Sequence record: MK327934.1
Reading direction: 5' to 3' (one strand)
DNA: 64,000 bases
Source of the DNA: Escherichia phage vB_EcoM_G2469
This document shows positions 1 to 64,000 of the stretch, piece by piece (position 1 is the stretch's first letter; the number at the start of each line of letters is the position of its first letter). The position numbers and the translations under genes are program-made. Below the pieces are notes generated by a model, which was given only the letters and a program-made list of their open reading frames with translations, was not told the origin of the DNA and did not search any database.

Positions 1-2214
1 TTATTTGGCCGCTTCCACGGCCTTCATGAATTTAACGATTTGAGCGACCTGTTCTTTGGAAAGAGTACCACGTCGTCCCATGTAGTCTGACACAATATGA
101 TAATTGGTTTCGAATTCAATAACCATTTTATCATCATTATCGTAAGCATTATCTTTAAGCTTATCGAAAATTTTAGCACACAATTCTAACTTCTTATTCA
201 GGTCTGTATTAGTAGCACCTGCGAATCGATTCCATCCCCAACGATTATTTACTGTTGAGAGTTTTGCAAAGTCTTTACTGATTTCTTTGTTCTTAGAGCT
301 AAAATACTTACTAAGGAAGTTAAGCTCTTCATTACGAGTAATATGATTCAAATAAGGCTGTGCTCTACGACTTGGTGATACATACTCATCATAATCCACT
401 TTATCGATTAGCGTAATATAGTCATTAATTGATTTTTCGAACAAGCATTCTACTTCACCAAGTTTACGAACTTTCTTAGCAATCTGTGGACGGACTACAG
501 TGAACTCTTTAATACCTGACAAATCGGCAATACGGGTCAAGAAATTGGAGTCATAGTTCAACCAACCTTTATCTGCGTCAAGACATTCAGCATTAGAACG
601 ATTACGAACTATAGCATAACCTTGGATTTCATCTGCTTCACTTGCCGGAATAAAGAGGTCTTCTGATACCCAAACGTCATTTTCATTCTTAAAGAATCGA
701 TGAGCACTTGGCAATTTAGGACGAGGCTCATTAGTCCGTTTCCTGACTTCAATCCATGGCTTAACGATTTGTAAAAGCTCTGAAGTCTTGTACATGTTAA
801 TGTTGTCGCCATCAAAGATAACTTTAAGGCGTTCCAGAAGTTTCATTGCATCTTCGTCCGTAGGGTCAACGAATAGTACACTTTTACCAAAACCGCGTGG
901 AACTTTACCAGTTAATTTAACCTCGTCTTTAGACATTTCAATTGAATTAAGAGCTCGCATTAATGGAACGCGTCCCTTAACGTCGTCAATAACAATTTCA
1001 ACATTTTTAATGTTAATGCCAATCAGACTGTTAATTGAAATGGTTGCCGTTGAGCTACCGCTTTCACGAATACGACGAAGACGAGTGGATTCAACGATAT
1101 CGTATACGACACCAAGATTACACCACTCAGGCCCCATTTTAAAACGTTTGTACAACTCAGAATAAGTTAGTTGTTCTTTAGAGTATTTCAGTGATTCAAT
1201 ATTAGAACCGGCTTTTTCCATATATTTACGAGCAGAGTAACCAAGAGAATCGATTTCACGGAATACATGACGTGGATATTCACAATCAATCCATTTCTTA
1301 GAATCTTCAGCAAATAATTTTGCATCGATTTCTGCAACACGTTTATGGATATTTGCTACTGTACGTTTATCAAATGACAATGCTTCACGAGACGGGGCTA
1401 CATCTAGTTCACCCATAGGGAATTTAATATAAGCTGTAGTGCATCGCGTCATCATCCAGGTTTGTTCTTTAATAACACTTCCGATTGGATATACAATACC
1501 ACCATAAACAGCCATGATATTACCACGTTCACCCCATGGAGCTTCCTTGGCTAAATAAACATCATCGAATTCAGGAAAGTATTTGATATCTTTAACACCG
1601 CGAACTTCTGCAATATCACCTAGAGGACGCATAACATATGCAATTTCAGATGCGAACTTTTCAAAATCTTCTGGGTTAACCGGTACAACTACTTCTACAC
1701 CCGTACGGTCATCAGGACCCATCTTATCTACGAAGGTTGGCTTAATCTGTGGACCACTGTCATCTTGATAAATTACATAACCACGAACTTCACCGTTGTG
1801 ATAAGACGTAAGGTTAAACGTATCGGTATATGCTAGTGGAGCTTTAGAGCCGAGTCCGAATCCACCAATGAAATCGTTACTCGATGTTTTAGTTGAAGCA
1901 AAATATGAGTTATAGATTCCTGGCTCTTCATCATTACCTCGAATGGTGAAATCACTCATACCAGGACCAAAGTCTCGAACTACAAAACGTGGGTCTAAAC
2001 GACCTGGAGCCTGAACAATAAACTTATCAGTGCAACCATTAAGAATTTGTCCATCGATACAGTTTGTGATTAATTCACGTACACAAGCCAATTCTTTGTT
2101 TGTATAAAGGTCATTAGACAAAATCTTATAAACTTTGCTATTGCCTTGAATAGTGAATGCTGTGCTCTTACCGCCTGAACCAATAATCGTTTCTTTAGCC
2201 GTTTCAATAATCAT
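1..2214 (-). CDS. rIIA: rIIA protein (GHKL-ATPase-like, membrane-associated)
   Basis: 737-aa ORF, ATG at 2212-2214, stop at window edge; size and position match T4 rIIA (725 aa) ahead of gene 39. Confidence 0.85.
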   Translation of the reverse strand: MIIETAKETIIGSGGKSTAFTIQGNSKVYKILSNDLYTNKELACVRELITNCIDGQILNGCTDKFIVQAPGRLDPRFVVRDFGPGMSDFTIRGNDEEPGIYNSYFASTKTSSNDFIGGFGLGSKAPLAYTDTFNLTSYHNGEVRGYVIYQDDSGPQIKPTFVDKMGPDDRTGVEVVVPVNPEDFEKFASEIAYVMRPLGDIAEVRGVKDIKYFPEFDDVYLAKEAPWGERGNIMAVYGGIVYPIGSVIKEQTWMMTRCTTAYIKFPMGELDVAPSREALSFDKRTVANIHKRVAEIDAKLFAEDSKKWIDCEYPRHVFREIDSLGYSARKYMEKAGSNIESLKYSKEQLTYSELYKRFKMGPEWCNLGVVYDIVESTRLRRIRESGSSTATISINSLIGINIKNVEIVIDDVKGRVPLMRALNSIEMSKDEVKLTGKVPRGFGKSVLFVDPTDEDAMKLLERLKVIFDGDNINMYKTSELLQIVKPWIEVRKRTNEPRPKLPSAHRFFKNENDVWVSEDLFIPASEADEIQGYAIVRNRSNAECLDADKGWLNYDSNFLTRIADLSGIKEFTVVRPQIAKKVRKLGEVECLFEKSINDYITLIDKVDYDEYVSPSRRAQPYLNHITRNEELNFLSKYFSSKNKEISKDFAKLSTVNNRWGWNRFAGATNTDLNKKLELCAKIFDKLKDNAYDNDDKMVIEFETNYHIVSDYMGRRGTLSKEQVAQIVKFMKAVEAAK

Positions 2215-2226
2215 ATTTTTCTCTCA

Positions 2227-2427
2227 TCACAAGTTACGTTTAAAAATTTCTGCTACTTCAAGAAGTTCTTCTTTAGTAGCTGTATCGGTTTGTATTTTAT
2301 ATCGAATTTCTTTAAAGCGTTCTTTAAAGGACTCTGCTGACTCGATATCAAAAAATCTTTGGATAAGCCGGAATTCCCGGAGCACTGCTTTATCAAAAAG
2401 TTCCAAGTCCACGTTATATGTTCTCAT
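2227..2427 (-). CDS. small hypothetical protein (rIIA.1 position)
   Basis: 66-aa ORF, ATG start, stop 12 nt before rIIA start. Confidence 0.5.
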   Translation of the reverse strand: MRTYNVDLELFDKAVLREFRLIQRFFDIESAESFKERFKEIRYKIQTDTATKEELLEVAEIFKRNL

Positions 2428-2452
2428 AATATTCTCTTCAGTAGATTCCTAG

Positions 2453-2503
2453 GGCACTATTACTAAAGACCATATAATCTATCATCTTATGTGTAATAGT
2501 GCC
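2453..2503. promoter_or_regulatory. inverted repeat, 11-bp arms ggcactattac/gtaatagtgcc around a 29-nt spacer containing TATAAT
   Basis: read directly in the intergenic region between the glycosyltransferase stop and rIIA.1 start. Confidence 0.4.
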
Positions 2504-2519
2504 TCAGGCTATTCAGGAT

Positions 2520-3620
2520 TTACGCTGTGAAGATTTTATCCCACATCGCAACAACTGCATCTCGGTTATACTTCTTCCATACTGCTTCAGCACGTTTAAC
2601 TCGAGCTTCGTATGTGTCAGTGAATTCTAATACAGCTTTTGTGTAAAGCGCAACTACTTCTTTCTTAGGAGTAGAGGAATCAATTTCTACACGCACAGTA
2701 TCTGGGTCGTATTCGAATGTCGCATGAGGATAATCCTTAAAAACTAACTGAATTACAGGGACACCTTTAGAGATGGCTTCAATAGAACTATTCTCTACCG
2801 TACCTGTGTCAGGACACGTATTAATAAGTGCTTTAGCTATTTTAAGGCGTTCCATGATTTCACTGTGTGGAGCATCAATAATAACAGGATATTTAGCTGG
2901 TGGCGCCCATTTGCTTGGACAGTATCCTGCACCATTTTCGCCTAGTGCTTTAATCGCTTCAAGAGCAACATCAGTACGACGCATTTTAGTGTCATAACGT
3001 TGTGCACTAATAATCAGATCCGTCGCCGGAAGAACTTCAGGTTTATCATTCAAACAAATAACCGGATAATCTTCGGCTTCAAACAACGGATTTGCTCGCC
3101 AATAATCATAATCAATTTTGTCAGTCAGACCTGAAGTCATATAACAATATTTGCGTTCAAATTCACGGAAGGCTTTAGTAGGAGCATAACTCTTACCACC
3201 GTTCTTATGAATTTGAATAGTCTGGTCCCAAATTTGAACAATGCCACGAGATACCGGTTCAAATGGTGTTGCCATAAAATTCTTATGAACTTTAGAGAGA
3301 CCTGCGTCTTTAATTGCCTGAACGGTTAGTTTAGTCGGTTCCATAGTAACAACAAAATCGTATTCATGGATGCCGGCTAGTTCAACAATCTTACGAGCCA
3401 TAGTATAACTCATACCTAGACTGAATTTTGTCAGATGACCAACAGGATGATGATTAACTTTCCAGTCACCAAATGTGTCATTATCAAAACCGATATAATC
3501 AATATCAGCACCGATGGACACAAGATATTTCAACACATTTAAATGTACTGCTTCAAGACCACCTTGTACACGGTCAGGATTAAATGGGACTGCACGAGAT
3601 GGGATAAACATAACTTTCAT
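2520..3620 (-). CDS. glycosyltransferase, GT-B/GT4-like (candidate DNA hmC sugar transferase)
   Basis: 366 aa; N-terminus MKVMFIPSRAVPFNPDRVQGGLE is typical of GT-B retaining glycosyltransferases; sits where T4 has gene 60/mobA. Confidence 0.7.
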   Translation of the reverse strand: MKVMFIPSRAVPFNPDRVQGGLEAVHLNVLKYLVSIGADIDYIGFDNDTFGDWKVNHHPVGHLTKFSLGMSYTMARKIVELAGIHEYDFVVTMEPTKLTVQAIKDAGLSKVHKNFMATPFEPVSRGIVQIWDQTIQIHKNGGKSYAPTKAFREFERKYCYMTSGLTDKIDYDYWRANPLFEAEDYPVICLNDKPEVLPATDLIISAQRYDTKMRRTDVALEAIKALGENGAGYCPSKWAPPAKYPVIIDAPHSEIMERLKIAKALINTCPDTGTVENSSIEAISKGVPVIQLVFKDYPHATFEYDPDTVRVEIDSSTPKKEVVALYTKAVLEFTDTYEARVKRAEAVWKKYNRDAVVAMWDKIFTA

Positions 3621-3631
3621 AATTAAGCCTT

Positions 3632-3665
3632 ATTAAAATTAAAATGAAGCTCCCGAAGGAGCTTA
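3632..3665 (-). terminator. intrinsic terminator-like hairpin (stem aagctcc, loop UUCG on RNA) followed by U-rich tract
   Basis: hairpin 3648-3665 overlaps gene 39 stop; A-run on plus strand gives U-run on minus transcript. Confidence 0.5.
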
Positions 3666-5480
3666 GGACATCCATTCTTTACGAAGTTCTGAATCATCAC
3701 CCATCAACATTTCAAAGAGTTCTTTCCAATTTTCAGGAAGTTTAACTACGTCGTACACAGGGTTCTGAATCATTTCACGATATTCTGACTTTTCAAGGGA
3801 GCCTAATCCCTTGATGTATCTAATACTATGCTTAGGCAGTGTATCTTCAACTTCTTCATACTCAGCTACAGTATAAAACCATTTTTGAGTTTTGCCAATT
3901 TGTGCAATAATTACAGGTGTTTTAACAAAGCGAATACGTCCTTGTTCAAACAATTCAGGCCAATTACTAAAGAAAGCAAGCAAAGCCGGATAGATACTTC
4001 CAAGACCGTCATGATCGGCATCGGTCATAATTGCAATATTACGATAGTTCGTATTCTCTGCCTTTTCACCAAGAATAAGACCTGTGATAGCACAGATATC
4101 AAAGAGCTCTTTGTTCTTCATCATATCAGCATATGACATACCCCAGCTATTCATCACCTTACCACGTAATGGGAATCCGCCGTGTAGTTCACGGTCACGA
4201 ACATCAATGAGATAACCAATTGCCGAATCACCTTCTGTTAAAAACAATGTCGTATCTGCATCTTTACCACATTGGTTAGCTTTAATATGCTTATGAACCT
4301 TAGCTTTAGTTGCCTTTTTAGCTGCTTTAGTTTCTGCAGCCTTTTCTGCCGCCAATTTACGAGCTAATGCTGCTTCAACAATAGGCATAATCAAGGCTTC
4401 GTTTTTAAGAAGTGCCTGAGCAATTTTCTTAGCATCTAATTGGATATGATTACGAATATCACCATACGTTGACGTTAAACGTTCTTTAGTCTGAGAATCA
4501 AAACGCATGTTGCTCATGTCTCTAATAAACATCAACATTGTGAGGCATTCTTTAACACGAGCTTTAGTGACTTCAATACCCTTATATTTCTTTTTAATAC
4601 CTGGCAAAAGATGTTCGCAGATATCATCCATTACACATTCAACATGATGACCACCATTTTTAGTATGGATGTTATTCACATAAGTTAAATGACGGAAGCC
4701 ATCTGGTGATGTTGTGAATGCTATAGAGACTTTATCATTTTCTTGAATGATGTTATCTTCACCAAATTGTTTAGCAAATCGTTTAAAATTACCATCAACC
4801 TTTTTACCATTAAATGTGAACTTGATATCAGGATAAACGACTGCCAATGTTTGAAGTCGGTCTAAAGTAATATCTAAATAAATTTGAGATAAATTATGCT
4901 CTTCAAATGAAGAGAAATCAGGAGTGAAGATTACTTTAGTGCCTTTACCTTTAGATTTCTTAGAAGACCATGATTTGTTTTCCATTCCGTTTGAACAGTT
5001 AACAGTGATTTCGTTTTCGCCATCTGACGTGATGCCTGTAAACAACGTAGAGAAGATATTAGTTAAACTACTCCCGACGCCGTTCATACCACCAGTCTTG
5101 CGTTCAGAGTCATCACCAAAGTTACCACCGGCCTTTGGAATAGTCCAGGCTGCTACAGGCCCAGGAATTTGTTCACCTGTTTGGTCGGTAACTAAACCTT
5201 GAGGAATACCACGTCCGTTATCTTCCACCGAAACTTGATTATTTTTAATTTGCACATCAATTTTATTTGCAAACTTAAATGATGTACGAATAGCTTCATC
5301 AACCGAGTTGTCAATAATCTCATCGATTAATTTAACCAGACCAGGAACATATTCAACTTGTTGATATTTACCAAACAAAAAACGCTCATGGGCTTCTTTA
5401 GCAGAAGAACCAATATACATACCACTACGTTTCTTAATATGTTCTACATCTGACAATACCTTAATTTCATTTTTAATCAT
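3663..5480 (-). CDS. 39: DNA topoisomerase II large subunit, GyrB-like ATPase (fused 39+60 form)
   Basis: 605 aa; GHKL motif IIDNSVDEAIRT; uninterrupted ORF with no separate gene 60. Confidence 0.9.
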   Translation of the reverse strand: MIKNEIKVLSDVEHIKKRSGMYIGSSAKEAHERFLFGKYQQVEYVPGLVKLIDEIIDNSVDEAIRTSFKFANKIDVQIKNNQVSVEDNGRGIPQGLVTDQTGEQIPGPVAAWTIPKAGGNFGDDSERKTGGMNGVGSSLTNIFSTLFTGITSDGENEITVNCSNGMENKSWSSKKSKGKGTKVIFTPDFSSFEEHNLSQIYLDITLDRLQTLAVVYPDIKFTFNGKKVDGNFKRFAKQFGEDNIIQENDKVSIAFTTSPDGFRHLTYVNNIHTKNGGHHVECVMDDICEHLLPGIKKKYKGIEVTKARVKECLTMLMFIRDMSNMRFDSQTKERLTSTYGDIRNHIQLDAKKIAQALLKNEALIMPIVEAALARKLAAEKAAETKAAKKATKAKVHKHIKANQCGKDADTTLFLTEGDSAIGYLIDVRDRELHGGFPLRGKVMNSWGMSYADMMKNKELFDICAITGLILGEKAENTNYRNIAIMTDADHDGLGSIYPALLAFFSNWPELFEQGRIRFVKTPVIIAQIGKTQKWFYTVAEYEEVEDTLPKHSIRYIKGLGSLEKSEYREMIQNPVYDVVKLPENWKELFEMLMGDDSELRKEWMS

Positions 5481-5520
5481 GTTGTCTCCTCGTTATGAAG
5501 GTATTCTATCATTCGAAATC

Positions 5521-5545
5521 TAAAGCAAAAAGGGCCGAAGCCCTT
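5521..5545 (-). terminator. intrinsic terminator-like hairpin (gggc-UUCG-gccc) plus U-run
   Basis: aagggccgaagccctt preceded by A-run on plus strand, immediately after the stop of ORF 5544-5969. Confidence 0.5.
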
Positions 5546-5969
5546 ATTTAAATTTAATTTTCTGAAGTGCATCAATTGCAGCTAAACGCCCTTGTTCACT
5601 TTTAACTGTAATGACCACATCGCCTGATACGATCACCGAACCATCAACAAATTCTATAGAGCCTTTTTTGAAATCGACAGCTGTATCTGGTTCCGGAACT
5701 TCTTCAAAGAATTTAAATTCTGCACCATAAAGCAGAATATCACCTTGCATACTATGAATAGTTCGGCCATAATCGCCTACGGCTTCTACAGCAATAATCG
5801 AAACGCCGTAACCAATCATCTCTTCCACAATAAAATCTTTGGACAATAAAGTAGTATGCAGATTAGTATTAAGACGTTTACCAGTTGTATTAAGAATTCT
5901 CAAGAAATTATCTTCTTGTCCTTTGATAATACGATATTTCTTACCAACTTCAAAACCTTTAAAAGCCAT
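5544..5969 (-). CDS. hypothetical protein
   Basis: 141-aa ORF, ATG start, 2 nt after upstream stop. Confidence 0.5.
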   Translation of the reverse strand: MAFKGFEVGKKYRIIKGQEDNFLRILNTTGKRLNTNLHTTLLSKDFIVEEMIGYGVSIIAVEAVGDYGRTIHSMQGDILLYGAEFKFFEEVPEPDTAVDFKKGSIEFVDGSVIVSGDVVITVKSEQGRLAAIDALQKIKFK

Positions 5970-5971
5970 AA

Positions 5972-6151
5972 TTAACCCTTCTTAAGTAAGTCGTAAAAAC
6001 CACCGTTCACATGTTTAGGAGCAGAAACCCGACGAGTAGACAGACGATGACATTCAGGGCAAACATCGTTTTCTCGTTCAGAAATTCTTTTAATTTTTTC
6101 ATATTCATGACCACAATCTTCAGATTGGCATTTATAGTCGTATAACGGCAT
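5972..6151 (-). CDS. small zinc-ribbon protein (CxxxxC...CxxC), not in ORF track
   Basis: 59-aa ORF MPLYDYKCQSEDCGH...CPECH, ATG at 6149-6151; fills an otherwise empty 180-bp gap. Confidence 0.4.
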   Translation of the reverse strand: MPLYDYKCQSEDCGHEYEKIKRISERENDVCPECHRLSTRRVSAPKHVNGGFYDLLKKG

Positions 6152-6153
6152 TA

Positions 6154-6564
6154 TTATTCCTTAAAATGTGCTTTCAACATTTGATACAAAGACCATGCCT
6201 GGTCATTATTTTTGATAGTAATCGTCATCACAGGAAATTCAGACAATTCATCAAGTTCACCAGAATCTTGCTCTTCGGACGCTTGATACGGATTTTCAAC
6301 TTCGACAAAGAACTCTGCTTCATTCGTGGAAAGCCAGATAAAGTTTTCATCAAGGATATCACCGCCTGATGCATATCCAACCATGCCAGTAGATGTCACA
6401 ATTTTGGTAGGACGTCCAAGATGGTCAACATCTAATACTTTAAATGGTTCCATGCCAAGACGTCGTGCATAAATCCCATTATCAGTGTGGTCTTTAATAA
6501 ACTCTTCTTGGGCACGTTTATCTATAAATTGGTACCATGAGTTAACGCGGAATTTATTAGCCAT
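6154..6564 (-). CDS. hypothetical protein
   Basis: track ORF starts at TTG; internal ATG at 6562-6564 preceded by ggaagga SD; 136 aa. Confidence 0.5.
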
Positions 6565-6791
6565 TAGTAAGTTTCCTTCCAATAAGTTGTACCGTTTTCA
6601 GTGATTTCACGGAAGATACCATAGATAGGCATTTCATCACCGAGTTTTTCGTAAACGTAAACCACTTCAGTGTAGCATAAAAATTCGGTCCAGTTTTTCT
6701 GTACAACAACTAAATCAGGATTAAACAGAACATCTTCAAACTCATCGATGTTTGAATCAGTAGTTACGTTTTTAATGATTTGACGTTTCAT
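6564..6791 (-). CDS. hypothetical protein
   Basis: start moved to ATG at 6789-6791 with aggag SD; upstream part of track ORF is promoter read-through. Confidence 0.45.
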
Positions 6792-6819
6792 AATATTCTC
6801 CTCTTGTTTTGATAGGTCT

Positions 6820-6849
6820 ATAGTATCATAGACCATAGTTGTTGTACAT
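6820..6849 (-). promoter_or_regulatory. early-type sigma70 promoter (TGTACA -35, TACTAT -10)
   Basis: 17-bp spacing; conserved gataggtctata element with local inverted repeat. Confidence 0.45.
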
Positions 6850-7373
6850 CATTTTAGCAAAATAAAATCAACTTGTTCTGCCAATGAACGTCTGAACATT
6901 AATTGATAACTTCCGAGGATGAAATCAGGTGCTTCATAGACCGCGATGTAGTATCCTTTAGCTTTCAAGAGTTTAACATCCACCTGGTCATCAAACCATG
7001 CATAAACCGCGTCAACACTTTCAAATCCAAAATAGAACCCTTGAGCCCAATCTTCACTCAATTCAAATGTGTGCTCAATTCTATAGTATCTTAAGATATT
7101 TTGTTCAAGGAGTTTGTCTTCATTTACTGTAGGACGATTAGGGACATTATAGTTGTCACCGTGATGGTAGAAGTTACCTGAGATTATTCCATGTTTATCA
7201 AGGAACTCCCATGTTTCTTCAGAGTTGTCGGTGCCCGACCAACCGTACGGCGAGCGAGGTTCTTTATTCCAAGAGGTTTCCCAAATTCTGACGGCTTTAC
7301 CGTCTTCGATAGCAATTCCTGGTAATGATTCACGTTGAGTACAAAAACTACGTTCTACGCGGTAAACTAACAT
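6849..7373 (-). CDS. hypothetical protein
   Basis: 174-aa ORF, ATG start, gaggag SD. Confidence 0.55.
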   Translation of the reverse strand: MLVYRVERSFCTQRESLPGIAIEDGKAVRIWETSWNKEPRSPYGWSGTDNSEETWEFLDKHGIISGNFYHHGDNYNVPNRPTVNEDKLLEQNILRYYRIEHTFELSEDWAQGFYFGFESVDAVYAWFDDQVDVKLLKAKGYYIAVYEAPDFILGSYQLMFRRSLAEQVDFILLK

Positions 7374-7398
7374 ATTATTCTCCTCTGGTTAATATGGT

Positions 7399-7427
7399 TA
7401 TAATATCAAAACCGGAGGAGAAGTAAA
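7399..7427 (-). promoter_or_regulatory. early-type promoter GTTTAC-N17-TATTAT
   Basis: minus-strand GTTTAC ttctcctccggttttga TATTAT; spacer ttctcctc is complementary to downstream SD gaggagaa. Confidence 0.5.
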
Positions 7428-7432
7428 CAACT

Positions 7433-7852
7433 TTATGCGAAAGCAGCTGGGCTATATTTTTTAATTTGGAATTCAGGAACTACCATGAACTGTCCAGCGA
7501 AAACGATGTTATAAAGCTTAACACCATCTTCTACCCAACGGTCGCTAATAAATCCGGCGATTTGCTTAGTTTTCCACGGTGTTCCATCAGTTGCCGCAGC
7601 AATAGTGAATTCATGGTCTTTTTCAACAGAAACTGATCTGCATAGTCCCCATTTGAACGCTTTTTCTTCTGGTTCAATGAATTGGCTTTTAACGTAACCA
7701 ATGTTACCATCAGCATCACGAACTTTAACTTCGTTACGTCCAAAAACCGGATCACTCGCAGAAAGAACTTCAACCAACTTCCCGGCAACTTTAGAGCGAG
7801 AAGCAACAGATACATATACGTAATCACCTGTAGAGAGATTTACAATATTCAT
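7433..7852 (-). CDS. hypothetical protein, tandem paralog 1 of 3
   Basis: 139 aa; shares C-terminal motif QWVEDGxxLYNIVFAGxFxVV with the two ORFs upstream. Confidence 0.6.
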   Translation of the reverse strand: MNIVNLSTGDYVYVSVASRSKVAGKLVEVLSASDPVFGRNEVKVRDADGNIGYVKSQFIEPEEKAFKWGLCRSVSVEKDHEFTIAAATDGTPWKTKQIAGFISDRWVEDGVKLYNIVFAGQFMVVPEFQIKKYSPAAFA

Positions 7853-7861
7853 AATAATTCC

Positions 7862-8326
7862 TTAAGCTTTACGAGGAGACACATAGCGAGTGATTTCAGA
7901 TTCTTTAACAACTCGGAAGTCACCTAAGAATACGATATTGTATAACTTTTCACCATCTTCAACCCATTGGTCACTAATGAAGCCACACATAGTATCAGTT
8001 TTGCTTGGATAACCGTATTCATCGATGAAGTCAAATTCTTTATCAGTCTGGAATTCAACACCTTTACACAAGGCCCATTTGAACTGTGTAGTAGGCTCAA
8101 CGATATCGCTTGAAGCAAAGTGGGCACTTACACGAGTTTCCAAGAATTTAGGACTTACGTAAGCATACTGGGCATCTTGTCCGCCAAAACTTGGGATGAT
8201 TCGAACTTTAACTTCTTTAACACGTCCCATGCCGTTAGTACGAAGCCCTGCTACTTCAACCAGACGACCTGCAGCTTTAGAACGAGAAGCAGGAGATACA
8301 CGAAGGATTTCACCAATAGTAATCAT
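7862..8326 (-). CDS. hypothetical protein, tandem paralog 2 of 3
   Basis: 154 aa; shared N-terminal SRSKAAG and C-terminal QWVEDG motifs. Confidence 0.6.
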   Translation of the reverse strand: MITIGEILRVSPASRSKAAGRLVEVAGLRTNGMGRVKEVKVRIIPSFGGQDAQYAYVSPKFLETRVSAHFASSDIVEPTTQFKWALCKGVEFQTDKEFDFIDEYGYPSKTDTMCGFISDQWVEDGEKLYNIVFLGDFRVVKESEITRYVSPRKA

Positions 8327-8354
8327 AATTTCTCTCTTTGTTTAAATTGAATTC

Positions 8355-8384
8355 ACTATACTCCATCCATCCTTGGATGTACAA
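8355..8384 (-). promoter_or_regulatory. early-type promoter (TGTACA -35, TATAGT -10) with ccaaggatgg spacer element
   Basis: read on minus strand upstream of paralog 2. Confidence 0.45.
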
Positions 8385-8386
8385 CA

Positions 8387-8881
8387 TTAATTAAGGATAC
8401 TAACCACAGCACTACGTGGAACTACACTAAAATCACCTGCATGAACAACGTTCAGAAGTTCAACACCGTCTTCAATCCATTGGTCAGTTACCCATCCACT
8501 CACTGGACCTGCGAACGGACGTCGAATTGAAACAGCTTTACACAACAAATCAGTAGGCTCAATAGGCTTAATCAGAGTACCGTACATACAAGCGATATCC
8601 ATATCAATACAGATATCTTTAACGGGTTCTACTTCTTCAATCAACAGTTCAAAGTCGGTGCTTGGAAGGGCGGTAGTAGAAATTGTACCATATGAATTTT
8701 TAATTTCTAAGAATAACCAAGGGCCTTCAGCTTGTTTGATGAAGTTAACAATAGTGAAACTATTACCTTGAGTGGCACCTAAAATTTCACAAAACTTTTC
8801 ATAAGCTCGCACTGAAGCACCGTACCAGTTGATTTGTTTTTCGTCTTTCAGGATGTAAGTAGCCGTAGTATTGATATTCAT
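8387..8881 (-). CDS. hypothetical protein, tandem paralog 3 of 3
   Basis: 164 aa; C-terminal QWIEDGVELLNVVHAGDFSVV. Confidence 0.6.
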   Translation of the reverse strand: MNINTTATYILKDEKQINWYGASVRAYEKFCEILGATQGNSFTIVNFIKQAEGPWLFLEIKNSYGTISTTALPSTDFELLIEEVEPVKDICIDMDIACMYGTLIKPIEPTDLLCKAVSIRRPFAGPVSGWVTDQWIEDGVELLNVVHAGDFSVVPRSAVVSILN

Positions 8882-8912
8882 AATGTTTTTCCTGTTTGGT
8901 TAAGATAGAAAG

Positions 8913-8942
8913 ATTATACTCCAACCATCCTTGGTTGTAAAC
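8913..8942 (-). promoter_or_regulatory. early-type promoter GTTTAC-N18-TATAAT
   Basis: minus strand GTTTAC aaccaaggatggttggag TATAAT upstream of paralog 3. Confidence 0.55.
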
Positions 8943-8947
8943 TGATT

Positions 8948-9625
8948 TTATCGCTGTTTTACACTTAACGGGTCAGGATTCTCAGGGACATCTTCAAGGC
9001 CAAGCGCATAACGCTGAGCATATTTTAACATCAAAATATCTTTAGCACAATCATGAATACTATCATGGGCAACGAATCCTTTTAGCGTACCCATCGGTAA
9101 TGGACACATACTTAATCCTCGTGTCAACGAGTAAGCTTCGATTGCCGTACGAATATCGCGTTGAGCCCAGAATTTAACAGGTTCTAATTTATCAGTATCG
9201 ATCTCTGGTTCAAGAACACCTTCATCACGATAGAGGTCACGAATCAAATCGACCAAGATCGGGAAGTCAAAGCTCATACCACGGCACCACATCTGTGATT
9301 TCCATTGGTCAACTTTATTAGCTCGACAATAATCTAAAAAGATTTTAATGCCTTCAAGCGTAGTGACATCGTCTTCAGACGGAGCCAAGTTTTTACGTGC
9401 TTCAGCCGATTGTTCTTTCCACCATTTCATAGTGGATTTAGCGAAAACTCGCTTCCCTTTCTGAGAAGCTAAATTAAATTTAATTCGCTTACCTCGTTGA
9501 ACAAGTTCTTCAAATGATTCAACAACTTCAGGGTCGGAATTATATGCAATAACCGCAAGGTCAATAACAGCCGCTTTTGATGTATTGCCGAATGTTTCAA
9601 AATCTATAATAACATCAGTGCTCAT
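8948..9625 (-). CDS. dexA: exonuclease A, DnaQ-like 3'-5' exonuclease
   Basis: 225 aa; N-terminal IIDFETFG exonuclease motif; sits just before dda as in T4. Confidence 0.8.
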   Translation of the reverse strand: MSTDVIIDFETFGNTSKAAVIDLAVIAYNSDPEVVESFEELVQRGKRIKFNLASQKGKRVFAKSTMKWWKEQSAEARKNLAPSEDDVTTLEGIKIFLDYCRANKVDQWKSQMWCRGMSFDFPILVDLIRDLYRDEGVLEPEIDTDKLEPVKFWAQRDIRTAIEAYSLTRGLSMCPLPMGTLKGFVAHDSIHDCAKDILMLKYAQRYALGLEDVPENPDPLSVKQR

Positions 9626-9634
9626 AATTTTCTC

Positions 9635-10948
9635 TCAAATAAAATGGACGTCAAAACGACCACGAGTCGTGCCTACATACAATAACTGTTTAGCTAATTC
9701 TGAATCAGCATAATGGATACACGGTGTATAAACAAAGGCCGTGTCAACAGACATACCCTGGGCCTTATGGAAGGTTGATACTGGTAGTGCCTTCACCTTA
9801 GTGAACATACGTTTAGCATCCCAGAATTCGCTCCATGGAGCTTTACCACCTTTATTCCAAAATTTGTATGTTTCTGCGGTCTTAGCCAAAAACAAATTGA
9901 ATTTATAAAGCTCTTCTTCGGAAGAAATAACCTTTATATCTTCGCGGACGTATTCTTCATCATTGCCATATGTTTCTACTGTAAGATTCCAGTATCGTAT
10001 CATATATTCGCCTGAAACACCACGTGCTTTAACGAATGTAGACGTTTCTACAGCATCTCGAATACGAACGAATTGCCCGTTATTGAAAAGCATTTCGGTC
10101 ATATTTTTACCATCTAGCTTATATGTCTTAGTAAATGGCTCTTGTAGAACAATGACTTCGTCTTTAATAAATGGTTTTTCTGTTTCAAGAAGTTTTCGGC
10201 GAATAATTGAATTTAACTTGTCCACCGACTTATTTGTGAATGCCATCATTCGATTTTCGAAAAGGTCTTCAGGAGTTTTAACAACGTTAAAATAGTTCAT
10301 CATATACGATTTAAGGTCTGTATATCCATGAACACCGTGCCCATCAACTACTTTATCGTAAATCCATTTGCCATTACGAATATCAGTCGCAACATCAATA
10401 ATTGGTGCATTGCTACGTTTAACTTCTGTAAGGTCGCATTGCACAAAGTCTTTGTGAGTGAAGAAAGGACTTAGATACGCAGTTGATTCGCCTGGGTCTA
10501 CCGGACGAATCTGGCATCGGTCGCCGATTCCAATTACTGTACACCATTTAGGGATACTAGCTAACATTATTTTAAACAGAGAACGGTCGCACATTGACGC
10601 TTCATCAAATAACAGTACACGACACAAGGCTAAGTCGGGAACCTTTTTCTGTTCAAACAATACGTTTTCTTCGTATGTAGTTGGGTTGATTTTAAGAATG
10701 CTATGAATAGTCGATGCTTCTTGACCCGCAAGTTTGCTTAGAACCTTTTTAGCAGCATGTGTAGGGGCTGCTAAAATAATACCTGATTCTCCAGAAGAAA
10801 TAAGGGCTTCAACGATGAATCTAGTAAGGGTTGTTTTACCTGTACCAGCAGGCCCATTAATAGTTACGTGATGTTTCTTTTCTTTAATAGCGTTCATAAC
10901 AACGTTGAAGGCGTTTTTCTGGCCTTCAGTCAAATCATCAAATGTCAT
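9635..10948 (-). CDS. dda: Dda DNA helicase (SF1B)
   Basis: 437 aa; near-identical N-terminus to T4 Dda (MTFDDLTEGQKNAFN...GPAGTGKTT). Confidence 0.95.
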   Translation of the reverse strand: MTFDDLTEGQKNAFNVVMNAIKEKKHHVTINGPAGTGKTTLTRFIVEALISSGESGIILAAPTHAAKKVLSKLAGQEASTIHSILKINPTTYEENVLFEQKKVPDLALCRVLLFDEASMCDRSLFKIMLASIPKWCTVIGIGDRCQIRPVDPGESTAYLSPFFTHKDFVQCDLTEVKRSNAPIIDVATDIRNGKWIYDKVVDGHGVHGYTDLKSYMMNYFNVVKTPEDLFENRMMAFTNKSVDKLNSIIRRKLLETEKPFIKDEVIVLQEPFTKTYKLDGKNMTEMLFNNGQFVRIRDAVETSTFVKARGVSGEYMIRYWNLTVETYGNDEEYVREDIKVISSEEELYKFNLFLAKTAETYKFWNKGGKAPWSEFWDAKRMFTKVKALPVSTFHKAQGMSVDTAFVYTPCIHYADSELAKQLLYVGTTRGRFDVHFI

Positions 10949-11256
10949 CGTAAAGTCCCTGCAATTGGAATACTAACAATACGGCCTGTGTCCAGGATTC
11001 GTTGATACAATCTTTGCGTCTCCGCATCTAGTTTAACGTGTTTCATTTCAAGCTTATTAAACCAGAACTTACGCGGAGTTTCGACCATTCTTAGAACTCC
11101 CATTTTTAAATCTGTTTTATACTGTGTTTTCAAAGTATCGAAAACTTTATCTGCAATATCCTTTCTAAAAAATACTGCAGGACGATGTTCATCAAGTGGA
11201 ACCGGGACAGTAAATCCTTCCATATCTCGATAAACTATTGCATATACATAAACCAT
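10945..11256 (-). CDS. hypothetical protein (dda.1 position)
   Basis: 103-aa ORF, ATG start, 4-nt overlap with dda. Confidence 0.5.
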   Translation of the reverse strand: MVYVYAIVYRDMEGFTVPVPLDEHRPAVFFRKDIADKVFDTLKTQYKTDLKMGVLRMVETPRKFWFNKLEMKHVKLDAETQRLYQRILDTGRIVSIPIAGTLR

Positions 11257-11258
11257 AA

Positions 11259-12005
11259 TTAACCTTTAATCAGTTGGAATAATGATGCGCTAAGTGGTAA
11301 GCCACGTTTCAATTTTAATTTACCAATGAAACTAATCTTTTCAAAACGTTGCAGACCTTGGATAACTTTATCATATGTATCGAAAAGCGATTCAGCGTCA
11401 GTTAATTTAGTTTTAGTTTTCCAGTCAGAGCCTTTAAGAAGAACGTTTAGTTTAGTAAGTTCATGGCCTTCTGCTTGATGTGAGCCATTAATGCGTGCTT
11501 TCAAAGCAACAATTCTAAGTTTAGATTCGTTAGATAAAGGTTGATTTTTCATCATGTTCGCCATATGCTTAACACGATTTTCACGTTTTGCTCGGATTTT
11601 TAAAATAGTACCATAAACATTTTTAATTTGGGCCCATTTCTTCTCGTCGAGATTAAGTTTCTCTACTTTACGGGCAGAAGGATTAGCGATACGTCTTGCA
11701 ATGGCATCACGTTTCACAATAAGTTCTTCTAATGTTAAATCAGAACGAGCAGTGTTATATTTTTTCTTAACCGGGATAACATTACCTTTAATGTAGCCGA
11801 TATCGTTATTAAAACGTTCTAAAGATAATTTCTCACCTTCAACAGAGTTATTGAAAAATTCACCTGAGTAAGCGCAGACCTTTTGATCAAGAATGTTTTT
11901 AAGGTAATTAAAGTCTAAGTTAAAATCCTTAGAGCGTCTCTTCGCAGAAGCTCTGGTGTGGTCAAGACGACGATTGATTTTGTTAATTTTATTATTTGAT
12001 AACAT
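11259..12005 (-). CDS. hypothetical protein (T4 srd position)
   Basis: 248-aa basic protein; identity by position only. Confidence 0.5.
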   Translation of the reverse strand: MLSNNKINKINRRLDHTRASAKRRSKDFNLDFNYLKNILDQKVCAYSGEFFNNSVEGEKLSLERFNNDIGYIKGNVIPVKKKYNTARSDLTLEELIVKRDAIARRIANPSARKVEKLNLDEKKWAQIKNVYGTILKIRAKRENRVKHMANMMKNQPLSNESKLRIVALKARINGSHQAEGHELTKLNVLLKGSDWKTKTKLTDAESLFDTYDKVIQGLQRFEKISFIGKLKLKRGLPLSASLFQLIKG

Positions 12006-12056
12006 AATATTTTCCTCTGTCTTACGGACGTTAAGGTCATTTAGCTGATAAGCTTT

Positions 12057-12085
12057 ATAATATCATGCACTCAGGTAGTGTACAC
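12057..12085 (-). promoter_or_regulatory. early-type promoter (GTGTAC -35, TATTAT -10)
   Basis: 17-bp spacing; about 50-nt leader with agagga SD. Confidence 0.45.
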
Positions 12086-12159
12086 TCTTTTTTCATAAAA
12101 TGCTTTAATTTTTTATATGTTATAATGGTTCTGAGTTCCATCCGGTTATTCCAATTCAG

Positions 12160-12768
12160 TCAGTAACTGACAATAGACAGATTCCAGATTGTATAACGTC
12201 CATCTTGAATAATAGAATCTACACGCAGTGTAGTCCCTATAGGGAGCATAAATTCACATTCGTCAGATATAAGTCTAGCATTAGACCGTCTTGTCGCTTC
12301 AGGGAAAGCTCCATTGAACTCACAAGATGGCGCAGCCAGAATCATGTTAAGCATATGTTCACGGAAGTTGAAAGCAAATGGTGCATCTTTGATGCAGAAC
12401 ATATTAAATGTTCCGTAAAAATTATACGAAGCAAAGTTACGTGCTACACCGAACACTGGGCTGAAGCTCATTACTCTGTCAAATTTAATAATACTACCAA
12501 TGCCTTTATCATCAAGTGTGGCCATAGTTTTCTTAGAGATTCCACGATACATTGTCTCAGGAACAGAAGACGTCCAATTTCTACGAACGATTGAACTTAA
12601 CTCCTGTTGAATACAGTCTGGCTTGTTTTCCATACACTGCCAAAGGACGCTTTGTTCATTATCGTTGAATTGACTATCAATTTCGTACTGCAATACATCT
12701 TGATATTCGGGGTTTTGAGCACGACGAACCATTTCTTCAATTTCACACTCGTTATACGGCATAAACAT
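12160..12768 (-). CDS. modA: ADP-ribosyltransferase ModA-like
   Basis: 202 aa; R / S-x-S / E-x-E ART motifs; paralog of the next ORF; T4 modA position. Confidence 0.65.
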   Translation of the reverse strand: MFMPYNECEIEEMVRRAQNPEYQDVLQYEIDSQFNDNEQSVLWQCMENKPDCIQQELSSIVRRNWTSSVPETMYRGISKKTMATLDDKGIGSIIKFDRVMSFSPVFGVARNFASYNFYGTFNMFCIKDAPFAFNFREHMLNMILAAPSCEFNGAFPEATRRSNARLISDECEFMLPIGTTLRVDSIIQDGRYTIWNLSIVSY

Positions 12769-12796
12769 TTAGGTTTCTCCTGTGGTTGATAAAGGT

Positions 12797-12826
12797 ATAG
12801 TATCATCGTCTGTAGAGTTTGTACAC
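12797..12826 (-). promoter_or_regulatory. early-type promoter (TGTACA -35, TACTAT -10)
   Basis: 17-bp spacing, upstream of modA. Confidence 0.45.
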
Positions 12827-13407
12827 TAAAAATTCAACATTTTCAAATGAATGATTTTGTATAATCGAGATAAAGGGTCATATTCTAAGTCTTCAATTTC
12901 CACAATCTCAAATCTAGAGATACCTGAAACCATGTACTCTTGTTCAGATTCAATCATATCTAGGACGTCAACACGCTTTTCTTCCATAACATGCTTAGGG
13001 TTCTTTCCGGCGAGTACAATGTTAACCATGTTTTGGTAGTAATCAAAAATGAATGGAGCATTCCTGAGACTAAGAATAGTGTACGTCTGATATTCCCAAC
13101 TCCCAGAGAACTGTCTGGCCGTACCAAAGTCTGTTGTAAACGATGTTACTCGTCCAGGAGACCAATGGCATCCAACAGAAAGAAGGGAAAGACGTTCTAC
13201 TTCTTCTGGAGTTACACCACGGTAGAGTTCTACTGGTACTGTAGAAGTCATATGCTTACGAACAAGATGGTCTAATTCATAGTGGAAATCTGGGTCTTCC
13301 TTAGAATCAGTGCAAGCCCAGAGAATGTTTTGTTCTTGTTTAGTGAATTTATCATCAATTAGTGCTGCGAGATATTCGCGTTCTTGAAGTTCAGATTGAC
13401 ATGTCAT
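12826..13407 (-). CDS. modB: ADP-ribosyltransferase ModB-like
   Basis: 193 aa; ART motifs YRG, SFTTDFG, EQEYMVSG. Confidence 0.65.
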   Translation of the reverse strand: MTCQSELQEREYLAALIDDKFTKQEQNILWACTDSKEDPDFHYELDHLVRKHMTSTVPVELYRGVTPEEVERLSLLSVGCHWSPGRVTSFTTDFGTARQFSGSWEYQTYTILSLRNAPFIFDYYQNMVNIVLAGKNPKHVMEEKRVDVLDMIESEQEYMVSGISRFEIVEIEDLEYDPLSRLYKIIHLKMLNF

Positions 13408-13434
13408 GATAGACCTCCATTTAAAGATAAGCCT

Positions 13435-13463
13435 ATCATAACACGAGAGGAGGGAATGTAAAC
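13435..13463 (-). promoter_or_regulatory. early-type promoter GTTTAC-N17-TATGAT
   Basis: upstream of modB; leader has ggagg SD. Confidence 0.5.
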
Positions 13464-13627
13464 TACTTTTTAAGCTTTCCTACTAAAGGTCCATCAGGGA
13501 CAGGTTGTTCTAACATGAATAACGATGCTTTAAAAAGCAATGTCAACCCTTTCACCATTCGATACCATGTCTCAAAGTCTTTTTCCTTGATTTCTAGTAA
13601 GAATTTCTCTTTAAATTTCTCTTTCAT
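13463..13627 (-). CDS. small hypothetical protein (54 aa), not in ORF track
   Basis: ATG overlaps upstream stop as ATGA. Confidence 0.3.
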   Translation of the reverse strand: MKEKFKEKFLLEIKEKDFETWYRMVKGLTLLFKASLFMLEQPVPDGPLVGKLKK

Positions 13628-13803
13628 TTCCAAGGACTCCATGGTGGAGGGTCATCATAATAAGAGGCAAGGTCTTTCAGGGCTTCAACAGGTAAACTAA
13701 AGCCGTGTCGTTGTATAATACTATCTAGTTCATCGACAAGTTCACTACGATGCACTTTAGGAGCCTTGACTTCAGGCTCGTCAAACATACTCATAAGGTC
13801 CAT
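13624..13803 (-). CDS. small hypothetical protein
   Basis: track ORF uses GTG; ATG at 13801-13803 with aggtga SD. Confidence 0.4.
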   Translation of the reverse strand: MDLMSMFDEPEVKAPKVHRSELVDELDSIIQRHGFSLPVEALKDLASYYDDPPPWSPWK

Positions 13804-13804
13804 A

Positions 13805-14269
13805 TTATTCACCTAAATAAAAACTAGCAGGTTCAGAGAATGTTTCTAGTGCTACACCTTTTGTCTTAAAAAATTTCCAAATAGCTCGTTGCAAATGGAT
13901 TAAATCTGCTAATGATGTAATAAAGTATTTTTTGGCAAAATACTTATGGTCTCGCTTTTCAAACAGGTCTAAACGCTTTTCAGGATTCACATAAACAGCA
14001 TTTTCTGTAGATTCGTACCCTAAATCCTTTATGCCTTCTTCAAGACTAAACGGAGAATTTTTAGAATGAGTAATAGCTCCAACTGGCTCTACACGAATTT
14101 TGTAACCTTTAGGAATCTGCAATTTGCAGAATTCTTCTACGATATATTGCGGATTATTTAGACTTTTGTTAATGAGAATAGCTATTTCTAGTGGAGTCTT
14201 ATCTTCTACTGGTATATGTTTAAATGACTTGGCTTCAAGCAAATACATTTTAAATAACATAGCATCCAT
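13805..14269 (-). CDS. hypothetical protein
   Basis: 154-aa ORF, ATG start. Confidence 0.55.
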   Translation of the reverse strand: MDAMLFKMYLLEAKSFKHIPVEDKTPLEIAILINKSLNNPQYIVEEFCKLQIPKGYKIRVEPVGAITHSKNSPFSLEEGIKDLGYESTENAVYVNPEKRLDLFEKRDHKYFAKKYFITSLADLIHLQRAIWKFFKTKGVALETFSEPASFYLGE

Positions 14270-14448
14270 TATAATTTCCTCGATGGTTCACCCATATAAA
14301 GTTTTACAATACGTTCGCCTTCATCTTCGACGAGCTTTTCTTCATGTTTCTGGAATTCTTTAGCCATATTCTCTTCAAGAACATCCAGCCAATCTTCTGG
14401 TCTGACACCATCATTCCAGCTTTTAAACCATTTTACTATTCTGTTCAT
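14269..14448 (-). CDS. small hypothetical protein (59 aa), not in ORF track
   Basis: MNRIVKWFKSW...; ATGA overlap upstream, TAATG overlap downstream. Confidence 0.35.
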   Translation of the reverse strand: MNRIVKWFKSWNDGVRPEDWLDVLEENMAKEFQKHEEKLVEDEGERIVKLYMGEPSRKL

Positions 14449-14681
14449 TCGCAGCTCCCTGAGTCCGAACTACAATCGGAATAACTTGAACCAGAATCTC
14501 CAGACCAGGATGATACGTAAGAATGATTATAACTTGAAGAGTTTGAAGCAGACTTAAGACGAATAACTTCTTCCATCATGCCGTCACCAATGTATTCCCA
14601 ACTTTTTTCGTGTGTATCAGGAATAGGCATCATACCTTCGCCTGGTTTAGCAGCAAACAACTTCTTCAGCATCGTAAGCAT
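14445..14681 (-). CDS. hypothetical protein
   Basis: start moved to ATG at 14679-14681 with gagga SD. Confidence 0.4.
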   Translation of the reverse strand: MLTMLKKLFAAKPGEGMMPIPDTHEKSWEYIGDGMMEEVIRLKSASNSSSYNHSYVSSWSGDSGSSYSDCSSDSGSCE

Positions 14682-14874
14682 TAATTGTTCCTCGAACAAA
14701 ACGAACACCACCATCATCCCAACGGATTTCGGCATTAAATTTGACGTCTTCACCATCCATCATGAATGAGTGTACGACTACGTCATCATAATATCCAAGA
14801 CCGTATTTCAACGAAACTTCTTGTGCAATCAAAGCGCCTAATGTGTTATTAGGTTTAATCCAACGATTTAACAT
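14647..14874 (-). CDS. hypothetical protein
   Basis: 75-aa ORF, ATG start, agagga SD. Confidence 0.45.
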   Translation of the reverse strand: MLNRWIKPNNTLGALIAQEVSLKYGLGYYDDVVVHSFMMDGEDVKFNAEIRWDDGGVRFVRGTINAYDAEEVVCC

Positions 14875-14902
14875 ATTGTTTTCCTCTTGAGTAAGTAAGA
14901 AT

Positions 14903-14932
14903 ATCTTAACACAGTTTTTAGTGGATGTAAAC
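14903..14932 (-). promoter_or_regulatory. early-type promoter GTTTAC-N17-TAAGAT
   Basis: read on minus strand. Confidence 0.45.
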
Positions 14933-14940
14933 TCTAGAAA

Positions 14941-14968
14941 CGAAAAAAGGAATCCCGAAGGATTCCTT
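14941..14968 (-). terminator. intrinsic terminator (ggaatcc-UUCG-ggattcc plus U6)
   Basis: perfect 7-9 bp stem with tetraloop and A6 on plus strand, just downstream of soc. Confidence 0.6.
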
Positions 14969-14975
14969 AAATTAT

Positions 14976-15212
14976 TTAACCACCTACTTCCGTGGGTGTG
15001 AACATTGCTTTGTTCTTAGTACGCCAATCTGCTGCGTCAGTCACCACAGTAGTGTAAGCAGCTTTTTCAGACGGGAAAGTCTGATAATGAGCATCAGCAA
15101 TTCGGTGCTCATTTGAGTAAATCTCAAACGGTACAGAAACTTCCATACCTTTAACTTCTTTACCTTCACCAGCAGGATGCGTAAAGGTTTTGATGTTTAC
15201 ATAACCACCCAT
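14976..15212 (-). CDS. soc: small outer capsid protein Soc
   Basis: 78 aa; GYVNIKTF and AHYQTFPSEKAAY match T4 Soc. Confidence 0.85.
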   Translation of the reverse strand: MGGYVNIKTFTHPAGEGKEVKGMEVSVPFEIYSNEHRIADAHYQTFPSEKAAYTTVVTDAADWRTKNKAMFTPTEVGG

Positions 15213-15243
15213 AATTAACTCCTTTGTTGTTTAATTACAGGTG

Positions 15244-15251
15244 TATTTATA
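15244..15251 (-). promoter_or_regulatory. late promoter TATAAATA
   Basis: exact TATAAATA on minus strand about 30 nt upstream of soc ATG. Confidence 0.5.
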
Positions 15252-15257
15252 ACTTAA

Positions 15258-15779
15258 TTAGTAACCATTATCCTGACGTTCAAAGTTGTGTTGGTTTTTC
15301 AAGTAGTAAAGTTTAAAGATTTCTTCAGCGGAAAGACCCAGACCTTGGAACATATTCAGAACAAAGTGGAGGATATCAATCATTTCAAATTTAATTTCAA
15401 GCTGGTCTTCAGGAGACAGTTCATCGATACGACGATTTCGATATTCAGCATGTTGTGCTTTCCATGGCTTCCATACAGAGCTAGCGGCTTTTTCACCATT
15501 GCTCATACCACCAAGTGAAGTCAGCAGTTCACGGAATTCATCATCAATATAATCTTTCTGATTACGCAGCCAATCAACAACATCACCGGCAGTAGCCAAT
15601 TCATCAGGATGTTTGTTATGTTCAGGCTTGTCATTTGCCAGACGAACCTGTAAAGATTTCTGCATATCAAGCATTACCTGCAGTGGGTCTTTATCTTCGT
15701 GAATCAGAGCATTAAAATAAGCTTCTTCTGCTTTATCAACACCAGAAATAAGTTGTGAACATTCGTTAAAGTGTGCCAT
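15258..15779 (-). CDS. 56: dCTPase/dUTPase, MazG-like
   Basis: 173 aa; size and position of T4 gp56. Confidence 0.8.
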   Translation of the reverse strand: MAHFNECSQLISGVDKAEEAYFNALIHEDKDPLQVMLDMQKSLQVRLANDKPEHNKHPDELATAGDVVDWLRNQKDYIDDEFRELLTSLGGMSNGEKAASSVWKPWKAQHAEYRNRRIDELSPEDQLEIKFEMIDILHFVLNMFQGLGLSAEEIFKLYYLKNQHNFERQDNGY

Positions 15780-15869
15780 TATTTTTTCCTTTCAATTCAG
15801 TAATAAGTGAGTTAATTCTAACATTAATTTTATAAAGCGTAATAAATAATAGGTAACTAAGGAGATATT

Positions 15870-16067
15870 ATGTTTAAACTTCCATCGTTAATCAACGCTA
15901 TTAAAGGCAATAAAAAGAAAACTGCTATCGCTGCAATAGTTGTAGGCGGCATTATTTCATGGAACTTCGGGATTGCGCCATTGTTAGTTGCCCATGGTAT
16001 TATAGTTCCTTCTGTTCCATTGGATACTGTAGTTGATTTGGCCTTTGCTATTGTAGGACTGGTTTAA
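15870..16067 (+). CDS. small hydrophobic membrane protein (65 aa) on plus strand
   Basis: strong SD taaggagatatt then ATG; two predicted TM segments; convergent with gene 61 (4-nt overlap). Confidence 0.4.
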   Translation: MFKLPSLINAIKGNKKKTAIAAIVVGGIISWNFGIAPLLVAHGIIVPSVPLDTVVDLAFAIVGLV

Positions 16068-17086
16068 ATCTTCGAATAACGAGATAATCTCATTTTAGCA
16101 TGCAACCCACTTGAAATATTCTGTTTCATATATTCTAAAATTTCTTGTGGTGTTGCATTTTCTTTCATTACCATATCATTCACATCCTTTGATCTCCATG
16201 GAGCTCGGTCCCAGAACATGACACGTTCGCCTGCATCAACTAATCGCTTCATGCGAGCTATAGTATCCGGATGCCTAGGTTCATTATCCATTACCCATAC
16301 CCGACGTTCTTTAAATGGTACCACATCTAAATCTATCGAGCCGCCTGTAATAGCGATTGCGTTTGGTATGAATAAACTATCAATAGGACCTTCCATTACC
16401 CAGACGTCCCCTTCCTTAACACGTTCAACACCATAAATTTTTGTTGCAGACTCAAACGCTTTAATAGTGATATATTTCTGAGGAGCATCTTTACGAAGTG
16501 CACGTCCTTGGAATGACTCGGCCTTCCCGTCTTTATTAAAAATAGGAATCACTAAACGTGGTTCGGGAATCTCTTTCTTATACGTACCGGGTTGAATCTT
16601 GTTGACCAATTTAGGCCATTCTAATGTGAACCATAATCTGTTCCACGATTCTTTAGGAATACACCGAGACTTAACATATTTCACAATAGGATGCTCTTCA
16701 GGCAACTTGTCCAGACGAGAACAAGACGGTAAAGAATTTATAGTCTTTTTCTCTGGCTCCGGCTTAGCTTCAGGAACCTTTTCAATCTTTGGTTCCATTC
16801 TAGCTTTTTCTTTACGAACTTCCATTAGATATTCGCGATAAAGCTCTTCATCATACTCTTTTAAGTATCCGGAAATTGTATTGTGGTATTGACAGTTATA
16901 GCAATGTACATTACCAGGAGTACCGCCATAATACCATCCGCGAGCTTTCATTGCATCTGTTTGGGAGTCGCCACAAACTGGACATCGAAATGTTAATTTA
17001 AATGTGCTTGAATTATTGATTTGTCTAAAACGAGGTAGGTGAGAAAACGCACGATAAGCAAATTCATTATCTATCCATTCAGCCAT
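16064..17086 (-). CDS. 61: DNA primase
   Basis: 340 aa; N-terminal zinc ribbon CPVCGDS...CYNC; T4 gp61-like. Confidence 0.9.
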   Translation of the reverse strand: MAEWIDNEFAYRAFSHLPRFRQINNSSTFKLTFRCPVCGDSQTDAMKARGWYYGGTPGNVHCYNCQYHNTISGYLKEYDEELYREYLMEVRKEKARMEPKIEKVPEAKPEPEKKTINSLPSCSRLDKLPEEHPIVKYVKSRCIPKESWNRLWFTLEWPKLVNKIQPGTYKKEIPEPRLVIPIFNKDGKAESFQGRALRKDAPQKYITIKAFESATKIYGVERVKEGDVWVMEGPIDSLFIPNAIAITGGSIDLDVVPFKERRVWVMDNEPRHPDTIARMKRLVDAGERVMFWDRAPWRSKDVNDMVMKENATPQEILEYMKQNISSGLHAKMRLSRYSKI

Positions 17087-17125
17087 AGTATTCTCCAGAG
17101 GCCTTAAATTAATAAGGCCATCATA

Positions 17126-17593
17126 TCACAACTTATTAATATTTACTTTAATTCGCTTTCTTTTCTTGGAAGGAATTTGTTCTGGACCTTTATTTACGAC
17201 TGCACCTGTAGTTGTTCCTGATGCAATAGCTTGAGGACTGCCGCCTGAATCACCAGCAACCATATCCTCAAATAAAGGGAGTTCTTTAAATATTTCTTTC
17301 TGTTGTTCTTCCGTAATGTTATAGCGTGAAGCTACAGCACTCCAGGCAGACATCATTGAGGCCATTCCATTAAGACCCGGAACAGTGCTCATCATTCGCT
17401 TCATTGAACGAACTGAAGCATGAAAAGGTGTATACGCCGCTTTCTCTTCGGGAGTAGAAGGACGTTTAAGAACACTTCCACGTTCATCGATGATTTTGGC
17501 TTCATATGCTTTCCATTCGGTAAAAGGTTTTTGCATTAGTCGAATAAACTTATATGCGTAAACAGAATCTATTGCAGTGTTAATAATACCCAT
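17126..17593 (-). CDS. hypothetical protein
   Basis: start moved to ATG at 17591-17593 with aggagg SD. Confidence 0.5.
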   Translation of the reverse strand: MGIINTAIDSVYAYKFIRLMQKPFTEWKAYEAKIIDERGSVLKRPSTPEEKAAYTPFHASVRSMKRMMSTVPGLNGMASMMSAWSAVASRYNITEEQQKEIFKELPLFEDMVAGDSGGSPQAIASGTTTGAVVNKGPEQIPSKKRKRIKVNINKL

Positions 17594-17612
17594 AGGTACC
17601 TCCTGAGTATAT

Positions 17613-17810
17613 TTAATCAATTACAAAGATTGCTTTGTCACCATTTATATCTGTGACTTCATATGTAGTGCCTTCATACTGTGGAATATTCCAAATTACA
17701 CCGTCATTAGCTTTTACGCTAATATGGCATTGGTGTTTTGAAACAACTTCATAATCTTCAAAACTTGTAAAAACACTAATTTTAGAACCAGTGCAAATTG
17801 CAGTAGTCAT
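17613..17810 (-). CDS. hypothetical protein
   Basis: 65-aa ORF, ATG start. Confidence 0.45.
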   Translation of the reverse strand: MTTAICTGSKISVFTSFEDYEVVSKHQCHISVKANDGVIWNIPQYEGTTYEVTDINGDKAIFVID

Positions 17811-17811
17811 T

Positions 17812-18462
17812 TTAACCTCGATTCATAAATGCATTAAATATTTGGTCATCAACAGAAATTTCTAATTCGACTTCAATTGCTTCAGCCTTTTCTTCAGGTG
17901 GTAATTCGTATCCACACACTACAATTTTTTCATCGATATCAAAATATACAGAAGCAATACGATTAATGTTATTTTCAGTTAAGTCTAAATCAACATCAAC
18001 ATCTTTTTGACCTACACTTAAAGGATAACTAATACGGGTTATTTTATTATCTTTAACAAAGAGTCCGCCAACATACTCTGTACTACGTTTGAAGTTTACA
18101 CGTTTCCGAATTGAAAGATATGATGCATCTTTACCATGAGCTCGGCTCATAGGACATAATGAATAGCTAGAATAAGAGATGTCAAATCCTACACCTTCAA
18201 TATGAGCCAACGTGTCATGATTAAACCAATTATAATCATATGCCAAATCCATTATATTGTAATATGTGAAAGGCACAGGATTAACATCATATGTTGTACC
18301 TTTAAAATCTGCCCAGGCAACGATTTCGTTATCTTTAACAATTACAAAAATTACACCGAGATGGTATCCGTTATTATTTTCATTCGGCGTTATATTATAA
18401 CATTGTGCATTAGGAAATTTACCATATTTAAATGGCGCATTTTTGTGCATATAATAAATCAT
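17812..18462 (-). CDS. hypothetical protein
   Basis: track ORF uses GTG; ATG at 18460-18462 with aggtga SD. Confidence 0.5.
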   Translation of the reverse strand: MIYYMHKNAPFKYGKFPNAQCYNITPNENNNGYHLGVIFVIVKDNEIVAWADFKGTTYDVNPVPFTYYNIMDLAYDYNWFNHDTLAHIEGVGFDISYSSYSLCPMSRAHGKDASYLSIRKRVNFKRSTEYVGGLFVKDNKITRISYPLSVGQKDVDVDLDLTENNINRIASVYFDIDEKIVVCGYELPPEEKAEAIEVELEISVDDQIFNAFMNRG

Positions 18463-18463
18463 A

Positions 18464-18757
18464 TTATTCACCTGTGATTTCGGTTACGATATCTTTGTTA
18501 TCGAAATTAGGGTCACAATACAAAACATAGTTGTACTGCATGATACCGCCAGACTTAAGTTGTTCAACAACTTTATTAACCATATTAGGACGGTCTCGTT
18601 TAGTGATGTTCATGATATCAGAGAAGATTTGTTGTTCAACATCTTCTTGATTTGCAGTCATTGACCACTCACAGAGGTCTTTATCATAACCTGCCGTAAC
18701 TGGAGCCGGTGCACATGATACTGCAAGTAAGATTGCTGCCAATGATAACTTTTTCAT
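18464..18757 (-). CDS. sp: spackle-like periplasmic protein
   Basis: 97 aa with signal peptide; same size and position as T4 Sp. Confidence 0.65.
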   Translation of the reverse strand: MKKLSLAAILLAVSCAPAPVTAGYDKDLCEWSMTANQEDVEQQIFSDIMNITKRDRPNMVNKVVEQLKSGGIMQYNYVLYCDPNFDNKDIVTEITGE

Positions 18758-18786
18758 TTTAACTCCTTAGTTGATTTGATAGGACT

Positions 18787-18816
18787 ACTATACTATAGTC
18801 CATCTATAATGTAAAC
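18787..18816 (-). promoter_or_regulatory. early-type promoter GTTTAC-N18-TATAGT
   Basis: -10 flanked by ggactac/gtagtcc-type inverted repeat. Confidence 0.5.
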
Positions 18817-18820
18817 AAGT

Positions 18821-19069
18821 TTATTCTTTTTCGCGAATAATAATTACTTGTTGAGGCTGCTGAGCAGATTTCTTTTCGGCAACGATAGACCAAATTAAAG
18901 TTCCAATCCAACCAACCATCGTCCAGTTAAAGAGTAAAGATACAAAGAAGATTGCTGTTGTGCTTTTTGTGCCACGAATAAGTGCGATTACCCAAGGCAA
19001 CATGTAAATGATGATTGAACCAATACCTGCGATTAAAACTGCTACTGAACTAGCTACGAATAATTCCAT
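18821..19069 (-). CDS. small membrane protein
   Basis: 82 aa, two hydrophobic segments. Confidence 0.5.
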   Translation of the reverse strand: MELFVASSVAVLIAGIGSIIIYMLPWVIALIRGTKSTTAIFFVSLLFNWTMVGWIGTLIWSIVAEKKSAQQPQQVIIIREKE

Positions 19070-19097
19070 GTTAATTTCCTCTTGATTTGTTATGTTT

Positions 19098-19127
19098 ATA
19101 GTATCTTATTTTAACTTTGGTGTAAAC
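19098..19127 (-). promoter_or_regulatory. early-type promoter GTTTAC-N18-TACTAT
   Basis: read on minus strand. Confidence 0.5.
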
Positions 19128-19130
19128 CAA

Positions 19131-19499
19131 TTAATTAAATTTGTTTAAACGTTCAATACACTGGACGTAGTTATTCGCGATTTGTTTCTGGGTAGGCTCT
19201 TTACCAGTTGTTTCAACATAGCGAATGAATGCGATTTCAGTAGCCTGTAAGCAATGTTCTTTAACGCGTTGTTCTTTTGACAATGCTACAGTATCAGAGT
19301 CACGATAACGTTGAGCATGGGCATCAGCTTGAATCATTCGATTACCTACAGTAACCGGGTCTTCCACTTCAACTTTAGGTTGGTCATACTGTTTAACATT
19401 CGGATTGTAAATCAATTGGCCAACGTTATTAGGGATAAAGCCATGGGCACCACATCCGGTTAATCCAAATACCATTGCTAAAGCGATTAATTTTTTCAT
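19131..19499 (-). CDS. putative lipoprotein
   Basis: 122 aa; signal peptide with lipobox LTGC. Confidence 0.55.
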   Translation of the reverse strand: MKKLIALAMVFGLTGCGAHGFIPNNVGQLIYNPNVKQYDQPKVEVEDPVTVGNRMIQADAHAQRYRDSDTVALSKEQRVKEHCLQATEIAFIRYVETTGKEPTQKQIANNYVQCIERLNKFN

Positions 19500-19527
19500 T
19501 TCAATTTCCTCTGTAGTTGATAGAAAG

Positions 19528-19557
19528 ATAGTAACACAGTATGTGGTGCTTGTAAAC
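19528..19557 (-). promoter_or_regulatory. early-type promoter GTTTAC-N18-TACTAT
   Basis: read on minus strand. Confidence 0.5.
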
Positions 19558-19559
19558 AG

Positions 19560-19772
19560 CTATTTTAAACTTTTTCGAAATTTGCGTTTTTCTTGACGAA
19601 TCTGTCGTTTAGTCGGACGTACAGCAAATTTAACGAAGTCTACTTTGCCGTGTGGAAACTTTTCAGATGCTTCACAGTCCATCATTAGTTCCCATCCTTC
19701 CAGAATAAGAGCTTTCCATTGTGTAGTTGATGCAAATTCATATGTTGATGGTTTAAACACAGTCGAATACAT
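19560..19772 (-). CDS. small basic-tailed protein
   Basis: start at ATG 19770-19772 (gagga SD); C-terminus VRPTKRQIRQEKRK shared with ORF 49395-49565. Confidence 0.45.
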   Translation of the reverse strand: MYSTVFKPSTYEFASTTQWKALILEGWELMMDCEASEKFPHGKVDFVKFAVRPTKRQIRQEKRKFRKSLK

Positions 19773-19773
19773 A

Positions 19774-19965
19774 TTATCCTCTGAAATCAGCTTCAAAAAC
19801 TTTCTCGTCATTAATAAATGCTTTAACTAATGCATTGTTCACTTCAGCAAGTTGTACCGTAACCCACTCGATTTCTTCGCGATCACCTGATAACATGATA
19901 TCTTTAGTGAACATCTCACCGCTTTTAAACCAACCGATAAAAGTAACTTTAATTAATTTGCTCAT
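19774..19965 (-). CDS. small hypothetical protein
   Basis: start at ATG 19963-19965 in ATGA overlap with upstream stop. Confidence 0.4.
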   Translation of the reverse strand: MSKLIKVTFIGWFKSGEMFTKDIMLSGDREEIEWVTVQLAEVNNALVKAFINDEKVFEADFRG

Positions 19966-20279
19966 ATTTCCTCGCAAAATGCCCATTCAGCGTGATAAAC
20001 TGTAGCACCTTTAGTATCATTCATTTGAACTACATCTACCGGAGAAATTACTCGATAGAGACGTGGTTCACCTCCATAAGAGCGTGCTGCTCGTCCTGCA
20101 TAAATCTTTGCTAAACCGATATCTTCAGTAAAGAATACACGATCCAAGTTTTTCTTACGTCCAGTTTCAGACAGAACTCCTGTTTCTTCAGGAGGACAAA
20201 GCATGTTTTCGATGTTAGCTGAACTACTTGAACCGTGATAAAAAATCTTAAATTCTGCTTTACAATCGATGGTTTTCAT
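19962..20279 (-). CDS. hypothetical protein
   Basis: 105-aa ORF, ATG start, ggaga SD. Confidence 0.5.
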   Translation of the reverse strand: MKTIDCKAEFKIFYHGSSSSANIENMLCPPEETGVLSETGRKKNLDRVFFTEDIGLAKIYAGRAARSYGGEPRLYRVISPVDVVQMNDTKGATVYHAEWAFCEEI

Positions 20280-20285
20280 TTTGTT

Positions 20286-20334
20286 CTCCAGTAGTTGATA
20301 GGTCTATAATAACACAACTACTGGAGAAGTAAAC
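20286..20334 (-). promoter_or_regulatory. early-type promoter GTTTAC-N17-TATTAT inside a 12-bp inverted repeat that includes the SD
   Basis: arms ctccagtagttg (20286-20297) and caactactggag (20317-20328); -10 lies between them. Confidence 0.55.
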
Positions 20335-20709
20335 TTAAAAATGTAATTTAGATACATCTGCGTTGATTTCACTTTGGTTTGCGTCATATGCAATTAAACG
20401 AACCGCTTTAGATGGGTCATTCAATGCATAGAAATGATGGAACATTGCTCGAACGATATCACCATTTACGAGTTCTACCTGGATAGGAGAACCTTTTTCG
20501 AGTTGGAAATGTTCATAAGCTTTGATGGTTCGTAGATAATCAAGTTTTTGATTTCCGGCTCCAACTATTTGTACGATACGTTTGCCCATGTTTTCCATAC
20601 GAGATACAATAGTTTTAGGAGCAAGAATAACGTAGGTTGCCAGCGGAGAAACTACTTCAACAGTTGTGTTTTCGGTGATTGCAGTAAAAATTGCTTGAGA
20701 CATATTCAT
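20335..20709 (-). CDS. hypothetical protein
   Basis: 124-aa ORF, ATG start, agagga SD. Confidence 0.5.
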   Translation of the reverse strand: MNMSQAIFTAITENTTVEVVSPLATYVILAPKTIVSRMENMGKRIVQIVGAGNQKLDYLRTIKAYEHFQLEKGSPIQVELVNGDIVRAMFHHFYALNDPSKAVRLIAYDANQSEINADVSKLHF

Positions 20710-20738
20710 AATGTTTTCCTCTTGGTTGGTGTAAGTAC

Positions 20739-20768
20739 ATCATATCATGCCTAGAGGAAGATGTAAAC
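20739..20768 (-). promoter_or_regulatory. early-type promoter GTTTAC-N18-TATGAT
   Basis: read on minus strand. Confidence 0.5.
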
Positions 20769-20774
20769 CCCGAA

Positions 20775-20792
20775 AGGAGACCGAAGTCTCCT
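20775..20792. terminator. hairpin aggagac-cgaa-gtctcct, orientation ambiguous
   Basis: perfect 7-bp stem just downstream of gene 41; T-run follows on plus strand, weaker U-run on minus. Confidence 0.4.
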
Positions 20793-20796
20793 TTTA

Positions 20797-22239
20797 TTAA
20801 AATTTTAACTCATTGGCTAAGCTATCTAGGTCAGCACGTGTTGCTTTGGCTTTACCTACGCGTTCCGTACGATTCACCTCTGCCTGACGCATCTGAGCAC
20901 CTGCGTTTTCATTTACTGTGTTAGGTGTGTTCATGCCTTCTTGCTCAATCTCAACCCATTTCTGATTGCCTTTACGTACACCCATCAGGAATTTATTCCA
21001 CTTATTCTTATCGCCGTATCGTGATTTGATTTGTTTGATAAGTTGTTGTTCAGCTTGTGCAAGTTCTTCGGTTTCAATTACAGCCAACATGAAATCTGCC
21101 GTTGCTGGTAAACCTGCTGATTCTGCGATATCACTCATGTTCATATCCGAAGCATCCCATGCTGCACGTCCTACTTGAGCTGCAGTCCATAGAACTGTTT
21201 CAGATTCTACTGCTAATGCACGAAGTTCTTCTGCGATAGCTTTAACTAATGTGTAGCTATTTTCAGTGTAAACTCTGATACGACAAGACCCACAAATACC
21301 TAAGTAATCAACCATGATTACAGATGGCACAAAGTTCTTCTTAAGTTTTAACTCATTAAGCAATGCACGGAATGTATTAGCATTAGCTCCGCCAGTAGGA
21401 TACTGTTTAACTACTAAACGTCCTAATGTTGTTTTTGAACGCCATTTTTCCATCTTGGCTTTATATTCAGCATAAGATACGTTACCATCATCGATATCAT
21501 CGAGTGATACGTCAAGCATGTTTGCATCTATACGCTTAGCACAAACTTCTTCAGCCATTTCCATGGAAATATAAAGAACATTATGACCTGTTTGAAGATA
21601 ATCTGCAGCAAGTGAACAAAGGCCTAAAGATTTACCGACGTTAACACCAGCCATTAAAACGTTTAGTGTACCTGTTTCTGCGCCGCCTTTGGTGATTTTA
21701 TTCAAAATGTTTAATTTGAACGGGACCTTACGTGCTTTATTTAGATAAGAAAGCCAGCGTGCTTCGTAGTCTTCCATCCAGTCATGTCCAACATAACTAT
21801 CGAACGAAATTGAAAGTGCTTGACGCATAATATCAGGAATAGCTCCTACGTCAGGCATTTTCTTGTTACGTTGTTCTGGAGGTAGTTCAGCATTAGACTG
21901 AATCTCAATGATTTTAGATGTAGCATTATACATCGCTTTTTGCTGGACATATTTCTCAGTTTCTTTAACCAACCACTCATGGTCTTCAGGAGTATCAGCC
22001 AATTTTTCAATTAGGTCTGAAGTTCCTTTATATTCGGCTTCAGTTAAAGAACTGTTATCTAAAGCCACCTTTAACGCATTGATAGATGGCATTGCATTAT
22101 ATTCGTTAACGTGGCTCTTTATAATTTTAAAGACATTTTTTGCCGGTCCACGCTCAAAATACTCAGAATCCATATAAGGCCAGACCTTAGAAAAATAAGC
22201 CTGGTCGTATACTAGATGAGACAAAATAATTTCTACCAC
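20797..22239 (-). CDS. 41: replicative DNA helicase (DnaB-like)
   Basis: 480 aa; GTG start with aaggag SD; Walker A GVNVGKS; T4 gp41-like. Confidence 0.95.
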   Translation of the reverse strand: MVEIILSHLVYDQAYFSKVWPYMDSEYFERGPAKNVFKIIKSHVNEYNAMPSINALKVALDNSSLTEAEYKGTSDLIEKLADTPEDHEWLVKETEKYVQQKAMYNATSKIIEIQSNAELPPEQRNKKMPDVGAIPDIMRQALSISFDSYVGHDWMEDYEARWLSYLNKARKVPFKLNILNKITKGGAETGTLNVLMAGVNVGKSLGLCSLAADYLQTGHNVLYISMEMAEEVCAKRIDANMLDVSLDDIDDGNVSYAEYKAKMEKWRSKTTLGRLVVKQYPTGGANANTFRALLNELKLKKNFVPSVIMVDYLGICGSCRIRVYTENSYTLVKAIAEELRALAVESETVLWTAAQVGRAAWDASDMNMSDIAESAGLPATADFMLAVIETEELAQAEQQLIKQIKSRYGDKNKWNKFLMGVRKGNQKWVEIEQEGMNTPNTVNENAGAQMRQAEVNRTERVGKAKATRADLDSLANELKF

Positions 22240-22248
22240 GATAACTCC

Positions 22249-22590
22249 TTAAAAGAATTTAAATTTTTTCTTGGTTCGTTCATTAAAAGCTTGTTGTACT
22301 TGCATTGTAACACATTTTTCAACATGTGGTGCAAGTTCTGCTTTTCTGTCCTGGTCAAGAACTGCAAAGTCCATTACGATTTTACCATCAACCCAGTCTA
22401 GTTTTGTAATATAGACTATATGATGGGAACCGTCTTCAAGTGTAATCAGAATCTCTTGAATGACATTTTCCATTGCTGAACGGATAATTTTAAGAGATTC
22501 ATTAAACACTCGTTCTTTGCGAATGTCTTCCCCTTCCGAAGAAGGGGATTCATCAACGATTTCTAGATTTAAATCATCGAGATTATTCAT
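22249..22590 (-). CDS. 40: gp40-like protein
   Basis: track ORF starts at TTG; ATG at 22588-22590; sits between uvsX and 41. Confidence 0.55.
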   Translation of the reverse strand: MNNLDDLNLEIVDESPSSEGEDIRKERVFNESLKIIRSAMENVIQEILITLEDGSHHIVYITKLDWVDGKIVMDFAVLDQDRKAELAPHVEKCVTMQVQQAFNERTKKKFKFF

Positions 22591-23755
22591 CGAAATCTTC
22601 CATTTCGTCAAGGTCGTTTTCTATATCTGCTGCAGACGGAGCATCAGAAGTTTTAACCGGAACTTTAGTTGTTGCTTTGCAATTAATAAGGTCGTTAACA
22701 GCGTCATCAACTTCTTTAATAGAAGAGATAGCACCTAGTTTATATTTAGTTTCAATTGCATCTCGGAAAGGTTTGTGTTTAAACAAAGGTCCCCAGAATT
22801 CTACACAATCAGTAGCTTTAGCACGCCATGATTTTTCTTCACGAATCATTTCACCTGTTTCTTCGTCAAGGAATTCGCGAGCATACCAACCGGCTTTAGG
22901 CTTAACTACAAAACCAATTTCAGTTGCCATTTCTAACAAGCCACTGAATGGGTCAATACCGCCATCAAAATTAACCGTGATCGGGAAAGTAGATTTCTCT
23001 TTAACTGTACGAGATTTTTCCGCTTTCAACGTGAAGTCATAACCGGTCAATTCTGTACCTTCTTTAACCTGACGTTTAGAGATAAAAAATACCGTGTTGG
23101 CAGAATAAAGAATACCTGTACCACCGCCCATAATCTCTTTAGGATACAATCCGCCGATTTCCATTGCTGTATGGTTAATTGCAACACACGGAATATCTTT
23201 AATAGTCAGATAAGGAGTCACAATGCGGAACAGAGATTTAAGTGCCTTAGCACGAGACATATCACCTACAACTTTCTCGTTCAACGCATCTTCGGTTTCT
23301 TTCTTAGATGCAGTATTACCGATTGAATCGATAAAGATAATAACTTTATCACCGCGTTCAATAGCGTCAAGCTGATTAGTCATATCAACTTTAAGTTGTT
23401 CGACAGATTGAATCGGAGTATGAACTACACGGTCTAAATCAACACCCATTGAACGAAAATAAGATTCTGAAGCACCGAATTCTGAGTCATAAAACAAACA
23501 GATTGCATCTTTATATTTCTTCATATACGCTGCAACCATAGTTAGTCCAAACAACGTTTTAAAGTGTTTAGAAGGAGCAGCAAAAATAGTTAAGCCTGAT
23601 TGCAACCCTGCATTCAGTGCACCACCTAATGCGATATTCAACATCGGAATACGAGTAGGGACTTCATCACGATTATTAAACAGCTTAGACTTAGTCAAGT
23701 CTGCAGTCATTTTAGAAGTAGAAGCTTTAATCAGACGAGATTTTAAATCAGACAT
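22583..23755 (-). CDS. uvsX: UvsX recombinase (RecA-like)
   Basis: 390 aa; RecA-fold, T4 UvsX-like throughout. Confidence 0.95.
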   Translation of the reverse strand: MSDLKSRLIKASTSKMTADLTKSKLFNNRDEVPTRIPMLNIALGGALNAGLQSGLTIFAAPSKHFKTLFGLTMVAAYMKKYKDAICLFYDSEFGASESYFRSMGVDLDRVVHTPIQSVEQLKVDMTNQLDAIERGDKVIIFIDSIGNTASKKETEDALNEKVVGDMSRAKALKSLFRIVTPYLTIKDIPCVAINHTAMEIGGLYPKEIMGGGTGILYSANTVFFISKRQVKEGTELTGYDFTLKAEKSRTVKEKSTFPITVNFDGGIDPFSGLLEMATEIGFVVKPKAGWYAREFLDEETGEMIREEKSWRAKATDCVEFWGPLFKHKPFRDAIETKYKLGAISSIKEVDDAVNDLINCKATTKVPVKTSDAPSAADIENDLDEMEDFDE

Positions 23756-23804
23756 TGTATTTTTCCATAGGCATCATTATATTTTACTCATGTTTAAAAG
23801 ATAA

Positions 23805-23836
23805 GATGATTATATACTAAGGGTTATACAGCATTT
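23805..23836 (-). promoter_or_regulatory. candidate middle promoter (MotA-box-like TGCTGTA, 12-bp spacer, TATAAT)
   Basis: minus strand aaaTGCTGTAtaacccttagtaTATAAT upstream of uvsX. Confidence 0.4.
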
Positions 23837-23853
23837 AAAACTTTAAATGGCTC

Positions 23854-24402
23854 TTAACGAGCCCATTTGATGATTTCTGTAATCAAACCATTACGTTCGC
23901 TTGCATTAAATCCTATAACTTTGTTAGCACCATCATGATTAAGTAATTGATATGTTTGGATTTTGTTATGAATTGCAAACTCTTCAAAATGTGAAATGAC
24001 TGTATTAAAACCGAATGAAGACAAAGTAATAAGGTCGTCTTCAAAACTTTCAGTCATTTCGTTACGTGTTAAAATAATTGTGAACACATCATGGTTTTGG
24101 CAAAGACGAACATAATCCTGTTCATAAACGTCAAGAACCGAGTCAGCATCTTGTCGAATACGTCCATAAACCCAGTTACTAATATATCCACGGTCTAACA
24201 GATAAATCTTAGTAGGGTCTAAATAATTCAACATCGTTTCGAAACAGCCAACTTCATTTCGAGACTTAACATCGAAACGCCCATCAACTGTTCGTTTAGG
24301 GAAATCAATCTTTACATATCTTTCACTAATTTCCATTATGTCATTAATGAAAGTTGTTTTACCAGCATTATCTGGGCCATCTACTAAAATAATTTTAGCC
24401 AT
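23854..24402 (-). CDS. P-loop nucleoside/nucleotide kinase-like protein
   Basis: 182 aa; Walker A ILVDGPDNAGKTT near N-terminus. Confidence 0.6.
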   Translation of the reverse strand: MAKIILVDGPDNAGKTTFINDIMEISERYVKIDFPKRTVDGRFDVKSRNEVGCFETMLNYLDPTKIYLLDRGYISNWVYGRIRQDADSVLDVYEQDYVRLCQNHDVFTIILTRNEMTESFEDDLITLSSFGFNTVISHFEEFAIHNKIQTYQLLNHDGANKVIGFNASERNGLITEIIKWAR

Positions 24403-24403
24403 T

Positions 24404-25303
24404 TTATTCCTCGATTACGACATCTTCATATTTAGGTATATTATACGGCGAAGAAATTAAAGCATTAAAGTAGATGAACTCACCAAGACCTGGATGGAAT
24501 ACTTCTTCAGGATTTTCGAAATATTGAATTTTCGGACGCCCTTTAAGAATTTGATAGTACTCTGTTTTAGTTGGTTTAAAAATTCGAATCAGCGCTTCTT
24601 CAGGATACTTATTTCTGTCGAAGCTATTATTTGGATCGGTTATATAAAGCGGTTGGCCTAATTGAATTGCACATTCAACCACTTGTTCAAAACGATAGCA
24701 CGGGTCACTAATTCGAAATGGATGAAAAATACCATCTAGATAAATAGGAGCCAAATCACCTACAAGACGCTGCATGATGGAAGGACGTATAACTTTCTGC
24801 GTTACGATAATCTTATTACCATCTGCACCAGCGTTAACCAGCACTTCTTTTTGACGTTCATTCAACACAGTAGTTTGAAGTGAACGATTAACCGACAACA
24901 TATCAGTTTTTAAGAATTCATCAATATAAAAACGTGGTTTATTAGGGTCTGCAGTGATATTGAAATTGAATTCCACATCAAAAGCGCCGTCATATCCAGT
25001 GATATCTGTGATTAGAAAATCACAGTCATAATAAGCAATTAATGAATCAACCACAAATTCATTTTCAGACCAGAAATATTTACGAGTGTTATACGCGTTA
25101 TCTTTATACCATAATGGAACAAACTTAAATTCTGGAAAAAGACGTTCGCATTCTTTAATATCAGATGCATTACGTGGATATGTAATCACATCACCCGGAT
25201 TAGCACGGTGCAAATGAAGTTGGAAGTTGCCATCCTTAAGGATAGCATACTGTCCAGTTTCATAAGACCGCATACTCAAAATAGGTACGCGGAAAATAGC
25301 CAT
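24404..25303 (-). CDS. hypothetical protein at the beta-gt position (possible second sugar transferase)
   Basis: 299 aa, no resemblance to T4 beta-gt seen; TAATG overlap with gene 42. Confidence 0.5.
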   Translation of the reverse strand: MAIFRVPILSMRSYETGQYAILKDGNFQLHLHRANPGDVITYPRNASDIKECERLFPEFKFVPLWYKDNAYNTRKYFWSENEFVVDSLIAYYDCDFLITDITGYDGAFDVEFNFNITADPNKPRFYIDEFLKTDMLSVNRSLQTTVLNERQKEVLVNAGADGNKIIVTQKVIRPSIMQRLVGDLAPIYLDGIFHPFRISDPCYRFEQVVECAIQLGQPLYITDPNNSFDRNKYPEEALIRIFKPTKTEYYQILKGRPKIQYFENPEEVFHPGLGEFIYFNALISSPYNIPKYEDVVIEE

Positions 25304-26019
25304 TAGTCAAGGAATCCTTTAACATAATCAAAATCACGTTCAAACACATGGGCACTTACCATGGTATGAGTATAATCACCAACTTCTACACCGCATTCGT
25401 TAGCGATATAATGAAGTAATTTTCCTTGGAGATAAAAATCCAACTGCATAACAACAGCACAGTTCTGAGAACGCATATGACAGTGGGTATAAAGCTTACC
25501 ATCACGAATATAATAAGTCACTGAGTCAGTACATGGATATTCAAGCGTTTCGTCTGAATCAAGCAAAGCCTGATCAGAACTTTCTAGAATTTGGAACACA
25601 ACTCTTCGGGAGTTAGGCTTCTCTTTAAGTTCTTTTAGAAGAGCTGGTAATTGGGCCGCAATGCGAGGACCATAGAAAGTGTTGAAGTTCGCCGGCAAAA
25701 CATCTGATTTTGGTTTAGAAATAAATTTAGCGACATTAGGATATGCCTTAAACGCTTCTTCTGCGTTGGTACCACCAGAAATCATAAACTTCCAGAAGTC
25801 TTCGGCATATTCATAAGAGATGCGGTTAATACGTGGGTCGGTCATTTTGAATGATGATGGAGTGTCAACAACTACTGTCATAGACCCAATTTCATTACAA
25901 CGTCCAATACGAGAATCAGTTACGAATTCCGGGTTTTCTAAAATTTCACGATTGACTGTTTTAAATGCGGTTTGAAAATCTGCGGCTTTGATATATTTCA
26001 TTGTGTTATGTTTTCCCAT
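25303..26019 (-). CDS. 42: dCMP hydroxymethylase (thymidylate-synthase fold)
   Basis: 238 aa; T4 gp42-like. Confidence 0.9.
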   Translation of the reverse strand: MGKHNTMKYIKAADFQTAFKTVNREILENPEFVTDSRIGRCNEIGSMTVVVDTPSSFKMTDPRINRISYEYAEDFWKFMISGGTNAEEAFKAYPNVAKFISKPKSDVLPANFNTFYGPRIAAQLPALLKELKEKPNSRRVVFQILESSDQALLDSDETLEYPCTDSVTYYIRDGKLYTHCHMRSQNCAVVMQLDFYLQGKLLHYIANECGVEVGDYTHTMVSAHVFERDFDYVKGFLD

Positions 26020-26061
26020 GTTTACCTCAATACAATTTATTATATACTCAATTCGTAAAGC

Positions 26062-26301
26062 TTATTTGAATTTCTTGACAATGTTGATATAACGTAAAGC
26101 TTCAGCATCGATACTTCCAAGAACACTATGAAGAAATGCATCAGCGTAGTATTCCAATTGAACAGGTTCTTTAATCACTTTAGCCGCTTTAGTTTCAAAC
26201 AGGCCCATCAGGGCCTTTTTAAGAATTTGTTCATTAGTGTTCAGTTTAATAGTCAAAATCTCTTCATTAAGTTGGTGGTTAAAAGTTTTTCTAGAAATCA
26301 T
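26062..26301 (-). CDS. small hypothetical protein
   Basis: 79-aa ORF, ATG start, 4-nt overlap with next gene. Confidence 0.45.
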   Translation of the reverse strand: MISRKTFNHQLNEEILTIKLNTNEQILKKALMGLFETKAAKVIKEPVQLEYYADAFLHSVLGSIDAEALRYINIVKKFK

Positions 26302-27467
26302 TCCGGGTACCTCAAAGCGTCATCAGAGTTAGTTATATCAATAATAGATATAGAGTTTTCTGCTAACCCGTTTTTAGATAATTGACGTTTATAATATCTT
26401 TCACAATATGTACACGTCGTCCCGCAGATTTCATTAGCACAATCGAAATCCGGATGTCTGAACCACCTTTTTTCTAAAAAGCCATCTAACAAAGAGGTTT
26501 CAATATTTACTGTATGTGAAAACTCGGTCTCATTTTCAAGAGTGAAAATAGTCTCTAAAGGCTTCCACAGTTCTAACAAATTACCTTCAAACTTTTCAGA
26601 AGCGTATGCTTCAAGAACTTTCAAAATGTAGTCTGTGCTACCTGTACGTCCTGAAACTTTGAATTGAGTGATACCAATATCATTATAAAGTTTCAAATCT
26701 TGAGGACGAACAAAACGAGTTCTCAGCCAGTTAAATGGGTCTGTATCACGAGCTTTAATGCAGTGTTGCATTGGATATCCATTTAAGGATTTAGCATCAT
26801 CAGCGGTAACATCAGTACTATGGAAAATATAGCAAGAGTCACGATAGCTACAATGTGTTGTATACCCTTTACCAGCATTAGAACAGAACTCATTTACAAG
26901 AACTTCAAATATTATATTGTTCTTATTGCAAAACTCTGCTGCACGCTTCAGGAAAGAAACTGAACGGTTCTTATGAATTCCGCAGCAGACCTTTTTGATA
27001 TTATACTGGTCATGCAAGTATTTGATTTGAGTTACAGCATCGACATGTAGAATTGTTGAAACTTCAATCTCAATGTCTTTATTGACTTCACGAACAATTT
27101 CCATAACAACAGGGTTAGCGATAGTAATACGCCATACGCCTATTGACCAAAGATACTGAACATAATCCTGAATAGCTTTCTTCTTCCACTCAACTAGTTC
27201 TCTTTTTGAACCAGGATTTATCGTGTTGAGTGTATAGTTAAAGCAAATACCTAATTCGTTACAACGTTTAACGTAGTCTTCTAACATCTTTTTGTCAACG
27301 TCAGGAAGCCTAAAATCAGGTCTGGCTGCTACAAAAGCCATTTCTCTTGTAGAGCCATATACTTCGTTTATCAAGCTATTAGGATAGGTTTTATTGAGCT
27401 CTACGATTTTATCAAGAAGAGCTAAATCAAAATTCGTTCCGATTTTAAAAGTATTCATTTTTTGCAT
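26298..27467 (-). CDS. hypothetical enzyme with C-terminal Cys cluster
   Basis: 389 aa; C-terminal C-x4-C-x3-C-x2-C (CANEICGTTCTYC) contains CxxxCxxC; second CSxxxxxxxxHCSxxxxC stretch. Confidence 0.55.
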   Translation of the reverse strand: MQKMNTFKIGTNFDLALLDKIVELNKTYPNSLINEVYGSTREMAFVAARPDFRLPDVDKKMLEDYVKRCNELGICFNYTLNTINPGSKRELVEWKKKAIQDYVQYLWSIGVWRITIANPVVMEIVREVNKDIEIEVSTILHVDAVTQIKYLHDQYNIKKVCCGIHKNRSVSFLKRAAEFCNKNNIIFEVLVNEFCSNAGKGYTTHCSYRDSCYIFHSTDVTADDAKSLNGYPMQHCIKARDTDPFNWLRTRFVRPQDLKLYNDIGITQFKVSGRTGSTDYILKVLEAYASEKFEGNLLELWKPLETIFTLENETEFSHTVNIETSLLDGFLEKRWFRHPDFDCANEICGTTCTYCERYYKRQLSKNGLAENSISIIDITNSDDALRYPE

Positions 27468-27513
27468 CTCGCGTTAATTGATGCGATGGTTTTTGCAGGT
27501 CTTACTTAAATTA

Positions 27514-27915
27514 TTATAGATTCGGTTTATACGATTTAAATGTTTCGAATTCGCCTTTATTCATAAGAGCTTTGAATTCGTCAGGACGCATAGCTTTGTC
27601 GTCGATAATCCAATCATATACTGGTTTATGTGTTAGCAAATTATGGTACTTCAAGCCAATGTTTGCCAAGTTCTGAATCAGACTTGGGAGAATGTCAATT
27701 GCTATACGACCAGGACCTACTGACTTCATACCGCGAGCAGTGTAAAGCGTTATGGTATGCCCTGCATCATACAGGGCATTAATGGCAGACACCATTTCGA
27801 CGTCTGGTTTGAAGTTCACGTAATCACGATTGTTATTCCACTCTGTTATACAATCATCGACATCAAAACAAAGATTAAGCATGTTTTCTACACGGTGCAT
27901 TAGATTCGTTCCCAT
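27514..27915 (-). CDS. HAD-superfamily phosphatase (GmhB/KdsC-like)
   Basis: 133 aa; motif I FDVDDCIT near N-terminus; alternative start at 27900 in TAATG overlap. Confidence 0.6.
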   Translation of the reverse strand: MGTNLMHRVENMLNLCFDVDDCITEWNNNRDYVNFKPDVEMVSAINALYDAGHTITLYTARGMKSVGPGRIAIDILPSLIQNLANIGLKYHNLLTHKPVYDWIIDDKAMRPDEFKALMNKGEFETFKSYKPNL

Positions 27916-29585
27916 TGATGAGTGATATCGCCACCGATTGGACGATAGGAAACACCAGTTTCTTTATCAGTTAGTACCCATTTACCAGGATTTTTTGTAA
28001 TCAGAGTAGCCGTTACAGGTTCTGCTACGTCATAACTAATAGAGCCGTCCTGAAGTACACGGCCCATGTTACGTAATTGCTTAGTCAGAAGTTCCATACC
28101 TTTATAATATGCGGCTACCGCTTTAAGTGGATTATTCTTGAAATAACCACCTAATGCAATCCAGATAATTGCCACAGCCAAATGATGATATTCATTAAAC
28201 GAACTCAGCTTTCCATATTTGTAAACTAATGGATTGATGTTAATAGTCACATTACAAGTTGTTTCATCAATAGTAAACTGTCCCCAGGTCGGATTAGCAT
28301 TGAATTCATCATAACCTGAAACAGCATAAAGCACTTTAGCTTCATCATACAATTTTGGCCCGTAAATCTTGGTTTCACCAAAATATCCACGAGGGTCGAT
28401 AAATTTGACTTCGCCGTTATCAGTAATCATAGTATTACTGAAGTTCGGGTCACCATGAATAACAGAGTACTGTCCCTGAGAACGGTTATGATAACGAATA
28501 AGGTGTTCTAAAGCTTGTTTCAGCATTGGCTTCAGACGTCCAATCTTAGTGTAGTTCACATGTGTGATTTTACCAAATGAATCAATCAATGGTTGAATGC
28601 TTTCACAACGATCAATAACTTTCGTATAGAATTCTTTAGTGAAATCACGACGAACAGTTTCAGGACTTACAAAATAAGTGTCTGTGCTGAATTTCAGTGC
28701 ATCTAAAATTGCATCAACAATTTGTGGACGAGCAAGACTTGATTTGGATTTAATATATTCAAATGCCGGCTTACCTTTAATGCGTTCCATTTCAAAGTTA
28801 TTTTCATTAACAGAAACTAACTGAGGAACTGAATCTGATTTCACTTTAAGATACCATGAAATCTCATCTTTCTGAAGAGCTCGACCTTGTTCAGTTAATG
28901 CGAATTTAGTTACAGTTTCTTCACCAATTTCAACTGCATTAAAACTACGATTAAGTTCACGAACTTCATGAGCCTTTTCAAGTTTAGGCATATCACCAAG
29001 GTCGATGATATTCATAAGCTCTGATTTATTGAATGCGCCGCTGTAAAGGAATTCTACGAAATCACGTCCTTTGCAGTATTCATGAATTTCCTCATCGGTA
29101 GAACCCATGTAGAATTCCCAGTCTTTGAACTGGTAAATTCCCACAACATTACCACCTGTTGAACCTACGTTAGTGATATTTTCACCATCGAAATTATATC
29201 GACATTCGTCACCCTTAACATAGATTGCGTTAACATTCCAAGACCATGAACCAAAATCAGGAATAATATCACACCAGTTAACAATTACGTTATGGCCGTC
29301 TAAATCTTTGTGTAATTTAGCAAGAGCATAAGCAGAACCATACGCTTCATCGACTGTACGAATAGTCACATTGAACCCTTCTTGCTCACAATAAGCTCGA
29401 ACAGTTTCAGCAAATTTTGAATGAACTACTACAATAATTTCATCTGCGCCAAGGTCAGAATAAATTGTATACAAATTGCTCAGAATAGTGTCTTGTTTAT
29501 AGTTAACAAGCACCTTAGGAATATGGTGAGTAATTGGATATAAACGAGTTGCCAATCCAGCACCAAGAATAACAGCTTTTTTCAT
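27900..29585 (-). CDS. bifunctional sugar-phosphate nucleotidyltransferase / sugar kinase
   Basis: 561 aa; N-terminal MKKAVILGAGLATRL nucleotidyltransferase signature; C-terminal HGDPNFSN...IDPRG kinase motif. Confidence 0.75.
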   Translation of the reverse strand: MKKAVILGAGLATRLYPITHHIPKVLVNYKQDTILSNLYTIYSDLGADEIIVVVHSKFAETVRAYCEQEGFNVTIRTVDEAYGSAYALAKLHKDLDGHNVIVNWCDIIPDFGSWSWNVNAIYVKGDECRYNFDGENITNVGSTGGNVVGIYQFKDWEFYMGSTDEEIHEYCKGRDFVEFLYSGAFNKSELMNIIDLGDMPKLEKAHEVRELNRSFNAVEIGEETVTKFALTEQGRALQKDEISWYLKVKSDSVPQLVSVNENNFEMERIKGKPAFEYIKSKSSLARPQIVDAILDALKFSTDTYFVSPETVRRDFTKEFYTKVIDRCESIQPLIDSFGKITHVNYTKIGRLKPMLKQALEHLIRYHNRSQGQYSVIHGDPNFSNTMITDNGEVKFIDPRGYFGETKIYGPKLYDEAKVLYAVSGYDEFNANPTWGQFTIDETTCNVTININPLVYKYGKLSSFNEYHHLAVAIIWIALGGYFKNNPLKAVAAYYKGMELLTKQLRNMGRVLQDGSISYDVAEPVTATLITKNPGKWVLTDKETGVSYRPIGGDITHQWERI

Positions 29586-29626
29586 GTTGTGGTCCTCATT
29601 GGTAAGTAGGAGTATTGTACACTATT

Positions 29627-29770
29627 CTAGTTAAAGCATTCATACTTTGCTTGTAGTCCAATCATAATCCATCCAATTACAAGTGTTGGAATCATTACCG
29701 GAGCCGTTAAGCTCCAGTAGATAGTCATGACAAGCATCAATAGTAAAAGTCCTATTGTTATTGCTTTCAT
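29627..29770 (-). CDS. small membrane protein (47 aa), not in ORF track
   Basis: MKAITIGLLLLMLVMTIYW...; ATG overlaps upstream stop as ATGA. Confidence 0.35.
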   Translation of the reverse strand: MKAITIGLLLLMLVMTIYWSLTAPVMIPTLVIGWIMIGLQAKYECFN

Positions 29771-30402
29771 TGTTCGCCTCGTAACATGGCACCTAGTGCA
29801 CCGCCTGGATGGAACTTAAGGAAATCATTAGAGGTAAATCCACGTTCAGACGAAAGGTTGATAGCAAACGTATCGATAAGCGCTAACAACAATGTAGTGG
29901 ACATTGTCGGAGCTAAAGAGTTCTCGTCAACTTCTACCGCGATACCAGTACAGAACGTATAATCAAAAAGAGCTTCGTATTCTTGTGGAATGTCAGGGTT
30001 ACAATGTAACAGAATCTGTTTAACCTGAGGACGAATCATACGAAGATGTTTAGCAACACCTATCATTTCTTCAGTCTTACCAGAACGACTAATATGAATC
30101 AACACGTCATTAGGTGCAATAAATCCTGCGTCACCATGAGAATAATGCCCAGTGTTCAAATACATGCTAGGAATACCTAGTGAAGCAAATGTCTCGGAAG
30201 CTTTAGTTGCGATATTAGCATTCTTACCAACACCTGTAATAATTACCCGGCTTTCATAATTACTAAGTCCAGGGCGTCGAAGAGTTTCTAGAATAGCATT
30301 ATAACGAGCAGGGTTTTGACTAATTACTTTGGCCATAGCGGCCAAAGAAGAAGCTTGTTTTATGATTGCGTCAATAGCGATAGTAATAGGAGTAGTTTTC
30401 AT
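29767..30402 (-). CDS. SIS-domain sugar-phosphate isomerase (GmhA/KdsD-like)
   Basis: 211 aa; SIS motifs VGKNANIA and HISRSGKTEE. Confidence 0.75.
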   Translation of the reverse strand: MKTTPITIAIDAIIKQASSLAAMAKVISQNPARYNAILETLRRPGLSNYESRVIITGVGKNANIATKASETFASLGIPSMYLNTGHYSHGDAGFIAPNDVLIHISRSGKTEEMIGVAKHLRMIRPQVKQILLHCNPDIPQEYEALFDYTFCTGIAVEVDENSLAPTMSTTLLLALIDTFAINLSSERGFTSNDFLKFHPGGALGAMLRGEQ

Positions 30403-30442
30403 ATTTCTCTCATTTAATTAGTTTACCGTCCATGACATTATA

Positions 30443-33154
30443 TCAAAAATCGAACATATCGAACAGAGATGCTTTCTTCTCATAATCGAGTTTCGCTGCT
30501 GATGTGAATCCTTCAAGTGGTTTAATAAATGTCTTCTCAAGGAGAACAGTGTAGTCCATCCAATGAAGTACATCGTCTTTAATTAAATCTGTGATTTCAG
30601 TACCAGAAGGCCATGCGATACATTTATCACCGAATGGGTTTCCTTCACGTAAAGGCAGAACATATACTTTTTCACCTTCTACAACTTGTGGTGCATCAAT
30701 ATTACCTTTGATAGCTCGGTTATATGTCAGAATTCCACGAATATGGAACGGGCATTTAGGACCAGGGAATCCACCGACATCATATTTAGCAATGTTATTC
30801 GCAGAAGATACCGACGCGATGCTAATATAATTCAATTGACGGAATTCTTTTTCAAACTCTTTAAAATATTCTTGTAATGATTCTTCACCTTCTTGAAGCA
30901 TACGACGAATACATTCTTTAAGAGCTTTCTGTACTGCTTTAGGGGTCGAAGATTTCTGAGTTTCTAGACCCATGATTTTGAGTTTAGGCTCAGCGTAACG
31001 AGTACCTTCCATATCCCACACGTTTAATGCATAACGTTTCTTACCAGTCCAAAATCCACCAATACCTTTAGAACCGAGCGGAGGGCCAGCAATAGCTTCT
31101 CGGTCCATGAACATCAAATGTTGCTTATTATTCATGTATTCGCACATTTCACGGAAACCTCTATCAATAGCAGGTTCCATACGTTCACGAGCGAACTTAT
31201 CTAAGAAGTCTACCCAATGGTTGGTATCACGGAATTTAGATTCACCAACCTTATCAATAATTTTATCTGCAGATACGTAAATGGAGTCTGTATCACCATA
31301 AAGAACGAAAGCTTCACCTTCTGTACCGCAAACTTCATTCAGATATTCATTAACTTTACGTTCAATCCACTGTAAAGCCATTTGCCCGAATGTTGTGATT
31401 GCAGTAGCATTACGCAAATCATAATAACGGAACCAAACGTTTCCAAGTGCACCATAAAGCGAGTTGATGAGCAATTTACGGTTAATCTGTGCAGTCATAC
31501 CTGCAACTTCAGTACGTTGAGCTCTAAACAACATTTCATTAAGAGATTTAGCAGACAACTTTTTAATCTTTTCTTTAATCTCATCACTGAAGTCGAAACG
31601 ATAATCAACATCTAATGGTTCGTCAACAGAAAGATTAGGATTATGCAATGCCTCTTTAATTATTTCACCATTACGTTGAGCTGCAAGCATATAACCTTTA
31701 TGTTCTTTACGTTGATTAAAGACCTTAGTGATTTCAGTTGGAACTACACCATCACGGTCTTTATAATACATCATGCCGTTAGGAGAGCAACTGTACACAT
31801 CTGAAGGACGTTCAGCGATTGCGTTAATATAATCATGCAATGGAGCTACTTTAAACGTTCCTGCTATTGTTTCCGGGCTAATATTCACTTGGCGAATAAT
31901 ACTTGGATACAGAGATGTAAGGTCGAAACTCATTACATATTTGTATCGATTTGGAATAGGTTCCTTAACAAAAGCGCCGGGATAAGGTTGAACCGGGTGA
32001 GAACGACCTTGTGGAATCACCTTGTTCTGCTCTTTAAGGCTATTAAAAATAATAGCATCCCATGTTTTAATTGGGCTAAACACAGATTGAATCTGTATCT
32101 TAGCATAATAACCCATGTCCAAGCTCAAGTTGATGAACTGACGCTTAGCATCAATTTGCAATACACGATACACGTCGATAATGTTATAAGAAATATATCG
32201 TTGGTGATTGCTTTCACGAAGCTTAGAAATAGGGCCGTCATATTTCAGTTTACCAACGTTCAATTCAAATTCTGAAATGTAATCCAGAGAATACGACGGT
32301 TGATTGGTAAAAGAGAATTTTTTGTAAAGGTCAATGTAATCAAGAACAGAGATACCGAACAATGTAATGATTTCACGAGAACCATACATGTTTTCGATAA
32401 CTTTAACACGAGTTTTACGATGCGGTGATAAACGTTTCGCAGTAGATTCGCCAAAAATATTCTTGATTCGGTTATACACATATGGAATATCAAATGACTC
32501 AACGTTCCATCCAGTCAAAATGACAGGAGTTTTCTGTTGCCAGAAGTTGAGATATTCCATCAACAATTCTTTTTCGTTATCGAACGGCATATAAATGATT
32601 TTATCGATAATTTCAGATGGAACTTCATCACCACCTTGTTCTTGAAGCTTAGCCGCAATTTCGATAGACCATTCTTCTACATTACCATATGGAGAATTCA
32701 ATAGATCAAATACGTAGAACCTGTCGTCAATTGAGTCATAATGGGTGATAGCATCAATCGGATGTTTTGCTTGTGACGGCTCAGGGAACCCGTCTGGAGA
32801 TGTTACTTCGATGTCGAAGTTAGCCACACGAATTTTTGTATGGTCGTATTTGATTTCATAGTTATAAGTGTCAGACAAATACGCCAATTTGAAATCGTCC
32901 ATGCCAAGTGCTTCAAGTCCGATATCTTCCATGCGTTTAATCCATTGGGAGGCATCACGCATATTAGCGAACAACTTACGAGTACACGGCTTACCGTAGA
33001 TATCGAAATATTTCGTAGCCTGACTTTCTGGACAATGAGCAAACAGTGATGGTTTATATTCTACTTCACGAGTACGTTCACGGCCATTAGAATCGATGTA
33101 ACGTTCAAAAATTGAATCACCAATCTGTTCAACCGTTAAGTAAAATTCTTTCAT
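30443..33154 (-). CDS. 43: DNA polymerase (family B) with 3'-5' exonuclease
   Basis: 903 aa; exo FDIE, pol motifs DxxSLYPS and YGDTDS; RB69-type N-terminus. Confidence 0.97.
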   Translation of the reverse strand: MKEFYLTVEQIGDSIFERYIDSNGRERTREVEYKPSLFAHCPESQATKYFDIYGKPCTRKLFANMRDASQWIKRMEDIGLEALGMDDFKLAYLSDTYNYEIKYDHTKIRVANFDIEVTSPDGFPEPSQAKHPIDAITHYDSIDDRFYVFDLLNSPYGNVEEWSIEIAAKLQEQGGDEVPSEIIDKIIYMPFDNEKELLMEYLNFWQQKTPVILTGWNVESFDIPYVYNRIKNIFGESTAKRLSPHRKTRVKVIENMYGSREIITLFGISVLDYIDLYKKFSFTNQPSYSLDYISEFELNVGKLKYDGPISKLRESNHQRYISYNIIDVYRVLQIDAKRQFINLSLDMGYYAKIQIQSVFSPIKTWDAIIFNSLKEQNKVIPQGRSHPVQPYPGAFVKEPIPNRYKYVMSFDLTSLYPSIIRQVNISPETIAGTFKVAPLHDYINAIAERPSDVYSCSPNGMMYYKDRDGVVPTEITKVFNQRKEHKGYMLAAQRNGEIIKEALHNPNLSVDEPLDVDYRFDFSDEIKEKIKKLSAKSLNEMLFRAQRTEVAGMTAQINRKLLINSLYGALGNVWFRYYDLRNATAITTFGQMALQWIERKVNEYLNEVCGTEGEAFVLYGDTDSIYVSADKIIDKVGESKFRDTNHWVDFLDKFARERMEPAIDRGFREMCEYMNNKQHLMFMDREAIAGPPLGSKGIGGFWTGKKRYALNVWDMEGTRYAEPKLKIMGLETQKSSTPKAVQKALKECIRRMLQEGEESLQEYFKEFEKEFRQLNYISIASVSSANNIAKYDVGGFPGPKCPFHIRGILTYNRAIKGNIDAPQVVEGEKVYVLPLREGNPFGDKCIAWPSGTEITDLIKDDVLHWMDYTVLLEKTFIKPLEGFTSAAKLDYEKKASLFDMFDF

Positions 33155-33212
33155 TTAATTTCCTTTAGACGAGTTATTGTCTTTTGTTTGTTGATGAACT
33201 TATTATACTCCA

Positions 33213-33232
33213 AATGGGACCGAAGTCCCATT
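33213..33232 (-). promoter_or_regulatory. hairpin (aatgggac-UUCG-gtcccatt) followed by TATAAT
   Basis: lies between regA stop and gene 43 start; possible terminator or gene 43 control element. Confidence 0.4.
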
Positions 33233-33235
33233 GCT

Positions 33236-33604
33236 TTAATTACCAATTGTATATTTTGCTTTCAAAGTCCAGTCATCTTTCTGTTTAAAAGAGATAACAC
33301 GGAAGTTATTAGTCAGGCCAAACAGATCTTCACGAGCAGAGTCTTCAATAACAATCAATCCCCAGTCTTCAAGCAACTGAGCAATCGAATCACGTCGCTG
33401 ATAGTCTTCACCATCAATATCAACCTGACGTCCGTCCATACGCAGCATTTCTTTAAAGTGGACGATGTAATATTTACCTTGCTTTTGTAGGATATGACAG
33501 GACTGATAAAGAACTTTATCCTTGTTATTAGCGATGCCCATACGGGTCAGAGTCTCTTTGACTTTCAGAAAATCTTCGGGGTTCTTCAATTTAATTTCGA
33601 TCAT
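33236..33604 (-). CDS. regA: RegA translational repressor
   Basis: T4 RegA-like; start set to internal ATG at 33602-33604 giving 122 aa. Confidence 0.85.
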   Translation of the reverse strand: MIEIKLKNPEDFLKVKETLTRMGIANNKDKVLYQSCHILQKQGKYYIVHFKEMLRMDGRQVDIDGEDYQRRDSIAQLLEDWGLIVIEDSAREDLFGLTNNFRVISFKQKDDWTLKAKYTIGN

Positions 33605-33606
33605 TT

Positions 33607-34170
33607 TTACCATTCCAATGCTAATTTTTTAAATTGTTTTTGTTCTTTCACATTTTTTGTAACTTCTTTGAGAAACTCATCAGTGACCATGGCCTTCAGT
33701 TCTTTAAGGACTATTGGCAACTTGTTATTTTTTTCAAGGAGCCGCTTATACTCGGTAGCATCATTCATGTTGATTGTGTAATGTTTCATCAACAGTTTGA
33801 TAACTAGTAACTCTGAAGTGTCTTCAACTAGTTTAGCCCATTTAGAGAATCGACGACCACGCGGAATTGCAGCCATCATATAGTTGAAGTGCGCTTCATC
33901 ACTTAATTCAGAACCGACTAAGTTCATCATGTAAACAGCTGGCATACATTCCGGGAACTGGGATAATGAGTTCTCAACCATAAATTTTGAGTAGTCGACC
34001 TGAGCAATTGACGTAGATTTCTTTTCATTAATAGCATTAATGATTTTAAAGAATTCATTCTCAGGTTTTTCTTTAAACATGTCAGCACATTTTTGAATCG
34101 CATCAGCGTCGTTAGACTTCCATGCAATTTGGTGCTCGTTAAGTTGGACGTCATCATCAAATAAGTTCAT
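33607..34170 (-). CDS. 62: clamp loader small subunit
   Basis: 187 aa, same as T4 gp62; adjacent to gene 44. Confidence 0.85.
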
Positions 34171-34171
34171 A

Positions 34172-35134
34172 TTATTTCCAAGTCAGTTCGCAGGTCAGTT
34201 GAAGAAGCATATACATAACATGTAATTCAATATTACTTGCTAATCCATGAAACTTATTGTTTTCGCCTGCAATTTCATAAAGCGAAATAATACTTTTACC
34301 AGGTGCAACTTGGTCATAACATTCTGAAACTAATTTATCGATGAACCATGAATAATCTGCGGCATATTTTGGAGCTAATGCACGAAGTTGTTTGATATCT
34401 TTATTTTTCATTGCTTCTATGACATCATCTACCGTGCCACGATCATTGGTTACAATCGACAAAATACCTGCATCAAGAACACCTTTAGACGAGTACTGGT
34501 CTAATTGACCAATTGTACGTCGAAAGTCCGGGAAGTTCTTTTTAACCAGAGCTGCAACAACTTTCATATCAGCGATTTCGATATTTTCGTTCTTACAGAT
34601 TTCAACCATGCGATGAATCATTTTCTTCATCATTGAGATTTTATCTTCTTCGGTTGGACGTCCGAATTCGATAACTCGACAACGACTACGTAACGGTTCG
34701 ATAATTCCATCGATGTTGTTGGCAGTAATAATAATAGAACAGTTACTAGAGAATTCTTCCATGAATGTACGAAGGTGACGTTGTGATTCAGCGAGGCCAC
34801 TACGGTCAAATTCATCAATAACAATAACTTTAGGCTTGCCTTCCATTGAGACTGAACGAGCGAATGCAGTTAATGGACCACGCACAAAATCAATCTTACA
34901 ATCAGAACCGTTGACGAACATCATTTCGGCATTGATATCATTACATAATGCTTTTGCTACGGTTGTTTTACCGGTACCAGGAGATGGAGAGTGTAAAATA
35001 ATATGAGGAAGTTTTCCTTTAGATACTAAAGACTTGAATGTTTCATGGTCATACGCAGGCAGAATACATTCGTCAATGGAAGAAGGACGATATTTCTGTT
35101 CTAGAATGTGTTCTTTGGAATTGATAGTAATCAT
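34172..35134 (-). CDS. 44: clamp loader large subunit (AAA+)
   Basis: 320 aa; Walker [11 protein letters not shown], Walker B VIVIDEFD. Confidence 0.9.
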
Positions 35135-35159
35135 GTAATTTTCCTCATTATCATTAAAC

Positions 35160-35177
35160 TGGAGGATTTCTCCTCCA
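35160..35177 (-). promoter_or_regulatory. hairpin (ggagga-GAAA-tcctcc on RNA) between genes 45 and 44
   Basis: perfect 6-7 bp stem about 40 nt upstream of gene 44 ATG. Confidence 0.35.
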
Positions 35178-35209
35178 TAATCGTATCACAATAAACGTAA
35201 AGCTTTGAC

Positions 35210-35951
35210 TTAGAAGTCGTGAGTAGAATCGGCTTCCATCGCAATAACATAACTTACTTGAGAGCTTTCAAACTTGGCTGCAACTTTATCACCAGCTCCC
35301 CACAACATTACTTTATAGTTACCTGGCTGGATTTTCATATTAGCCATATTGATTACGAAGTTAAAGTTGTTAGAACCATCATAATCGGTAAGAGTCAAAG
35401 AATACTTAGGACGAGTTAGTCCAGAATCTTCAACTTTATTATAGCCATTGATAACAATTTTACCATCTTTATTTGTAATAGCAATTGTATCAATCTGAAG
35501 ACCACGTGAAACTCGAAGTAATTGTTGAAGGTCTTCGGCTTTAATTTCAGTAATCACAGAAGCCACCGGGAATTGAATTGGCTTATTAGGAAAAACAATG
35601 GTGCTCTTGTCAGCGGCAGGCCAATAAACTGTGGAACGTGTATCTGCAATTTTAATATTGCCATCAGTGTGCATTGAAATTTCAGCATCATCAGACACTA
35701 GACTCAAAATGCTTAAGAAGCTATTCAAATCATAAAGTGCTATCATCAGACACTAGACTCAAAATGCTTAAGAAGCTATTCAAATCATAAAGTGCTACGT
35801 CAAAATCAATTTCATCAGAGATATTTGCTTCCGCATAAGTGGTGCCATTAACTGCACGAGTCATAATAAATTTACCTTGACTCAGCAGAATGCCGGAGTT
35901 AATAGAGGCGAAGTTTTTCAGAATAGCGATAGTATCTTTAGACAGTTTCAT
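35210..35951 (-). pseudogene. 45: sliding clamp gene 45, frameshifted by a 55-bp tandem duplication
   Basis: fragments 35951-35730 (MKLSKDTIAILK...) and 35746-35210 together match T4 gp45; both repeat ALYDLNSFLSILSLVSDD. Confidence 0.8.
35688..35797. repeat. perfect 55-bp direct tandem duplication (2 copies)
   Basis: 35688-35742 is identical to 35743-35797. Confidence 0.9.
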
Positions 35952-35993
35952 TTTATTTCCTTTCAAGACAATTAGAAGTTTATAACAAATTTA

Positions 35994-36410
35994 TTATGCA
36001 GCAACAATCTGCTTTTTAATAGCTTCAGGCAGTGATTCAATATATTCTGGAATTTTAGAAGCAACAATTTCGCCAGCTGCAATTAGTTGTTCGTCGGCAT
36101 CAACACAGTAGAAATCTTCTAGACGCTCAGAACCGTCTTTATCAAGAACTATTTTTCCGCCAGCTTCAATAGAATCTTTATAGTGCTTACGCATCAGATG
36201 AATCCACATATCAGATACATCATTATCAATAAAACCATAAATCATAAAACGAGTTTCTTGTGGCAAAGATTGGAGTTTTTTAGCACTTGCGTCATCACAA
36301 TGCAGGACCCATGCTTTACGAACACGATTATGGTTATGTGGGTTAGCGTCAGTACGGATAGAAGTAACTTTCAGATCAGCAGCAGTGAAACCTTTAGCAG
36401 TAGTAAACAT
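35994..36410 (-). CDS. hypothetical protein (T4 rpbA position)
   Basis: 138-aa ORF, ATG start; identity by position only. Confidence 0.5.
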   Translation of the reverse strand: MFTTAKGFTAADLKVTSIRTDANPHNHNRVRKAWVLHCDDASAKKLQSLPQETRFMIYGFIDNDVSDMWIHLMRKHYKDSIEAGGKIVLDKDGSERLEDFYCVDADEQLIAAGEIVASKIPEYIESLPEAIKKQIVAA

Positions 36411-36422
36411 ATTATTTCTCTC

Positions 36423-36614
36423 TTATTCGTAGAAGTCGGTAACTGTCCATGCGGAATTGCGATTAGACATTATTTTATTATACTCATCTTTAAAAGCAGA
36501 TTTGAGCATTTGTTCAGTAACAATATGTTCTTCACCTGAAAACGTATTGGTCAAAACATATTTTTTAATTTCAGGGACAACGAGAAGATGTTGTCCGGTT
36601 GAATACTCCGCCAT
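36423..36614 (-). CDS. small hypothetical protein
   Basis: 63-aa ORF, ATG start. Confidence 0.4.
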   Translation of the reverse strand: MAEYSTGQHLLVVPEIKKYVLTNTFSGEEHIVTEQMLKSAFKDEYNKIMSNRNSAWTVTDFYE

Positions 36615-36638
36615 TATAAATCTCCGAGATTAAAGCAA

Positions 36639-36646
36639 TATAAATA
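36639..36646 (+). promoter_or_regulatory. late promoter TATAAATA on plus strand
   Basis: exact TATAAATA 45 nt upstream of the HNH ORF ATG; SD aagga. Confidence 0.5.
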
Positions 36647-36691
36647 GGTTTATCAATTTATCTGTTGCTGTATCAAATAAGGATTTAGTAA

Positions 36692-37408
36692 ATGAATTAT
36701 AACTCAATATACGAAAAGCTTATCACCAATGCTAAATCAAGAAGTTTAGATGGTTATACAGAACGTCATCACATTATACCACAATGTTTAGGTGGAAGTG
36801 ATGATGCTTTAAACTTAGTAGACTTAACACCGGAAGAACATTATTTGGCACATCAACTGTTGGTAAAAATCCATCCAGATAATGCCTCTTTAATATATGC
36901 CGCTCGTATGATGACCATATCATCTCCTAAAGCAGATAGAAGCAAAAACAAATTATTTGGATGGCTTCGACGTAAGAATCAAGAAGTTCAAAAGAACAAA
37001 GAATTCACTGCTGAAACCCGTAAGAAAATGTCTGAGTCTGCAAAAAATAAACCAAAGATTACATGTCCACACTGCGGTTTAACCGGCACTGAAGGAAACA
37101 TGAGACGTTGGCATTTTGATAACTGTAAACAAGGCCCTACGCCTAAAATAGTAAAACTTGATCAAGAAACAAAAGATAAAATAATTAAAACCATGGCCAC
37201 GAAAATTTGGAAAGAAGATTCTTGCCCGTTTTGTGGCTTAACTACTAAGTTATCGGCGTTAAAGCCACATATAAAATTCTGTAAATCAAATCCTAACAGA
37301 AAGAAAAAAGAGGACAAGAAAATTAAATGTCCTCATTGCGATAAAATAGGGATCCCTGCTAATATGCATCGTTGGCATTTTGATAACTGTAAACATAAGC
37401 CTCATTAA
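36692..37408 (+). CDS. HNH homing endonuclease with three C-terminal zinc-finger repeats
   Basis: 238 aa; HNH core ERHHIIPQCLGG...NLVDLTPEEHYLAH; CPHCG...RWHFDNCK repeated; opposite strand to neighbours. Confidence 0.75.
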   Translation: MNYNSIYEKLITNAKSRSLDGYTERHHIIPQCLGGSDDALNLVDLTPEEHYLAHQLLVKIHPDNASLIYAARMMTISSPKADRSKNKLFGWLRRKNQEVQKNKEFTAETRKKMSESAKNKPKITCPHCGLTGTEGNMRRWHFDNCKQGPTPKIVKLDQETKDKIIKTMATKIWKEDSCPFCGLTTKLSALKPHIKFCKSNPNRKKKEDKKIKCPHCDKIGIPANMHRWHFDNCKHKPH

Positions 37409-39093
37409 GAGGCTTTCATTACAGTAAATCGTCCAACTTTGCTCATTTGCAAATGTTGTCCATAAGCTTGTGGGTCATGGTCTCTGTGACTAATTATAAA
37501 CACGTTTGCATCGGTTAGAGAGTTAAGAATTGTTGAAATAGCTTTAATACCTTCAGAATCAGTCGCGGAATCCATGACTTCGTCCATAATTAATGTATTG
37601 ATTCTAACACCAGAGACCTTTTCAGCGATATCTCGCCATGTAAACAACAATGCGATATCGATACGTGCCTTTTCACCTTGACTAAATGAAGCATAACTGA
37701 ATTCTTCACGTCCACGTGATTTTATAGATTCATTGAATTCTTCGTCAATAGAAAACACGTAATCAGCTTCCATGATTTTAAGATAATGGTTAATCTGCTT
37801 GTTGAACAGAGGCACATATTTTTTAATGATAGCACCTTTAATACCAGAATCTTTTAACATATCTGTGATAATACCACGATGGTATTTTTCAAGAACGATA
37901 TCCGATTTTGTTTTAATGATTTTATCAAGTTCTTTTTGAAGCAAAGCTATCTCATCGGCATGGTCGATAAATTCCGCCGAGGCTTGTTCTATTGCAGCTT
38001 TAACTTTCTTAGCTTTATCAATAGTGGCAATCATTGCTTGTTTCTTGGTACGAATATCAGATGCAATGTCCTGTTTAGTCTTAACATTAGCTCTATATTC
38101 GTCCACTAGGACACTCAGATTATCTCTGTGACAGGTAAGTTGCTCGAATGAGTGATTACATTCATGAAGCTTATCGGTAATCTTAGAGACAATAGGATCA
38201 CCCTGGTGCAACTGTGATGCACAAGTAGGACATGTGCCGCCATCATGATACATCTTAATAACTTTGTTATATGAGTCAATTTTAGATTTAATCAAGAATG
38301 CTTCTTGTCCTATCTTGTTGAATGCCTCAGTAGGGTCTTCATCAAGAACGATATTAAGTAGTCGCTCATTAGCTTCTTCTATTTCTGCTTTTAATGAACG
38401 AGCTTCTTTGGCTAGGTCGTCATACATATTCTGTAGACGCGCTACATTATCACCAGATAATTTCTTTTGACGTTCGATATTCTCGTTATAAATCTTAATT
38501 TGTTGGATAACACCATCTTTCTTGGCATCGAGAACTTGTCCCTGGGAATTAAGTTCTCGAACTTGAGACTTATTGATTTTATCCATTTCAGCGAGTGTGC
38601 CGACTTCTAAAAGGTCTTCGACAAGTTTTCTACGAGCAGGGGTGCTAAGAGCCATGAAAGGGGTATACCCTGCCGTCCCAAGCACAACTATTTGTTTAAA
38701 AGACGCGTATGACATTCCGATGCTACGTTCAAATTCTTCTTGGAAGTCACGACTGCTGGCAGATTCATCGAGACGAACACCATCAACGGAGATTTCGAAA
38801 ATATTGGGCTTTTGGCCACGTCTAATGAAGTATTTTTTATCATCGAATTCCATCCAAAGCTCAACTAAGAGCTCTTTCTTGTTCGTGCTATTAATGATTT
38901 GTCCTTTCTTAACATCACGAAATGGTTTACCGAAAAGTCCGAAAGTAATGGCTTCTAACATCGTAGATTTACCACCGCCGTTTTTACCTGTGATTAAGGT
39001 CTTTTGGACTTTATCTAATTGGATATCGATAAAATTTTGCCCAACAGACATTATATTTTTATAACGAACACGATTTAATTTAAATGTTTTCAC
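37405..39093 (-). CDS. 46: recombination endonuclease subunit (Rad50/SbcC-like)
   Basis: 562 aa; GTG start; Walker A GKNGGGKST; T4 gp46-like. Confidence 0.9.
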   Translation of the reverse strand: MKTFKLNRVRYKNIMSVGQNFIDIQLDKVQKTLITGKNGGGKSTMLEAITFGLFGKPFRDVKKGQIINSTNKKELLVELWMEFDDKKYFIRRGQKPNIFEISVDGVRLDESASSRDFQEEFERSIGMSYASFKQIVVLGTAGYTPFMALSTPARRKLVEDLLEVGTLAEMDKINKSQVRELNSQGQVLDAKKDGVIQQIKIYNENIERQKKLSGDNVARLQNMYDDLAKEARSLKAEIEEANERLLNIVLDEDPTEAFNKIGQEAFLIKSKIDSYNKVIKMYHDGGTCPTCASQLHQGDPIVSKITDKLHECNHSFEQLTCHRDNLSVLVDEYRANVKTKQDIASDIRTKKQAMIATIDKAKKVKAAIEQASAEFIDHADEIALLQKELDKIIKTKSDIVLEKYHRGIITDMLKDSGIKGAIIKKYVPLFNKQINHYLKIMEADYVFSIDEEFNESIKSRGREEFSYASFSQGEKARIDIALLFTWRDIAEKVSGVRINTLIMDEVMDSATDSEGIKAISTILNSLTDANVFIISHRDHDPQAYGQHLQMSKVGRFTVMKAS

Positions 39094-39940
39094 TTAAATT
39101 TTTCCTCATGAATTCAGAAACTAAAGCCTGTAAAGAACTTTGTATAGGATATCCTAAATTGACTAAATTTTTAGAAAAAGTCACATATTTAGGTTTGTTC
39201 ATTTTAACCCATTCAACGTAAAGCATATCAAAATTTTCCCAATGATATCCTTTTCTTCTAGATTTCAAATGAGTGTCTCTAACTTTAGGATTTTTCCAAC
39301 TGCGTGAAACTCCAGCCGATAATGATTCTCTATATTCGGCTGTTTTAGATATTTTACGACAAGCATCCAAATGTTTTTGTTTATTAATAGGGTCACTAAA
39401 CCACTTTTGGGTCATAATAGAGACGGTTTCTTTAAATTCCTTTGAACTTGTCATAATTCTGTGTTTCTTTAAATTTTCCGGATTTTTAAACCATGCTTTT
39501 AAAGCTTGACTAATCTTAATTCTATTATCCTGATTGGAATAGTATAATGTCATTTTTATAGAATTAACTTTACAAACATTTTCGAATTCTAAAGAATACG
39601 CCTCGGCTATATTATTTAGTTCATGCGTTGTACAATTTAAATTAAATCGCCCGGTATACATTCTTTGAAGCGCGTTAATCATCTTATGGTTGCCAGTTTT
39701 TGCCAAAATGCTATGTGCAATAAAATGGTTATAATGACTTAAATGACACAAGTTCCATTTACATGTTTTAAAATCTGGAAAAATAGATTTTGGTAGTATA
39801 TGGTGAACCTGAGTCAGTCCTTTTACTTTATTAGTGGAATTAGTTTTTATAAAGTTTAAATACTCATCAAGTCCTTCCCACGAAGGGAAGGAGGTTTTAA
39901 GAATTTTATAAATTTGAGTTTCATAATCAGTCTTCGTCAT
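39080..39940 (-). CDS. HNH-like endonuclease
   Basis: HNH-like stretch QVHHILPKSIF...NLCHLSHYNHFIAH; start set to ATG 39938-39940 with gagga SD. Confidence 0.55.
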   Translation of the reverse strand: MTKTDYETQIYKILKTSFPSWEGLDEYLNFIKTNSTNKVKGLTQVHHILPKSIFPDFKTCKWNLCHLSHYNHFIAHSILAKTGNHKMINALQRMYTGRFNLNCTTHELNNIAEAYSLEFENVCKVNSIKMTLYYSNQDNRIKISQALKAWFKNPENLKKHRIMTSSKEFKETVSIMTQKWFSDPINKQKHLDACRKISKTAEYRESLSAGVSRSWKNPKVRDTHLKSRRKGYHWENFDMLYVEWVKMNKPKYVTFSKNLVNLGYPIQSSLQALVSEFMRKNLSENI

Positions 39941-40184
39941 TATACGCATCCTCAATACACGCTTCAGCCATTTTAAGAATAGAGCCGGGAGTATCGTTGT
40001 CCATTATATTAAAGCTAAATTCAATAGCCCAGTCGGTGCAGACATGAACTGCTTTAACTTCATTGCCTTCAACGCGTAATGGCTCAATCCAATACTTGAT
40101 AGTGTTCTCGAATCCATCATCATCTTTAACGTCCATTTCAACTTCAAGCCCAAGCCCAGCATTGTTAAATTCATCTAAAGTCAT
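39927..40184 (-). CDS. small acidic hypothetical protein
   Basis: 85-aa ORF, ATG start, 4-nt overlap with gene 47. Confidence 0.45.
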   Translation of the reverse strand: MTLDEFNNAGLGLEVEMDVKDDDGFENTIKYWIEPLRVEGNEVKAVHVCTDWAIEFSFNIMDNDTPGSILKMAEACIEDAYNDED

Positions 40185-41200
40185 TGTGTTGCCTCAATAT
40201 AAAGTTCGTTGGAATATTTGACCAGCGCTTCTCTGTCTTCGTCTGAGATATCTGGAATCGCGTCAATATATTCTTTAATGATATCTTGAAGTGATTTAAT
40301 CTCGATTTCCTGGTCGTCATCAAATTCAACACTATTATCAACTTTAGAAACCATACGAAGAGAGTGAACTACTTTTTCAAGTTCAGATTCAAACTTAGTC
40401 AACTCTGAATCAATTTCTGATACTATAACACGTACGGCTAGATTAGTATAATCAGAATAATTGATTTTGCCTTTAAACGGATAAGTGATTCGTCGATGCC
40501 ATGTTGTTTCATTAGGAATAAATTCCATACGTTCAACATCAGTGTCAAATACCCAGAATCCGCGCGGGTCGTTCTCATCACCTGCAGTAAGGGTCCATGG
40601 TGTCCCAATATATTTGACGTTAGCAGCTTCAGAGATTGTGTGGAAGTGGCCGGACCAGACTTGTTTATAGGTCTTTAAGAAATCAGGTTCAAGCCCATGA
40701 GACTTCATCCCTTTATAGAAATAAAAGCCATTCAGTTCCCAGTGACCAACACAATACGCTGCAGAAGAAGTCTTGATGTGCTCTAAGATTTCACCTGTAT
40801 TTTCTTCACACATCCATGGAACGATATCAATCAGACATCCGTCAAAATCTACAGTAGTCGGATGCTCATAAATAGTAAAGTTTTCAAATTGAGTTAACAA
40901 TTCAGAAACAGTGTTAGGTGTTATTGTATTCTTAAACGCCATGTCATGGTTTCCTATCGTGACATGAACGTGAATGCCTGCTTTAGAAATCATATCAACG
41001 ATTTCACGATTGAATTCCATTGTACGATGTGTTATTGCTTTACGGACGTCAAACCAATCACCGTACTGAATCCAAGTTTTAATCCCGTGTTTCTTAGAGT
41101 ATTCAATTGCTTGTCGAATACCATCACGTTGAATATCTTGAACCCATGGGTCGTCTTGTTTGACTCCGATATGGAAGTCGCCTAAGTGCAAAATTTTCAT
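40181..41200 (-). CDS. 47: recombination endonuclease subunit (Mre11/SbcD-like)
   Basis: 339 aa; phosphoesterase motifs GDFH, GNHD. Confidence 0.9.
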   Translation of the reverse strand: MKILHLGDFHIGVKQDDPWVQDIQRDGIRQAIEYSKKHGIKTWIQYGDWFDVRKAITHRTMEFNREIVDMISKAGIHVHVTIGNHDMAFKNTITPNTVSELLTQFENFTIYEHPTTVDFDGCLIDIVPWMCEENTGEILEHIKTSSAAYCVGHWELNGFYFYKGMKSHGLEPDFLKTYKQVWSGHFHTISEAANVKYIGTPWTLTAGDENDPRGFWVFDTDVERMEFIPNETTWHRRITYPFKGKINYSDYTNLAVRVIVSEIDSELTKFESELEKVVHSLRMVSKVDNSVEFDDDQEIEIKSLQDIIKEYIDAIPDISDEDREALVKYSNELYIEATQ

Positions 41201-41243
41201 ATTATTTCCTCATTAGTTAATTCATTCTATCATCCGTTTATAA

Positions 41244-41271
41244 AGCAAAAAAGGAACTCCGAAGAGTTCCT
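41244..41271 (-). terminator. intrinsic terminator (ggaactc-UUCG-gagttcc plus U6)
   Basis: perfect 8-bp stem, tetraloop, A6 on plus strand. Confidence 0.6.
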
Positions 41272-41443
41272 ATCCACATAGTACACCGTACAGAGGCTCA
41301 TTTGAACTTTTAAATCGAATGGGCTTGTACGTAATAGTTCCTTCGGCTTTAGCTTTATCATAAGACTCTTTAAAACGTCTCATTCTTTCTGCTTTGCCTT
41401 TACGGATTTTATCGAAATTTTCAGAAGTCGGGATGTTCGTCAT
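41270..41443 (-). CDS. small basic protein (57 aa), not in ORF track
   Basis: MTNIPTSENFDKIRKGK...; ends at the terminator hairpin. Confidence 0.3.
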   Translation of the reverse strand: MTNIPTSENFDKIRKGKAERMRRFKESYDKAKAEGTITYKPIRFKSSNEPLYGVLCG

Positions 41444-41482
41444 GCATAATCATCTCTCAGAAAATACCTAAACCGATTTCTC

Positions 41483-41689
41483 TCATCGTTTCCACCATTT
41501 CTTAACTTGAAATGAATCGACCCACACGAGTTGTTTTGGGTCTGCCTTTACAATAGGCGGACAAATTTCTGTAATAGAACCGTCGTGATATTCCTTTTCA
41601 GAAATTTTAACACAAAGAGGACCTCCCAATTTAAGGGTGAACCCTGCGTTCAGCCTCAGACGTTTAAACTTTGTTTGAACTAGCGCCAT
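41483..41689 (-). CDS. small hypothetical protein
   Basis: start moved to ATG 41687-41689 with gagga SD. Confidence 0.4.
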   Translation of the reverse strand: MALVQTKFKRLRLNAGFTLKLGGPLCVKISEKEYHDGSITEICPPIVKADPKQLVWVDSFQVKKWWKR

Positions 41690-41987
41690 TAATGATGTCC
41701 TCAATAGCCTGACGAGTAGTAACCCACTGGATTTTAATTAACTTGTCATTGTATGGTTGTCGTAGAATATCCCGAGATTTCTTAATAGCATATTCGTAAG
41801 CTTCGAAGTTGTTTTGAATTGCTGCTTCTTGAGCATGAGCATAAAGACGGTTTAGTTCAAAACGATTCTTTTTAAGAATCTTTTCGGATTTTTTACGTGC
41901 TTCAGCTTCATTTTTCTTTTGGATTTCTTGTAGCATTTTAGCTACTGCATCTTCTGCTTCTTTATTTTCAATAATCTCGGTAGTCAT
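41664..41987 (-). CDS. hypothetical protein
   Basis: 107-aa ORF, ATG start. Confidence 0.5.
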   Translation of the reverse strand: MTTEIIENKEAEDAVAKMLQEIQKKNEAEARKKSEKILKKNRFELNRLYAHAQEAAIQNNFEAYEYAIKKSRDILRQPYNDKLIKIQWVTTRQAIEDIINGASSNKV

Positions 41988-41988
41988 A

Positions 41989-42204
41989 TTATCTCATTAA
42001 ATTAAAATAAAAACGTCCATCCTCTTCAATACAGAACTCATATTCAACTGGAGTCCCGTTTATCGAAAATGACACGTCATGTGGGTTCAAAGGGTCGATG
42101 TCAAAATTAATTTTAAATTCACGACCCAACAGTTTTACCAAATAAGGGATTGCTTCGTCAAAAGGTTCTTCTAAGTAGTTAGAGATGTCAATTGTCATCC
42201 TCAT
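41989..42204 (-). CDS. small hypothetical protein
   Basis: track ORF extends into gene 55; start set to internal ATG near 42198-42204. Confidence 0.4.
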
Positions 42205-42745
42205 ATAAAAAATCCAAACTAGGCGAATCGCTAACAACTTCCTTCTTTTCAGCCCCAGGAGCTTTATAAGCGGATTCTTCATAATGCGTCATTTTATCGT
42301 AGATGTCTTGAATAAACGTTTCATCTACCAACGCTACCATATCATCGTCATGACTGTCGTAGACATTATGAACGAAGTAACTATATTTCTTTGCAACTTC
42401 CTTACGTTCTTTTTTGATACGTTGGACAAAAGCATTAAAACAAGCTCGAGTTATGTATGCATGTGGGTTATTGTACTTAGTTTCGTCGAAATTATGAAGT
42501 CCCTTAATAGAGGCTTCAATCCCATCTGCAATCATCTCCTGCTTCCAAGACTGGGTATATCCTGAAAAGTTGAAACGTTTGGACAGGCCTTCGGCGATAA
42601 GCATAATTGCTAAACCGATGGTATCATTCTGACGAATAATTTTGTTTGGGTCTTTATTATTTAAGAGCTCCTTTTTCCACTCGATTATAGCGGCGAGAAG
42701 CTCTTTATTATTCACATAGTTATTTTTAGGTTTTTGTTCAGTCAT
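42188..42745 (-). CDS. 55: late-transcription sigma factor
   Basis: T4 gp55-like throughout; start at ATG 42743-42745 gives 185 aa as in T4. Confidence 0.85.
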
Positions 42746-42764
42746 AAGTACCTCTTGGCTCAAT

Positions 42765-42815
42765 TCATAGGTCTATTATATCATAATATTTAGAGACCTA
42801 TCTTAAAGCACGAGA
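42765..42815 (-). promoter_or_regulatory. promoter region for gene 55 (MotA-box-like TGCTTTA and TATAAT flanked by ataggtct/agacctat inverted repeat)
   Basis: read on minus strand. Confidence 0.4.
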
Positions 42816-42817
42816 TA

Positions 42818-43086
42818 CTATCGGAGCAAACAATAAGCCTGAAACACTTTTTCCATTAAACGTTTGAACTCATGGATATCGATATAAAGCTCAGTAAGAC
42901 CGGCATTATAAAGAAAATCTAAAAAGTTCTCATGTGTTTCGTTATAGTCGCCTTCGTTTAATTGAGATACATGAGTTTCCCAAAAACCAACACCTTTAAC
43001 GAATGGAAATACGTGACTTTCATGTATTCGTCAACATAAAATTCGCCCAGCTTTTCTTCAGTTATACTGATTCGAGTTAATTTCAT
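42818..43086 (-). pseudogene. probable frameshifted small gene (about 88 codons across two frames)
   Basis: ATG at 43084-43086 in ATGA overlap opens 42 codons; a 70-codon open frame with no start codon continues in the +2 frame to 42818. Confidence 0.35.
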
Positions 43087-43310
43087 TCTAGTTCCTTTGC
43101 TGCTTCAAGAGCAGCATCCAGCGAATCAAATTGGTCAACGAAATCAATATTCAACGCATCGTCAACCGTAGCATATAACCACCATTGTTTGAATTCGTAT
43201 TCTAGAATAAATCCAGGACCTTCAATCTGAGGAAGACCTAGACTATTTGTACCAACTTCGTAACCAGCTAGACGCAGGTCATTAATCAAAGTTTCTGTTA
43301 ATACGCTCAT
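43083..43310 (-). CDS. small acidic hypothetical protein
   Basis: 75-aa ORF, ATG start. Confidence 0.5.
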   Translation of the reverse strand: MSVLTETLINDLRLAGYEVGTNSLGLPQIEGPGFILEYEFKQWWLYATVDDALNIDFVDQFDSLDAALEAAKELE

Positions 43311-43639
43311 TTTACCGCCTTAACAATTTTAAGGTCAACGAATTTTTTCTTACGTTGATTTTTCATACGACGGATAGTCTTTTCAGAGATTTCATGTTTC
43401 TGATAAGCTTTAGATTCAACACCAAATGCAGCAACGTCAAATTCAGAAAGAATATATTGTACTAGAATTTCACGAATAGAATTACGTCCAATTTTCTGGT
43501 CGTGTTTTTGCATGATTTCATAAAGACGGAATTCCCACGCATCAAGAACTTGAGGAGTAACAATATTGCCAGATTCCAGAAGAGCAACAACTTTATCGAA
43601 AGCGAAAGAATTAACTACGTTTTTGATTTTAGTAGACAT
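43307..43639 (-). CDS. hypothetical protein
   Basis: start moved to ATG 43637-43639 with gagga SD. Confidence 0.5.
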   Translation of the reverse strand: MSTKIKNVVNSFAFDKVVALLESGNIVTPQVLDAWEFRLYEIMQKHDQKIGRNSIREILVQYILSEFDVAAFGVESKAYQKHEISEKTIRRMKNQRKKKFVDLKIVKAVK

Positions 43640-43676
43640 ATTATTTTCCTCGGTTATTTTATTATCCAACGAGAGA

Positions 43677-43706
43677 ATTATACTCATCTCTCAAGAGTTT
43701 GTATAC
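43677..43706 (-). promoter_or_regulatory. early-type promoter (GTATAC -35, TATAAT -10)
   Basis: -10 flanked by gagag/ctctc inverted repeat. Confidence 0.45.
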
Positions 43707-43945
43707 TATTTTTTAAGCATGAAAAGTAAGTAATTTGTATCACGTGGAGTAATATCAACACCCATATCAAAGATGCCTTTATAGATTGGGTATTTGTTTT
43801 CGGTTGTATCGAAGCTGAAACTATTTCCATCACAACTAACAGTAATAGCATCTGTTAAAATGTCATACTCAATCCTAACAATTGAATCCCCAATTTTAAC
43901 GTCGAGGTGTTTTTTGAATTTGATAAAATCTAATTCTTGGGCCAT
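43706..43945 (-). CDS. hypothetical protein
   Basis: 79-aa ORF, ATG start. Confidence 0.5.
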   Translation of the reverse strand: MAQELDFIKFKKHLDVKIGDSIVRIEYDILTDAITVSCDGNSFSFDTTENKYPIYKGIFDMGVDITPRDTNYLLFMLKK

Positions 43946-43976
43946 GATATTTTCCTCATTTTAAGACGATAGGAAG

Positions 43977-44005
43977 ATAATAACATGTCTTCCTATCGTT
44001 GTACA
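43977..44005 (-). promoter_or_regulatory. early-type promoter (TGTACA -35, TATTAT -10)
   Basis: -10 flanked by gataggaaga/tcttcctatc inverted repeat. Confidence 0.45.
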
Positions 44006-44008
44006 TTA

Positions 44009-44209
44009 TTAACCGAACTTTTTAGCGCCTTTCCAGCCTTCGTACATAACTGCACAAGTCAGTAGTACAGCGTGCTGGCATTCTTTGTATTTGTAAATCC
44101 AGAACCAGCGTAAGAAGTCTTCATCCTCAACGCCGTTGAGTTTCATATTGGCAAAGAATTCGGCACGTTCTTCACGAAGCTTTTGCGATAACATAGATTC
44201 AGGATTCAT
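44009..44209 (-). CDS. small hypothetical protein
   Basis: 66-aa ORF, ATG start. Confidence 0.45.
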   Translation of the reverse strand: MNPESMLSQKLREERAEFFANMKLNGVEDEDFLRWFWIYKYKECQHAVLLTCAVMYEGWKGAKKFG

Positions 44210-44340
44210 TTTGTGTTCCAGGCCCCATTTTCATCGATGAACTTAATCCAGTCATTTACAGACCATTTAGTTGTATCACCCTTTGGATTAACATTTAAAG
44301 TATATAATCCCTGCTTAAAAAGCATTCGTTTGATATTCAT
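44206..44340 (-). CDS. small hypothetical protein
   Basis: start moved to ATG 44338-44340 with gagg SD. Confidence 0.35.
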   Translation of the reverse strand: MNIKRMLFKQGLYTLNVNPKGDTTKWSVNDWIKFIDENGAWNTK

Positions 44341-44347
44341 AATTTCC

Positions 44348-44641
44348 TCAACTGTAACGATAACATTCGTTAGCTTTACGTTTGGCTTCAGTATGAGAAG
44401 TATTATAATCATACTCTTCTTTACTGTAAACATCTTTTTTCAACTTACGAACTTCTTTGCGGAGTTGTCGATTCATTTCGTTCTTGACTTCAGAATCAAC
44501 GCCTTTCATACGTTTCCATTTATCTGAGCGGAAGATGTTTTCAACCATGTCTTTGTGGCTAACACCGTCAGGAGCTTTACGCTTACCAAAATAGTCGTAA
44601 TCGCGAACTTTCAAATCTTTACGACGATATGTTTTACCCAT
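44348..44641 (-). CDS. basic hypothetical protein
   Basis: start moved to ATG 44639-44641 with gagg SD; Lys/Arg-rich. Confidence 0.4.
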   Translation of the reverse strand: MGKTYRRKDLKVRDYDYFGKRKAPDGVSHKDMVENIFRSDKWKRMKGVDSEVKNEMNRQLRKEVRKLKKDVYSKEEYDYNTSHTEAKRKANECYRYS

Positions 44642-44648
44642 AAGTACC

Positions 44649-44897
44649 TCAGAGGTTGATTGATACAACGCGTTTGATAAAATTCACTTCACTTACTGAA
44701 AGGTCTTTAAGACCGATTGATTCTAAACGCTGAGTAAGCGTCAACATCGGGATATAATCCCAATGAGTTTTAGTTGCTTGATAAGTACGAACTCCATTAG
44801 CAATTTCAACGTTCAAATCGGAAATGGTAATGAATATCGGACGCTCGTCATTAACTTTAAGGGTTAGAACAACTTTCTTTGAATCTAAACTAATCAT
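44649..44897 (-). CDS. hypothetical protein
   Basis: 82-aa ORF, ATG start. Confidence 0.45.
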   Translation of the reverse strand: MISLDSKKVVLTLKVNDERPIFITISDLNVEIANGVRTYQATKTHWDYIPMLTLTQRLESIGLKDLSVSEVNFIKRVVSINL

Positions 44898-45076
44898 GAC
44901 TTAATTTCCTTCGCAATTGAACAGAAGATACCACGGTCACAAAGCATTTCACCAATTTCTGGATATTTGATTGAACGGTACCAAACATCCAGGCTTGAAA
45001 CTCTGGTTATCTGTATGGCATTACCATTGACAGAATAGTACTGGTCAACCTTAATTTCTTTATCTTCAATTGTCAT
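44894..45076 (-). CDS. small hypothetical protein
   Basis: start moved to ATG 45074-45076 with gagga SD; upstream part of track ORF is promoter. Confidence 0.4.
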   Translation of the reverse strand: MTIEDKEIKVDQYYSVNGNAIQITRVSSLDVWYRSIKYPEIGEMLCDRGIFCSIAKEIKS

Positions 45077-45104
45077 TTTATTTTCCTCTATAGTAGATGG
45101 TTTA

Positions 45105-45133
45105 ATCTTAACACATCTATTGAGGATGTAAAC
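45105..45133 (-). promoter_or_regulatory. early-type promoter GTTTAC-N17-TAAGAT
   Basis: read on minus strand. Confidence 0.45.
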
Positions 45134-45225
45134 TGTTTTATGAAAATATTTTTTGATTTGAGAGGGGCACAAGGAGATAGTGAAGTGAAGATTCCAATGG
45201 ATTATATTAGAAATGAGATAAAGAA

Positions 45226-45244
45226 GACCAGGCGGCACCTGGTC
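45226..45244 (-). terminator. hairpin gaccagg-cggca-cctggtc followed by U-rich tract
   Basis: perfect 7-bp stem overlapping the nrdH-like stop. Confidence 0.4.
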
Positions 45245-45566
45245 AATCTTCTATGATATCAGAGTCATATCCTAATGAAATCAAGGACTTTTTAAACTCT
45301 GCAATATTCTTTTGTTTCTTATCATTTAAAAATATGACAGGATAACGAATATTAAGTGAAGTGAATCCTGCACGTTTAGCAAGAGATACGATTAAAGGAC
45401 GGTCATATTCAATCTTACCATTATTAGTGAGGACTTTATAAAATGTATAAGGAGCATTGAGATCCTTTAAAAGTTTTGTAACAGCATAACATCCTGGACA
45501 ACGTCCTACTTCTTCAGGAATGCCATAGATTTCAATCTTGTTCTTTAAGTTCGAGTTTTGTTCCAC
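45243..45566 (-). CDS. nrdH: glutaredoxin-like protein (NrdH-like)
   Basis: CPGC redox motif; probable GTG start at 45564-45566 after aaggaa SD. Confidence 0.55.
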   Translation of the reverse strand: MEQNSNLKNKIEIYGIPEEVGRCPGCYAVTKLLKDLNAPYTFYKVLTNNGKIEYDRPLIVSLAKRAGFTSLNIRYPVIFLNDKKQKNIAEFKKSLISLGYDSDIIED

Positions 45567-45849
45567 GAGAAATAATTCCTTGGTAAGCCCAATAAGGAGG
45601 ATTAACAGAATCCTCGCCAGAGTTTTCTTCAGGAAAATAAACCTGGATAACAAATCCAGATTCATCAAAGGTAAAATAAACCGTAGGCAATTCACCTAAC
45701 AATTCGGCACGAGCATTAATTTCTTCTAGATCTCGTTCACGTCCAGCCCAAAAACTAGGATTTAGATTACATTCGTAAAAATAATAGTCATTACCGAACA
45801 TATCAAAACCATTCCAACTCTCTACTACATACCGCTCAAAACTAATCAT
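45532..45849 (-). CDS. hypothetical protein
   Basis: 105-aa ORF, ATG start. Confidence 0.45.
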   Translation of the reverse strand: MISFERYVVESWNGFDMFGNDYYFYECNLNPSFWAGRERDLEEINARAELLGELPTVYFTFDESGFVIQVYFPEENSGEDSVNPPYWAYQGIISRGTKLELKEQD

Positions 45850-45851
45850 AA

Positions 45852-46067
45852 TTAAGCCTTTTTATCAAGAACAGAATTCAGTTTATTAGTAATTTTGTCC
45901 AAACGTTCATTGAATTCGCTGGAGGATAAACCCTTTTCTGGAGAAATTAAACTAATCACGAAAAATACACCAGTAAAAGGAATAAGAAAAATAGCTCCAA
46001 CTGCCATAAACAAAAAGAACGTTACAGTTGTAAGAAAATCAGCTAAACCTTTACGAAATTTGTACAT
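45852..46067 (-). CDS. small membrane protein
   Basis: 71 aa, two hydrophobic helices. Confidence 0.45.
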   Translation of the reverse strand: MYKFRKGLADFLTTVTFFLFMAVGAIFLIPFTGVFFVISLISPEKGLSSSEFNERLDKITNKLNSVLDKKA

Positions 46068-46177
46068 ATTTACCCTTAATTAACTAAGCATTGATAATCA
46101 TTAAACTATATTGCGAATAAAATTCTGGACCAAAACGAAAAATCATATCATTTATAGTATCCATAATGTAATTCAAT

Positions 46178-46648
46178 TTAATCATGTTTCCACACCCCAT
46201 CGGTATTTGACCAAAGTCGCTGATTATCTGATCCTCGCCACAGCTTTTTAGTCGGAAGATTTTTCTCATACTTCCCATCAATAATAACATCAACATATTT
46301 AAGCATTTCTAGTTGTTTAATATCTTCAAACTTATATCCTGTCCACAACCAAATGCTTTTATTGGGATAAAGATTTTTTACTGTTTGAGCAATGCAATGA
46401 ATAACATCTCGGTTATCAGGATAGAGAGGGTCACCTCCGGTTATAGTTAATCCTTCTATATAATCATTATTCAAACATTCAATTAATTGTTCTAGTGTTT
46501 CACCAGTGAATGGAACACCATTTCTAGCATTCCATGTTGATTTATTATAACACCCTTCGCATTTATGCAAACAACCCGTAACGAAAAGAACGACCCTGCA
46601 TCCGGGGCCATTCACAAAATCGCAAGGATAAAATCTATCATAATTCAT
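46178..46648 (-). CDS. nrdG: anaerobic ribonucleotide reductase activating protein (radical SAM)
   Basis: 156 aa; CxxxCxxC-type cluster TGCLHKCEGC. Confidence 0.9.
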   Translation of the reverse strand: MNYDRFYPCDFVNGPGCRVVLFVTGCLHKCEGCYNKSTWNARNGVPFTGETLEQLIECLNNDYIEGLTITGGDPLYPDNRDVIHCIAQTVKNLYPNKSIWLWTGYKFEDIKQLEMLKYVDVIIDGKYEKNLPTKKLWRGSDNQRLWSNTDGVWKHD

Positions 46649-48462
46649 TGGTGTTTAACCCTATGCATGATTTCTTTATTTTTACCGAGATTAAATCCGC
46701 GTTCGTTCGGATTTCCCAAATAACCGCATGTTCTTCTTATGGTGTTCATCTTTTTAGGATCAGTTTCTCCACAGATAGAACAAACAAATCCGTTTTCAGT
46801 AGGAGTCATTTCATGGGTACTTCCACATGTAAAACATTTATCTACTGGCATATTAACACCAAAATAATCTAAATGTTGTGCAGCATAATCCCAGACGGCC
46901 TCAAGTCCTTTTAAGTTATTTTTCATATCAGGAAGTTCAACATAAGAAATGTGACCACCTGTCGCAATGAAATGATATGGCGCTTCACGAGAAATCTTTT
47001 CAAACGGAGTAATATTTTCTTCTACTGAAACGTGGAAACTGTTAGTGTACCAGCCTTTATCGGTAACATCTTTTACACTTCCATATTTTTCTGTATCGAG
47101 TTTACAGAAGCGATAACAAAGGTTTTCAGCAGGAGTAGAATACAAACTAAAAGCAAAACCAGTTCTTTCAGACCACTGTTTAAGATGAGCATTCATTTTA
47201 GTTAAAATTTCTTGTCCAATATCACGACCGACAAGAATATTCAATTCGTGAATACCAATGTATCCTAAAGACACTGAACTTCTACCGTTTTTAAATAACT
47301 CAATTATGTCGTCATCAGGTTTAAGACGAACCCCGAATGCACCTTCTTGGTAAAGAATAGGAGCAACAGTTGCTTTAACACCCTTTAAAGAACTAATTCT
47401 ACACATCAAGGCTTCAAAACACAGATCCATTCGTTCATTAAACAATTCGATAAATTTCTGTTCATTGAACTGTGTTCCAATATAAGAATCTAATGCGATA
47501 CGAGGAAGATTCAGTGTTACAACACCAAGATTATTACGTCCATCAAGAATTTCATTACCGGTTGAATCTTTCCACACACTCAAAAAACTGCGGCAACCCA
47601 TTGGAGAAACAGGAATAGATGAGCCGGTGATAGCTTTATTGTTCTTAGCTGAAATAATATCAGGATACATTCTTTTGCTTGCACATTCTAACGCAAGTTG
47701 TTTAATATCATAGTTCGGATCATCTTTATAAAGATTAACACCTTCTTCAACAAACATAACAAGCTTAGGGAAAATAGGAGTTATCCCATCACGACCAAGA
47801 CCTTTAATACGATTTTTCAGAATTGCTTTCTGAATCATTCGTTCAGTCCAGTCAGTTCCCGTACCAAATGTAATTGTTACAAAAGGCGTTTGCCCGTTTG
47901 AACTAAAGAGAGTGTTTACTTCATATTCATAAGCTTGGAATGCATCGTATACATCTTTTTCTGTTTTAGATTGAGCATAATTCAACGCATCAGCGATTTG
48001 CCATTTTTCTGCATCCTCAATATGTTTTGCATAGGTGCGTTTAACATAAGGAGAAAGTACTTTATCTACATTAGCAAAAGTCGTTCCGCCGTATTGGTGG
48101 GAAGCAACTTGTGCAGTAATTTGTGCCATAATTGCAGTAGCAACACCAATCGATTTAGGCGTTTCAATTTGAGCATTGCCTAATTTAAATCCGTTCTCAA
48201 GCATCCCCTTTAAATCGACTAAACAGCAATTAGTAAATGGAAGAGCAGGGGAATAATCAATATCGTGGAAATGGATAATTCCGCTTTCATGTGCTTTCAT
48301 AATAAAAGACGGGACCATATTTTTGGCAATGTGTTTAGACACAATACCAGCCATAAGGTCCCGTTGAGTTGGAAAAACACGAGAATCTTTATTAGCATTC
48401 TCGTTTAAAAGGTCTTTATTAGTTTTATTAATCAGTCCTTCAATTTCTTTTTCAATTTTCAT
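46645..48462 (-). CDS. nrdD: anaerobic ribonucleoside-triphosphate reductase
   Basis: 605 aa uninterrupted; C-terminal glycyl-radical motif RTCGYLG and zinc site CFTCG...CSIC. Confidence 0.95.
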   Translation of the reverse strand: MKIEKEIEGLINKTNKDLLNENANKDSRVFPTQRDLMAGIVSKHIAKNMVPSFIMKAHESGIIHFHDIDYSPALPFTNCCLVDLKGMLENGFKLGNAQIETPKSIGVATAIMAQITAQVASHQYGGTTFANVDKVLSPYVKRTYAKHIEDAEKWQIADALNYAQSKTEKDVYDAFQAYEYEVNTLFSSNGQTPFVTITFGTGTDWTERMIQKAILKNRIKGLGRDGITPIFPKLVMFVEEGVNLYKDDPNYDIKQLALECASKRMYPDIISAKNNKAITGSSIPVSPMGCRSFLSVWKDSTGNEILDGRNNLGVVTLNLPRIALDSYIGTQFNEQKFIELFNERMDLCFEALMCRISSLKGVKATVAPILYQEGAFGVRLKPDDDIIELFKNGRSSVSLGYIGIHELNILVGRDIGQEILTKMNAHLKQWSERTGFAFSLYSTPAENLCYRFCKLDTEKYGSVKDVTDKGWYTNSFHVSVEENITPFEKISREAPYHFIATGGHISYVELPDMKNNLKGLEAVWDYAAQHLDYFGVNMPVDKCFTCGSTHEMTPTENGFVCSICGETDPKKMNTIRRTCGYLGNPNERGFNLGKNKEIMHRVKHQ

Positions 48463-48932
48463 TTTAAACTCTTTCTAAGCTGCTTTTTGAATGAAGCTAT
48501 TAATTGTGTTTTAGTATCAGATTCATTATATTCAAATCCTCTTTGAAGCATCTCGGTCATCATTTCCTCTTTACCTAGTCTTGAGAACTCTTTAGTTTTG
48601 TCTGGAACAAAATTAGGATGGATATTATTAGCAGAATAATCTTGTTTCAAATAAGCAAGAAGAGCTTCAAGCCATTCGAGGTAGTCGACATCACGACCTT
48701 TAAGACCAGAACGGTTGAACTTATGCTTCATTTGGCCTTCTGCTGCGTTGCACAGAGAACAGAGTAACCCACGAACTCTACCGGCTTTTGGCCCGTTTAA
48801 TTCATGGTCGTGGTCAAGATGGTTACCTTGAACATCAGGGTCTAATTCACGGTGGCAAATAGGACACTTACCATTCTGTGCATCATAAAATTTTTGTTTT
48901 TCTTCTTTATATTTTGCGCCTGATAATAACAT
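48459..48932 (-). CDS. 49: endonuclease VII (Holliday junction resolvase)
   Basis: 157 aa; zinc and H-N-H motifs CPICH...HLDHDH...CSLCN. Confidence 0.85.
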   Translation of the reverse strand: MLLSGAKYKEEKQKFYDAQNGKCPICHRELDPDVQGNHLDHDHELNGPKAGRVRGLLCSLCNAAEGQMKHKFNRSGLKGRDVDYLEWLEALLAYLKQDYSANNIHPNFVPDKTKEFSRLGKEEMMTEMLQRGFEYNESDTKTQLIASFKKQLRKSLK

Positions 48933-48967
48933 GATAAACCCTTACCTTAAATAGATAAGGGTATTTA

Positions 48968-49393
48968 TTAACTTAAACGTCTTTCTAAATATTCAATGTA
49001 TTCTGCGGCTGCTTGCATCAGGTTACCTTCATAGCCGTCGTTATTTTCTTGTCCGGCTAATTTAGCTAATGCATAAGAAATTCGTTCACCTTCGAATTCA
49101 CCAAGTTTACTACCTAGCACATCCGCAATATCAGCCGAATCAATTTCTTCGAGTTCATCTATTGAATGTGATTCCCAGAAGCACCAAAGAGAAGTATCAC
49201 GGTCATAGATGCAAAGTTTCTCACCAGTATTCAACATCACTTCAATAATGCCATGGTCGCCATAACCATCTTCGGTCGTAGTACCAATTACCTTGATGAT
49301 TGTATCTTTCTTTAATTCAGGAAACTTATCTTGGAGTTCTTCGTCATCTTTAACAATCTTGAACCACTTACCACGTGTGTCAGAAATATTCAT
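48968..49393 (-). CDS. acidic hypothetical protein
   Basis: 141-aa ORF, ATG start. Confidence 0.5.
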   Translation of the reverse strand: MNISDTRGKWFKIVKDDEELQDKFPELKKDTIIKVIGTTTEDGYGDHGIIEVMLNTGEKLCIYDRDTSLWCFWESHSIDELEEIDSADIADVLGSKLGEFEGERISYALAKLAGQENNDGYEGNLMQAAAEYIEYLERRLS

Positions 49394-49394
49394 A

Positions 49395-49565
49395 TCAATA
49401 TCCTCTATAAAAGTTGCGATGCGTGCGTTTCGCTTTGCGAAGCTGACGTTTAGTTGGTCGAACCGTAAATGGTCGTCCGGAGAAAAAATTTGGTTCAGTT
49501 TTAATCAACACATACCAATCGTGTTCGCCACTTTTTAATAAACGGTATAACAATTTAACTTGCAT
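49395..49565 (-). CDS. small basic-tailed protein
   Basis: start moved to ATG 49563-49565; C-terminus VRPTKRQLRKAKR. Confidence 0.4.
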   Translation of the reverse strand: MQVKLLYRLLKSGEHDWYVLIKTEPNFFSGRPFTVRPTKRQLRKAKRTHRNFYRGY

Positions 49566-49693
49566 AATAATCTCTTCCCATTTCCAAATCAATCATATCG
49601 TTTACTGTAGGTTCATCATAACACGTTTCTTCGTCGTTGTAAACTGTTTCGACGTCTGGCTCGACAGTTTCCCATCGAGCCGAATACCATGGT

Positions 49694-50050
49694 TTAGCCC
49701 CGGAGTTTATTGAGCTCTTCATAATCAATCCAGGATTCTAGCCCTGACGGCAGATCACATTCAATGTTCCACAGAAGCTCTTCAATGGCTTGCAGGCGAT
49801 TATATTCTTCAACGGTAATGGTAACCATTGGTGCAACCGGTTCTGCCTTTTTAACCATCATATCGTTCATCAGGACGTAAAGGCCATCACGAACGACAGT
49901 GTCGTTCCAACCCCATGATTTGGCTTCGTAAGCTAATGATGAAGGGAGCACATTTAAAACTTCAATAATAGTTGGAGCATCAGGACCAAGTTCATTGGCA
50001 CAAACTTCGTATACATCTTGGAAATCTTTAAGATTTAATGAATATGTCAT
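49694..50050 (-). CDS. hypothetical protein
   Basis: 118-aa ORF, ATG start. Confidence 0.5.
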   Translation of the reverse strand: MTYSLNLKDFQDVYEVCANELGPDAPTIIEVLNVLPSSLAYEAKSWGWNDTVVRDGLYVLMNDMMVKKAEPVAPMVTITVEEYNRLQAIEELLWNIECDLPSGLESWIDYEELNKLRG

Positions 50051-50310
50051 TTAAAATATTCTCGTAGTTGGTCAAAGCCACCGATCGAAGTTCCATCAGG
50101 AGCAAACACCTGAGGCATCGTCAATCCAACATGTGTTTCACGTCCAAGCTTAGCCAGAAGCTCAGCAATTTTTTCTTCATCGAATACACCTTTTTCTGGC
50201 ATAACATTAATGAATTCGAACGGCTGTTTCTTAACAGTCAGCAATCGTTTCGCATTATCACAATAAATGCATTTATGAATAGTAGAGTCATACCCGTACA
50301 CTTTAAACAT
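50047..50310 (-). CDS. nrdC: thioredoxin/glutaredoxin NrdC
   Basis: T4 NrdC-like (MFKVYGYDS...CVYC-type active site); start at ATG 50308-50310 gives 87 aa. Confidence 0.85.
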   Translation of the reverse strand: MFKVYGYDSTIHKCIYCDNAKRLLTVKKQPFEFINVMPEKGVFDEEKIAELLAKLGRETHVGLTMPQVFAPDGTSIGGFDQLREYFK

Positions 50311-50716
50311 TATTTTTCCTTTCATCGATTAAATATGCAATGCCAAATACAATACATGTAATAAAACCTGTGATACAGATAGAAACCAACAACACTGTAC
50401 CAAAGAACCAAATCAAGTTATCTTTAGTAGTTTGTTTGATATCCATCTCACGAATTTCTATAGCTATCGTATCACCTTTATTCAGAAGCGTATAAAACGA
50501 CGGTGATACACGCCTGTCAAAAACTCGTCCTTGCTCATCTTTATAGACTGCAATAAATTCTAATTTAGAATATTTTCCTGTAGATTGGCCTGAGATTAAT
50601 TCCACTACCTCCACAGGAATTACTTTAGTTTCCATGTAAGTATTCTGACTGTTCCAAATGAATGGAATAATAGCAAAAACTAAAGCTGCGATAAAACAAC
50701 GAAGGCTATATCTCAT
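50303..50716 (-). CDS. membrane protein
   Basis: 137 aa, N- and C-terminal TM helices. Confidence 0.5.
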   Translation of the reverse strand: MRYSLRCFIAALVFAIIPFIWNSQNTYMETKVIPVEVVELISGQSTGKYSKLEFIAVYKDEQGRVFDRRVSPSFYTLLNKGDTIAIEIREMDIKQTTKDNLIWFFGTVLLVSICITGFITCIVFGIAYLIDERKNNV

Positions 50717-51021
50717 TATAATGTTCTCTCAAATTTGTGGAAGCATTTACGGCATTTCAATTTCAAGTTATCAGTGGTCCAGTTAACCAGTTGGACTTGG
50801 ATAGTTCCACATTCCGGGCATGGATGTTTTGCTGCCGATTTGGCAGCATTTTCACGTCGTTCAACCATTTTCATTATTTCGTTCCATGCCGGAGGAACGA
50901 ACTCTTCTTCACCGTGGATTTTATCTCGCTGAACAAATTCAATCTTTGAACTATCGTCAATAAACTTAACCAAGCGGTGATTAGTGTTCATATCAATATC
51001 CTCTAGAAGACGTAGGTTCAT
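50716..51021 (-). CDS. zinc-ribbon protein
   Basis: 101 aa; CPECG...CRKC. Confidence 0.5.
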   Translation of the reverse strand: MNLRLLEDIDMNTNHRLVKFIDDSSKIEFVQRDKIHGEEEFVPPAWNEIMKMVERRENAAKSAAKHPCPECGTIQVQLVNWTTDNLKLKCRKCFHKFERTL

Positions 51022-51971
51022 TATAACACCTCAATGGCATTTCGTAAACCGTCCGCTTTCGCATTCAGAGCTTTTAATGATTTAGTTTGTTCTGCAATTT
51101 GGGCTTCGACTTCTTTCAGACGAGATTTGAGATATTCGCGTTCTTCAGCCATGATATCGACCTTTTCTGCTTTAGGTTCTTTAATAGGCTTAGGTTTATA
51201 CGTATTAGGGTTCTTCAGCTTAATTCGGGTACGAGAACTGTATAACATTGAACCGTTATCTTCGGATTCGTCGAACGTTTCAACAACATCCATAGTCTCT
51301 AACAATGTAATAAGTTTATAAGACAACGAACGAATAGTTTTGTTGTGCTTATTAATTTCTTCGGCTTTCATGGTACCGAGATTACGTGAGTAATAATAAG
51401 GAACCTGGATATCAATTGATAATGATGCGTTACCATTACCGGTTGGTTTGAATACTGCAGTAACCCAATCTTTAACATGAACTTTATTTGTACGACCATC
51501 ACCGCCTGTGAATAATTTACGAGAATGTTTAAAAAGCATATTCACTTGTTTATTGAATTCACAAGCAAATTTATCAGCGAATTTAGTTTCAGGAATGGTA
51601 GATAACCAATCAGCCAAATGAGTCTTTTTAACATCATTAACAATAGTGAATTCAACCAAATCGGTTTTAGATGTCACAGATTTAATAAAGCTCGGCTTCA
51701 TAAAGTTTTTAATGTTATCGCGAGCTACAGTAGAAGATAATAAACGAGAACGTTTGAACCATTGAAGCAGTGTCCCTAATGAATGAGAATACGCATTCTG
51801 AGTATCTTTACAGATATGATTTTCTTGGCCTGTGTATGTACCAAAATCGCGAAGAATACCACTTACTACATCTCGGTGTGGAACATCAAATCCTAGTGCG
51901 CCAGTAGCGCGCTGAGCATGAACGTTAGCGATAAGGCCGGCAAAGTATTCAATGTAATGTGAACGTGTCAT
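51021..51971 (-). CDS. hypothetical protein with C-terminal coiled coil
   Basis: 316-aa ORF, ATG start. Confidence 0.55.
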   Translation of the reverse strand: MTRSHYIEYFAGLIANVHAQRATGALGFDVPHRDVVSGILRDFGTYTGQENHICKDTQNAYSHSLGTLLQWFKRSRLLSSTVARDNIKNFMKPSFIKSVTSKTDLVEFTIVNDVKKTHLADWLSTIPETKFADKFACEFNKQVNMLFKHSRKLFTGGDGRTNKVHVKDWVTAVFKPTGNGNASLSIDIQVPYYYSRNLGTMKAEEINKHNKTIRSLSYKLITLLETMDVVETFDESEDNGSMLYSSRTRIKLKNPNTYKPKPIKEPKAEKVDIMAEEREYLKSRLKEVEAQIAEQTKSLKALNAKADGLRNAIEVL

Positions 51972-51999
51972 AATATTTTCCTCTCGTTAAGATAAATTC

Positions 52000-52028
52000 A
52001 TTATACTCCAACCATCCTTGGTTGTACA
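52000..52028 (-). promoter_or_regulatory. early-type promoter (TGTACA -35, TATAAT -10) with ccaaggatgg spacer element
   Basis: same spacer element as at 8355 and 8913. Confidence 0.45.
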
Positions 52029-53024
52029 TCATTCCTTAAGAAGTTTTACTACTTGAATAAGATTAGCTCGTTCTGTTTTATTTTTACCATTTAAGCCTGC
52101 TAATCGTGAGATTTCATCGTCAGTCTGTTGAATAGTTACATTAAGTTCGTTAATCAAAGCTTCAAAGTATTTGATTTGCTCAGCATGTTTTGATTCAAAT
52201 TTCTGAACAGGAATAACGTCTTGGTTCAGTTCATCAATAAGGTCTTTAAGAGCATCTTCTTGGTTGATATCATATTCAACTTCTTTTATTTCTTCAACGA
52301 GCTCGTCTTTATATCTAACGTCTTTTAGTCCTGGAGCTGGTCCTGAAATCTCTTCTTTAAGAGTACAAACATACCCAATACGGTATCCAACGCCGTCTCG
52401 CTTGATATCAACTTCGTCGATAAATCCACAATGTTTAAGTCCAGAGCCGATTATGTCAAAATATCCTTGACGTCGTCCTTCAAACGTTACACGAACTACT
52501 AAGACGGTTTTGCCACCGACCTTTTGAAGCTCACATTTATAAAAGTTTGTTGAACCTGAATAACATGGATGAGTTTTAAAGTTCATCTGACGATCTAGGC
52601 CCATTTGTAAACGTGCTGTTACGGCCATAAACCGTGTTTGGTTCTCGTTAAGATGAGCAACAATCCATTTCAAAGGCATTTTACCCTGTTCACGGCCGAA
52701 CAAATCAGTACGTCCTAGATTACGCAGGATGTTGTTAGAGTTAATCATCGACAGAACGTTAAGTTTATTCAGCGCGCTGAAGATTCCATCAGCCATTGAT
52801 TTTCCATAACCTTTACACGCTTTAATAAGTGCTCGCGGCAGATTAGTATAGATTTCAGACGGCATATGAAAATCAAATTTACTAGTCAGTAATTGATGAA
52901 CTTGGATAGCAATTTGCTCATAATTAAGTGCTCTGCGATCGTTATGGTCTTTAAACCATACTTTAATCTGTGAAGCACATAAACCGTTAATTTCATGTTT
53001 TACCGCATCAGATGTAATGCTCAT
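52029..53024 (-). CDS. hypothetical protein with C-terminal coiled coil
   Basis: 331-aa ORF, ATG start. Confidence 0.55.
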   Translation of the reverse strand: MSITSDAVKHEINGLCASQIKVWFKDHNDRRALNYEQIAIQVHQLLTSKFDFHMPSEIYTNLPRALIKACKGYGKSMADGIFSALNKLNVLSMINSNNILRNLGRTDLFGREQGKMPLKWIVAHLNENQTRFMAVTARLQMGLDRQMNFKTHPCYSGSTNFYKCELQKVGGKTVLVVRVTFEGRRQGYFDIIGSGLKHCGFIDEVDIKRDGVGYRIGYVCTLKEEISGPAPGLKDVRYKDELVEEIKEVEYDINQEDALKDLIDELNQDVIPVQKFESKHAEQIKYFEALINELNVTIQQTDDEISRLAGLNGKNKTERANLIQVVKLLKE

Positions 53025-53086
53025 AACTATTTCCTCAGATTGAATTGGAACTCAAAACCATTATAACCCGTCCTTGGGTAAAGCGT

Positions 53087-53614
53087 TTATGCGTGAACCG
53101 TCTTTAAACGTTCTTCAAATTTCCGAAGAGTACTAATACGTTCTGCTTTCTGTTTTGTATAGTTTGCAATACGTTCTGAAGTGAGAGCGTATCGTTCGTT
53201 TACTGTTTCTTTCATGAAGTCAGGGATTTCACGAGAAGCTTTAATTTCATCAAACTTATCGAGTACTGCCTGGTCTTCAGCAATTAAATTTTCGTACATC
53301 TCGATATCTTTCTTGATGAAGTCGATATCTTCCTGGGTTACTTTGGATAAACGAGATGCTTTATCCTTTTTGTACTGCTCGTTAGTTTCACGAGACCAGA
53401 ATAATGTACGTTTTTTGTTAGTGTTTTTGTAGACTTCCACAATTCCAACTGAATCGATGATAACAATCCAATTCCAGCGAGATTTGAAAATCTGACCTCC
53501 ATCTACGGTAATCTCGTTACCATAAGCAACGTCATTAAAGAACTTGCTTTGTGCTTCAGATTTAAATTTACCGTCGTTATAATTTACCAGGTTGAAAATA
53601 TCTTTAGCGTTCAT
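53087..53614 (-). CDS. hypothetical protein
   Basis: 175-aa ORF, ATG start, ggagg SD. Confidence 0.5.
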   Translation of the reverse strand: MNAKDIFNLVNYNDGKFKSEAQSKFFNDVAYGNEITVDGGQIFKSRWNWIVIIDSVGIVEVYKNTNKKRTLFWSRETNEQYKKDKASRLSKVTQEDIDFIKKDIEMYENLIAEDQAVLDKFDEIKASREIPDFMKETVNERYALTSERIANYTKQKAERISTLRKFEERLKTVHA

Positions 53615-53641
53615 GTTTTACCTCCAGTAGTTGATAGGTCT

Positions 53642-53670
53642 ATAATAACATAACCATAGACCTTGTAAAC
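53642..53670 (-). promoter_or_regulatory. early-type promoter GTTTAC-N17-TATTAT
   Basis: shares the element ctccagtagttgataggtctataataaca with the promoter at 20286-20334. Confidence 0.5.
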
Positions 53671-53672
53671 AA

Positions 53673-53960
53673 CTAAAAGAAACTTTTTTCGGTATTTTTT
53701 CCACTGAACCAAACAGACTTCGGGATTTTTTGTAATTTTTCAGATTTAAGTTTCTCTTCCTGTTCTTTCTTATATACACCCTTGTCGTACTGGAGCATCT
53801 CTATGGCATTCTTTTGCAAACGATCTAAGGTAATTAAGGCTTTAGTTTTTCCTTTCAAGGAAGAGTCCTGGCGAACCTCCTCACTATATTGCATCGTAGA
53901 ACTAACCATACGATGAGCATACAGTTCGACTGCGGCTTTAATTTTTTGCATAAAATCCAT
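53673..53960 (-). CDS. hypothetical protein
   Basis: 95-aa ORF, ATG start. Confidence 0.45.
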   Translation of the reverse strand: MDFMQKIKAAVELYAHRMVSSTMQYSEEVRQDSSLKGKTKALITLDRLQKNAIEMLQYDKGVYKKEQEEKLKSEKLQKIPKSVWFSGKNTEKSFF

Positions 53961-54097
53961 AACATATCCTCTTTGATTTGTACATCATTATTTTAAATAT
54001 TTCTATGCCCTCAGTAGGTTCCTGGTGTCCTTCTTTGAGGTAAGCCATATGATTATTCATCTTTATGGCTTTTGTTACCTCAGAACTTCCTATAAGC

Positions 54098-55078
54098 TTA
54101 TTTCAGTAAAGTTACTTCAGAGATTTCTTCCCAACCATCTTTATCAGTTGAAATAAAATCTGCTACATAAAGAGCGGTACGTAATGATACATTGCGAAGA
54201 CGAGATACATTAGCCTTCATCCAGGACAATGCTTTATACGTTTCTGCATCCGTCAGACCACGTTTCTGCATCATGTCAGTAGATAATATTACATCTTCAA
54301 CTCGAACCATAATCTCTTCATTAGAGTGTACTCCAAGGTCGAGATACACTGAACGAGATACTAAAGCTTGAAGGTGTGGAGCAAGTTTCGAACCGCGTTC
54401 TAACTCTTTATCGATATCAACGTTTGTAATGAAAACGATAGTACCTTCAAACTCAAATTCTTTATCAATACCCTTATCATCGAGATAAGATGACGCAGTG
54501 CTCCAACAAACTTTGCGTTTATCTCCGGTATCTAATGCTGCTTTAAGAAGGTTCAAGATGTCCATATCTGAGAATACGTCAACGTCGTCGATTAAGAGAA
54601 CGCTGTCTGCATCACGGTTGAGCCAAAGTTGTTCGTAAAGGCCAATACCAGAGATTTTACCATTAATGCTTTTGTATTTGATGAAACCATTATCATTAGC
54701 ATTATTAAGTGCTTTATCCAGAGAATACGTCTTACCAATACCAGCTGCACCTGAAATAATGAGTGAACGAATTTTGCCATCGATAATGCCATTCGTCATC
54801 ATGTTCATTACTTTAAAGCGTTTGTTGATACGAGTTTTCATATCTTCGGTGCTTTCAACAACTGCAACCGGTGACGTCTCAACTCCTTCCATTACGATGT
54901 CTGATTTGAAGACCCATACTCCACGTTCAGAACCATCAATCATAACGAAAATTTTACCATCACCTAAGTGGGAACATTCAGGATTAAGCTTTGCCGGGAA
55001 CCATGTCTTTGTGGCAACATAAGAACCAGAGATTTCGTTATTACGATAGATACCTTTTTTGATTTGAACGTTGAACAT
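54098..55078 (-). CDS. P-loop ATPase (AAA-like)
   Basis: Walker A GAAGIGKT, Walker B LLIDDVD; start set to second ATG with tggaga SD. Confidence 0.6.
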   Translation of the reverse strand: MFNVQIKKGIYRNNEISGSYVATKTWFPAKLNPECSHLGDGKIFVMIDGSERGVWVFKSDIVMEGVETSPVAVVESTEDMKTRINKRFKVMNMMTNGIIDGKIRSLIISGAAGIGKTYSLDKALNNANDNGFIKYKSINGKISGIGLYEQLWLNRDADSVLLIDDVDVFSDMDILNLLKAALDTGDKRKVCWSTASSYLDDKGIDKEFEFEGTIVFITNVDIDKELERGSKLAPHLQALVSRSVYLDLGVHSNEEIMVRVEDVILSTDMMQKRGLTDAETYKALSWMKANVSRLRNVSLRTALYVADFISTDKDGWEEISEVTLLK

Positions 55079-55116
55079 TTTATTCTCCAATTTACTCATT
55101 TCGTTTCGATAGGTCT

Positions 55117-55145
55117 ATAATAACATGTTTAAAGCAAAAGTAAAC
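55117..55145 (-). promoter_or_regulatory. early-type promoter GTTTAC-N17-TATTAT with MotA-box-like TGCTTTA in spacer
   Basis: read on minus strand. Confidence 0.5.
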
Positions 55146-55147
55146 AA

Positions 55148-55369
55148 TTATTTGCGACGAGATTTTTTGGTAAGAGGTTGAAAGAACACTGCTTTACCGG
55201 CTGGGGTTAAGGTGACTCGTAATGCATTACCGATTCCTAAGGATGCTTTAACTAGACCTTTAGCTTTCAGTTCACCGAATGCTTGACGTTGGTCTGCATC
55301 ACGAGTGTTAACCATAAGACCTTTATCACCGGCTTCACGAATCATTTCTAACATTTTGGTTTTCATTTT
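55148..55369 (-). CDS. small hypothetical protein
   Basis: start moved to ATG 55367-55369 with aggag SD. Confidence 0.45.
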   Translation of the reverse strand, partial: KMKTKMLEMIREAGDKGLMVNTRDADQRQAFGELKAKGLVKASLGIGNALRVTLTPAGKAVFFQPLTKKSRRK

Positions 55370-55394
55370 GTTCTCCTCTTGTTTTGATAGGTCT

Positions 55395-55423
55395 ATAATA
55401 ACATATCCTAAAAGCATGTACAC
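55395..55423 (-). promoter_or_regulatory. early-type promoter (GTGTAC -35, TATTAT -10)
   Basis: 17-bp spacing. Confidence 0.5.
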
Positions 55424-55453
55424 TACTTTTTAAAAATATTTTAACCCCCTAAA

Positions 55454-55469
55454 GGGACCCGAAGGTCCC
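55454..55469 (-). terminator. hairpin gggacc-cgaa-ggtccc
   Basis: perfect 6-bp stem just after the stop of ORF 55475-55756; weak U-run. Confidence 0.35.
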
Positions 55470-55474
55470 CACAT

Positions 55475-55756
55475 TTACTTATCGCACTTAGCAACATAAT
55501 TAGGCATATCACAGAATACGGAGCGAGTAACTACTCGGCCCTTTGACCATGCTTCAGTTGCTTGTCCGGCCGTGCTATTAATATAGCTTGATCTGATATT
55601 CTCAATACCCTGAGAATGTGATGCATTTACCGAACCATTGGAAGGCCCAGAAGACTGGTTACCACCAGCTCCTGCACTACCGCCGGCTGGACCTGTGGTA
55701 GCACCAACAGAGAATGCCATCATTACTGCGAATAAACCAATTACTAATTTTTTCAT
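55475..55756 (-). CDS. secreted Gly/Ser-rich protein
   Basis: 93 aa; N-terminal signal peptide. Confidence 0.5.
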   Translation of the reverse strand: MKKLVIGLFAVMMAFSVGATTGPAGGSAGAGGNQSSGPSNGSVNASHSQGIENIRSSYINSTAGQATEAWSKGRVVTRSVFCDMPNYVAKCDK

Positions 55757-55787
55757 ATTTACCTCAAGTTAATGGTTATTTATCTAC

Positions 55788-56777
55788 TTATTTATAGTAA
55801 GAATTATGATTTTCGAGATAGACTTGTTCAAGGAAGTCATCCCAGAAACTCATATCTACTTTTTGTTGCATACCGTTCTTAGCGGCTTGTTCTGATGCTT
55901 GTTCAACTTGGTCAACGATATCTTCTAGGAATTCTTGTACAGTTTTAAACGTATGTTTACCAAGCTTAACATCAAGAATAAATGGAGCGTCCTGAAGTGG
56001 GTAAACCAGGTCGCCGGTTTTGTAAATTTCCAGTAGTTGAAGTCCACCACGACATGCATGACTCAATGCTTTCCAGTCAATACCTTCGTTAGCTTCTGCC
56101 TTACGAGCACGTTCACCATAGTTCTCTTCCAGTTTAACCAGGATGGCATTGAACTCTTTATTGGTTAACGTATCTTGGAATTTACGGTCTAACAGATTAT
56201 AGAATGTTTGCTTACCTGTTTTCTCGTTTTCGGTTTCAACCCACGAAGCAAATTCACCTACAGGCAGAACATTCTTCATATGTGATAAACGAATTACTGC
56301 ACCATTATCAAAGTATCGTCCCCATTCATTAGAACGTTTAAGGGCTTGACGAAGAACAGCCAGTCGAGAACCCTTGACACCGTATTTAGAAGCTTGCTTA
56401 CGGACATACCCTAAATAAGATTTCATGTTAGTGGTATAGAAACGAGACCTGTTATCTTGAATATACTTCCATACATCAGGCAAATCAGATTTAACTACTA
56501 GACTTTGTGGAGTGTGAAGCATGTCTAATGCGACGGTTTCACCATCCGCAGCTAGTTTAAAGAAATATTTGAGACTATACAACTCATGGTCCACGTCGTC
56601 TTTTGTGTTCTTAGAAGATGTGTTATTCGTGTTCTTGCTCATGTGTTCTTTAACGTTACCGGTCAAGATATCACGAGCATGAGGGACATAAATTTCTTTA
56701 AAATCGACGTCAGATTCAGGAGTAGACGTTCCATAAAGGTGGCTACCAAAGTAGCCTTTCATAATTGTTTTCATCAT
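55788..56777 (-). CDS. nucleotidyltransferase-fold protein (putative)
   Basis: 329 aa; N-terminal GSHLYGTSTPESDVDF resembles the GS...D.D minimal nucleotidyltransferase motif. Confidence 0.45.
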   Translation of the reverse strand: MMKTIMKGYFGSHLYGTSTPESDVDFKEIYVPHARDILTGNVKEHMSKNTNNTSSKNTKDDVDHELYSLKYFFKLAADGETVALDMLHTPQSLVVKSDLPDVWKYIQDNRSRFYTTNMKSYLGYVRKQASKYGVKGSRLAVLRQALKRSNEWGRYFDNGAVIRLSHMKNVLPVGEFASWVETENEKTGKQTFYNLLDRKFQDTLTNKEFNAILVKLEENYGERARKAEANEGIDWKALSHACRGGLQLLEIYKTGDLVYPLQDAPFILDVKLGKHTFKTVQEFLEDIVDQVEQASEQAAKNGMQQKVDMSFWDDFLEQVYLENHNSYYK

Positions 56778-57247
56778 TTAGCCTTATATTCAAGAGTAGG
56801 ACAGACTTTTTCTTTACGAGCTTTAAGGTATTCGCCTATTAATGATTTCTTACATTCAATAGGCTCAAGTCCATTTTTAATTCGTTCTTGGTTTTGTGCA
56901 ATGAGCTCAATTTCTTTATAATATTTTCTGTCGTTATATTTGTCTAACAACCAAGACGGACCAATTACCAACCCGGTAGAAATAAAAGCCATGACTGCTA
57001 CAATTAAAACGCCTACACCAATTGAAGCTGGAACTAATGTCCATAGACTGCTAAAAACAAAGAATTTAGTTAAAATTTCATGGCCAATGATTGTGACTGC
57101 TGCTAAAATCGCAAATCCAATAATTGAAACAGCTAATACCGGGATTAGCGTTTTCCAAAAATAAGCACACAACGTTTTCGGACGATTCCATGTACTATTG
57201 AACGCGGCATAAATTTTAAAGTGCCAAGAGTTTTCATTGATAATCAT
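56774..57247 (-). CDS. membrane protein
   Basis: 157 aa, three predicted TM helices. Confidence 0.5.
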   Translation of the reverse strand: MIINENSWHFKIYAAFNSTWNRPKTLCAYFWKTLIPVLAVSIIGFAILAAVTIIGHEILTKFFVFSSLWTLVPASIGVGVLIVAVMAFISTGLVIGPSWLLDKYNDRKYYKEIELIAQNQERIKNGLEPIECKKSLIGEYLKARKEKVCPTLEYKAK

Positions 57248-57256
57248 AATAATTCC

Positions 57257-57787
57257 TTATTTCAAAGTTGGGATAATAGAATCGAGATAAGCTTTAAGAG
57301 CAACTGCTTCATCTTTGTCTAATGTAATGATATGTTGACGAAGGTCATCAATTTGGCGAATAACTACGACATCACCGTCTTCATAAGAAGGATTAACGCC
57401 TAGGACTGTTGTATAGTCAGGGCGGTCCTGATTTGTAATAAAAGCATTACGGCATTTAGCCCATTGAAGTTTTGCCTTTTTGGCTGTTTCAGATTCCATT
57501 AATTCTTTCACCTTAGTGACGAATGTTTTCCAATTATTGATAGAAAGGCATTCATCTTCTGTTTCGATATTAACCCCACTATAAAGACCGTGATAAAAAC
57601 GAACTTGAAGGTCTTCATCAATGTTAATTACAGATGCATGGCCGGGCGGATTGAGTTTCAAAATCTTGTCCAGTTCCATAGGAAGAATAGTAACAGCATC
57701 ATCTTCTTGTGTCAGAACGTAAGCATAACCACGTTTTTCGATACATAAATCGCCAAACAACTCGGTTGTTTCAATTACAGTTTTCAT
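57257..57787 (-). CDS. hypothetical protein
   Basis: track ORF starts at TTG; ATG at 57785-57787. Confidence 0.5.
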   Translation of the reverse strand: MKTVIETTELFGDLCIEKRGYAYVLTQEDDAVTILPMELDKILKLNPPGHASVINIDEDLQVRFYHGLYSGVNIETEDECLSINNWKTFVTKVKELMESETAKKAKLQWAKCRNAFITNQDRPDYTTVLGVNPSYEDGDVVVIRQIDDLRQHIITLDKDEAVALKAYLDSIIPTLK

Positions 57788-57788
57788 A

Positions 57789-57968
57789 TTATTCACCAAT
57801 TAAAGTTTCAACAAAATTCACCAAAGCATCCTGGCAAGCATCAACCTGATTTTCATAAAAGTCTCCGTTATCATTTACCGCGTGATAAGCTACATCATTC
57901 AAATCTGAATCGGCTTCACGTAGGTCACGGATAAGGTCCATCAATTTATTAGCTTGTTCACGGGTCAT
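57789..57968 (-). CDS. small acidic protein (59 aa), not in ORF track
   Basis: MTREQANKLMDLIRDLREADSDL...; ATGA-coupled to the ORF upstream. Confidence 0.3.
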   Translation of the reverse strand: MTREQANKLMDLIRDLREADSDLNDVAYHAVNDNGDFYENQVDACQDALVNFVETLIGE

Positions 57969-58075
57969 TTTACCATACTCGTTTCAATAAGATTCACTAT
58001 GCCGTTTACCATGTTATAAGTAAACATCGGATAATTGTATTGTATCACAACGTATACGATAAGCAAAAGTTTCAT
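57965..58075 (-). CDS. small hydrophobic peptide (36 aa), not in ORF track
   Basis: MKLLLIVYVV...; ggaga SD; low confidence because of size. Confidence 0.25.
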   Translation of the reverse strand: MKLLLIVYVVIQYNYPMFTYNMVNGIVNLIETSMVK

Positions 58076-58104
58076 TTTGTTCTCCATTTGTTTTGATAGG
58101 ACTA

Positions 58105-58133
58105 CTATAACATAGTCCTATCAAGATGTAAAC
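58105..58133 (-). promoter_or_regulatory. early-type promoter GTTTAC-N17-TTATAG
   Basis: -10 flanked by gataggacta/tagtcctatc inverted repeat. Confidence 0.45.
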
Positions 58134-58339
58134 TACCGATTATGTTTTAAATGTTGATAAAGTTCTTCAACTTGTTTAGGGTCCAAAACAATTAGGTCAT
58201 TTTCTTGGCGAAGATAAATCCATCCCTTATCTCCAGGACCATTTTTACAAAACATCACCACCATATCATCATCTTCAGCGCTTTCAGGTAAAAGTTCAAG
58301 TACACCGTCTTCAGATTTTCCAGTATAATCGTAAAGCAT
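58133..58339 (-). CDS. small hypothetical protein
   Basis: start moved to ATG 58337-58339 with gagga SD. Confidence 0.4.
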   Translation of the reverse strand: MLYDYTGKSEDGVLELLPESAEDDDMVVMFCKNGPGDKGWIYLRQENDLIVLDPKQVEELYQHLKHNR

Positions 58340-58346
58340 AATATCC

Positions 58347-58526
58347 TCACATAATCTCGTTAACATACATTTGCAATTCGGTGTGGGCGTCAGCCATCTT
58401 TTTCATAGCTCTGTTAATGTCGATGTCTCCATCTTCGCAACCATGAGCATTTTCCCAATCAGATACCGCATTAGCGTACTCTTCAATCAAAAACATTAAC
58501 TTAGAAATTTTTTCTTTACGTGACAT
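58347..58526 (-). CDS. small hypothetical protein
   Basis: start moved to ATG 58524-58526 with aggaga SD. Confidence 0.4.
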   Translation of the reverse strand: MSRKEKISKLMFLIEEYANAVSDWENAHGCEDGDIDINRAMKKMADAHTELQMYVNEIM

Positions 58527-58553
58527 AACGTTCTCCTCTAGTAAGTAAGGTTT

Positions 58554-58582
58554 ACTATAACACAACCTGAGGAGAAGTAAAC
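58554..58582 (-). promoter_or_regulatory. early-type promoter GTTTAC-N17-TATAGT
   Basis: spacer ttctcctc complementary to downstream SD. Confidence 0.5.
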
Positions 58583-58591
58583 TGATAGATG

Positions 58592-58620
58592 CCAAAAAGC
58601 CCCGACCTTTCGGAAGGGGC
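58592..58620 (-). terminator. intrinsic terminator-like hairpin plus U5
   Basis: gcccc...ggggc stem preceded by A5 on plus strand, just after rI. Confidence 0.5.
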
Positions 58621-58627
58621 TAGTAAA

Positions 58628-58930
58628 TTAGATAGATGTAGGCTCTAATTTTATTTTCATGAACTCGGCAAATTGTCTGGCAGTTTTTATGCCTTGTTCA
58701 TGACATTCAAATGCATCATCACAGGGACTATTTTTGTAATGCTTTGCCATATACTTATAGAATTTTTCAGAATTCTCGACATTTTGAATTTCAAACAAAG
58801 TATATACGTTTTTAATCCCTGATTCCATAAAGTTATCAAAATATGGGTCGATATATGCAGTACCAACGATAGGAGTTGTTGCTGCAAAAAACCCCAGCAT
58901 CGCCATGACAGCTATCGCTCTTAAGGCCAT
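58628..58930 (-). CDS. rI: lysis-inhibition regulator rI (antiholin)
   Basis: 100 aa; signal-anchor then DPYFDNFMESGIKNVY, matches T4 RI. Confidence 0.8.
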   Translation of the reverse strand: MALRAIAVMAMLGFFAATTPIVGTAYIDPYFDNFMESGIKNVYTLFEIQNVENSEKFYKYMAKHYKNSPCDDAFECHEQGIKTARQFAEFMKIKLEPTSI

Positions 58931-58942
58931 ATAGGCCTCCTG

Positions 58943-59155
58943 TTAATTTTGGCCAGTATTTATTTTTCGCCTTTGGACGGCCTTAACATCTGTGAGGTAT
59001 TTTTCCAGCTTGCGCTTGCGTGTATAATCAGCTTTAGAACCAGTTTGACGGATATCCTCGTTTAAATGAGAAATAGAATGTCCTAATTCTCTTCGGATTT
59101 CATCCAATTGGGTTACAGTAAGATTACGAAGTTGTCTTTCGTTTAATTGCTGCAT
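58943..59155 (-). CDS. small hypothetical protein
   Basis: 70-aa ORF, ATG start. Confidence 0.45.
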
Positions 59156-59182
59156 ATATACCTCTTGGTTAGATATTAGTAT

Positions 59183-59764
59183 TTATAACAACCCTGTCAA
59201 ATCGTTCCAATGCTTCCGGCATAATGACACATATCTATCGGTATCACCAATTTCAATTTGACTGCCATCTGTAATTGGAAGTCCGTCTTCCGTGACTCTA
59301 GCTACCATTGTGGCCTTTTTACCGCAATGACAGACACCTTTAAGTTCAACAAGCTTATCGGCAATAGCCATTAATGCTTGAGAACCTTCAAATAGATTAC
59401 CTTTAAAATCTGTTCGTAGTCCATATGCCATTACCGGCACATTGTATACGTCAACAATACGACTAAGTTGATACACCTTTTCAGTAGTTAAGAACTGAGC
59501 TTCGTCAACAAATACGCAGTGAATATCCTTTTGTGCTGCAGCCCATTTATAGAATTCAAAGATATCCATGTCTTTTGTAATTATATTGGCGTCCTGACGA
59601 ATACCAATACGAGAGACTATTTCACCTTTTGAATCGCGAGTATCAATAGCCGGTTTAAGAACTAATACACCCATGCCACGTTCTTTATAGTTATGTGCGG
59701 CAGTAAGTAATGAAGCAGACTTACCAGCGTTCATAGCGGCATAGGTAAAAATTAAACTAGCCAT
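59183..59764 (-). CDS. tk: thymidine kinase
   Basis: 193 aa; near-identical to T4 Tk (MASLIFTYAAMNAGKSASLL...). Confidence 0.95.
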   Translation of the reverse strand: MASLIFTYAAMNAGKSASLLTAAHNYKERGMGVLVLKPAIDTRDSKGEIVSRIGIRQDANIITKDMDIFEFYKWAAAQKDIHCVFVDEAQFLTTEKVYQLSRIVDVYNVPVMAYGLRTDFKGNLFEGSQALMAIADKLVELKGVCHCGKKATMVARVTEDGLPITDGSQIEIGDTDRYVSLCRKHWNDLTGLL

Positions 59765-59773
59765 AAGAGTCCC

Positions 59774-59956
59774 TTATAGTGAATTCACGTAGTCAATGAG
59801 TTCTTGTTCTTTCCTGTCAAATGATTCCAACAATGCTTGATATTCTTCGTCCGTCAAAGGAGCATATTCATCATACGCATTGGTGGCTGCTTGCTCATCC
59901 AATAGGTCATGGATAAGTTCAAACAGTTTAGTTTTCTCTTCTTTAGTCAATTTCAT
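59774..59956 (-). CDS. small acidic hypothetical protein
   Basis: 60-aa ORF, ATG start. Confidence 0.4.
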   Translation of the reverse strand: MKLTKEEKTKLFELIHDLLDEQAATNAYDEYAPLTDEEYQALLESFDRKEQELIDYVNSL

Positions 59957-60165
59957 TTAGGTTCACCTTCTTTAACGAAATCTGGGTAAGGGTAAAATCC
60001 TGAGTAAAACCCTTCACCTTTATGATTGCTACAACCTTTGTTCGAACAGTAACACCAATAATCAAAATCACAAGCCATTTCGTCATTGCATAAAGCAAAA
60101 ACTACAGGCCATTCGCATTTTTCGCATTTAGCACCTGTAAGAATTTTTGTTTGACTCATAGCCAT
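59953..60165 (-). CDS. Cys-rich small protein (putative zinc-binding)
   Basis: 70 aa with about 9 Cys (CEKCEW...CYCSNKGC). Confidence 0.45.
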   Translation of the reverse strand: MAMSQTKILTGAKCEKCEWPVVFALCNDEMACDFDYWCYCSNKGCSNHKGEGFYSGFYPYPDFVKEGEPK

Positions 60166-60368
60166 GTCACCTTTAAGCAGTATTCTTCTACATGCTGTTT
60201 ACGACCTTTCTTATCAATAAAGGTATATTCAACGAATGTTCCGATGTAGTCTTTATCTACATCATGTGGACTATTAATTGGACATTTGGTACGACAAATG
60301 CGTTCCCATTGACGAATAATTACTGCCTTATTCTTTGGATCGTATGGATGTGGATAATGTATATTCAT
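60156..60368 (-). CDS. small hypothetical protein
   Basis: start moved to ATG 60366-60368 in ATGA overlap. Confidence 0.4.
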   Translation of the reverse strand: MNIHYPHPYDPKNKAVIIRQWERICRTKCPINSPHDVDKDYIGTFVEYTFIDKKGRKQHVEEYCLKVTWL

Positions 60369-60832
60369 AATAACGGTTCCCAATCAACAATCACAATTTC
60401 TAGTTTAGTAGAATACGTATCTAAAATCTCTTCGATGACATCCCAGTTTCCACCACCAATACCTGCACCAATTCTTGGCATATAAATTACAGGCTTTATT
60501 ATCTTATTCTTTCCGAATTCATTTAATTCTATTATACAATTCATTAAAGCAGAGTACTCAAAATTAGGTCCCGGCTCAAACTGTGTATAAAGATTAAAGC
60601 AATAAGCTTTATGGGTCTTAAAATATTTTTCATAAACCGAATAAGTCCCGAGTTTAGACTTGTCTCCGAATTCGGTTTGAAGTTTATCGGCTTCTAAAAT
60701 TTTTGGATAAGCCTTTGCTAATTGGCCTGCTACACCGGCGCCCATTGTATGAAAACAATTACACCCATGAGCAATATTATTACCTTTAGAAAACAGGGCG
60801 ACAATATCGCCCTTGATATAGTTTTTAATCAC
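60365..60832 (-). CDS. macro-domain protein (ADP-ribose binding/processing)
   Basis: macro motif GCNCFHTMGAGVAGQ; no in-frame ATG upstream, so probable GTG start at 60832 after agagga SD. Confidence 0.55.
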   Translation of the reverse strand: MIKNYIKGDIVALFSKGNNIAHGCNCFHTMGAGVAGQLAKAYPKILEADKLQTEFGDKSKLGTYSVYEKYFKTHKAYCFNLYTQFEPGPNFEYSALMNCIIELNEFGKNKIIKPVIYMPRIGAGIGGGNWDVIEEILDTYSTKLEIVIVDWEPLL

Positions 60833-61172
60833 TTGCTGCAAGTCCTCTATTATAAGAGTCAACTAGACGGTCCACCATAGAATTGCATGCTGCCTTATCT
60901 TTAGGTTCCGCCACCGAGCATTCTAATATTTGCCATTTTTTATAGTATCTTTTAATTAAGGTAGACGCCTTGAACCTACTAGACGCCCCATCTTTTTCTC
61001 CGTCTTTATACGCGTATAACAATTTTTGTGAAAAATCTACTTTACACTCTTGACTTTTACCACAATAATCAGACGCCGTTCTGTTTGTATACTCCGTTAC
61101 ATCAGTATATGTAGTATTAGCAAGAGCGTTAAATGAAACCAAGCTAACTATTAAAGCCAACATTTTGGTCAT
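60825..61172 (-). CDS. secreted protein
   Basis: 115 aa; N-terminal signal peptide. Confidence 0.5.
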   Translation of the reverse strand: MTKMLALIVSLVSFNALANTTYTDVTEYTNRTASDYCGKSQECKVDFSQKLLYAYKDGEKDGASSRFKASTLIKRYYKKWQILECSVAEPKDKAACNSMVDRLVDSYNRGLAASD

Positions 61173-61711
61173 TCTTTTATTTCCAGTAGTTTATTTGATT
61201 TAAGGTAATTAGCCTTTTCTAGGACTTCAGAAGCATATTTACTTCCAGCACTTGTCTTCCATCCCGCATTATATGAGGATATAGCTTTTCTTATATCCCC
61301 GTTATGTATATTTAACCAATAAGAAAATTCGATATAAGCCCATCTGGCCGAATTAGACCGCTTAGATAGCATTTTCTTAATTTGGGCATCAGTCATATTA
61401 TAACCAAGTTGGTTAATTCTTGCCCTCATTGTTGGTAGATAATTTTGGAACATTCCATACGCATGGTGACCTTTCTTATCTTTAAGATTAATACCGGCAG
61501 ATGATTCCTGCCATAGTATTGCGGCCATTATGTATCCAAGTCCTTTCTTATGCATATTTTCATGCGTTTTAAATTTTCCGTCCTTAGAAAACTGTTCCCC
61601 AAACTGATAAGCATAATTCAAGTTATCGAGTTGGACATTACTAAAAGTATGCTCGGAGCTATGTGCTGATAACGAAAGAGCAAATAGACCAGCGAGTAGT
61701 GCTTTTCTCAT
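61169..61711 (-). CDS. periplasmic lytic transglycosylase-like protein (SLT domain)
   Basis: 180 aa; signal peptide; SLT-like motif WQESSAG...YGMFQ. Confidence 0.55.
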   Translation of the reverse strand: MRKALLAGLFALSLSAHSSEHTFSNVQLDNLNYAYQFGEQFSKDGKFKTHENMHKKGLGYIMAAILWQESSAGINLKDKKGHHAYGMFQNYLPTMRARINQLGYNMTDAQIKKMLSKRSNSARWAYIEFSYWLNIHNGDIRKAISSYNAGWKTSAGSKYASEVLEKANYLKSNKLLEIKE

Positions 61712-61719
61712 GTTTACCT

Positions 61720-62178
61720 CTAGATTTTAATCACTGCTTTAGAAGCTTTTCCTGGTAGTCGTTTACTGTTAATAATAGCCATTCTGCATTGAAGAGTCTT
61801 CATTTTGAATGCCGGATTTTCGCGACAAACTGTAAGTCCTAACCAAAGATTTCCATCAGTTATTTCTAAACGGCCTGGGCGATATTCGACACCTTCGACA
61901 AAATCTTCATCAACATCTGGACGTGCCGGCATTGATAAAAATTCTGTAACTTCTTTAACATGATTTTTTACTTTATGAAATAATTCAAAAACGTAATTCT
62001 CATCTATTTCTCTCTGGATGGCACGATCTAAGAGATGTTGAGAATACTTGATATGAAAGCCTGGTAGTCCAAGAGACTTTGCAGCATCTTTTATACCGGC
62101 ATTTATTTTGCGGAACTCCGTTTCAAAGATTCGACGGAGTTTATTACGGCGGATAAAAACTTCCGAATTGATAGTCAT
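61720..62178 (-). CDS. regB: RegB endoribonuclease
   Basis: T4 RegB-like (MTINSEVFIRRNKLRR...); start at ATG 62176-62178 gives 152 aa. Confidence 0.85.
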   Translation of the reverse strand: MTINSEVFIRRNKLRRIFETEFRKINAGIKDAAKSLGLPGFHIKYSQHLLDRAIQREIDENYVFELFHKVKNHVKEVTEFLSMPARPDVDEDFVEGVEYRPGRLEITDGNLWLGLTVCRENPAFKMKTLQCRMAIINSKRLPGKASKAVIKI

Positions 62179-62206
62179 TTTGATTTCTCCTCTAGTTGAC
62201 AAGTCT

Positions 62207-62235
62207 ATAGTAACACAACTAGAGGAGAAGTAAAC
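62207..62235 (-). promoter_or_regulatory. early-type promoter GTTTAC-N17-TACTAT inside a 14-bp SD-containing inverted repeat
   Basis: arms ttctcctctagttg and caactagaggagaa on minus strand. Confidence 0.5.
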
Positions 62236-62239
62236 TACT

Positions 62240-62455
62240 TTATTGATAAAATGGAGTTAAAGCCCAAGATTCTTTAGATACTATATTGGCGAAATGCCTC
62301 ATCTCTTCAATTTGGCGACGACGCTGGTCAGCATAGTCTTCTTCGCCTTCTTCCTTACAATCTTCAAGGTCTTCTTCAAGATACTTTAAGTATTCACTAC
62401 AAATTTTGTTGACCTTTTCTTGGAAGTCCAATAACCCAGTAATAGTAGAAGCCAT
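62240..62455 (-). CDS. small acidic hypothetical protein
   Basis: 71-aa ORF, ATG start. Confidence 0.45.
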   Translation of the reverse strand: MASTITGLLDFQEKVNKICSEYLKYLEEDLEDCKEEGEEDYADQRRRQIEEMRHFANIVSKESWALTPFYQ

Positions 62456-62721
62456 TAGTATTTTTCCTCAGGTCGAAATACTGCACGACATGCCCACATA
62501 CTGGCTTCTTTTAGATGTTGCTTAGCGTACTTAAGAGCCTGCACTGCATCCATATCTTCTTTGGTTTGTTGCTCTGTTTCATTTTCTTTCAAGATATATG
62601 CTTCTTCAATCAGAGCATCAAACAACAATCCAAGACGGACTTCAGCATCTTTAATAGCGTTCACTTTACCAATTTTATCATCGGTATGCGGCTTGTAACC
62701 TTTAATATCTTCAATCGACAT
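62455..62721 (-). CDS. hypothetical protein
   Basis: track ORF starts at TTG and overlaps upstream gene; start set to ATG 62719-62721 with gagga SD. Confidence 0.4.
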   Translation of the reverse strand: MSIEDIKGYKPHTDDKIGKVNAIKDAEVRLGLLFDALIEEAYILKENETEQQTKEDMDAVQALKYAKQHLKEASMWACRAVFRPEEKY

Positions 62722-62935
62722 AAGGAATTTCCTCATCTGTGGCAAGGTCATATTCGACCAATTGGATAGGCTCATTAATACCATATCCACGTACAGTGAT
62801 ATCAGTTGTCGGATAGTTTCCAGTAATATCACCCGTTCTAAATGCTTCAATGAATGATTGCTCGCCTGAGCAACTAAACCAGGCGGCAAAACATTTTAAA
62901 ACATCTTCAGACCCTTCTATAATCAATTTAGCCAT
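62711..62935 (-). CDS. hypothetical protein
   Basis: 74-aa ORF, ATG start. Confidence 0.45.
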   Translation of the reverse strand: MAKLIIEGSEDVLKCFAAWFSCSGEQSFIEAFRTGDITGNYPTTDITVRGYGINEPIQLVEYDLATDEEIPYVD

Positions 62936-63297
62936 TATAGACTCTCAGTAAAGGTGCGAGCGATAACGTCACGCTGCTGTTCCGGAGTCAGAGAGTTAAA
63001 GCGAACTGCATAACCGGATACACGGATGGTCAGCTGCGGATATTTTTCCGGATGCTTAACTGCATCTTCCAGAGTTTCACGACGCAGAACGTTAACGTTC
63101 AGGTGTTGACCACCTTCAATTTTAACTTTAGGTTGATGTTCAATTTCAATTTCACGGGCATTCAAACCGTAGAAAATTTCCGGGTCTACAATAGCGTCTT
63201 CTTTAAAAGTCTTAGAGACAATAATCCGGGCTTGAGTACCATCTTCAAAATAAATAGTGCCTTTATGTGCACCTTCAAGAATTTGATATGCTTTCAT
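62935..63297 (-). CDS. autonomous glycyl radical cofactor, GrcA/YfiD-like
   Basis: 120 aa; C-terminal glycyl-radical domain with RVSGYAV; coding DNA noticeably GC-richer than flanks. Confidence 0.85.
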
Positions 63298-63303
63298 ATA
63301 ACC

Positions 63304-63612
63304 TCAGTTAGAAAATAAATTTATCCAAGTTTTTTCTTTAATCAAAAATGGGTCGGAATTAAACGCCATTAAACTTTGAGTGATTAATCCCTTAAATGGC
63401 CCATCAATAAATTCCATTTTGAAATGCGGAATACTAGTCATCAACCGTGCATTAGGAGCAGTACAAAGAACCTGCTGCCCTGCGAACGGTCCTTTAGTCA
63501 AACGGTATCGTTTAGGTTTAAAATGGTAAATCTCGTAATTTTCTACAAGAGCCATTTTATTGCATACTGGGCTGTTATAACAATATTCAAAAACTTCAAT
63601 AGTGGTCATCAT
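63304..63612 (-). CDS. hypothetical protein
   Basis: 102-aa ORF, ATG in ATGA overlap with upstream stop. Confidence 0.5.
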   Translation of the reverse strand: MMTTIEVFEYCYNSPVCNKMALVENYEIYHFKPKRYRLTKGPFAGQQVLCTAPNARLMTSIPHFKMEFIDGPFKGLITQSLMAFNSDPFLIKEKTWINLFSN

Positions 63613-64000
63613 TGCATTCCAATCACAAAAAATTGAGGACGAGCATTACCGCCGATGCAATATTTGCTTTTGCAACAGTGTTGGACTGTTTTAATATGTA
63701 CATTGTAAATCTTATCCATATCAGGAGCTTTAATAGGCTCGTCAATTATGTACAGAATACGAGAAAGCGTTAATCCACGGAATTTAGAACCTTCATTGCC
63801 AATAAAACTACGAACAGAATCAGTAAATAAACGGAATCGAATATCGTCGCTAGAATAACGAGAAAATTCTTTTTTAATGTTGCCGGCAGAAATTTTAGCA
63901 TAAGCTGAAGTATTAGAAAGAACAATAACTGTTCCACCATCATACAGCCAATTAACAGCAAAATTAGTTACTGCGGTCGATTTACCTGATTGTCTGCCGC
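63609..64000 (-). CDS. P-loop NTPase, C-terminal part (5-prime end beyond window)
   Basis: open frame to window edge; Walker A GRQSGKST, Walker-B-like YIIDE. Confidence 0.5.
   Translation of the reverse strand, partial: GRQSGKSTAVTNFAVNWLYDGGTVIVLSNTSAYAKISAGNIKKEFSRYSSDDIRFRLFTDSVRSFIGNEGSKFRGLTLSRILYIIDEPIKAPDMDKIYNVHIKTVQHCCKSKYCIGGNARPQFFVIGMQ

Follow-up and report, generated by a model that had tools for sequence, protein, structure and literature searches.

A gp3-type GT-B glycosyltransferase of Escherichia phage vB_EcoM_G2469 as a putative second-step DNA arabinofuranosyltransferase of Mosigviruses

We analyzed a stretch of 64,000 nucleotides from Escherichia phage vB_EcoM_G2469 (sequence record MK327934.1; referred to as the window here) with a focus on a gene for a protein of 366 amino acids, which a preliminary description had placed in the interval between rIIA and gene 39. 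The gene indeed lies there, flanked by rIIA and an rIIA.1-like open reading frame on one side and by gene 39 on the other (Table 1). Its product has a full-length match to PHROG 8302 (E value of 4e-222), and a 1.5-kb query around the gene matched 163 phage records at 90 to 99% DNA identity, all of them RB69-like (Mosigvirus). The protein itself is conserved at 95 to 99.5% identity in ∼155 Mosigvirus records. Given this conservation, the homologs found in Acinetobacter phages, and the fact that a protein with 98% identity has been crystallized, the open reading frame is a real gene and not a chance product of the sequence. The GenBank labels for this gene read mostly “hypothetical,” and a few of them, wrongly, “DNA alpha-glucosyltransferase.” In phage JS98, the interval between rIIA.1 and gene 39 consists of only ∼590 bp of unannotated DNA, so that the Mosigvirus gene appears to be an insertion in a plastic part of the genome.

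Table 1. Positions of the genes and sequence features discussed in the text
Feature	Position	Strand	Remarks
rIIA	1..2214	minus	Neighbor of the gp3-type gene
rIIA.1-like open reading frame, 66 aa	2227..2427	minus	Between rIIA and the gp3-type gene
gp3-type glycosyltransferase gene, 366 aa	2520..3620	minus	ATG start; protein begins MKVMFIPSRAVPFNPDRVQGGLE; ortholog of RB69 ORF003c/gp3
Shine-Dalgarno-like AAGG	3628..3631	minus	7 nt upstream of the ATG of the gp3-type gene; read from the sequence
Stable hairpin AAGCTCCTTCGGGAGCTT, UUCG loop	3647..3664	minus	Lies in the 42-nt gap and overlaps the stop codon of gene 39
Gene 39, fused topoisomerase subunit, 605 aa	3663..5480	minus	Upstream of the gp3-type gene
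MotA-box middle-promoter-like motif TTTGCTTTA-12-TAGAAT	5503..5529	minus	Upstream of gene 39; pattern search
Hairpin	5545..5530		Beside the MotA-box-like motif upstream of gene 39
uvsX	22583..23755		
Arabinosylation cluster	23854..30402		Between uvsX and gene 43
Nucleotide-kinase-like protein (RB69 gp45 equivalent)	23854..24402	minus	First cluster gene after uvsX; homologs in Thanatos and JS98; no Pfam match
GT1, second GT-B, 299 aa (RB69 gp46:47 equivalent)	24404..25303	minus	Proposed initiating transferase onto 5hoC
ThyA-family 5-hydroxy-dCMP synthase (RB69 gp48 equivalent)	25303..26019	minus	PF00303; matches PDB 9IQC/9IR2/9IQU
Peptidase-U32-like protein (RB69 gp50 equivalent)	26298..27467	minus	PF01136; 79% identical to Thanatos TH1_065
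HAD-like phosphatase (RB69 gp51/HY126 AfhF equivalent)	27514..27915	minus	Araf-1,5-P2 to Araf-1-P, per PMC13326640
Bifunctional NTP-transferase and kinase (RB69 gp52:53/HY126 AfhE equivalent)	27900..29585	minus	PF00483 in the N-terminal part; weak kinase-family matches in the C-terminal part
SIS-domain arabinose-5-phosphate isomerase (RB69 gp55 equivalent)	29767..30402	minus	PF01380
Gene 43	30443..33154		

The stop codon of gene 39 and the ATG of the gp3-type gene are 42 nucleotides apart. A pattern search found no promoter-like motif in this gap, while a motif resembling a MotA-box middle promoter lies before gene 39. Taken together, this makes it plausible that both genes would be cotranscribed from the MotA-box-like promoter in the pre-replicative period.

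The protein is identical to RB69 ORF003c (gp3, RB69p003, NP_861693.1) at 363 of 366 residues, the differences being D192E, I261T, and T327I, and ORF003c even occupies the same coordinates in the RB69 record NC_004928 (2520..3620). A profile search of the PDB returned one match, 9IQZ/9IR0 (E value of 2e-195). According to Foldseek, 9IQZ is the “phage HY126 glycosyltransferase” and 9IR0 the same protein with UDP; both were released on 2025-07-16 and are 98% identical to the protein studied here. With 99% (RB69) and 98% (HY126) identity, a length of 366 amino acids, and the same locus between rIIA.1 and gene 39, these are essentially the same protein, and nothing functionally distinct is evident between RB69 gp3 and its counterpart in the window. 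The GT-B fold and the UDP site are thus experimentally established for this protein via the crystal structures of its 98% ortholog, in keeping with what defines the GT-B superfamily, namely, two Rossmann-like domains with the nucleotide sugar in the cleft between them. We relied on these PDB entries, as our own AF2 model, built from an alignment of six sequences, reached a pLDDT of 60, with residues 114 to 188 below 40. The best fold matches other than the protein itself (Foldseek) were LmbT, BshA, PimA, a tetrahydrobiopterin glucosyltransferase, and WaaG, at ∼12% identity. The preliminary description of the protein as a GT-B glycosyltransferase is therefore borne out by both the crystal structures and the fold matches.

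Its relationship to the GT4 family is looser than the preliminary wording “typical of GT4” implied. Among the Pfam models, which include Glycos_transf_1 (PF00534) and Glyco_transf_4, no family matched at an E value of ≤10, and neither did any NCBIfam family at an E value of ≤1. Scanning the other members of its family with the same two collections produced no usable match except for a subthreshold GT4-conflict match of protein P0010 (E value of 0.0028). An exhaustive phmmer search against 1.84 billion representatives yielded 16 matches at an E value of ≤1e-3, of which ∼10 are true relatives; P0015, P0016, and P0018 to P0020 were dismissed as repeat-protein artifacts. A scan of IMG/VR for the family found seven loci, all from known isolates. 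Only one distant relative, P0017, lies outside the phage family. It exceeds the Pfam threshold for Glycos_transf_1 (PF00534) and aligns with residues 248 to 352 of the phage protein (pairwise E value of 3e-10), and it thereby provides a bridge of transitive homology between the C-terminal domain and GT4. What stands of the GT4 assignment is hence the fold and this bridging homolog, while a matching Pfam or NCBIfam model is missing.

The alignment of the family contains 47 invariant residues, including G20-G21, Q207-R208-x-D210, R214, and E276-x4-E281-A-I-x-x-G-x-P-V; the motifs G-G, Q-R-x-D-x3-R, and E-x4-E-A are common to this protein and its homologs gp76 and gp77 of Acinetobacter phage DLP3. 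The hallmark of GT4 enzymes is a C-terminal E-x7-E motif together with paired basic residues (R/K-x5-K/R) that contact the diphosphate. The phage protein carries an invariant R208-x5-R214 and the sequence E276-x4-E281-A-I-S-x-G-x-P-V, in which the acidic pair is spaced by four residues and not by seven. Bacterial retaining enzymes of GT4, such as PimA (2GEJ), BshA (3MBO), and WaaG (8B5S), share with it the two-Rossmann GT-B architecture, the N-terminal Gly-Gly loop, and the C-terminal E..EA..G.P region, but they differ in the E-x7-E spacing, in their Pfam GT4 match, and in sequence (∼12 to 14% identity). They also differ in their acceptors, which are lipid, lipopolysaccharide (LPS), or small molecules for PimA, BshA, and WaaG, as opposed to the DNA-borne sugar proposed for the phage enzyme. 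We conclude that the protein is a highly diverged, GT4-like GT-B enzyme that binds a UDP-sugar.

The notion that it is unlike the α- and β-glucosyltransferases of T4 holds at the level of sequences and profiles: BLASTP gave no match to either enzyme at an E value of ≤10, and hhalign assigned probabilities of 0.3% (α) and 0.4% (β), where the weakness of hhalign with a single-sequence template means that these values exclude membership in the same family and not kinship within the superfamily. In agreement with this, Thomas et al. (2018, PMC6024577) described HHpred similarity of RB69 ORF003c to T4 α-glucosyltransferase only at the superfamily level, aligning G20, an arginine (their R207, which is R208 in the present numbering), and E281 to the donor-site residues G15, R204, and E311 of the T4 enzyme. 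Like the gp3-type protein, the T4 α-glucosyltransferase (GT72) and β-glucosyltransferase (GT63) are phage GT-B enzymes, and they use a UDP-sugar on a modified cytosine in polymerized DNA. The two systems differ, however, in the sugar (arabinofuranose [Araf] versus glucose) and in the base (5-hydroxycytosine [5hoC], through an ether, versus hmC), and the acceptor is likely a sugar hydroxyl for the gp3-type protein versus the base substituent for the T4 enzymes. A functional analogy is the β-1,6-glucosyl-α-glucose transferase of T2 and T6, a second phage enzyme by which a monosaccharide on the DNA becomes a disaccharide (gentiobiosyl-hmC); the sugar, base, and linkage are all different.

The distance of ∼20 kb to the sugar-nucleotide cluster that had been described earlier is likewise correct (Table 1), and the gene co-occurs in the window with genes for a 5-hydroxy-dCMP (5hodCMP) synthase and for UDP-arabinose. 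The function of the nucleotide-kinase-like protein at one end of the cluster was assigned for RB69 gp45 (PMC13326640), and NTP-transferase/kinase proteins of the AfhE type make UDP-arabinofuranose. The ThyA homolog of the window is identical to RB69 gp48 at 235 of 238 positions, and it reads RSQN where T4 gp42 has RSND, corresponding to the D169N signature of 5hodCMP synthases. RB69 gp48 is a proven 5-hydroxy-dCMP synthase, which produced 5hodC in vivo (PMC13326640). Given the ∼99% identity of the two proteins and the shared signature, the acceptor base in the DNA of this phage is 5hoC and not hmC. This type of synthase refutes the initial assumption that the sugar is transferred onto hmC DNA, and it matches the work of Lee et al. 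(2026, PMC13326640), who revised the earlier chemistry by showing that the sugar is ether linked to 5-hydroxycytosine and not to hmC. The RB69 nucleoside was identified there as β-D-Araf-(1-3)-α-D-Araf-5-hydroxy-dC, in addition to a mono form.

The cluster encodes a glycosyltransferase of its own, GT1, which had been overlooked when the gp3-type protein was called the best candidate for the transfer of the base-proximal sugar. GT1 is intact in the window, whereas it is split as gp46:47 in the RB69 record. Its predicted structure is confidently that of a GT-B enzyme, without sequence similarity to the gp3-type protein by BLASTP or hhalign, and its gene abuts that of the ThyA homolog, as the β-glucosyltransferase gene abuts gene 42 in T4. 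We found GT1 in 348 phage records, comprising Mosigvirus, Dhakavirus, and Klebsiella, Enterobacter, Serratia, Yersinia, Proteus, Edwardsiella, Shewanella, and Acinetobacter phages; these sequences form at least 138 clusters at 90% identity, and every arabinosylating lineage sampled contains GT1. In the proposal of Lee et al. (PMC13326640), RB69 gp46:47 is the initiating transferase, and the first arabinose may go either on the nucleotide or on DNA. In their experiments, GT1 of DLP3 (gp79) alone was inactive on 5hoC DNA. The GT1 ortholog of phage Thanatos formed UDP-xylose in vitro when supplied with xylose-1-phosphate and UTP, and it did not modify plasmid DNA.

The gp3-type family is much narrower, with 211 records and five clusters at 90% identity. 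It is made up of the ∼155 Mosigvirus records, with one copy each, and 55 records of Acinetobacter phages, with two places each, where the full-length homologs have ∼42% identity to the Mosigvirus protein. One record labeled “Tegunavirus” has a homolog of <60% identity, while the family search found no member in true Tegunaviruses. Shewanella, Dhakavirus, and Yersinia phages are not among the family matches, and local searches detected no member in the Thanatos locus or in the first 30 kb of JS98, which does have GT1. Klebsiella phage Marfa likewise has GT1 and no family member. The Thanatos protein TH1_065 (378 amino acids), located where the Acinetobacter phages have their homologs, was considered as a hidden family member and rejected, as it is a U32-like protein. 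In total, ∼135 records carry GT1 and the cluster without the gp3-type family, and the genus counts from both searches are consistent with this family being a subset of the cluster-bearing phages. An initiating enzyme would be expected in every phage that adds at least one pentose to 5hoC, and the family does not show this distribution: Thanatos, reported to be mono-arabinosylated (mono-pentosylated) with a single ara-GT, has none. Where the number of arabinoses has been reported, it equals the copy number of the family plus one, with one in Thanatos, two in RB69, NP, Bas46, and Bas47, and three in DLP3.

In the Acinetobacter phages Maestro, DLP2, and DLP3, both homologs are located inside the arabinosylation operon, directly after the kinase gene. 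The protein studied here aligns over its full length with DLP3 gp77 (XEO41443.1; 42.6% identity, E value of 9e-108) and gp76 (XEO41444.1; 40.8% identity, E value of 1e-98), and this full-length homology, together with that to RB69 gp3, places it within PHROG 8302. We had hoped to find it orthologous to gp77 (step 2) rather than to gp76 (step 3). Instead, the tree showed the gp76 and gp77 types, which are 56 to 58% identical to each other, to be lineage-specific duplicates in Acinetobacter phages, making the Mosigvirus protein a co-ortholog of both. Orthology therefore cannot tell which step the Mosigvirus protein performs.

Biochemically, gp76 and gp77 transferred a third Araf from UDP-Araf to RB69 DNA in vitro only when both were present, and no DLP3 glycosyltransferase alone acted on bare 5hoC DNA (PMC13326640). 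The restriction of the family to cluster-bearing phages and this activity of the DLP3 homologs on DNA bear out the suspected tie of the gp3-type protein to DNA sugar modification. In contrast, they speak against its transfer of the first sugar, since the closest assayed homologs act on DNA that is already arabinosylated and not on bare 5hoC DNA, and since mono-pentosylated Thanatos lacks the family. DLP3, with two tandem paralogs inside the cluster that are both required, has tri-arabinosylated DNA, whereas Mosigviruses, with one copy located 20 kb outside the cluster, have di-arabinosylated DNA. Earlier, Thomas et al. (2018, PMC6024577) had detected arabinose in the DNA of RB69 and put forward ORF003c as the responsible arabinosyltransferase, while Lee et al. 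(2026, PMC13326640) named RB69 gp3 “β-arabinosyltransferase 2,” labeled as a proposal. The latter authors determined that both extension sugars are β linked and that the base-proximal arabinose is α linked. According to a secondary citation, deletion of “the arabinosyltransferase Aat” in the Mosigvirus Bas46 sensitized this phage to a defense system.

Given these observations, we consider it probable (roughly 70%) that the protein is a Mosigvirus gp3-type DNA arabinofuranosyltransferase with a putative second-step function, i.e., the transfer of Ara onto Ara in phage DNA. The cluster would make both 5-hydroxy-dCMP, which would replace C in the DNA, and UDP-D-arabinofuranose. The first arabinose would be attached to the 5-hydroxyl in α linkage, most likely by GT1, and the gp3-type enzyme would then add a second arabinofuranose by a β-(1-3) linkage onto the first sugar on polymerized DNA. 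The expected product is di-arabinosyl-5-hydroxycytosine, typical of RB69-like phages, which may form a thicker shield against restriction and other DNA-targeting defenses. The extension role is suggested by the fact that phages without the gp3-type family still attach one pentose. For the same reason, the results for DLP3 gp79 and the Thanatos ortholog, in which GT1 as the putative initiator transferred no sugar, leave our assignment of the gp3-type enzyme unchanged. The α linkage of the base-proximal sugar versus the β linkage of the extension also agrees with two enzyme families that differ in their stereochemical outcome. We infer that the protein would perform this second step on its own. 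An observation at odds with this best reading is that DLP3 needed both paralogs together, while Mosigviruses have only one copy.

A stereochemical puzzle accompanies this assignment. GT4-type GT-B enzymes are retaining. Since an α linkage is followed by a β linkage, with both enzymes being GT4-like and presumably using one shared UDP-Araf donor, either GT1 or the gp3-type enzyme, in spite of the retaining-type signature at its donor site, might work with a stereochemical outcome opposite to that of its fold relatives, and the one copy in Mosigviruses might function as a homo-oligomer corresponding to the obligate pair of gp76 and gp77. We regard this as a tentative and rather doubtful suggestion. 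If true, the protein would be no ordinary GT4 but a GT-B enzyme that extends DNA glycans by a new mechanism.

The roles of the two glycosyltransferases could also be reversed, such that the gp3-type enzyme puts the first arabinose on 5hoC while the 299-residue GT1 carries out extension or sugar activation. This would agree with the original proposal of ORF003c as “the” arabinosyltransferase by Thomas et al. (2018, PMC6024577), with the gp3-type enzyme being the glycosyltransferase crystallized with UDP (9IR0), and with the GT1 data mentioned above, i.e., the formation of UDP-xylose without glycosylation of DNA by the Thanatos ortholog and the inactivity of DLP3 gp79 alone on 5hoC DNA (PMC13326640). 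However, Thanatos attaches one pentose to cytosine without the whole gp3-type family, ∼135 records have the cluster without it, GT1 is confidently modeled as GT-B and sits beside the ThyA homolog like the T4 β-glucosyltransferase beside gene 42, and the DLP3 homologs of the gp3-type enzyme act on already arabinosylated DNA. A reversal of roles is therefore unlikely.

By analogy to DLP3, where tri-arabinosylation occurs only with both paralogs and single glycosyltransferases are inactive, the gp3-type protein may instead be nonautonomous, functioning only when complexed with GT1 or within an obligate oligomer, and contributing to both arabinosylation steps. The recent origin of the Acinetobacter paralogs by duplication of one ancestral gene is compatible with a homo-oligomer turned hetero-oligomer. 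Yet in Mosigviruses the gene is 20 kb away from GT1 and in a different transcription unit, and mono-arabinosylation occurs without the gp3-type family, so that we judge such a shared machinery to be quite improbable as well. Lastly, a non-DNA acceptor (a host envelope glycan, lipid, or protein), as used by PimA, WaaG, and BshA, was rejected as highly improbable on the basis of genomic context and the DLP3 biochemistry: the top fold matches are indeed GT4 enzymes acting on lipids, LPS, or small molecules, and P0017, the only distant relative outside the family, is a generic Glycos_transf_1 protein, but matches of ∼12% identity show only a common GT-B scaffold, which T4 α-glucosyltransferase has too, the family occurs exclusively in phages with the 5hoC-arabinosylation cluster (within the operon itself in Acinetobacter phages), and the DLP3 homologs act on DNA in vitro.

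The gene, the structure, and the proposed role of this protein have already been published, and our analysis adds nothing to that picture; its practical value lies in a corrected annotation of a gene that is labeled “hypothetical” or “DNA alpha-glucosyltransferase.” Which restriction, CRISPR, glycosylase, and type IV systems can attack a phage depends on how many sugars its cytosines carry and of which type, and tri- versus di-arabinosylation has been linked to different nuclease sensitivity in published comparisons. If the gp3-type protein is the extension enzyme, it would be a candidate for removal by engineers who want mono-arabinosylated and thus more tractable phage DNA, and it may be of use for the assembly of defined glycans on DNA.

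Most database records of the orthologs and homologs of the gp3 protein, the putative second-step DNA arabinosyltransferase encoded at 2520-3620 in the window, carry the label "hypothetical protein" in GenBank or RefSeq. Several others, among them the RefSeq entry of HX01 and those of many Acinetobacter phages, are labeled "DNA alpha-glucosyltransferase," and one record bears the name [quoted passage not shown] Given that the chemistry is that of arabinose, the glucosyl- and mannosyltransferase labels are misleading. The RB69 reference record (NC_004928) differs from the window in two genes of the arabinosylation cluster: gp46/gp47 (24597-25497) and gp52/gp53 (28094-29780) are split in that record, whereas the window encodes each as one intact open reading frame (ORF), of 299 amino acids (24404-25303) and 561 amino acids (27900-29585), respectively. 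Sequencing errors have been proposed in print as the cause of the RB69 splits, and the intact ORFs of the window are in line with this.

In the Dhakavirus JS98 (NC_010105.1), the interval between rIIA.1 and gene 39, which holds the glycosyltransferase gene in Mosigvirus, contains about 590 bp without annotation (2437-3024). Among the cluster ORFs compared (JS98 22069-26804), neither the U32-like protein nor the arabinose-5-phosphate isomerase had a match, and JS98 orf43 (166 amino acids) is unrelated to all cluster proteins of the window. Searches of the phage collection returned a gp3 homolog, with less than 60% identity, in a single record whose organism name starts with "Tegunavirus." The genuine Tegunaviruses TG1, phiR1-RT, and fHe-Yen9-01, all Yersinia phages, contain GT1, the proposed initiating transferase of the cluster, and none of them was among the gp3 family matches in these searches.

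Shigella phage JK45 (MK962757.1) is classified in its record as a Tequatrovirus, despite a gp3 protein that is 98.6% identical to that of the window. At the matching locus (2598-4201), the 3' part of its gp3 gene is duplicated as an exact direct copy of 494 bp, generating an additional 136-amino-acid ORF, JK45_00003, which is the same as gp3 residues 237-366. This repeat could be a recent duplication or an assembly artefact. Features resembling expression signals around gene 39 and the gp3 gene in the window are listed in the table.

Putative expression signals around gene 39 and the gp3 glycosyltransferase (GT) gene
Feature	Position	Strand	Location
MotA-box middle-promoter-like motif TTTGCTTTA-12-TAGAAT, preceded by a GC-rich hairpin	5503-5545	minus	upstream of gene 39
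UUCG-loop hairpin	3647-3664	minus	overlapping gene 39 stop codon, immediately ahead of GT start

The gp3 and GT1 families both resemble GT4-type GT-B glycosyltransferases, which are retaining enzymes, and presumably share a single UDP-Araf donor. Given that the first arabinose is alpha linked and the second and third are beta linked, one of the two families must use a mechanism unlike that of its own fold relatives.

Follow-up and report, generated by a model that had tools for sequence, protein, structure and literature searches.

Identity and gene order of the three genes

Analysis of positions 7433-8881 in the genome of Escherichia phage vB_EcoM_G2469 (MK327934.1) revealed three adjacent genes that are very probably the motB.1, motB and second-motB early cluster of a Mosigvirus (an RB69-like T4-type phage), with functions that are carried over provisionally from experiments on T4 MotB. 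All positions are those of the window, i.e. the whole 64,000-nucleotide (64 kb) stretch of DNA analysed. As an earlier note on this DNA had described, the three ORFs encode proteins of 139, 154 and 164 amino acids and lie side by side on the minus strand, at 7433-7852, 7862-8326 and 8387-8881, respectively. Sequence comparisons identify 7862-8326 as the ortholog of T4 MotB, 7433-7852 as a second MotB copy and 8387-8881 as the homolog of T4 MotB.1.

All three proteins matched the Pfam family PF17613 (MotB) above its gathering threshold of 25 bits, with 125.1 bits for the 154-aa protein (E=3e-36), 75.8 bits for the 139-aa protein (E=4.6e-21) and 36.0 bits for the 164-aa protein. MotB-like PHROG families were matched by the 139-aa protein (phrog_1671, 3.9e-51) and by the 164-aa protein (phrog_2333, 3e-82). 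The 154-aa protein, 100% identical to P0001 and G2469_00011, aligns with T4 MotB along its whole length (46% identity, E=1e-40). MotB is also the best T4 partner (38% identity) of the 139-aa protein, which is G2469_00010 and has RB69p010 as its counterpart. The 164-aa protein, identical to G2469_00012, is 38% identical to T4 MotB.1 (E=5e-27) over residues 3-136, N-terminal domain included. The 1.9 kb around the three genes shows 95-97% DNA identity to many Mosigvirus genomes (FL18, HX01, mar005P1 and others), where the three genes are annotated as MotB-like transcriptional regulators.

Every gene between 5.5 and 11 kb of the window is on the minus strand. The order of transcription in this interval is dda (9635-10948), dexA (8948-9625), the motB.1 homolog, motB, the second motB copy, a 174-aa motB.2 homolog (6849-7373; 34% identity to T4 MotB.2) as the next gene downstream of the 139-aa gene and, last, cef and goF downstream of the 174-aa ORF. 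The cluster sits in a non-essential early region, with dexA on one side and cef on the other. The earlier note had placed it where T4 has motB and dexA.x; the position agrees with the T4 motB cluster but not with dexA.x, as counterparts of T4 dexA.1 and dexA.2, which are located in the interval from dda to dexA, are missing here.

This arrangement is already published and routinely annotated. RB69 was reported to carry two motB genes and one motB.1, together with a 29-aa peptide (Patterson-West et al. 2021, PMC7827196, section 3.2), and the same authors divided MotB homologs, MotB.1 included, into classes with a common C-terminal domain and differing N-terminal domains (Patterson-West et al. 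2021, PMC7827196). Since these classes, the RB69 layout and the fold of MotB.1 (Kim et al. 2025) are in the literature, the present finding is a rediscovery. RB69 has the same genes in the same order (RB69p010, p011 and p012+p013), with coordinates within about 10 nt and DNA 96% identical over 6 kb. The RB69 reference motB.1 differs by two frameshifts, which split it into a 132-aa protein and the 29-aa peptide, whereas the gene is intact here at 164 aa. The 119-aa reference protein of T4 MotB.1 likewise differs in having no complete C-terminal domain, which the 164-aa protein does possess. The motB.1 gene is frameshifted in both the T4 and the RB69 reference genomes.

A shared C-terminal domain and two types of N-terminal domain

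The C-terminal motif D-x-W-(V/I)-E-D-G-x-x-L-x-N-(I/V)-V-x-x-G-x-F-x-V-V that had been read in all three ORFs was confirmed. Pairwise alignment, proposed earlier as a check, found shared motifs in all three proteins, and in the three-way alignment D104, W106, E108, D109, G110, L113, N115, V117, G120, F122, V124 and V125 were invariant. The second motif claimed for two ORFs, an N-terminal SRSK(A/V)AG stretch, was found in the 154- and 139-aa proteins. At the DNA level, the motif-coding stretch appears as a 39-nt repeat in three copies and the SRSK-coding stretch in two. Alignment of 44 family sequences revealed seven invariant residues (D133, W135, E137, G139, L142, N144 and V146), and the family core D-x-W-x-E-(D/E)-G-x-x-L-x-N-V-V...G-x-aromatic-x-V is present in all three proteins.

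The extent of similarity differs between the pairs. BLASTP aligned the 139- and 154-aa proteins over their full length (43% identity, E=2e-32). The 154- and 164-aa proteins matched only in the C-terminal part, i.e. the last ~35-40 residues (44% identity, E=3e-10). The match between the 139- and 164-aa proteins (32%, E=2e-11) was local, covering 79 columns and being clear only in the last ~25-30 residues. Six-frame scans of the whole 64 kb window gave the same picture: HMMs of the C-terminal domain matched exactly these three ORFs, and the HMM of the KOW-type N-terminal domain matched exactly two, the 154-aa (E=3.8e-33) and the 139-aa ORF (E=8.7e-20). A KOW-like N-terminal domain with SRSKAAG is thus a feature of the 154- and 139-aa proteins, as in MotB proper (category 1 of Patterson-West et al. 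2021); the 164-aa protein does not have it and is therefore filed under MotB.1 (category 2).

The C-terminal domain was delimited on the minus strand at 8390-8557 in motB.1 (aa 109-164, with five predicted beta strands) and at 7865-8089 in the motB ortholog (aa 80-154), in both cases by alignment, HMM and AF2, and at 7436-7660 in the second motB copy (aa 65-139) by alignment and HMM. The second copy follows the two-domain plan of the 154-aa protein, with a shortened N-terminal hairpin and linker. In MotB.1 the two domains are joined by a disordered linker (minus strand, 8558-8626; residues 86-108, pLDDT below 50) that contains an optional peptide module, DMDIACMYGTLIKP (strict match 8582-8605). 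This module is present, absent or shifted to the N-terminus in relatives, and no further copy of it was found in the 64 kb window.

Judged from these comparisons, the similarity among the three ORFs is real and far beyond chance. The description of the genes as a tandem triplet of paralogs is correct as to paralogy and overstated as to extent: duplication over the full length applies to the 139- and 154-aa genes alone, and the 164-aa gene shares just a C-terminal domain of ~35-55 aa. As the N-terminal domain of the latter is unrelated (MotB.1 type), its paralogy to the other two is at the level of the domain.

Promoters and transcription units

Promoters were searched for with a sigma-70 scan and with a T4-early pattern ((G)TTTAC-type -35, 16-18 nt spacer and TATAAT-type -10). 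Across the window, the T4-early-type pattern had 21 matches on the minus strand, which is the transcribed one, and two on the plus strand. A predicted early-type promoter of motB.1 lies at 8913-8942 on the minus strand (GTTTACA-17-TATAAT, 11/12), with a 6-bp dyad in its spacer (CAACCA-AGGA-TGGTTG). It is conserved in HX01 and RB69, and its 27-nt core recurs at 52000-52028. The predicted early-type promoter of the pair formed by motB and the second motB copy lies at 8355-8383 on the minus strand (TGTACA-17-TATAGT, 9/12) and also carries a spacer dyad (CATCCA-AGGA-TGGATG). Between the two promoters both arms of the dyad are changed and pairing is kept. The promoter and leader regions of motB and motB.1 form a 66-nt repeat with 71% identity. 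A 22-25 codon ORF at 8319-8387, annotated in HX01 as a modifier of transcription, was rejected as a gene-calling artefact; it coincides with the motB promoter, and some metagenome gene calls join it in frame to motB.

Upstream of the 139-aa gene, pattern scans detected no promoter of the early, middle or late type, and matches to the middle (MotA-box) and late (TATAAATA) patterns were also missing from the surroundings of all three genes. The 139-aa gene starts 9 nt past the motB stop. At this junction (minus strand, 7853-7864), which is without a promoter, the TAA stop overlaps an AAGGA Shine-Dalgarno sequence, and the 9-nt spacing is kept in RB69 and RB3. Because promoter patterns are missing before the 139-aa gene, motB and the second copy are probably co-transcribed as a bicistronic unit. 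Of the individual early promoters claimed for the three genes, those of motB.1 and motB were therefore borne out; the 139-aa gene is preceded by a Shine-Dalgarno sequence alone, and the third predicted promoter (minus strand, 7400-7427) lies 3' of that gene and serves the 174-aa motB.2 homolog downstream.

Copy number, distribution and hybrid proteins

A tblastn search with the C-terminal domain identified 1666 copies in 780 phage records. Copy number, which the earlier note had suggested comparing among relatives, varies from one to three among T4-like phages: three copies per Mosigvirus, two per Tequatrovirus or Dhakavirus and one in a Klebsiella Marfavirus. Of 766 records, 207 contained the 139-aa type with at least 80% identity; none had it at 60-80%, and otherwise it was absent, T4 and most Tequatroviruses included. 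In the Tequatrovirus RB3 a protein of the 139-aa type (89% identical) adjoins a Mosigvirus-like motB, which suggests that motB and the second copy move as a unit. An exhaustive profile search of 1.84 billion representatives returned only 35 clusters (50% identity). These were small phage-type proteins apart from P0269, an 842-aa repeat protein that was discarded as spurious, its match resulting from low-complexity repeats.

Hybrid proteins were found among the relatives. P0035 combines an N-terminal domain 89% identical to that of the 154-aa protein with a C-terminal domain 89% identical to that of the 139-aa protein, as expected for unequal crossing-over between tandem copies. In P0098 and P0036 a T4-type N-terminal domain (97-99% identical) is followed by a C-terminal domain of the 139- or the 154-aa type, and in a Marfavirus protein a KOW N-terminal domain is joined to a MotB.1-type C-terminal domain. 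Tandem duplication, loss and recombination within the linker between the domains may drive the evolution of the cluster.

Selection on the three genes

Comparison of orthologs gave dN/dS values of 0.03-0.14 for the second motB copy, 0.21-0.27 for motB and 0.18 for motB.1. By this measure all three genes are maintained under purifying selection, with the strongest constraint on the extra copy. Across genera the MotB.1-type C-terminal core is nearly identical at the protein level, and its third codon positions are only 58-65% identical, which shows that the constraint acts on the protein. The same divergence of third positions ruled out a nucleotide-level element hidden in the C-terminal coding stretch. 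An Rfam scan of 5400-11400 found only a sub-threshold Y_RNA match (27 bits vs 38), which was taken as chance.

These values bear on the suggestion that the genes diversified in the manner of anti-defence families. Under such an arms race each copy would neutralise a different immunity or silencing factor and would be under positive selection. The setting of the genes is compatible with this, as they occupy an early, non-essential and hyperplastic region, their copy number ranges from one to three among relatives, domain mosaics occur, and H-NS, to which T4 MotB is tied, is a xenogeneic silencer. However, gene-wide dN/dS is low (0.03-0.27) and lowest for the extra copy, the C-terminal core is nearly invariant between genera, PADLOC and NCBIfam model searches gave no matches and no defence-related model, and the literature reports no link between the MotB family and any defence system. 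The anti-defence interpretation of the divergence is thus not upheld, and we consider an arms-race family unlikely. The related claim of a host-takeover context fared better, given that all three proteins belong to the family of T4 MotB, which perturbs H-NS silencing (PMC6070864, PMC7827196).

The second copy might instead be a decaying duplicate of motB that serves no separate function. Deletions in the N-terminal hairpin and linker have made it shorter, it has no promoter of its own, its N-terminal domain is no longer basic, and it belongs to a type that T4 and most Tequatroviruses do not carry. Against this, its reading frame is intact in more than 200 genomes, its dN/dS is below that of motB itself, and its 9-nt coupling to motB is retained in RB69 and RB3. 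Decay is accordingly regarded as very improbable.

Predicted structures and charge

AF2 predicted for the 154-aa protein (pLDDT 81.6) an N-terminal beta domain, a disordered segment at 65-79 and a five-strand C-terminal domain. For the 164-aa protein (pLDDT 79.7) it predicted an alpha/beta barrel, a disordered segment at 86-108 and a five-strand C-terminal domain; the N-terminal domain consists of strands 8-11, 42-49, 55-61, 67-73 and 80-83 and one helix. Structure matches in BFVD were MotB.1, MotB and, weakly, GoF (E=0.027). A sequence HMM scan of the window found no GoF-type ORF, and a 141-aa ORF at 5547-5969 gave a weak match to phrog_2333 (0.0014). Neither single-protein nor profile searches against the sequences of solved structures returned anything below E=0.04. 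An SH3/Tudor-like barrel is inferred for the shared C-terminal domain, which is the sole part common by sequence to the 154- and 164-aa proteins; a caveat to this reading is that the N-terminal domains are barrels too.

The net charge of the N-terminal domain is +5 in the 154-aa protein, as in T4 MotB, and -1 in the 139-aa protein. That of the C-terminal domain is -4 in the 154-aa, +1 in the 139-aa and -2 in the 164-aa protein. At the level of the whole protein T4 MotB is basic (pI 9.2), the 154- and 139-aa copies are neutral (pI 6.6) and the MotB.1 homolog is acidic (pI 4.5). Because both MotB copies are neutral overall compared with the basic T4 protein, DNA coating may be weaker here than in T4, or confined to the N-terminal domain of the 154-aa protein. 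The charges together with the fold predictions suggest that DNA is bound by a part other than the shared C-terminal domain, and DNA coating would reside in the basic KOW domain.

Published work assigned the C-terminal domain by HHpred to a cold-shock/eIF5A OB-fold and ascribed possible DNA binding to either domain of MotB (PMC7827196). An alternative is therefore that the shared domain is a DNA-binding OB-fold with which all three proteins coat DNA, the N-terminal domains being accessory. Besides the HHpred assignment, it is in favour of this alternative that the C-terminal domain is the sole part common to all members; the near-neutral to acidic net charges of this domain (-4, +1 and -2), the pI of whole MotB.1 and the acidic and aromatic nature of the conserved core (D-Q-W-x-E-D-G) speak against it. 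We regard it as possible, with odds clearly against it.

Function in the light of T4 MotB

T4 MotB is an early protein of very high abundance, and its expression on its own is toxic to E. coli. Its DNA binding is non-specific and covers modified and unmodified DNA alike; co-purification of H-NS and StpA with it depends on the presence of DNA, and it alters the H-NS footprint. A total of 75 host genes are up-regulated by T4 MotB, about a third of them H-NS-repressed, and burst size rises modestly, an effect reported as a doubling (PMC6070864, PMC7827196). MotB.1 gave monomer and dimer bands, its N-terminal domain is an LSm-like barrel common to GoF and Frd.2, and deletion of T4 motB.1 had no laboratory phenotype (Kim et al. 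2025, PMC12152347). No RNA-related activity is reported in the literature for any MotB.1.

The functions of T4 MotB are transferred to its 154-aa ortholog, given that the N-terminal domains of the two proteins are equal in net charge. By analogy, the 154-aa protein would be made in large amounts within minutes of infection and would use its basic N-terminal domain to coat DNA irrespective of sequence. It would then shift H-NS on host DNA, so that part of the H-NS regulon would be de-repressed with a modest gain in burst size. The shared C-terminal domain, which is not basic, may serve the second copy and MotB.1 in a common interaction, be it with a partner protein or in self-association, and the differing N-terminal domains of the paralogs would give differing activities. 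Being acidic, MotB.1 is unlikely to coat DNA.

A more specific model is put forward only tentatively, and we consider it less likely than not. According to this model the C-terminal domain would be a Tudor/SH3-like docking or oligomerisation module and not an OB-fold. Its role would be to recruit the three different N-terminal effectors (the basic KOW domain, its neutral variant and the acidic LSm-like barrel) to a single conserved target, e.g. the H-NS/StpA-DNA filament or each other. The paralogs might then act as a mixed complex, with DMDIACMYGTLIKP as an extra docking motif.

Comparison with known systems and significance

T4 MotB (NP_049626) resembles the 154-aa protein in its KOW-like SRSKAAG N-terminal domain, C-terminal core, strand and dexA-cef neighbourhood. 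The 154-aa protein differs in being neutral and in having a shorter linker, and downstream of its gene lies a second copy, translationally coupled and missing from T4. [quoted passage not shown] T7 gp5.5 and T4 Arn, early proteins that relieve H-NS-dependent effects, are functional analogues only: they bind H-NS directly, whereas the association of T4 MotB with H-NS requires DNA (PMC7827196), and they have no relation in sequence or fold to the MotB proteins analysed here.

As a discovery the motB cluster carries little weight; it provides a useful consistency check on the published family, its domain categories and the RB69-like duplication. In experiments built on the 119-aa annotation of T4 MotB.1, the protein may have lacked the conserved domain of the family. 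The extra MotB copy is conserved, constrained and coupled to motB, and redundancy is thus to be weighed in work on MotB in Mosigvirus.

Gene order between dexA and cef

Comparison of the dexA-cef region revealed two gene orders. The genes are arranged as dexA - motB.2 - motB.1 - motB - cef in T4, RB3 and Dhakavirus E33, whereas dexA - motB.1 - motB - motB' (the second motB) - motB.2 - cef is the order in the window (6849-8881) and in RB69. The window thus differs from T4, RB3 and Dhakavirus E33 by a permuted gene order, while the strand is unchanged for all genes. An early promoter is found at the start of each permuted block.

Reading frames of motB.1, cef and a small ORF

The T4 reference motB.1 (NC_000866, 2690-2860, minus strand) has 119 amino acids and terminates in GGWVTDQWIGRWR before the stop codon. 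One additional G is present in this gene compared with both RB3 and the window (8387-8500 compared), and the remainder of the conserved domain, the C-terminal MotB-family domain common to MotB.1, MotB and MotB', continues after the 119-aa product in a different frame (EDGVELLNVVHAGEYSVVPRSAVVAILN, followed by a stop codon). An intact MotB.1 of 143 aa is encoded by re-sequenced T4 strains (ADJ39729, AIT74924 and AIT75196); this protein, UniRef D9IE42_BPT4, was found on 256 contigs. The MotB.1 examined in PMC12152347 is 13.8 kDa, which corresponds to the truncated T4 annotation. In the RB69 reference (NC_004928, 3877-4373) two frameshifts split motB.1 into a 132-aa ORF and the 29-aa peptide 'RB69p012'. 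Since the gene is intact at 164-165 aa in the window and in 180 cluster members, the published 29-aa 'category 3' peptide is the tail end of MotB.1.

The cef ORF as mechanically called (90 aa, 6564-6848) begins within the early promoter at 6820-6848. Because T4 Cef aligns to this ORF from residue 16 and RB69 cef is annotated at 6564-6791, cef in the window probably begins at an ATG further inside the ORF, at position 6791. A 25-codon ORF (MLYIQGWMEY..., 8319-8387, minus strand) is most likely an annotation artefact, as it overlaps the motB promoter; in HX01 this ORF carries the annotation of a 22-aa 'modifier of transcription', and some metagenome gene calls include it as an N-terminal extension of MotB, giving forms of 172-186 aa.

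Linker peptide module of MotB.1

In the 164-aa protein, the linker is disordered (8558-8626) and contains an optional peptide module (strict motif at 8582-8605) with the consensus D(M/F)D(I/V/L)(A/V)(C/S)(M/T)Y(G/V)T(L/P)(I/V)KP. The MotB.1 forms of 143-145 aa lack this module, and in the relatives of 180-250 aa it is placed N-terminal to the barrel domain. The module may be a short docking motif.

Early promoters and their inverted repeats

Three early promoters on the minus strand have a near-identical 27-nt core in common, and in each the spacer contains a perfect 6-bp dyad: CAACCA-AGGA-TGGTTG at 8913-8941 and 52000-52028, and CATCCA-AGGA-TGGATG at the motB promoter (8355-8383). The two versions differ on both arms, so that pairing is preserved. 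Among 21 candidate early promoters on the minus strand of the window (for example 58104-58132, 43977-44005, 6820-6848 and 18787-18815, all of the early-type pattern), eight contain a 6-12 bp inverted repeat; in the control, 6.5% of shuffled sequences contain one. Stems reach 12 bp at the candidates at 58104 and 43977. The arms often flank the -10 hexamer on both sides, and the TAGACCTATCAA motif lies downstream in many of the candidates. Promoter-early stem-loop cassettes are described in RB49-type phages, and the inverted repeats at the candidate early promoters of the window are reminiscent of these cassettes.

Follow-up and report, generated by a model that had tools for sequence, protein, structure and literature searches.

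A small hydrophobic gene convergent with primase gene 61 is conserved among T-even phages and probably encodes a late membrane microprotein

Between the early genes 56 and 61 of Escherichia phage vB_EcoM_G2469 (sequence record MK327934.1), a small open reading frame (ORF) runs on the plus strand, opposite to both of its neighbours, and the comparison with related phages makes it almost certain that this ORF is a real gene under purifying selection at the protein level. By homology, it is an already annotated gene—listed as RB69ORF029w, as Dam.1 and as PHROG 2024—and not a new one. The view to which we commit ourselves is that of a non-essential, late inner-membrane microprotein that would modulate an envelope event. 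Taken as one package, a real, late-transcribed, inner-membrane accessory microprotein appears moderately probable to us.

The window, i.e., the whole 64-kb stretch of DNA that was analysed, had been inspected before in a sequence-only reading, which drew attention to a hydrophobic plus-strand ORF of 65 amino acids (aa) that is led by one of the strongest Shine-Dalgarno (SD) sequences and overlaps the stop codon of gene 61 by 4 nt in convergent orientation. These observations were borne out, and the features concerned are as follows.

15870..16067, plus strand: 65-aa ORF with ATG start, the ortholog of RB69ORF029w, T4T Dam.1 and RB32ORF030w (PHROG 2024)
15858..15864, plus strand: SD sequence TAAGGAG, 5 nt before the ATG of the ORF
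16064..17086, minus strand: gene 61 (DNA primase), assigned by PHROG 47 (E 9e-102) and the annotation of relatives; convergent with the ORF
15258..15779, minus strand: gene 56 (dCTPase), assigned by PHROG 173 (E 1.6e-45) and Pfam dUTPase_2; divergent from the ORF
16064..16067: TTAA, the overlapping TAA stops of the ORF (plus strand) and gene 61 (minus strand)

The window is that of a Mosigvirus, as the region matches genomes of this RB69 group of T-even phages at 98% identity, and the high hydrophobicity of the ORF product is reflected in a GRAVY value of 1.24. With an anti-SD duplex energy of -9.1 kcal/mol, the SD takes rank 5 (tied 5–8) among the 187 ORFs of the 64-kb window that begin with ATG and encode 50 aa or more. 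The reading frames of the ORF and gene 61 overlap by the 4 nt of the shared stop, and the complete 56–61 interval, from which dam is absent, measures 284 nt (15780–16063). A strong SD is also present before a further plus-strand ORF of the window, 23223–23375, which is without a PHROG match and as a gene is probably spurious.

The match of the ORF product to PHROG 2024 (E 1.4e-27) extends over residues 1–65 and profile positions 1–65 of 65, and the product is 97% identical to RB69ORF029w, which was tabulated in 2006 by Nolan et al. with a transmembrane (TM) helix at residues 21–41 and no signal peptide (PMC1524935, supplement 2). In HX01 and WFbE185, the homolog is annotated as a hypothetical protein. 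A tblastn search found the ORF in 692 phage records, including those of T4 and T2 (55–57% identity), with gene 61 always adjoining. The T4 homolog comprises 66 aa (NC_000866, 17738–17938, plus strand), lies between dam and 61, and overlaps gene 61 by the same TTAA stop tetranucleotide; it is unannotated in the T4 RefSeq record, which leaves the dam–61 gap empty, and is named Dam.1 in the T4T record and RB32ORF030w in RB14/RB32.

The T4 homolog also bears on the composition of the 56–61 interval, in which the sequence-only reading had missed both dam and gene 69 of T4. The absence of dam from this interval stands, while the implied presence of a local substitute for the T4 genes does not, given the 55–57% identical homolog in T4 itself. 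A role of the ORF as a Mosigvirus-specific stand-in for dam is ruled out because T4 carries the homolog beside dam and because many Tequatrovirus genomes share the 56/ORF/61 layout without dam; dam is best read as an extra insertion in T4. The placement of gene 69 in this interval of T4 had to be given up as well, considering that dam is the sole gene annotated there in the current T4 record. The gene segF, which we take to be the former "gene 69", is located between 56 and soc, outside the 56–61 interval.

The coding character of the ORF is evident from its pattern of substitution. In comparison with an 83%-identical Mosigvirus allele, 14, 3 and 31 substitutions fall on codon positions 1, 2 and 3, respectively, and dN/dS is 0.09; in comparison with the T4 homolog, the corresponding counts are 30, 12 and 43, with synonymous sites being saturated. 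Conservation in relatives, which had been proposed as a check of the ORF, was confirmed by tblastn—a single uninterrupted match over at least 80% of the protein length is present in 685 of the 692 phage records. Close copies (at least 80% identity) occur in 154 records, and a Mosigvirus-type gp61 is likewise present in 154.

To follow the family beyond the close relatives, gp61 served as an anchor and the 3' side of the primase gene was inspected in ever more distant phages. A convergent ORF of 63–74 aa is found there in Dhakavirus, in two phages of Gelderlandvirus, in Kanagawavirus and in a Klebsiella T4-like phage; members convergent to gene 61 are likewise present in Tequatrovirus, Mosigvirus and Gaprivervirus and on metagenomic contigs, i.e., in every Tevenvirinae genus sampled. 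The layout, with the ORF opposite to gene 61 and abutting its 3' end, is identical in RB69, HX01, T4T and SA20RB and in five further genera. Two tandem paralogs are arranged in opposite orders in Gaprivervirus versus Mosigvirus ESCO47, and in one Gaprivervirus the second copy has decayed. The subtypes align as one family though they are only 20–27% identical, and PHROG 2024 is matched by all of the 53 aligned members. Between genera, identity within the family amounts to 20–55%, as opposed to 60–74% for gp61.

A profile search of 5.8 billion proteins yielded 92 clusters at 90% identity, all of them 47–74 aa in length and originating from T4-like contigs, without a Pfam domain and without an informative name. 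When a profile made from Mosigvirus members only was run with HMMER, exhaustively, against 1.84 billion representatives, it returned two clusters only, and no distant relatives at such depth. The divergent metagenomic members are lone opposite-strand genes between 56 and 61, and they overlap their convergent neighbour by 4 nt even where an inserted 124-aa gene takes the place of the primase. The same 4-nt convergent overlap is seen in T4, RB69, ESCO47, UPEC01, Dhakavirus, Gelderlandvirus ABTNLPp2, Kanagawavirus and on metagenomic contigs. The family is absent from Tulanevirus, Lazarusvirus, JC221, Slopekvirus and Krischvirus, five related genera outside Tevenvirinae; in these outgroups, gene 56 or another gene follows directly after 61 on the same strand, leaving no room for the ORF. 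The simplest history would be a single insertion in the Tevenvirinae ancestor, at a site which in other lineages later also took in dam and homing endonucleases. As a by-product of the analysis, the family is thus shown to span all sampled Tevenvirinae genera.

The orientation of the ORF is relevant for the timing of its expression, since T4 early and middle transcripts are of one polarity, and only late transcripts are made from either strand (review by Geiduschek and Kassavetis, PMC2988020). Upstream of the ORF, the near-late-promoter motif of the sequence-only reading was recovered, back-to-back with a putative middle promoter of gene 56.

15841..15848, plus strand: late-promoter-like octamer AATAAATA, 21 nt before the ATG, matching TATAAATA at 7 of 8 positions
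15815..15839, minus strand: putative MotA-type middle promoter for gene 56, with CGCTTTA (15833–15839), a 12-nt spacer and TAGAAT (15815–15820)

The plus-strand octamer corresponds to the T4 late consensus TATAAATA with A at position -13. T4-type late promoters, which depend on gp55, gp33 and gp45, have such a -10 element about 6 nt before the transcription start and need no -35 element. Among 50 listed T4 late promoters, 32 carry the perfect octamer and nine have A at -13, which is the commonest variant (PMC2988020), and in RB69-type phages position -13 of late promoters is A or T (Nolan et al., PMC1524935). Transcription is predicted to start at about 15854–15855, which would give a leader of about 15 nt. 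In SA20RB, the corresponding intergenic region has an annotated middle promoter that is comparable to the putative one of gene 56.

In a census of the window, all six minus-strand ATAAATA sites lie 27–39 nt before SD-led gene starts—including those of soc (TATAAATA), rI (AATAAATA) and gene 49 (AATAAATA), as identified by PHROG—and by the same measure the distance for the 65-aa ORF is 28 nt. On the plus strand, two of the five sites precede the only two credible plus-strand genes, the second one being a homing endonuclease (36692–37408) with a perfect TATAAATA 45 nt upstream. Across the family, ATAAATA is positioned 12–22 nt before the ATG in seven of nine lineages, with the flanks having diverged. 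The Dhakavirus ORF has the perfect octamer, and two Gelderlandvirus members show ATTAAATA in place of ATAAATA. GGAGG or AGGAG is present in every family member standing first in line.

On this basis, it is probable that the ORF is transcribed late, from a gp55-type late promoter. RNA polymerase with gp55 would initiate a late transcript from AATAAATA, the short leader would bring the strong SD to this transcript, and the ORF would form its own small transcription unit, reversed between the early genes 56 and 61.

At the junction with gene 61, a terminator was predicted neither inside nor after the ORF nor at the junction itself, and unusually stable RNA structure was not detected (folding z-scores of -0.1 to +1.0 versus shuffled sequences); Rfam gave no match at E up to 1 within 14800–17300. 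Hairpins are lineage-specific, occurring in T4 and the Klebsiella phage only, and in one lineage a terminator-like GC hairpin separates the ORF from gene 61. Given the lack of a predicted terminator, a late plus-strand transcript would have to continue into the 3' end of gene 61 in antisense orientation, and, with no structure in between, it would overlap as an antisense partner with early transcripts that read through from gene 61.

Three other explanations of the locus have to be weighed against that of a late protein-coding gene. That gene finders over-called a chance ORF of an AT-rich intergenic spacer might be suspected from the shortness of the frame and its omission from the curated T4 RefSeq annotation; moreover, our literature search, including T4 ribosome-profiling and transcription start site studies, found no transcript, ribosome-profiling, proteomic, mutant or functional data on the gene. 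Yet a chance frame would hardly be kept in 685 of 692 records and several genera, with codon-position bias and a dN/dS of 0.09 pointing to coding, with invariant motifs, and with an SD that is both strong and conserved, so that this explanation is extremely improbable and, as far as comparative data can tell, already effectively refuted. That the gene is real but not late, being served by an unrecognised early or middle plus-strand promoter or by read-through only, is unlikely in our judgement. It would be in line with the list of 31 RB69 late promoters called by a hidden Markov model (HMM; Nolan et al. 2006), which contains no plus-strand site near RB69 coordinate 16030, with the off-consensus base at -13, and with the missing exact heptamer in Gelderlandvirus. 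On the other hand, scanning of the plus-strand sequence before the ORF predicted no promoter of the sigma-70 type, the T4 early and middle transcripts all run in the opposite direction (PMC2988020), and the census of the window links ATAAATA tightly to gene starts. Finally, the plus-strand RNA could itself be the functional product and the peptide incidental, with the RNA acting as an antisense to 61 and possibly pairing with read-through bound for gene 56, by which early mRNAs would be shut off or destabilised. The 4-nt convergent overlap, which leaves no space for a terminator and recurs across genera, also with a different convergent neighbour gene, would fit such a mechanism. It is, however, difficult to reconcile with the strong protein-level constraint (dN/dS 0.09) and with Trp-Asn, Pro and Gly residues that are invariant across subtypes of 20% identity next to a conserved SD; Rfam offers no match, and the lineage with the GC hairpin demonstrates that the overlap is not obligatory. 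We, therefore, regard an RNA function as very unlikely, while a late protein-coding gene could still act in antisense as a by-effect.

For the ORF product, the analysis of hydropathy revealed a single clear TM segment at about residues 18–41, with residues 18–36 as the best hydrophobic 19-mer. An AlphaFold2 model built on the 53-sequence alignment (mean pLDDT 83) comprises helices at residues 4–11, 17–41 and 52–62 and a Pro-rich loop at residues 42–51, of which two elements are of particular interest.

15918..15992, plus strand: predicted TM helix, codons 17–41 (AlphaFold2, pLDDT 89–94)
16023..16055, plus strand: amphipathic C-terminal helix, codons 52–62 (AlphaFold2), predicted to face the periplasm

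The C-terminal 24 residues are hydrophobic (mean hydropathy 1.6–1.8), and the hydrophobic moment over residues 50–65 is 1.40. The N-terminal segment has a mean net charge of +3.0 and the C-terminal one of -1.2, with the N side being more positive in 51 of the 53 members; based on this charge asymmetry and the positive-inside rule, an N-in/C-out single-pass inner-membrane protein is predicted. It is highly likely that the product is a membrane protein. Its lysine-rich N-terminus would stay in the cytoplasm, one TM helix (approximately residues 17–41) would cross the inner membrane, and its short amphipathic C-terminal helix would sit on the periplasmic side.

Within and after the hydrophobic helix, the product possesses a W-N-x4-P ... 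G ... P core, in which W31, N32 and P37 are invariant over the 53 members, and conservation reaches at least 94% for G43 and P47; G63 is nearly invariant. The Trp31-Asn32 codons (15960–15965) lie inside the predicted TM helix, as does Pro37. The conservation of Trp31-Asn32, Pro37, Gly43 and Pro47 suggests that the helix is not a generic anchor but makes a specific contact with another helix, be it that of a second copy or that of a membrane partner. Known folds and families gave little to compare with: there was no Pfam match for the ORF product or any of the 53 members and no meaningful PADLOC match in any of them, Foldseek returned only generic helices from the PDB (best E 2.7), and its search of BFVD retrieved family members only.

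An indication of dispensability comes from three laboratory T4 derivatives in which the ORF homolog is frameshifted. T4_ev240 has a 1-nt deletion, and a 2-nt deletion, along with a 4-nt deletion in the SD spacer, is common to the mutant clones T4_7t1 and T4_583L. Unless these frameshifts are sequencing errors, they suggest that the phage can grow in culture without the gene.

Which envelope event a late membrane microprotein of this kind would modulate is a matter of lower confidence. With low confidence, our best guess is a dispensable modulator of late envelope events, in the first place of holin-dependent lysis timing or of lysis inhibition. The gene shares the late-promoter variant, the taxonomic footprint and the level of divergence with rI; this co-distribution was considered as a functional link and found to be uninformative, since any Tevenvirinae-specific gene has an equal footprint, and an alignment of the family profile with the phage's own RI by hhalign (probability 0.4%, E 0.17) indicates that the two are unrelated. 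One T4-type member has been named "Holin" by its depositors (UniProt/BFVD), and the papers citing the phage of that member contain no experiment on the protein. Matches to the "holin" PHROG 11161 are limited to one subtype and to 23 hydrophobic residues, at E values of 8e-4 to 0.44; a Pfam holin family is matched by none of the 53 members, and the charged hydrophilic C-terminal tail of holins is absent, with the net charge averaging -1.2. T4 lysis strictly needs the holin T, and t mutants do not lyse. We know of no lysis locus that classical T4 r-mutant genetics mapped between 56 and 61, and because of this, together with the failure of t mutants to lyse, an independent holin role is disfavoured; we think that the product is not a holin in its own right.

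Other actions at the envelope, taken together, are a tentative possibility, comprising a block of superinfection or DNA entry as exerted by Imm and Sp, the countering of a membrane-based effector of host abortive infection or defence, and help with head or baseplate assembly at the membrane. Such actions would suit a small, predicted bitopic membrane protein whose sequence turns over faster between genera (20–55% identity) than that of gp61 (60–74%), whose subtypes are swapped or tandemly duplicated at the site, as is common for host-interaction genes, and whose gene is apparently dispensable in the laboratory. However, early expression is the rule for the known exclusion genes of T4 and for the majority of anti-defence genes, while the ORF is found on the late-only strand behind a late-type motif; PADLOC and Pfam matches are absent, and selection within Mosigvirus is strongly purifying (dN/dS 0.09) instead of diversifying. 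A more far-reaching proposal, which we hold to be unlikely, is that of an overlooked late component of the T-even machinery for lysis timing or lysis inhibition, namely a Trp-Asn membrane microprotein tuning holin T or antiholin RI, or else another envelope event, with a transcript that may act as an antisense to the primase mRNA. If this were true, its small size, its dispensability and its omission from the reference annotation would explain why 70 years of T4 genetics passed Dam.1 by.

Regardless of its precise role, a gene with clear purifying selection that is conserved across the T-even subfamily is omitted from the T4 reference records NC_000866 (RefSeq) and AF158101 (GenBank), and studies built on their annotation, e.g., by proteomics, knock-down screening or RNA-seq, will have overlooked it. 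It is one of two credible late-only-strand genes within a 64-kb early block and constitutes a compact test case for convergent early and late transcription with overlapping stop codons. In the best-studied group of lytic phages, this probably late membrane microprotein could add a player to the control of lysis or the envelope, or prove to be a minor accessory.

Regarding known systems, the closest counterparts are RB69ORF029w, T4T Dam.1 and RB32ORF030w, which occupy the same position convergent to the 3' end of gene 61; there is no material difference from this family, and the present copy is its Mosigvirus allele. T4 RI is likewise a small, membrane-anchored T-even protein with a similar taxonomic footprint and Mosigvirus–T4 divergence, and rI of this genome is preceded by the same AATAAATA variant of the late promoter. 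The r genes are dispensable for plaque formation, and the ORF is likely to be so too. RI, however, combines an N-terminal signal-anchor-release domain with a folded, holin-binding periplasmic domain of about 70 aa, whereas in the ORF product the TM helix is followed by no more than about 24 residues, most of them hydrophobic, and RI is without sequence or profile similarity to the ORF family; we know of no genetic link of the family to lysis. With small phage holins, which open lethal lesions in the membrane for the timed release of endolysin, the ORF product shares a size of 60–70 aa, one strongly hydrophobic helix and a probably late expression, but holins have a charged cytoplasmic C-terminal tail, while the C-terminus of the ORF product is hydrophobic and slightly acidic; the T4 holin T is unrelated to the family.

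Imm and Sp of T4 are T-even-specific accessory proteins as well, small and located in the membrane or periplasm, and Sp is encoded only about 2.4 kb away (18464–18757). In contrast to the ORF, which is located on the opposite strand behind a late motif, they are early genes on the early strand, and Sp, which carries a signal peptide, is of another family. Phage morons resemble the ORF in having their own promoter-like element and SD and in being placed between genes that are directly adjacent in outgroup phages. They differ from it in that the ORF lacks its own terminator and resides in a strictly lytic phage, and in that morons are expressed in the lysogen, whereas the ORF would be expressed from a phage late promoter.

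In the 90-bp spacer between gene 56 (dCTPase, minus strand) and the small plus-strand ORF, the late-promoter variant AATAAATA is immediately adjoined by a further promoter-like element:

15815-15839, minus strand: MotA-box-like element with a -10 (CGCTTTA, N12, TAGAAT), upstream of gene 56

Given this abutment, the spacer may, as judged from sequence, hold a middle and a late promoter arranged back-to-back. The same variant, as well as the T4 late-promoter consensus octamer TATAAATA, is also found before minus-strand genes of the window, with TATAAATA preceding two ORFs that belong to PHROG families of unknown function (55475-55756 and 58943-59155) and AATAAATA preceding two named genes:

48459-48932, minus strand: gene 49 (endonuclease VII), AATAAATA 36 nt before the ATG
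58628-58930, minus strand: rI (lysis inhibition), AATAAATA 33 nt before the ATG

Besides the small ORF, a homing endonuclease gene, located inside a gap of ~1 kb that interrupts the minus-strand gene array, is the sole other credible plus-strand gene in the 64-kb window; a perfect TATAAATA octamer (36639-36646, plus strand) lies 45 nt 5' of it. A further, probably spurious plus-strand ORF has a strong SD, but lacks a PHROG match and overlaps minus-strand coding sequence.

36692-37408, plus strand: homing endonuclease, 238 aa (PHROG 655, E 7e-67)
23223-23375, plus strand: 50-aa ORF with strong SD (ATAAGGAG)

In Klebsiella phage K65_evo1 (L012 2517-2540), a 19-nt interval takes the place of the overlap between the small ORF and gene 61, and within it a GC-rich hairpin (aaggggctttggcccc) resembles, by its sequence, a bidirectional terminator. 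In one metagenomic T4-like contig (L024 2501-3078), a 124-aa minus-strand gene is inserted between primase and the small ORF, and a 4-nt overlap is kept with this inserted convergent gene.

The small ORF also occurs as two paralogous subtypes in tandem, the order of which is reversed between phages (L006 2501-2907; L008 1305-1698; L007 2471-2830), being type A followed by type B in Gaprivervirus UPEC01 and type B followed by type A in Mosigvirus ESCO47. Gaprivervirus CJ20 carries a decayed second copy, with a TGA directly after the ATG.

In the laboratory T4 derivatives T4_ev240, T4_7t1 and T4_583L (L021 583-708; L022 674-799; L023 ~601-796), the family member dam.1 is frameshifted. A 1-nt deletion shortens an A-run in T4_ev240, while the mutant clones T4_7t1 and T4_583L have in common a 2-nt deletion in dam.1 and a 4-nt deletion in its SD-ATG spacer. 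Such lesions reflect either genuine loss of gene function or errors in assembly. In the T4 reference records NC_000866 and AF158101, the 310-bp dam-61 gap is without annotation; it contains, however, a conserved ORF, which is called in T4T (HM137666) and by automated annotations:

NC_000866.4 17738-17938 (L005 3239-3439), plus strand: Dam.1 ORF, 66 aa

Follow-up and report, generated by a model that had tools for sequence, protein, structure and literature searches.

Promoters that overlap RNA hairpins have been described several times in T4-type phages. The promoter-early stem-loops (PeSLs) of RB49/phi1, PST/T4 and nt-1/KVP40 (Arbiol 2010, PMC2839356; Comeau 2014, PMC4122927) combine a strong sigma-70-like early promoter with a stem-loop, and the published accounts treat these stems as terminators or attenuators and as sites of recombination, with translation and ribosomes unmentioned (PMC2839356, PMC4122927). 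In RB49 both arms (Gn/Cn) usually lie inside the promoter, and the PST/T4 stems lie just upstream of it according to the figure legend. In a second group (T4 e, soc, 49 and I-TevI, and Aeh1 mobE), the SD is sequestered in long transcripts and a promoter sits inside the hairpin; for the T4 e hairpin with its internal late promoter the translational effect is 100-fold (PMC3014915). The third relevant system is the endoribonuclease RegB. Its cleavage targets are GGAG motifs in early-mRNA SDs, that of the regB mRNA among them, RNA secondary structure inhibits it, and its early promoter is shut off after 2–3 min (PMC3014915, PMC1702504); in vivo, RegB is able to cut structured sites on nascent RNA (PMC1702504). 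In T4-type phages, early genes are transcribed by the sigma-70 RNA polymerase of the host, and their very strong promoters follow the pattern GTTTAC-N17/18-(TGn)TAnnAT (PMC2988021), and 57 early promoters were predicted in RB69 in 2006 (PMC1524935). This published context (T4-type early promoters, PeSLs and the classical late-gene promoter-inside-hairpin device) was absent from the first-pass annotation of the DNA studied here.

The class of promoters on which we focus (class A; the window, i.e., the whole stretch of DNA analysed, is 64 kb long) has features of all these systems. As in the PeSLs, an early promoter that is strong, sigma-70-like and preceded by an AT-rich region stands directly after the upstream stop and is followed by an SD and an ATG, it contains or overlaps a stem-loop, and copies of the cassette recur, mostly in front of small ORFs without known function; unlike in the PeSLs, the SD itself forms the 3' arm, the -10 and the expected start site lie in the loop, and there is no U-tract. 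As in T4 e, soc, 49 and I-TevI, an internal start site follows the 5' arm, such that only the local RNA is predicted to have a free SD, and the SD is base-paired in RNA started upstream (predicted unpaired probability of 0.00, with covariation supporting the helix). Those devices use late promoters (gp55, TATAAATA) and delay expression to late times, whereas class A carries the immediate-early GTTTAC-N17/18-TAnnAT promoter, not TATAAATA, and has its anti-SD arm in the -35/-10 spacer. One class A locus is the same gene and leader as in the RegB autoregulation of T4-related phages (early promoter, RegB-cleaved GGAG SD), which has been described in terms of promoter shut-off and SD cleavage, with no promoter-spanning stem (PMC3014915). 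A stable intergenic RNA stem-loop is also what intrinsic terminators have, but these combine a GC-rich stem, a 3–8 nt loop and a 3' U-tract, as compared to AU-rich stems and loops of 17–30 nt here, and our terminator scan called none of the class A hairpins. We found no account in the literature of SD sequestration by early-promoter spacers, although an earlier mention, e.g., of the regB stem, is possible. Class A thus combines the PeSL with promoter-inside-hairpin SD sequestration, a configuration that we did not find described and both parts of which are already known.

Early promoters whose spacers pair with the SD

Over a 6-kb piece, the window is 98–99% identical to RB69-group phages (Mosigvirus; vB_EcoM_MM02, RB69). 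It corresponds to the initial 64 kb of the genome of an RB69-like Mosigvirus, its coordinates running nearly parallel to the genome start, and spans the region in which this T4-type phage has its early and prereplicative genes; the minus strand carries nearly all of its genes, early genes included. The pattern GTTTACN{17,18}TANNAT has 15 matches in the window, all 15 on the minus strand (0.55 ± 0.73 expected from shuffles), and with TGTACA as alternative -35 there are 19 minus-strand matches and one on the plus strand. Allowing TATAGT-type -10s, we curated a set of 25 early promoters, which are intergenic, of the sigma-70-like early type, and have an AT-rich upstream region before the promoter and an SD and ATG 20–35 nt past the -10. 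The shared minus-strand pattern proposed from the letters alone is therefore borne out, and it discriminates, unlike a generic sigma-70 scan of the window (59 found vs 48.6 expected). Searches of the whole window gave no Rfam match at the gathering threshold and no tRNA, and a Pfam scan of a plus-strand ORF (36692–37408) and a 291-aa ORF (39080–39955) gave no usable match.

At four of these promoters (62235, 20334, 7428 and 58582), the 5' arm of a hairpin follows directly after the -35, within the -35/-10 spacer, and pairs with the SD-containing leader over 8–14 bp; the TGn/-10 and the expected start site are in the loop, and the SD is in the 3' arm, which starts 8–21 nt past the -10 in class A. 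These are the clear cases of the first-pass annotation (20286–20334, 62207–62235, 7399–7427 and 58554–58582), and their arms are exactly as claimed. It had also stated that many spacers carry such an arm; pairing does exist, but that number was generous, as we count four strong and two or three weak sites (45133, 20768 and 13463) among the 25 promoters. All promoters and arms given below are on the minus strand.

One of the four is the promoter of regB (62176–62235 from -35 to ATG). The ORF downstream encodes RegB (152 aa; Pfam PF10715, REGB_T4, E-value 3.7e-69; 78% identity to T4 RegB). Its -35 GTTTAC is at 62230–62235, its -10 TACTAT at 62207–62212 and its ATG at 62176–62178; the anti-SD arm TTCTCCTCTAGTTG (62216–62229, inside the spacer) forms a perfect 14-bp helix with CAACTAGAGGAGAA (62185–62198), which holds the SD GGAG. 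The promoter at 20277–20334, upstream of a homolog of RB69ORF040c (105 aa, phrog_2110), has its -35 at 20329–20334, its -10 TATTAT at 20306–20311 and its ATG at 20277–20279, and its spacer arm TTCTCCAGTAGTTG (20315–20328) pairs over 14 bp with the SD-bearing CAACTACTGGAGAA (20284–20297). This stem and that of regB are two compensated base pairs apart. Upstream of a 174-aa ORF, the promoter at 7371–7428 has a 13-bp stem (TTCTCCTCCGGTT, 7410–7422, with AACCAGAGGAGAA, 7378–7390) with one C.A mismatch, and the corresponding 13-bp stem is perfect in a 99%-identical relative. The promoter at 58524–58582, upstream of a 59-aa DUF7438 ORF, has an 8-bp core (TTCTCCTC, 58569–58576, with GAGGAGAA, 58531–58538) and a G.U-containing extension.

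Among the weaker sites, the promoter at 45074–45133 pairs TCCTCAATAG (45117–45126) with CTATAGAGGA (45084–45093), with a predicted SD unpaired probability of 0.01 in the read-through RNA vs 0.68 in the local RNA. At 20707–20768 (TTCCTCT at 20753–20759 with AGAGGAA at 20716–20722) the duplex energy is significant, but SD occlusion is not clear. The marginal CCTCC/GGAGG pairing at 13405–13463, upstream of a ModB-like ADP-ribosylase, is indistinguishable from composition.

For the folding predictions, we modelled the read-through RNA from 30 nt upstream of the -35 through ATG+15, and the local RNA from a start site about 7 nt past the -10, a position that we infer from sigma-70 geometry and that would lie in the loop between the arms. 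According to these predictions, the SD unpaired probability at 62235, 20334, 7428 and 58582 is 0.00 in the read-through RNA vs 0.5–0.8 in the promoter-initiated RNA (0.77 in the local RNA of regB). Shuffled spacers never matched the observed SD occlusion at these four sites, and at most rarely at 45133. The read-through stems reach -20 to -25 kcal/mol with the SD buried (-25.5 kcal/mol for the 20334 read-through RNA, z-score of -4.2), and the local leaders are unstructured and less folded than shuffles (z-scores of +0.4 to +1.4). Read-through RNA should exist, because at most promoters, 62235, 20334 and 7428 included, the upstream ORF stops 0–5 nt before the -35 without a terminator. Intrinsic terminators (UUCG loops, T-runs) were found upstream of the promoters 58582, 20768, 14932 and 55422 only, so that read-through would be limited at 58582 and 20768. 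The earlier proposal that a promoter-started transcript leaves the SD free and a read-through transcript folds it away thus has, for the anti-SD group, the sequence logic, the predicted folds and selection for pairing (see below) on its side, with the start sites placed by geometry.

Within this genome alone, a contiguous-helix test singles out the two 14-bp stems (62235 and 20334) as the sole clear outliers. Comparisons between gene junctions in the window are suggestive only, and rest on crude gene-start calls: SD occlusion was seen at 7 of 24 promoter-bearing vs 11 of 85 promoter-less junctions (p = 0.07), and a contiguous helix of at least 8 at 6 of 24 vs 10 of 85 (p = 0.11).

Conservation of the pairing across lineages and in T4

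Comparison of orthologs provides strong support for the pairing at regB. We collected 43 regB loci from viral contigs, which reduce to 20 distinct leaders/lineages. Among these 20 leaders, T4 included, there are at least nine different stems, all of which pair the spacer with the SD region (TCTAGTTG/CAACTAGA, TCTTGACTG/CAGTTAAGA, TCTTTATG/CATAAAGA, TGTAAG/CTTACA, TTTTAGT/ACTAAAA, TGTAG/CTACA, ATCCTCATTTG/CAAATGAGGAT, CCTCCTTT/AAAGGAGG and CTCCTCTTG/CAAGAGGAG), and the SD core itself co-varies with its partner (TCTCC/GGAGA, TCCTC/GAGGA, CCTCC/GGAGG). Helices of at least 11 bp are formed by 8 of the 20 leaders with the spacer of their own lineage, as compared to 2.6% of cross-lineage pairings.

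In an anchored alignment of 26 TCTCC/GGAG promoters (each core was anchored separately, and lineages with the core only were included), 72.5% of the cells are paired vs 61.8% in shuffles (0/500 shuffles as high), and the covariation score is 0.267 vs 0.116 in shuffles (0/500) and 0.07–0.09 for slid partners. Across 116 unique promoter-leaders, 21.6% of spacers reach a helix score of at least 8 with their own leader, vs 2.8% of swapped pairs. For the gene that starts at 20279, the TCTCC/GGAGA core is kept in JS98-like phages, and more distant lineages have a hairpin bracketing the -10 instead. No covariation could be read at 7428 and 58582, since orthologs of these genes were found just in near-identical phages. 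When 12 promoter-leaders were aligned by MAFFT without anchoring, RNAalifold predicted no pairs, because the register of the arms differs from lineage to lineage. The asymmetry between G.U and A.C mismatches, which would tell RNA-level from DNA-level pairing, was not significant (6 vs 8, then 13 vs 8), and several of the A.C cases are a recurrent terminal TCTT/AAAA extension. Based on the compensatory changes across orthologs, selection for pairing between spacer and SD is well supported.

We also surveyed 30 early-type promoters of T4 (1–76 kb and 143–169 kb). Spacer-dependent SD occlusion beyond shuffles was found at 5–6 of them, vs about 0.6 expected, i.e., about 1 in 5, which matches the frequency in the window. 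The sites are regB, denV, nrdC.8, motB.2 (the well-studied P8.1), e.8 and one near ndd.4. The T4 regB promoter reads GTTTAC-TTTTCCTCTTGACTG-tgg-TATAAT-ttttctat-CAGTTAAGAGGAGAA-taac-ATG, with a stem of 15 bp including two G.U pairs.

Promoter hairpins and shared spacers without SD pairing

A further group of promoters in the window (class B) carries hairpins that bracket the -10. As seen for the promoters at 58073–58133 (arms 58114–58124/58093–58103) and 43943–44005 (arms 43989–43999/43966–43976), the helix can be a perfect 12 bp (P<0.001 vs spacer shuffles for both); shorter perfect helices are found at 53612–53670 (AGGTCTAT/ATAGACCT; 8 bp, P=0.004) and 6789–6848 (GGTCTAT/ATAGACC; 7 bp, P=0.007), and marginal ones at 18755–18816 (upstream of the sp homolog; 6 bp, P=0.06) and 43637–43706 (GAGAGA/TCTCTC; 6 bp, P=0.07). 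The inverted repeats that had been noted around the -10 are accordingly real at 58133, 44005, 53670 and 6848 (P≤0.01) and marginal at 18816, and the one claimed at 42765–42815 differs and has no GTTTAC. That site is a nested hairpin around a promoter-like sequence (42739–42819; TGCTTTA box, no GTTTAC -35; MFE of -24 kcal/mol), in which an outer helix pairs the SD (GAGGTACT, 42747–42754) with a segment upstream of the TGCTTTA box (AGTATCTC, 42812–42819) and an inner helix (ATAGGTCT with AGACCTAT) surrounds the TATAAT.

Class B stems vary in sequence between promoters and keep their complementarity. They do not involve the SD, and SD accessibility is unchanged in the predicted folds, so the translation idea does not fit them; the suggestion that all these elements together tie translation to promoter firing fails for the -10-bracketing and shared-spacer groups. 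Class B may act in attenuation, protect RNA ends or insulate the initiation region that follows. T4 has such hairpins as well (dmd, mobD.2, ipI, trna.4 and motB). Taking class A and class B together, stable stem-loops lie within or overlap about 8–10 of the 25 promoters. Since class B is equally strong without the SD, and just 4–6 of 25 promoters have the anti-SD design, a hairpin in the promoter may serve a broader purpose, with SD pairing as one form of it.

The shared-spacer group (class C) comprises the promoters at 51969–52028 and 8879–8942 (spacer CCAAGGATGGTTGGAG) and 8324–8383 (spacer CCAAGGATGGATGGAG). The element reported at 8355, 8913 and 52000 was recovered, with CCAAGGATGGWTGGAGTATART occurring three times where none is expected. 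The three promoters have in common an exact 22-mer of spacer and -10, which was found just in close relatives.

Alternative readings and proposed role

Several other readings of the class A stems were weighed. RegB cuts the SD GGAG of early mRNAs and is blocked by secondary structure, and most middle and late GGAG sites resist it for a reason that is unexplained (PMC3014915, PMC1702504); the stem could therefore mainly hide the GGAG from RegB and from the ensuing RNase E/G decay, such that long transcripts with downstream genes survive and short local ones are cut, with translation silencing as a side effect. All four strong stems cover GGAGAA and an A-rich tail resembling the RegB/S1 consensus GGAGAAUAAAA, GGAGAAAUCAAAA, GGAGAACAAAA and GGAGAAUAAUA resemble the RegB consensus (GGAG/GGAU plus the A-rich 7-mer GGAGAAUAAAA), and the flagship case is regB itself. 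Several stems, however, lie over sites that are poor substrates for RegB (GGAA at 45133 and 20768; T4 denV, resistant in any case), and seven promoters of the window have a GGAG SD without a stem, so we regard shielding as the main function as unlikely; shielding and translational insulation are not mutually exclusive. We consider it quite improbable that the stem is an attenuator or terminator coupled to a promoter, which is the published reading of the PeSLs: polymerase arriving from upstream would be stopped, tandem promoters would not add up, and the overlap with the SD would be incidental. One RB49/phi1 PeSL stem-loop does lower downstream lacZ as much as rrnB T1 (Arbiol 2010, PMC2839356), some PeSLs have been described with the stem-loop placed between -35 and -10 or partly on the -10 (PMC2839356), and the class B hairpins have no SD involvement. 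The class A hairpins, by contrast, have loops of 17–30 nt and an A-rich 3' flank without a U-tract, their 3' arm follows the register of the SD precisely, the SD core co-varies with its partner, and the true terminators (UUCG loops, T-runs) are separate elements upstream of some promoters. For class A, anatomy speaks against the terminator reading (loop size, 3' flank and the absence of a terminator call).

Translational coupling, in which the ribosome finishing the upstream ORF melts the stem and links downstream translation to upstream, has in its favor that at 20334, 62235 and 7428 the upstream stop codons precede the -35 by 0–4 nt and the 5' arm by 6–10 nt. A ribosome with a stop codon in its A site unwinds just about 5–7 nt beyond the stop. 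The arms start 7 nt (20334), 11 nt (62235 and 7428) or 51 nt (58582, where the promoter lies 45 nt from the upstream stop) past the stop codon, which is at the limit of the expected unwinding or past it, so that at 20334 the ribosome would melt no more than the first base pair, and at 62235 and 7428 not a single one, and coupling leaves unexplained why the promoter start site is always in the loop; we judge it very unlikely. Little weight goes to a role at the DNA level (a cruciform, or modulation of promoter opening) or to a by-product, with inverted repeats that just travel with promoter cassettes as recombination spreads and homogenises them. The cassettes at 62235 and 20334 have about 85% identity across some 57 nt, three promoters have a 22-mer spacer in common, PeSLs recombine (PMC2839356, PMC4122927), and the G.U/A.C test (13 vs 8) is not significant. 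But a cruciform would destroy the promoter, the T4 stems hold several fixed G.U pairs, which are A.C mismatches on the opposite strand, and the spread of cassettes does not account for compensatory changes between orthologs and paralogs, which rule out simple hitch-hiking.

We lean towards the reading that the anti-SD arm encoded in the spacer lets the gene be translated essentially only from its own immediate-early transcript. About 1 in 5 of the T4-type sigma-70 early promoters have a spacer shaped as the reverse complement of the next gene's SD leader. RNA polymerase would start about 7 nt past the -10, i.e., in the hairpin loop, and because of this position the local mRNA would contain the 3' arm only and leave the SD free. 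RNA from an upstream promoter would contain both arms and form a stem of 8–15 bp (about -20 kcal/mol) that buries the SD. Experiments have demonstrated this logic for T4 e, soc, 49 and I-TevI (PMC3014915). Genes such as regB and the ORF040c homolog would not be translated from delayed-early or middle read-through RNA, and the regB read-through RNA would probably also resist cutting by RegB at the GGAG; as RegB cuts structured nascent sites in vivo, co-transcriptional kinetics may weaken this effect of the stem. Since the internal promoter is early and not late, synthesis would be confined to the first minutes, which makes sense for a toxic RNase whose gene calls for tight control.

More tentatively, and with somewhat less confidence than for the single-gene reading, we propose a conserved "licence-to-translate" layer in T4-type phages, in which about one fifth of the early promoters would have this design, their proteins would be made solely from immediate-early transcripts, and read-through RNA would be untranslatable and RegB-resistant. 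The promoters that can be named for it are those of T4 regB, denV, motB.2 (P8.1), nrdC.8 and e.8, and of regB and the ORF040c homolog here.

If true, part of the PeSL stem-loops would be re-read as translational insulators, not terminators, and the design would be relevant to the annotation and engineering of T4-like therapeutic phages and would offer compact parts for synthetic operons. For the best-studied lytic phage family, it would mean that single early genes have their translatability firmly tied to the choice of promoter, an early-gene mirror of the late hairpins at T4 e, soc and 49. The toxic RNase RegB would come under a third layer of control, acting on read-through RNA, besides promoter shut-off and self-cleavage of the SD. 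The design would also give a reason for the escape of some GGAG sites from RegB on longer transcripts, and for the end of synthesis of some early proteins while their cistrons are still transcribed from upstream. The "licence-to-translate" layer, if it exists, would help explain why early protein synthesis halts sharply and why later transcripts resist RegB.

Shared sequences in and after the early promoters

The inferred first transcribed bases are strongly alike across the promoters of the window, reading AGACCTATCAAC(T/A)AC (e.g. 20298-20305, 53627-53641 and 6806-6819), and the conserved first transcribed bases at the T4 loci L069 and L076 are ACAACTATCAACTAC. This conservation of the initial transcribed segment exceeds the needs of the -10 or discriminator; the segment also serves as the 3' arm in class B hairpins (those whose arms flank the -10). 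The three class C promoters share a 22-mer, CCAAGGATGGWTGGAGTATART, which spans spacer and -10 and occurs on the minus strand in three identical copies (8355-8376, 8913-8934 and 52000-52021), as compared to none expected by chance. It was found outside the window in near-identical phages only and was not found in the T4 segments examined; a site bound by a protein and a cassette that was copied recently are both possible readings.

Other promoter arrangements and probable inserted genes

On the minus strand, 42739-42819 contains a nested double hairpin around a promoter-like site, in which GTTTAC is missing and TGCTTTA resembles a Mot box. The predicted fold buries the SD in the outer helix (AGTATCTC/GAGGTACT) and places TATAAT between the arms of the inner helix (ATAGGTCT/AGACCTAT). 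T4 middle promoters have a box-to-(-10) spacing of 11-13 nt, whereas the spacing here is 15 or 23 nt, a misfit. In the stretch 55756-55800 (minus), the ATG of a 93-aa ORF (55475-55756) is preceded, at a distance of about 40 nt, by a T4 late-promoter-like sequence, TATAAATA. The ORF has a weak SD, for which folding of longer transcripts predicts pairing, though with an MFE of only -7.8 kcal/mol; this may be a late-type case of the promoter-inside-SD-hairpin device. At promoter 51049 (50991-51049, minus), the local transcript could express only a shorter, 91-aa form of a 101-aa ORF, because the -10 overlaps the first ATG (51021); the ATG at 50991, which gives this form, has a good SD.

Two ORFs are probably inserted mobile genes: a plus-strand 238-aa ORF (36692-37408) within the minus-strand gene array, between gp45.2-like and gp46-like genes, with no counterpart at that place in the 98.8%-identical phage MM02, and a minus-strand 291-aa ORF (39080-39955) that differs from MM02. 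A Pfam scan of both returned a sub-threshold zinc-ribbon match and nothing else.

Arms and leaders of the anti-SD promoters

In the 5' arm of the 7428 promoter (7410-7422), the window has C whereas a 99%-identical relative (L070) has T. This looks like a recent, uncompensated change, since the resulting C.A mismatch is the only one in an otherwise perfect 13-bp stem. Leaders of locally initiated transcripts (20262-20299, 62161-62200, 7356-7393 and 58509-58547, all minus) are predicted to form less stable structures than their dinucleotide-shuffled versions (z of +0.4 to +1.4), which suggests that the short RNAs are under selection for open initiation regions.
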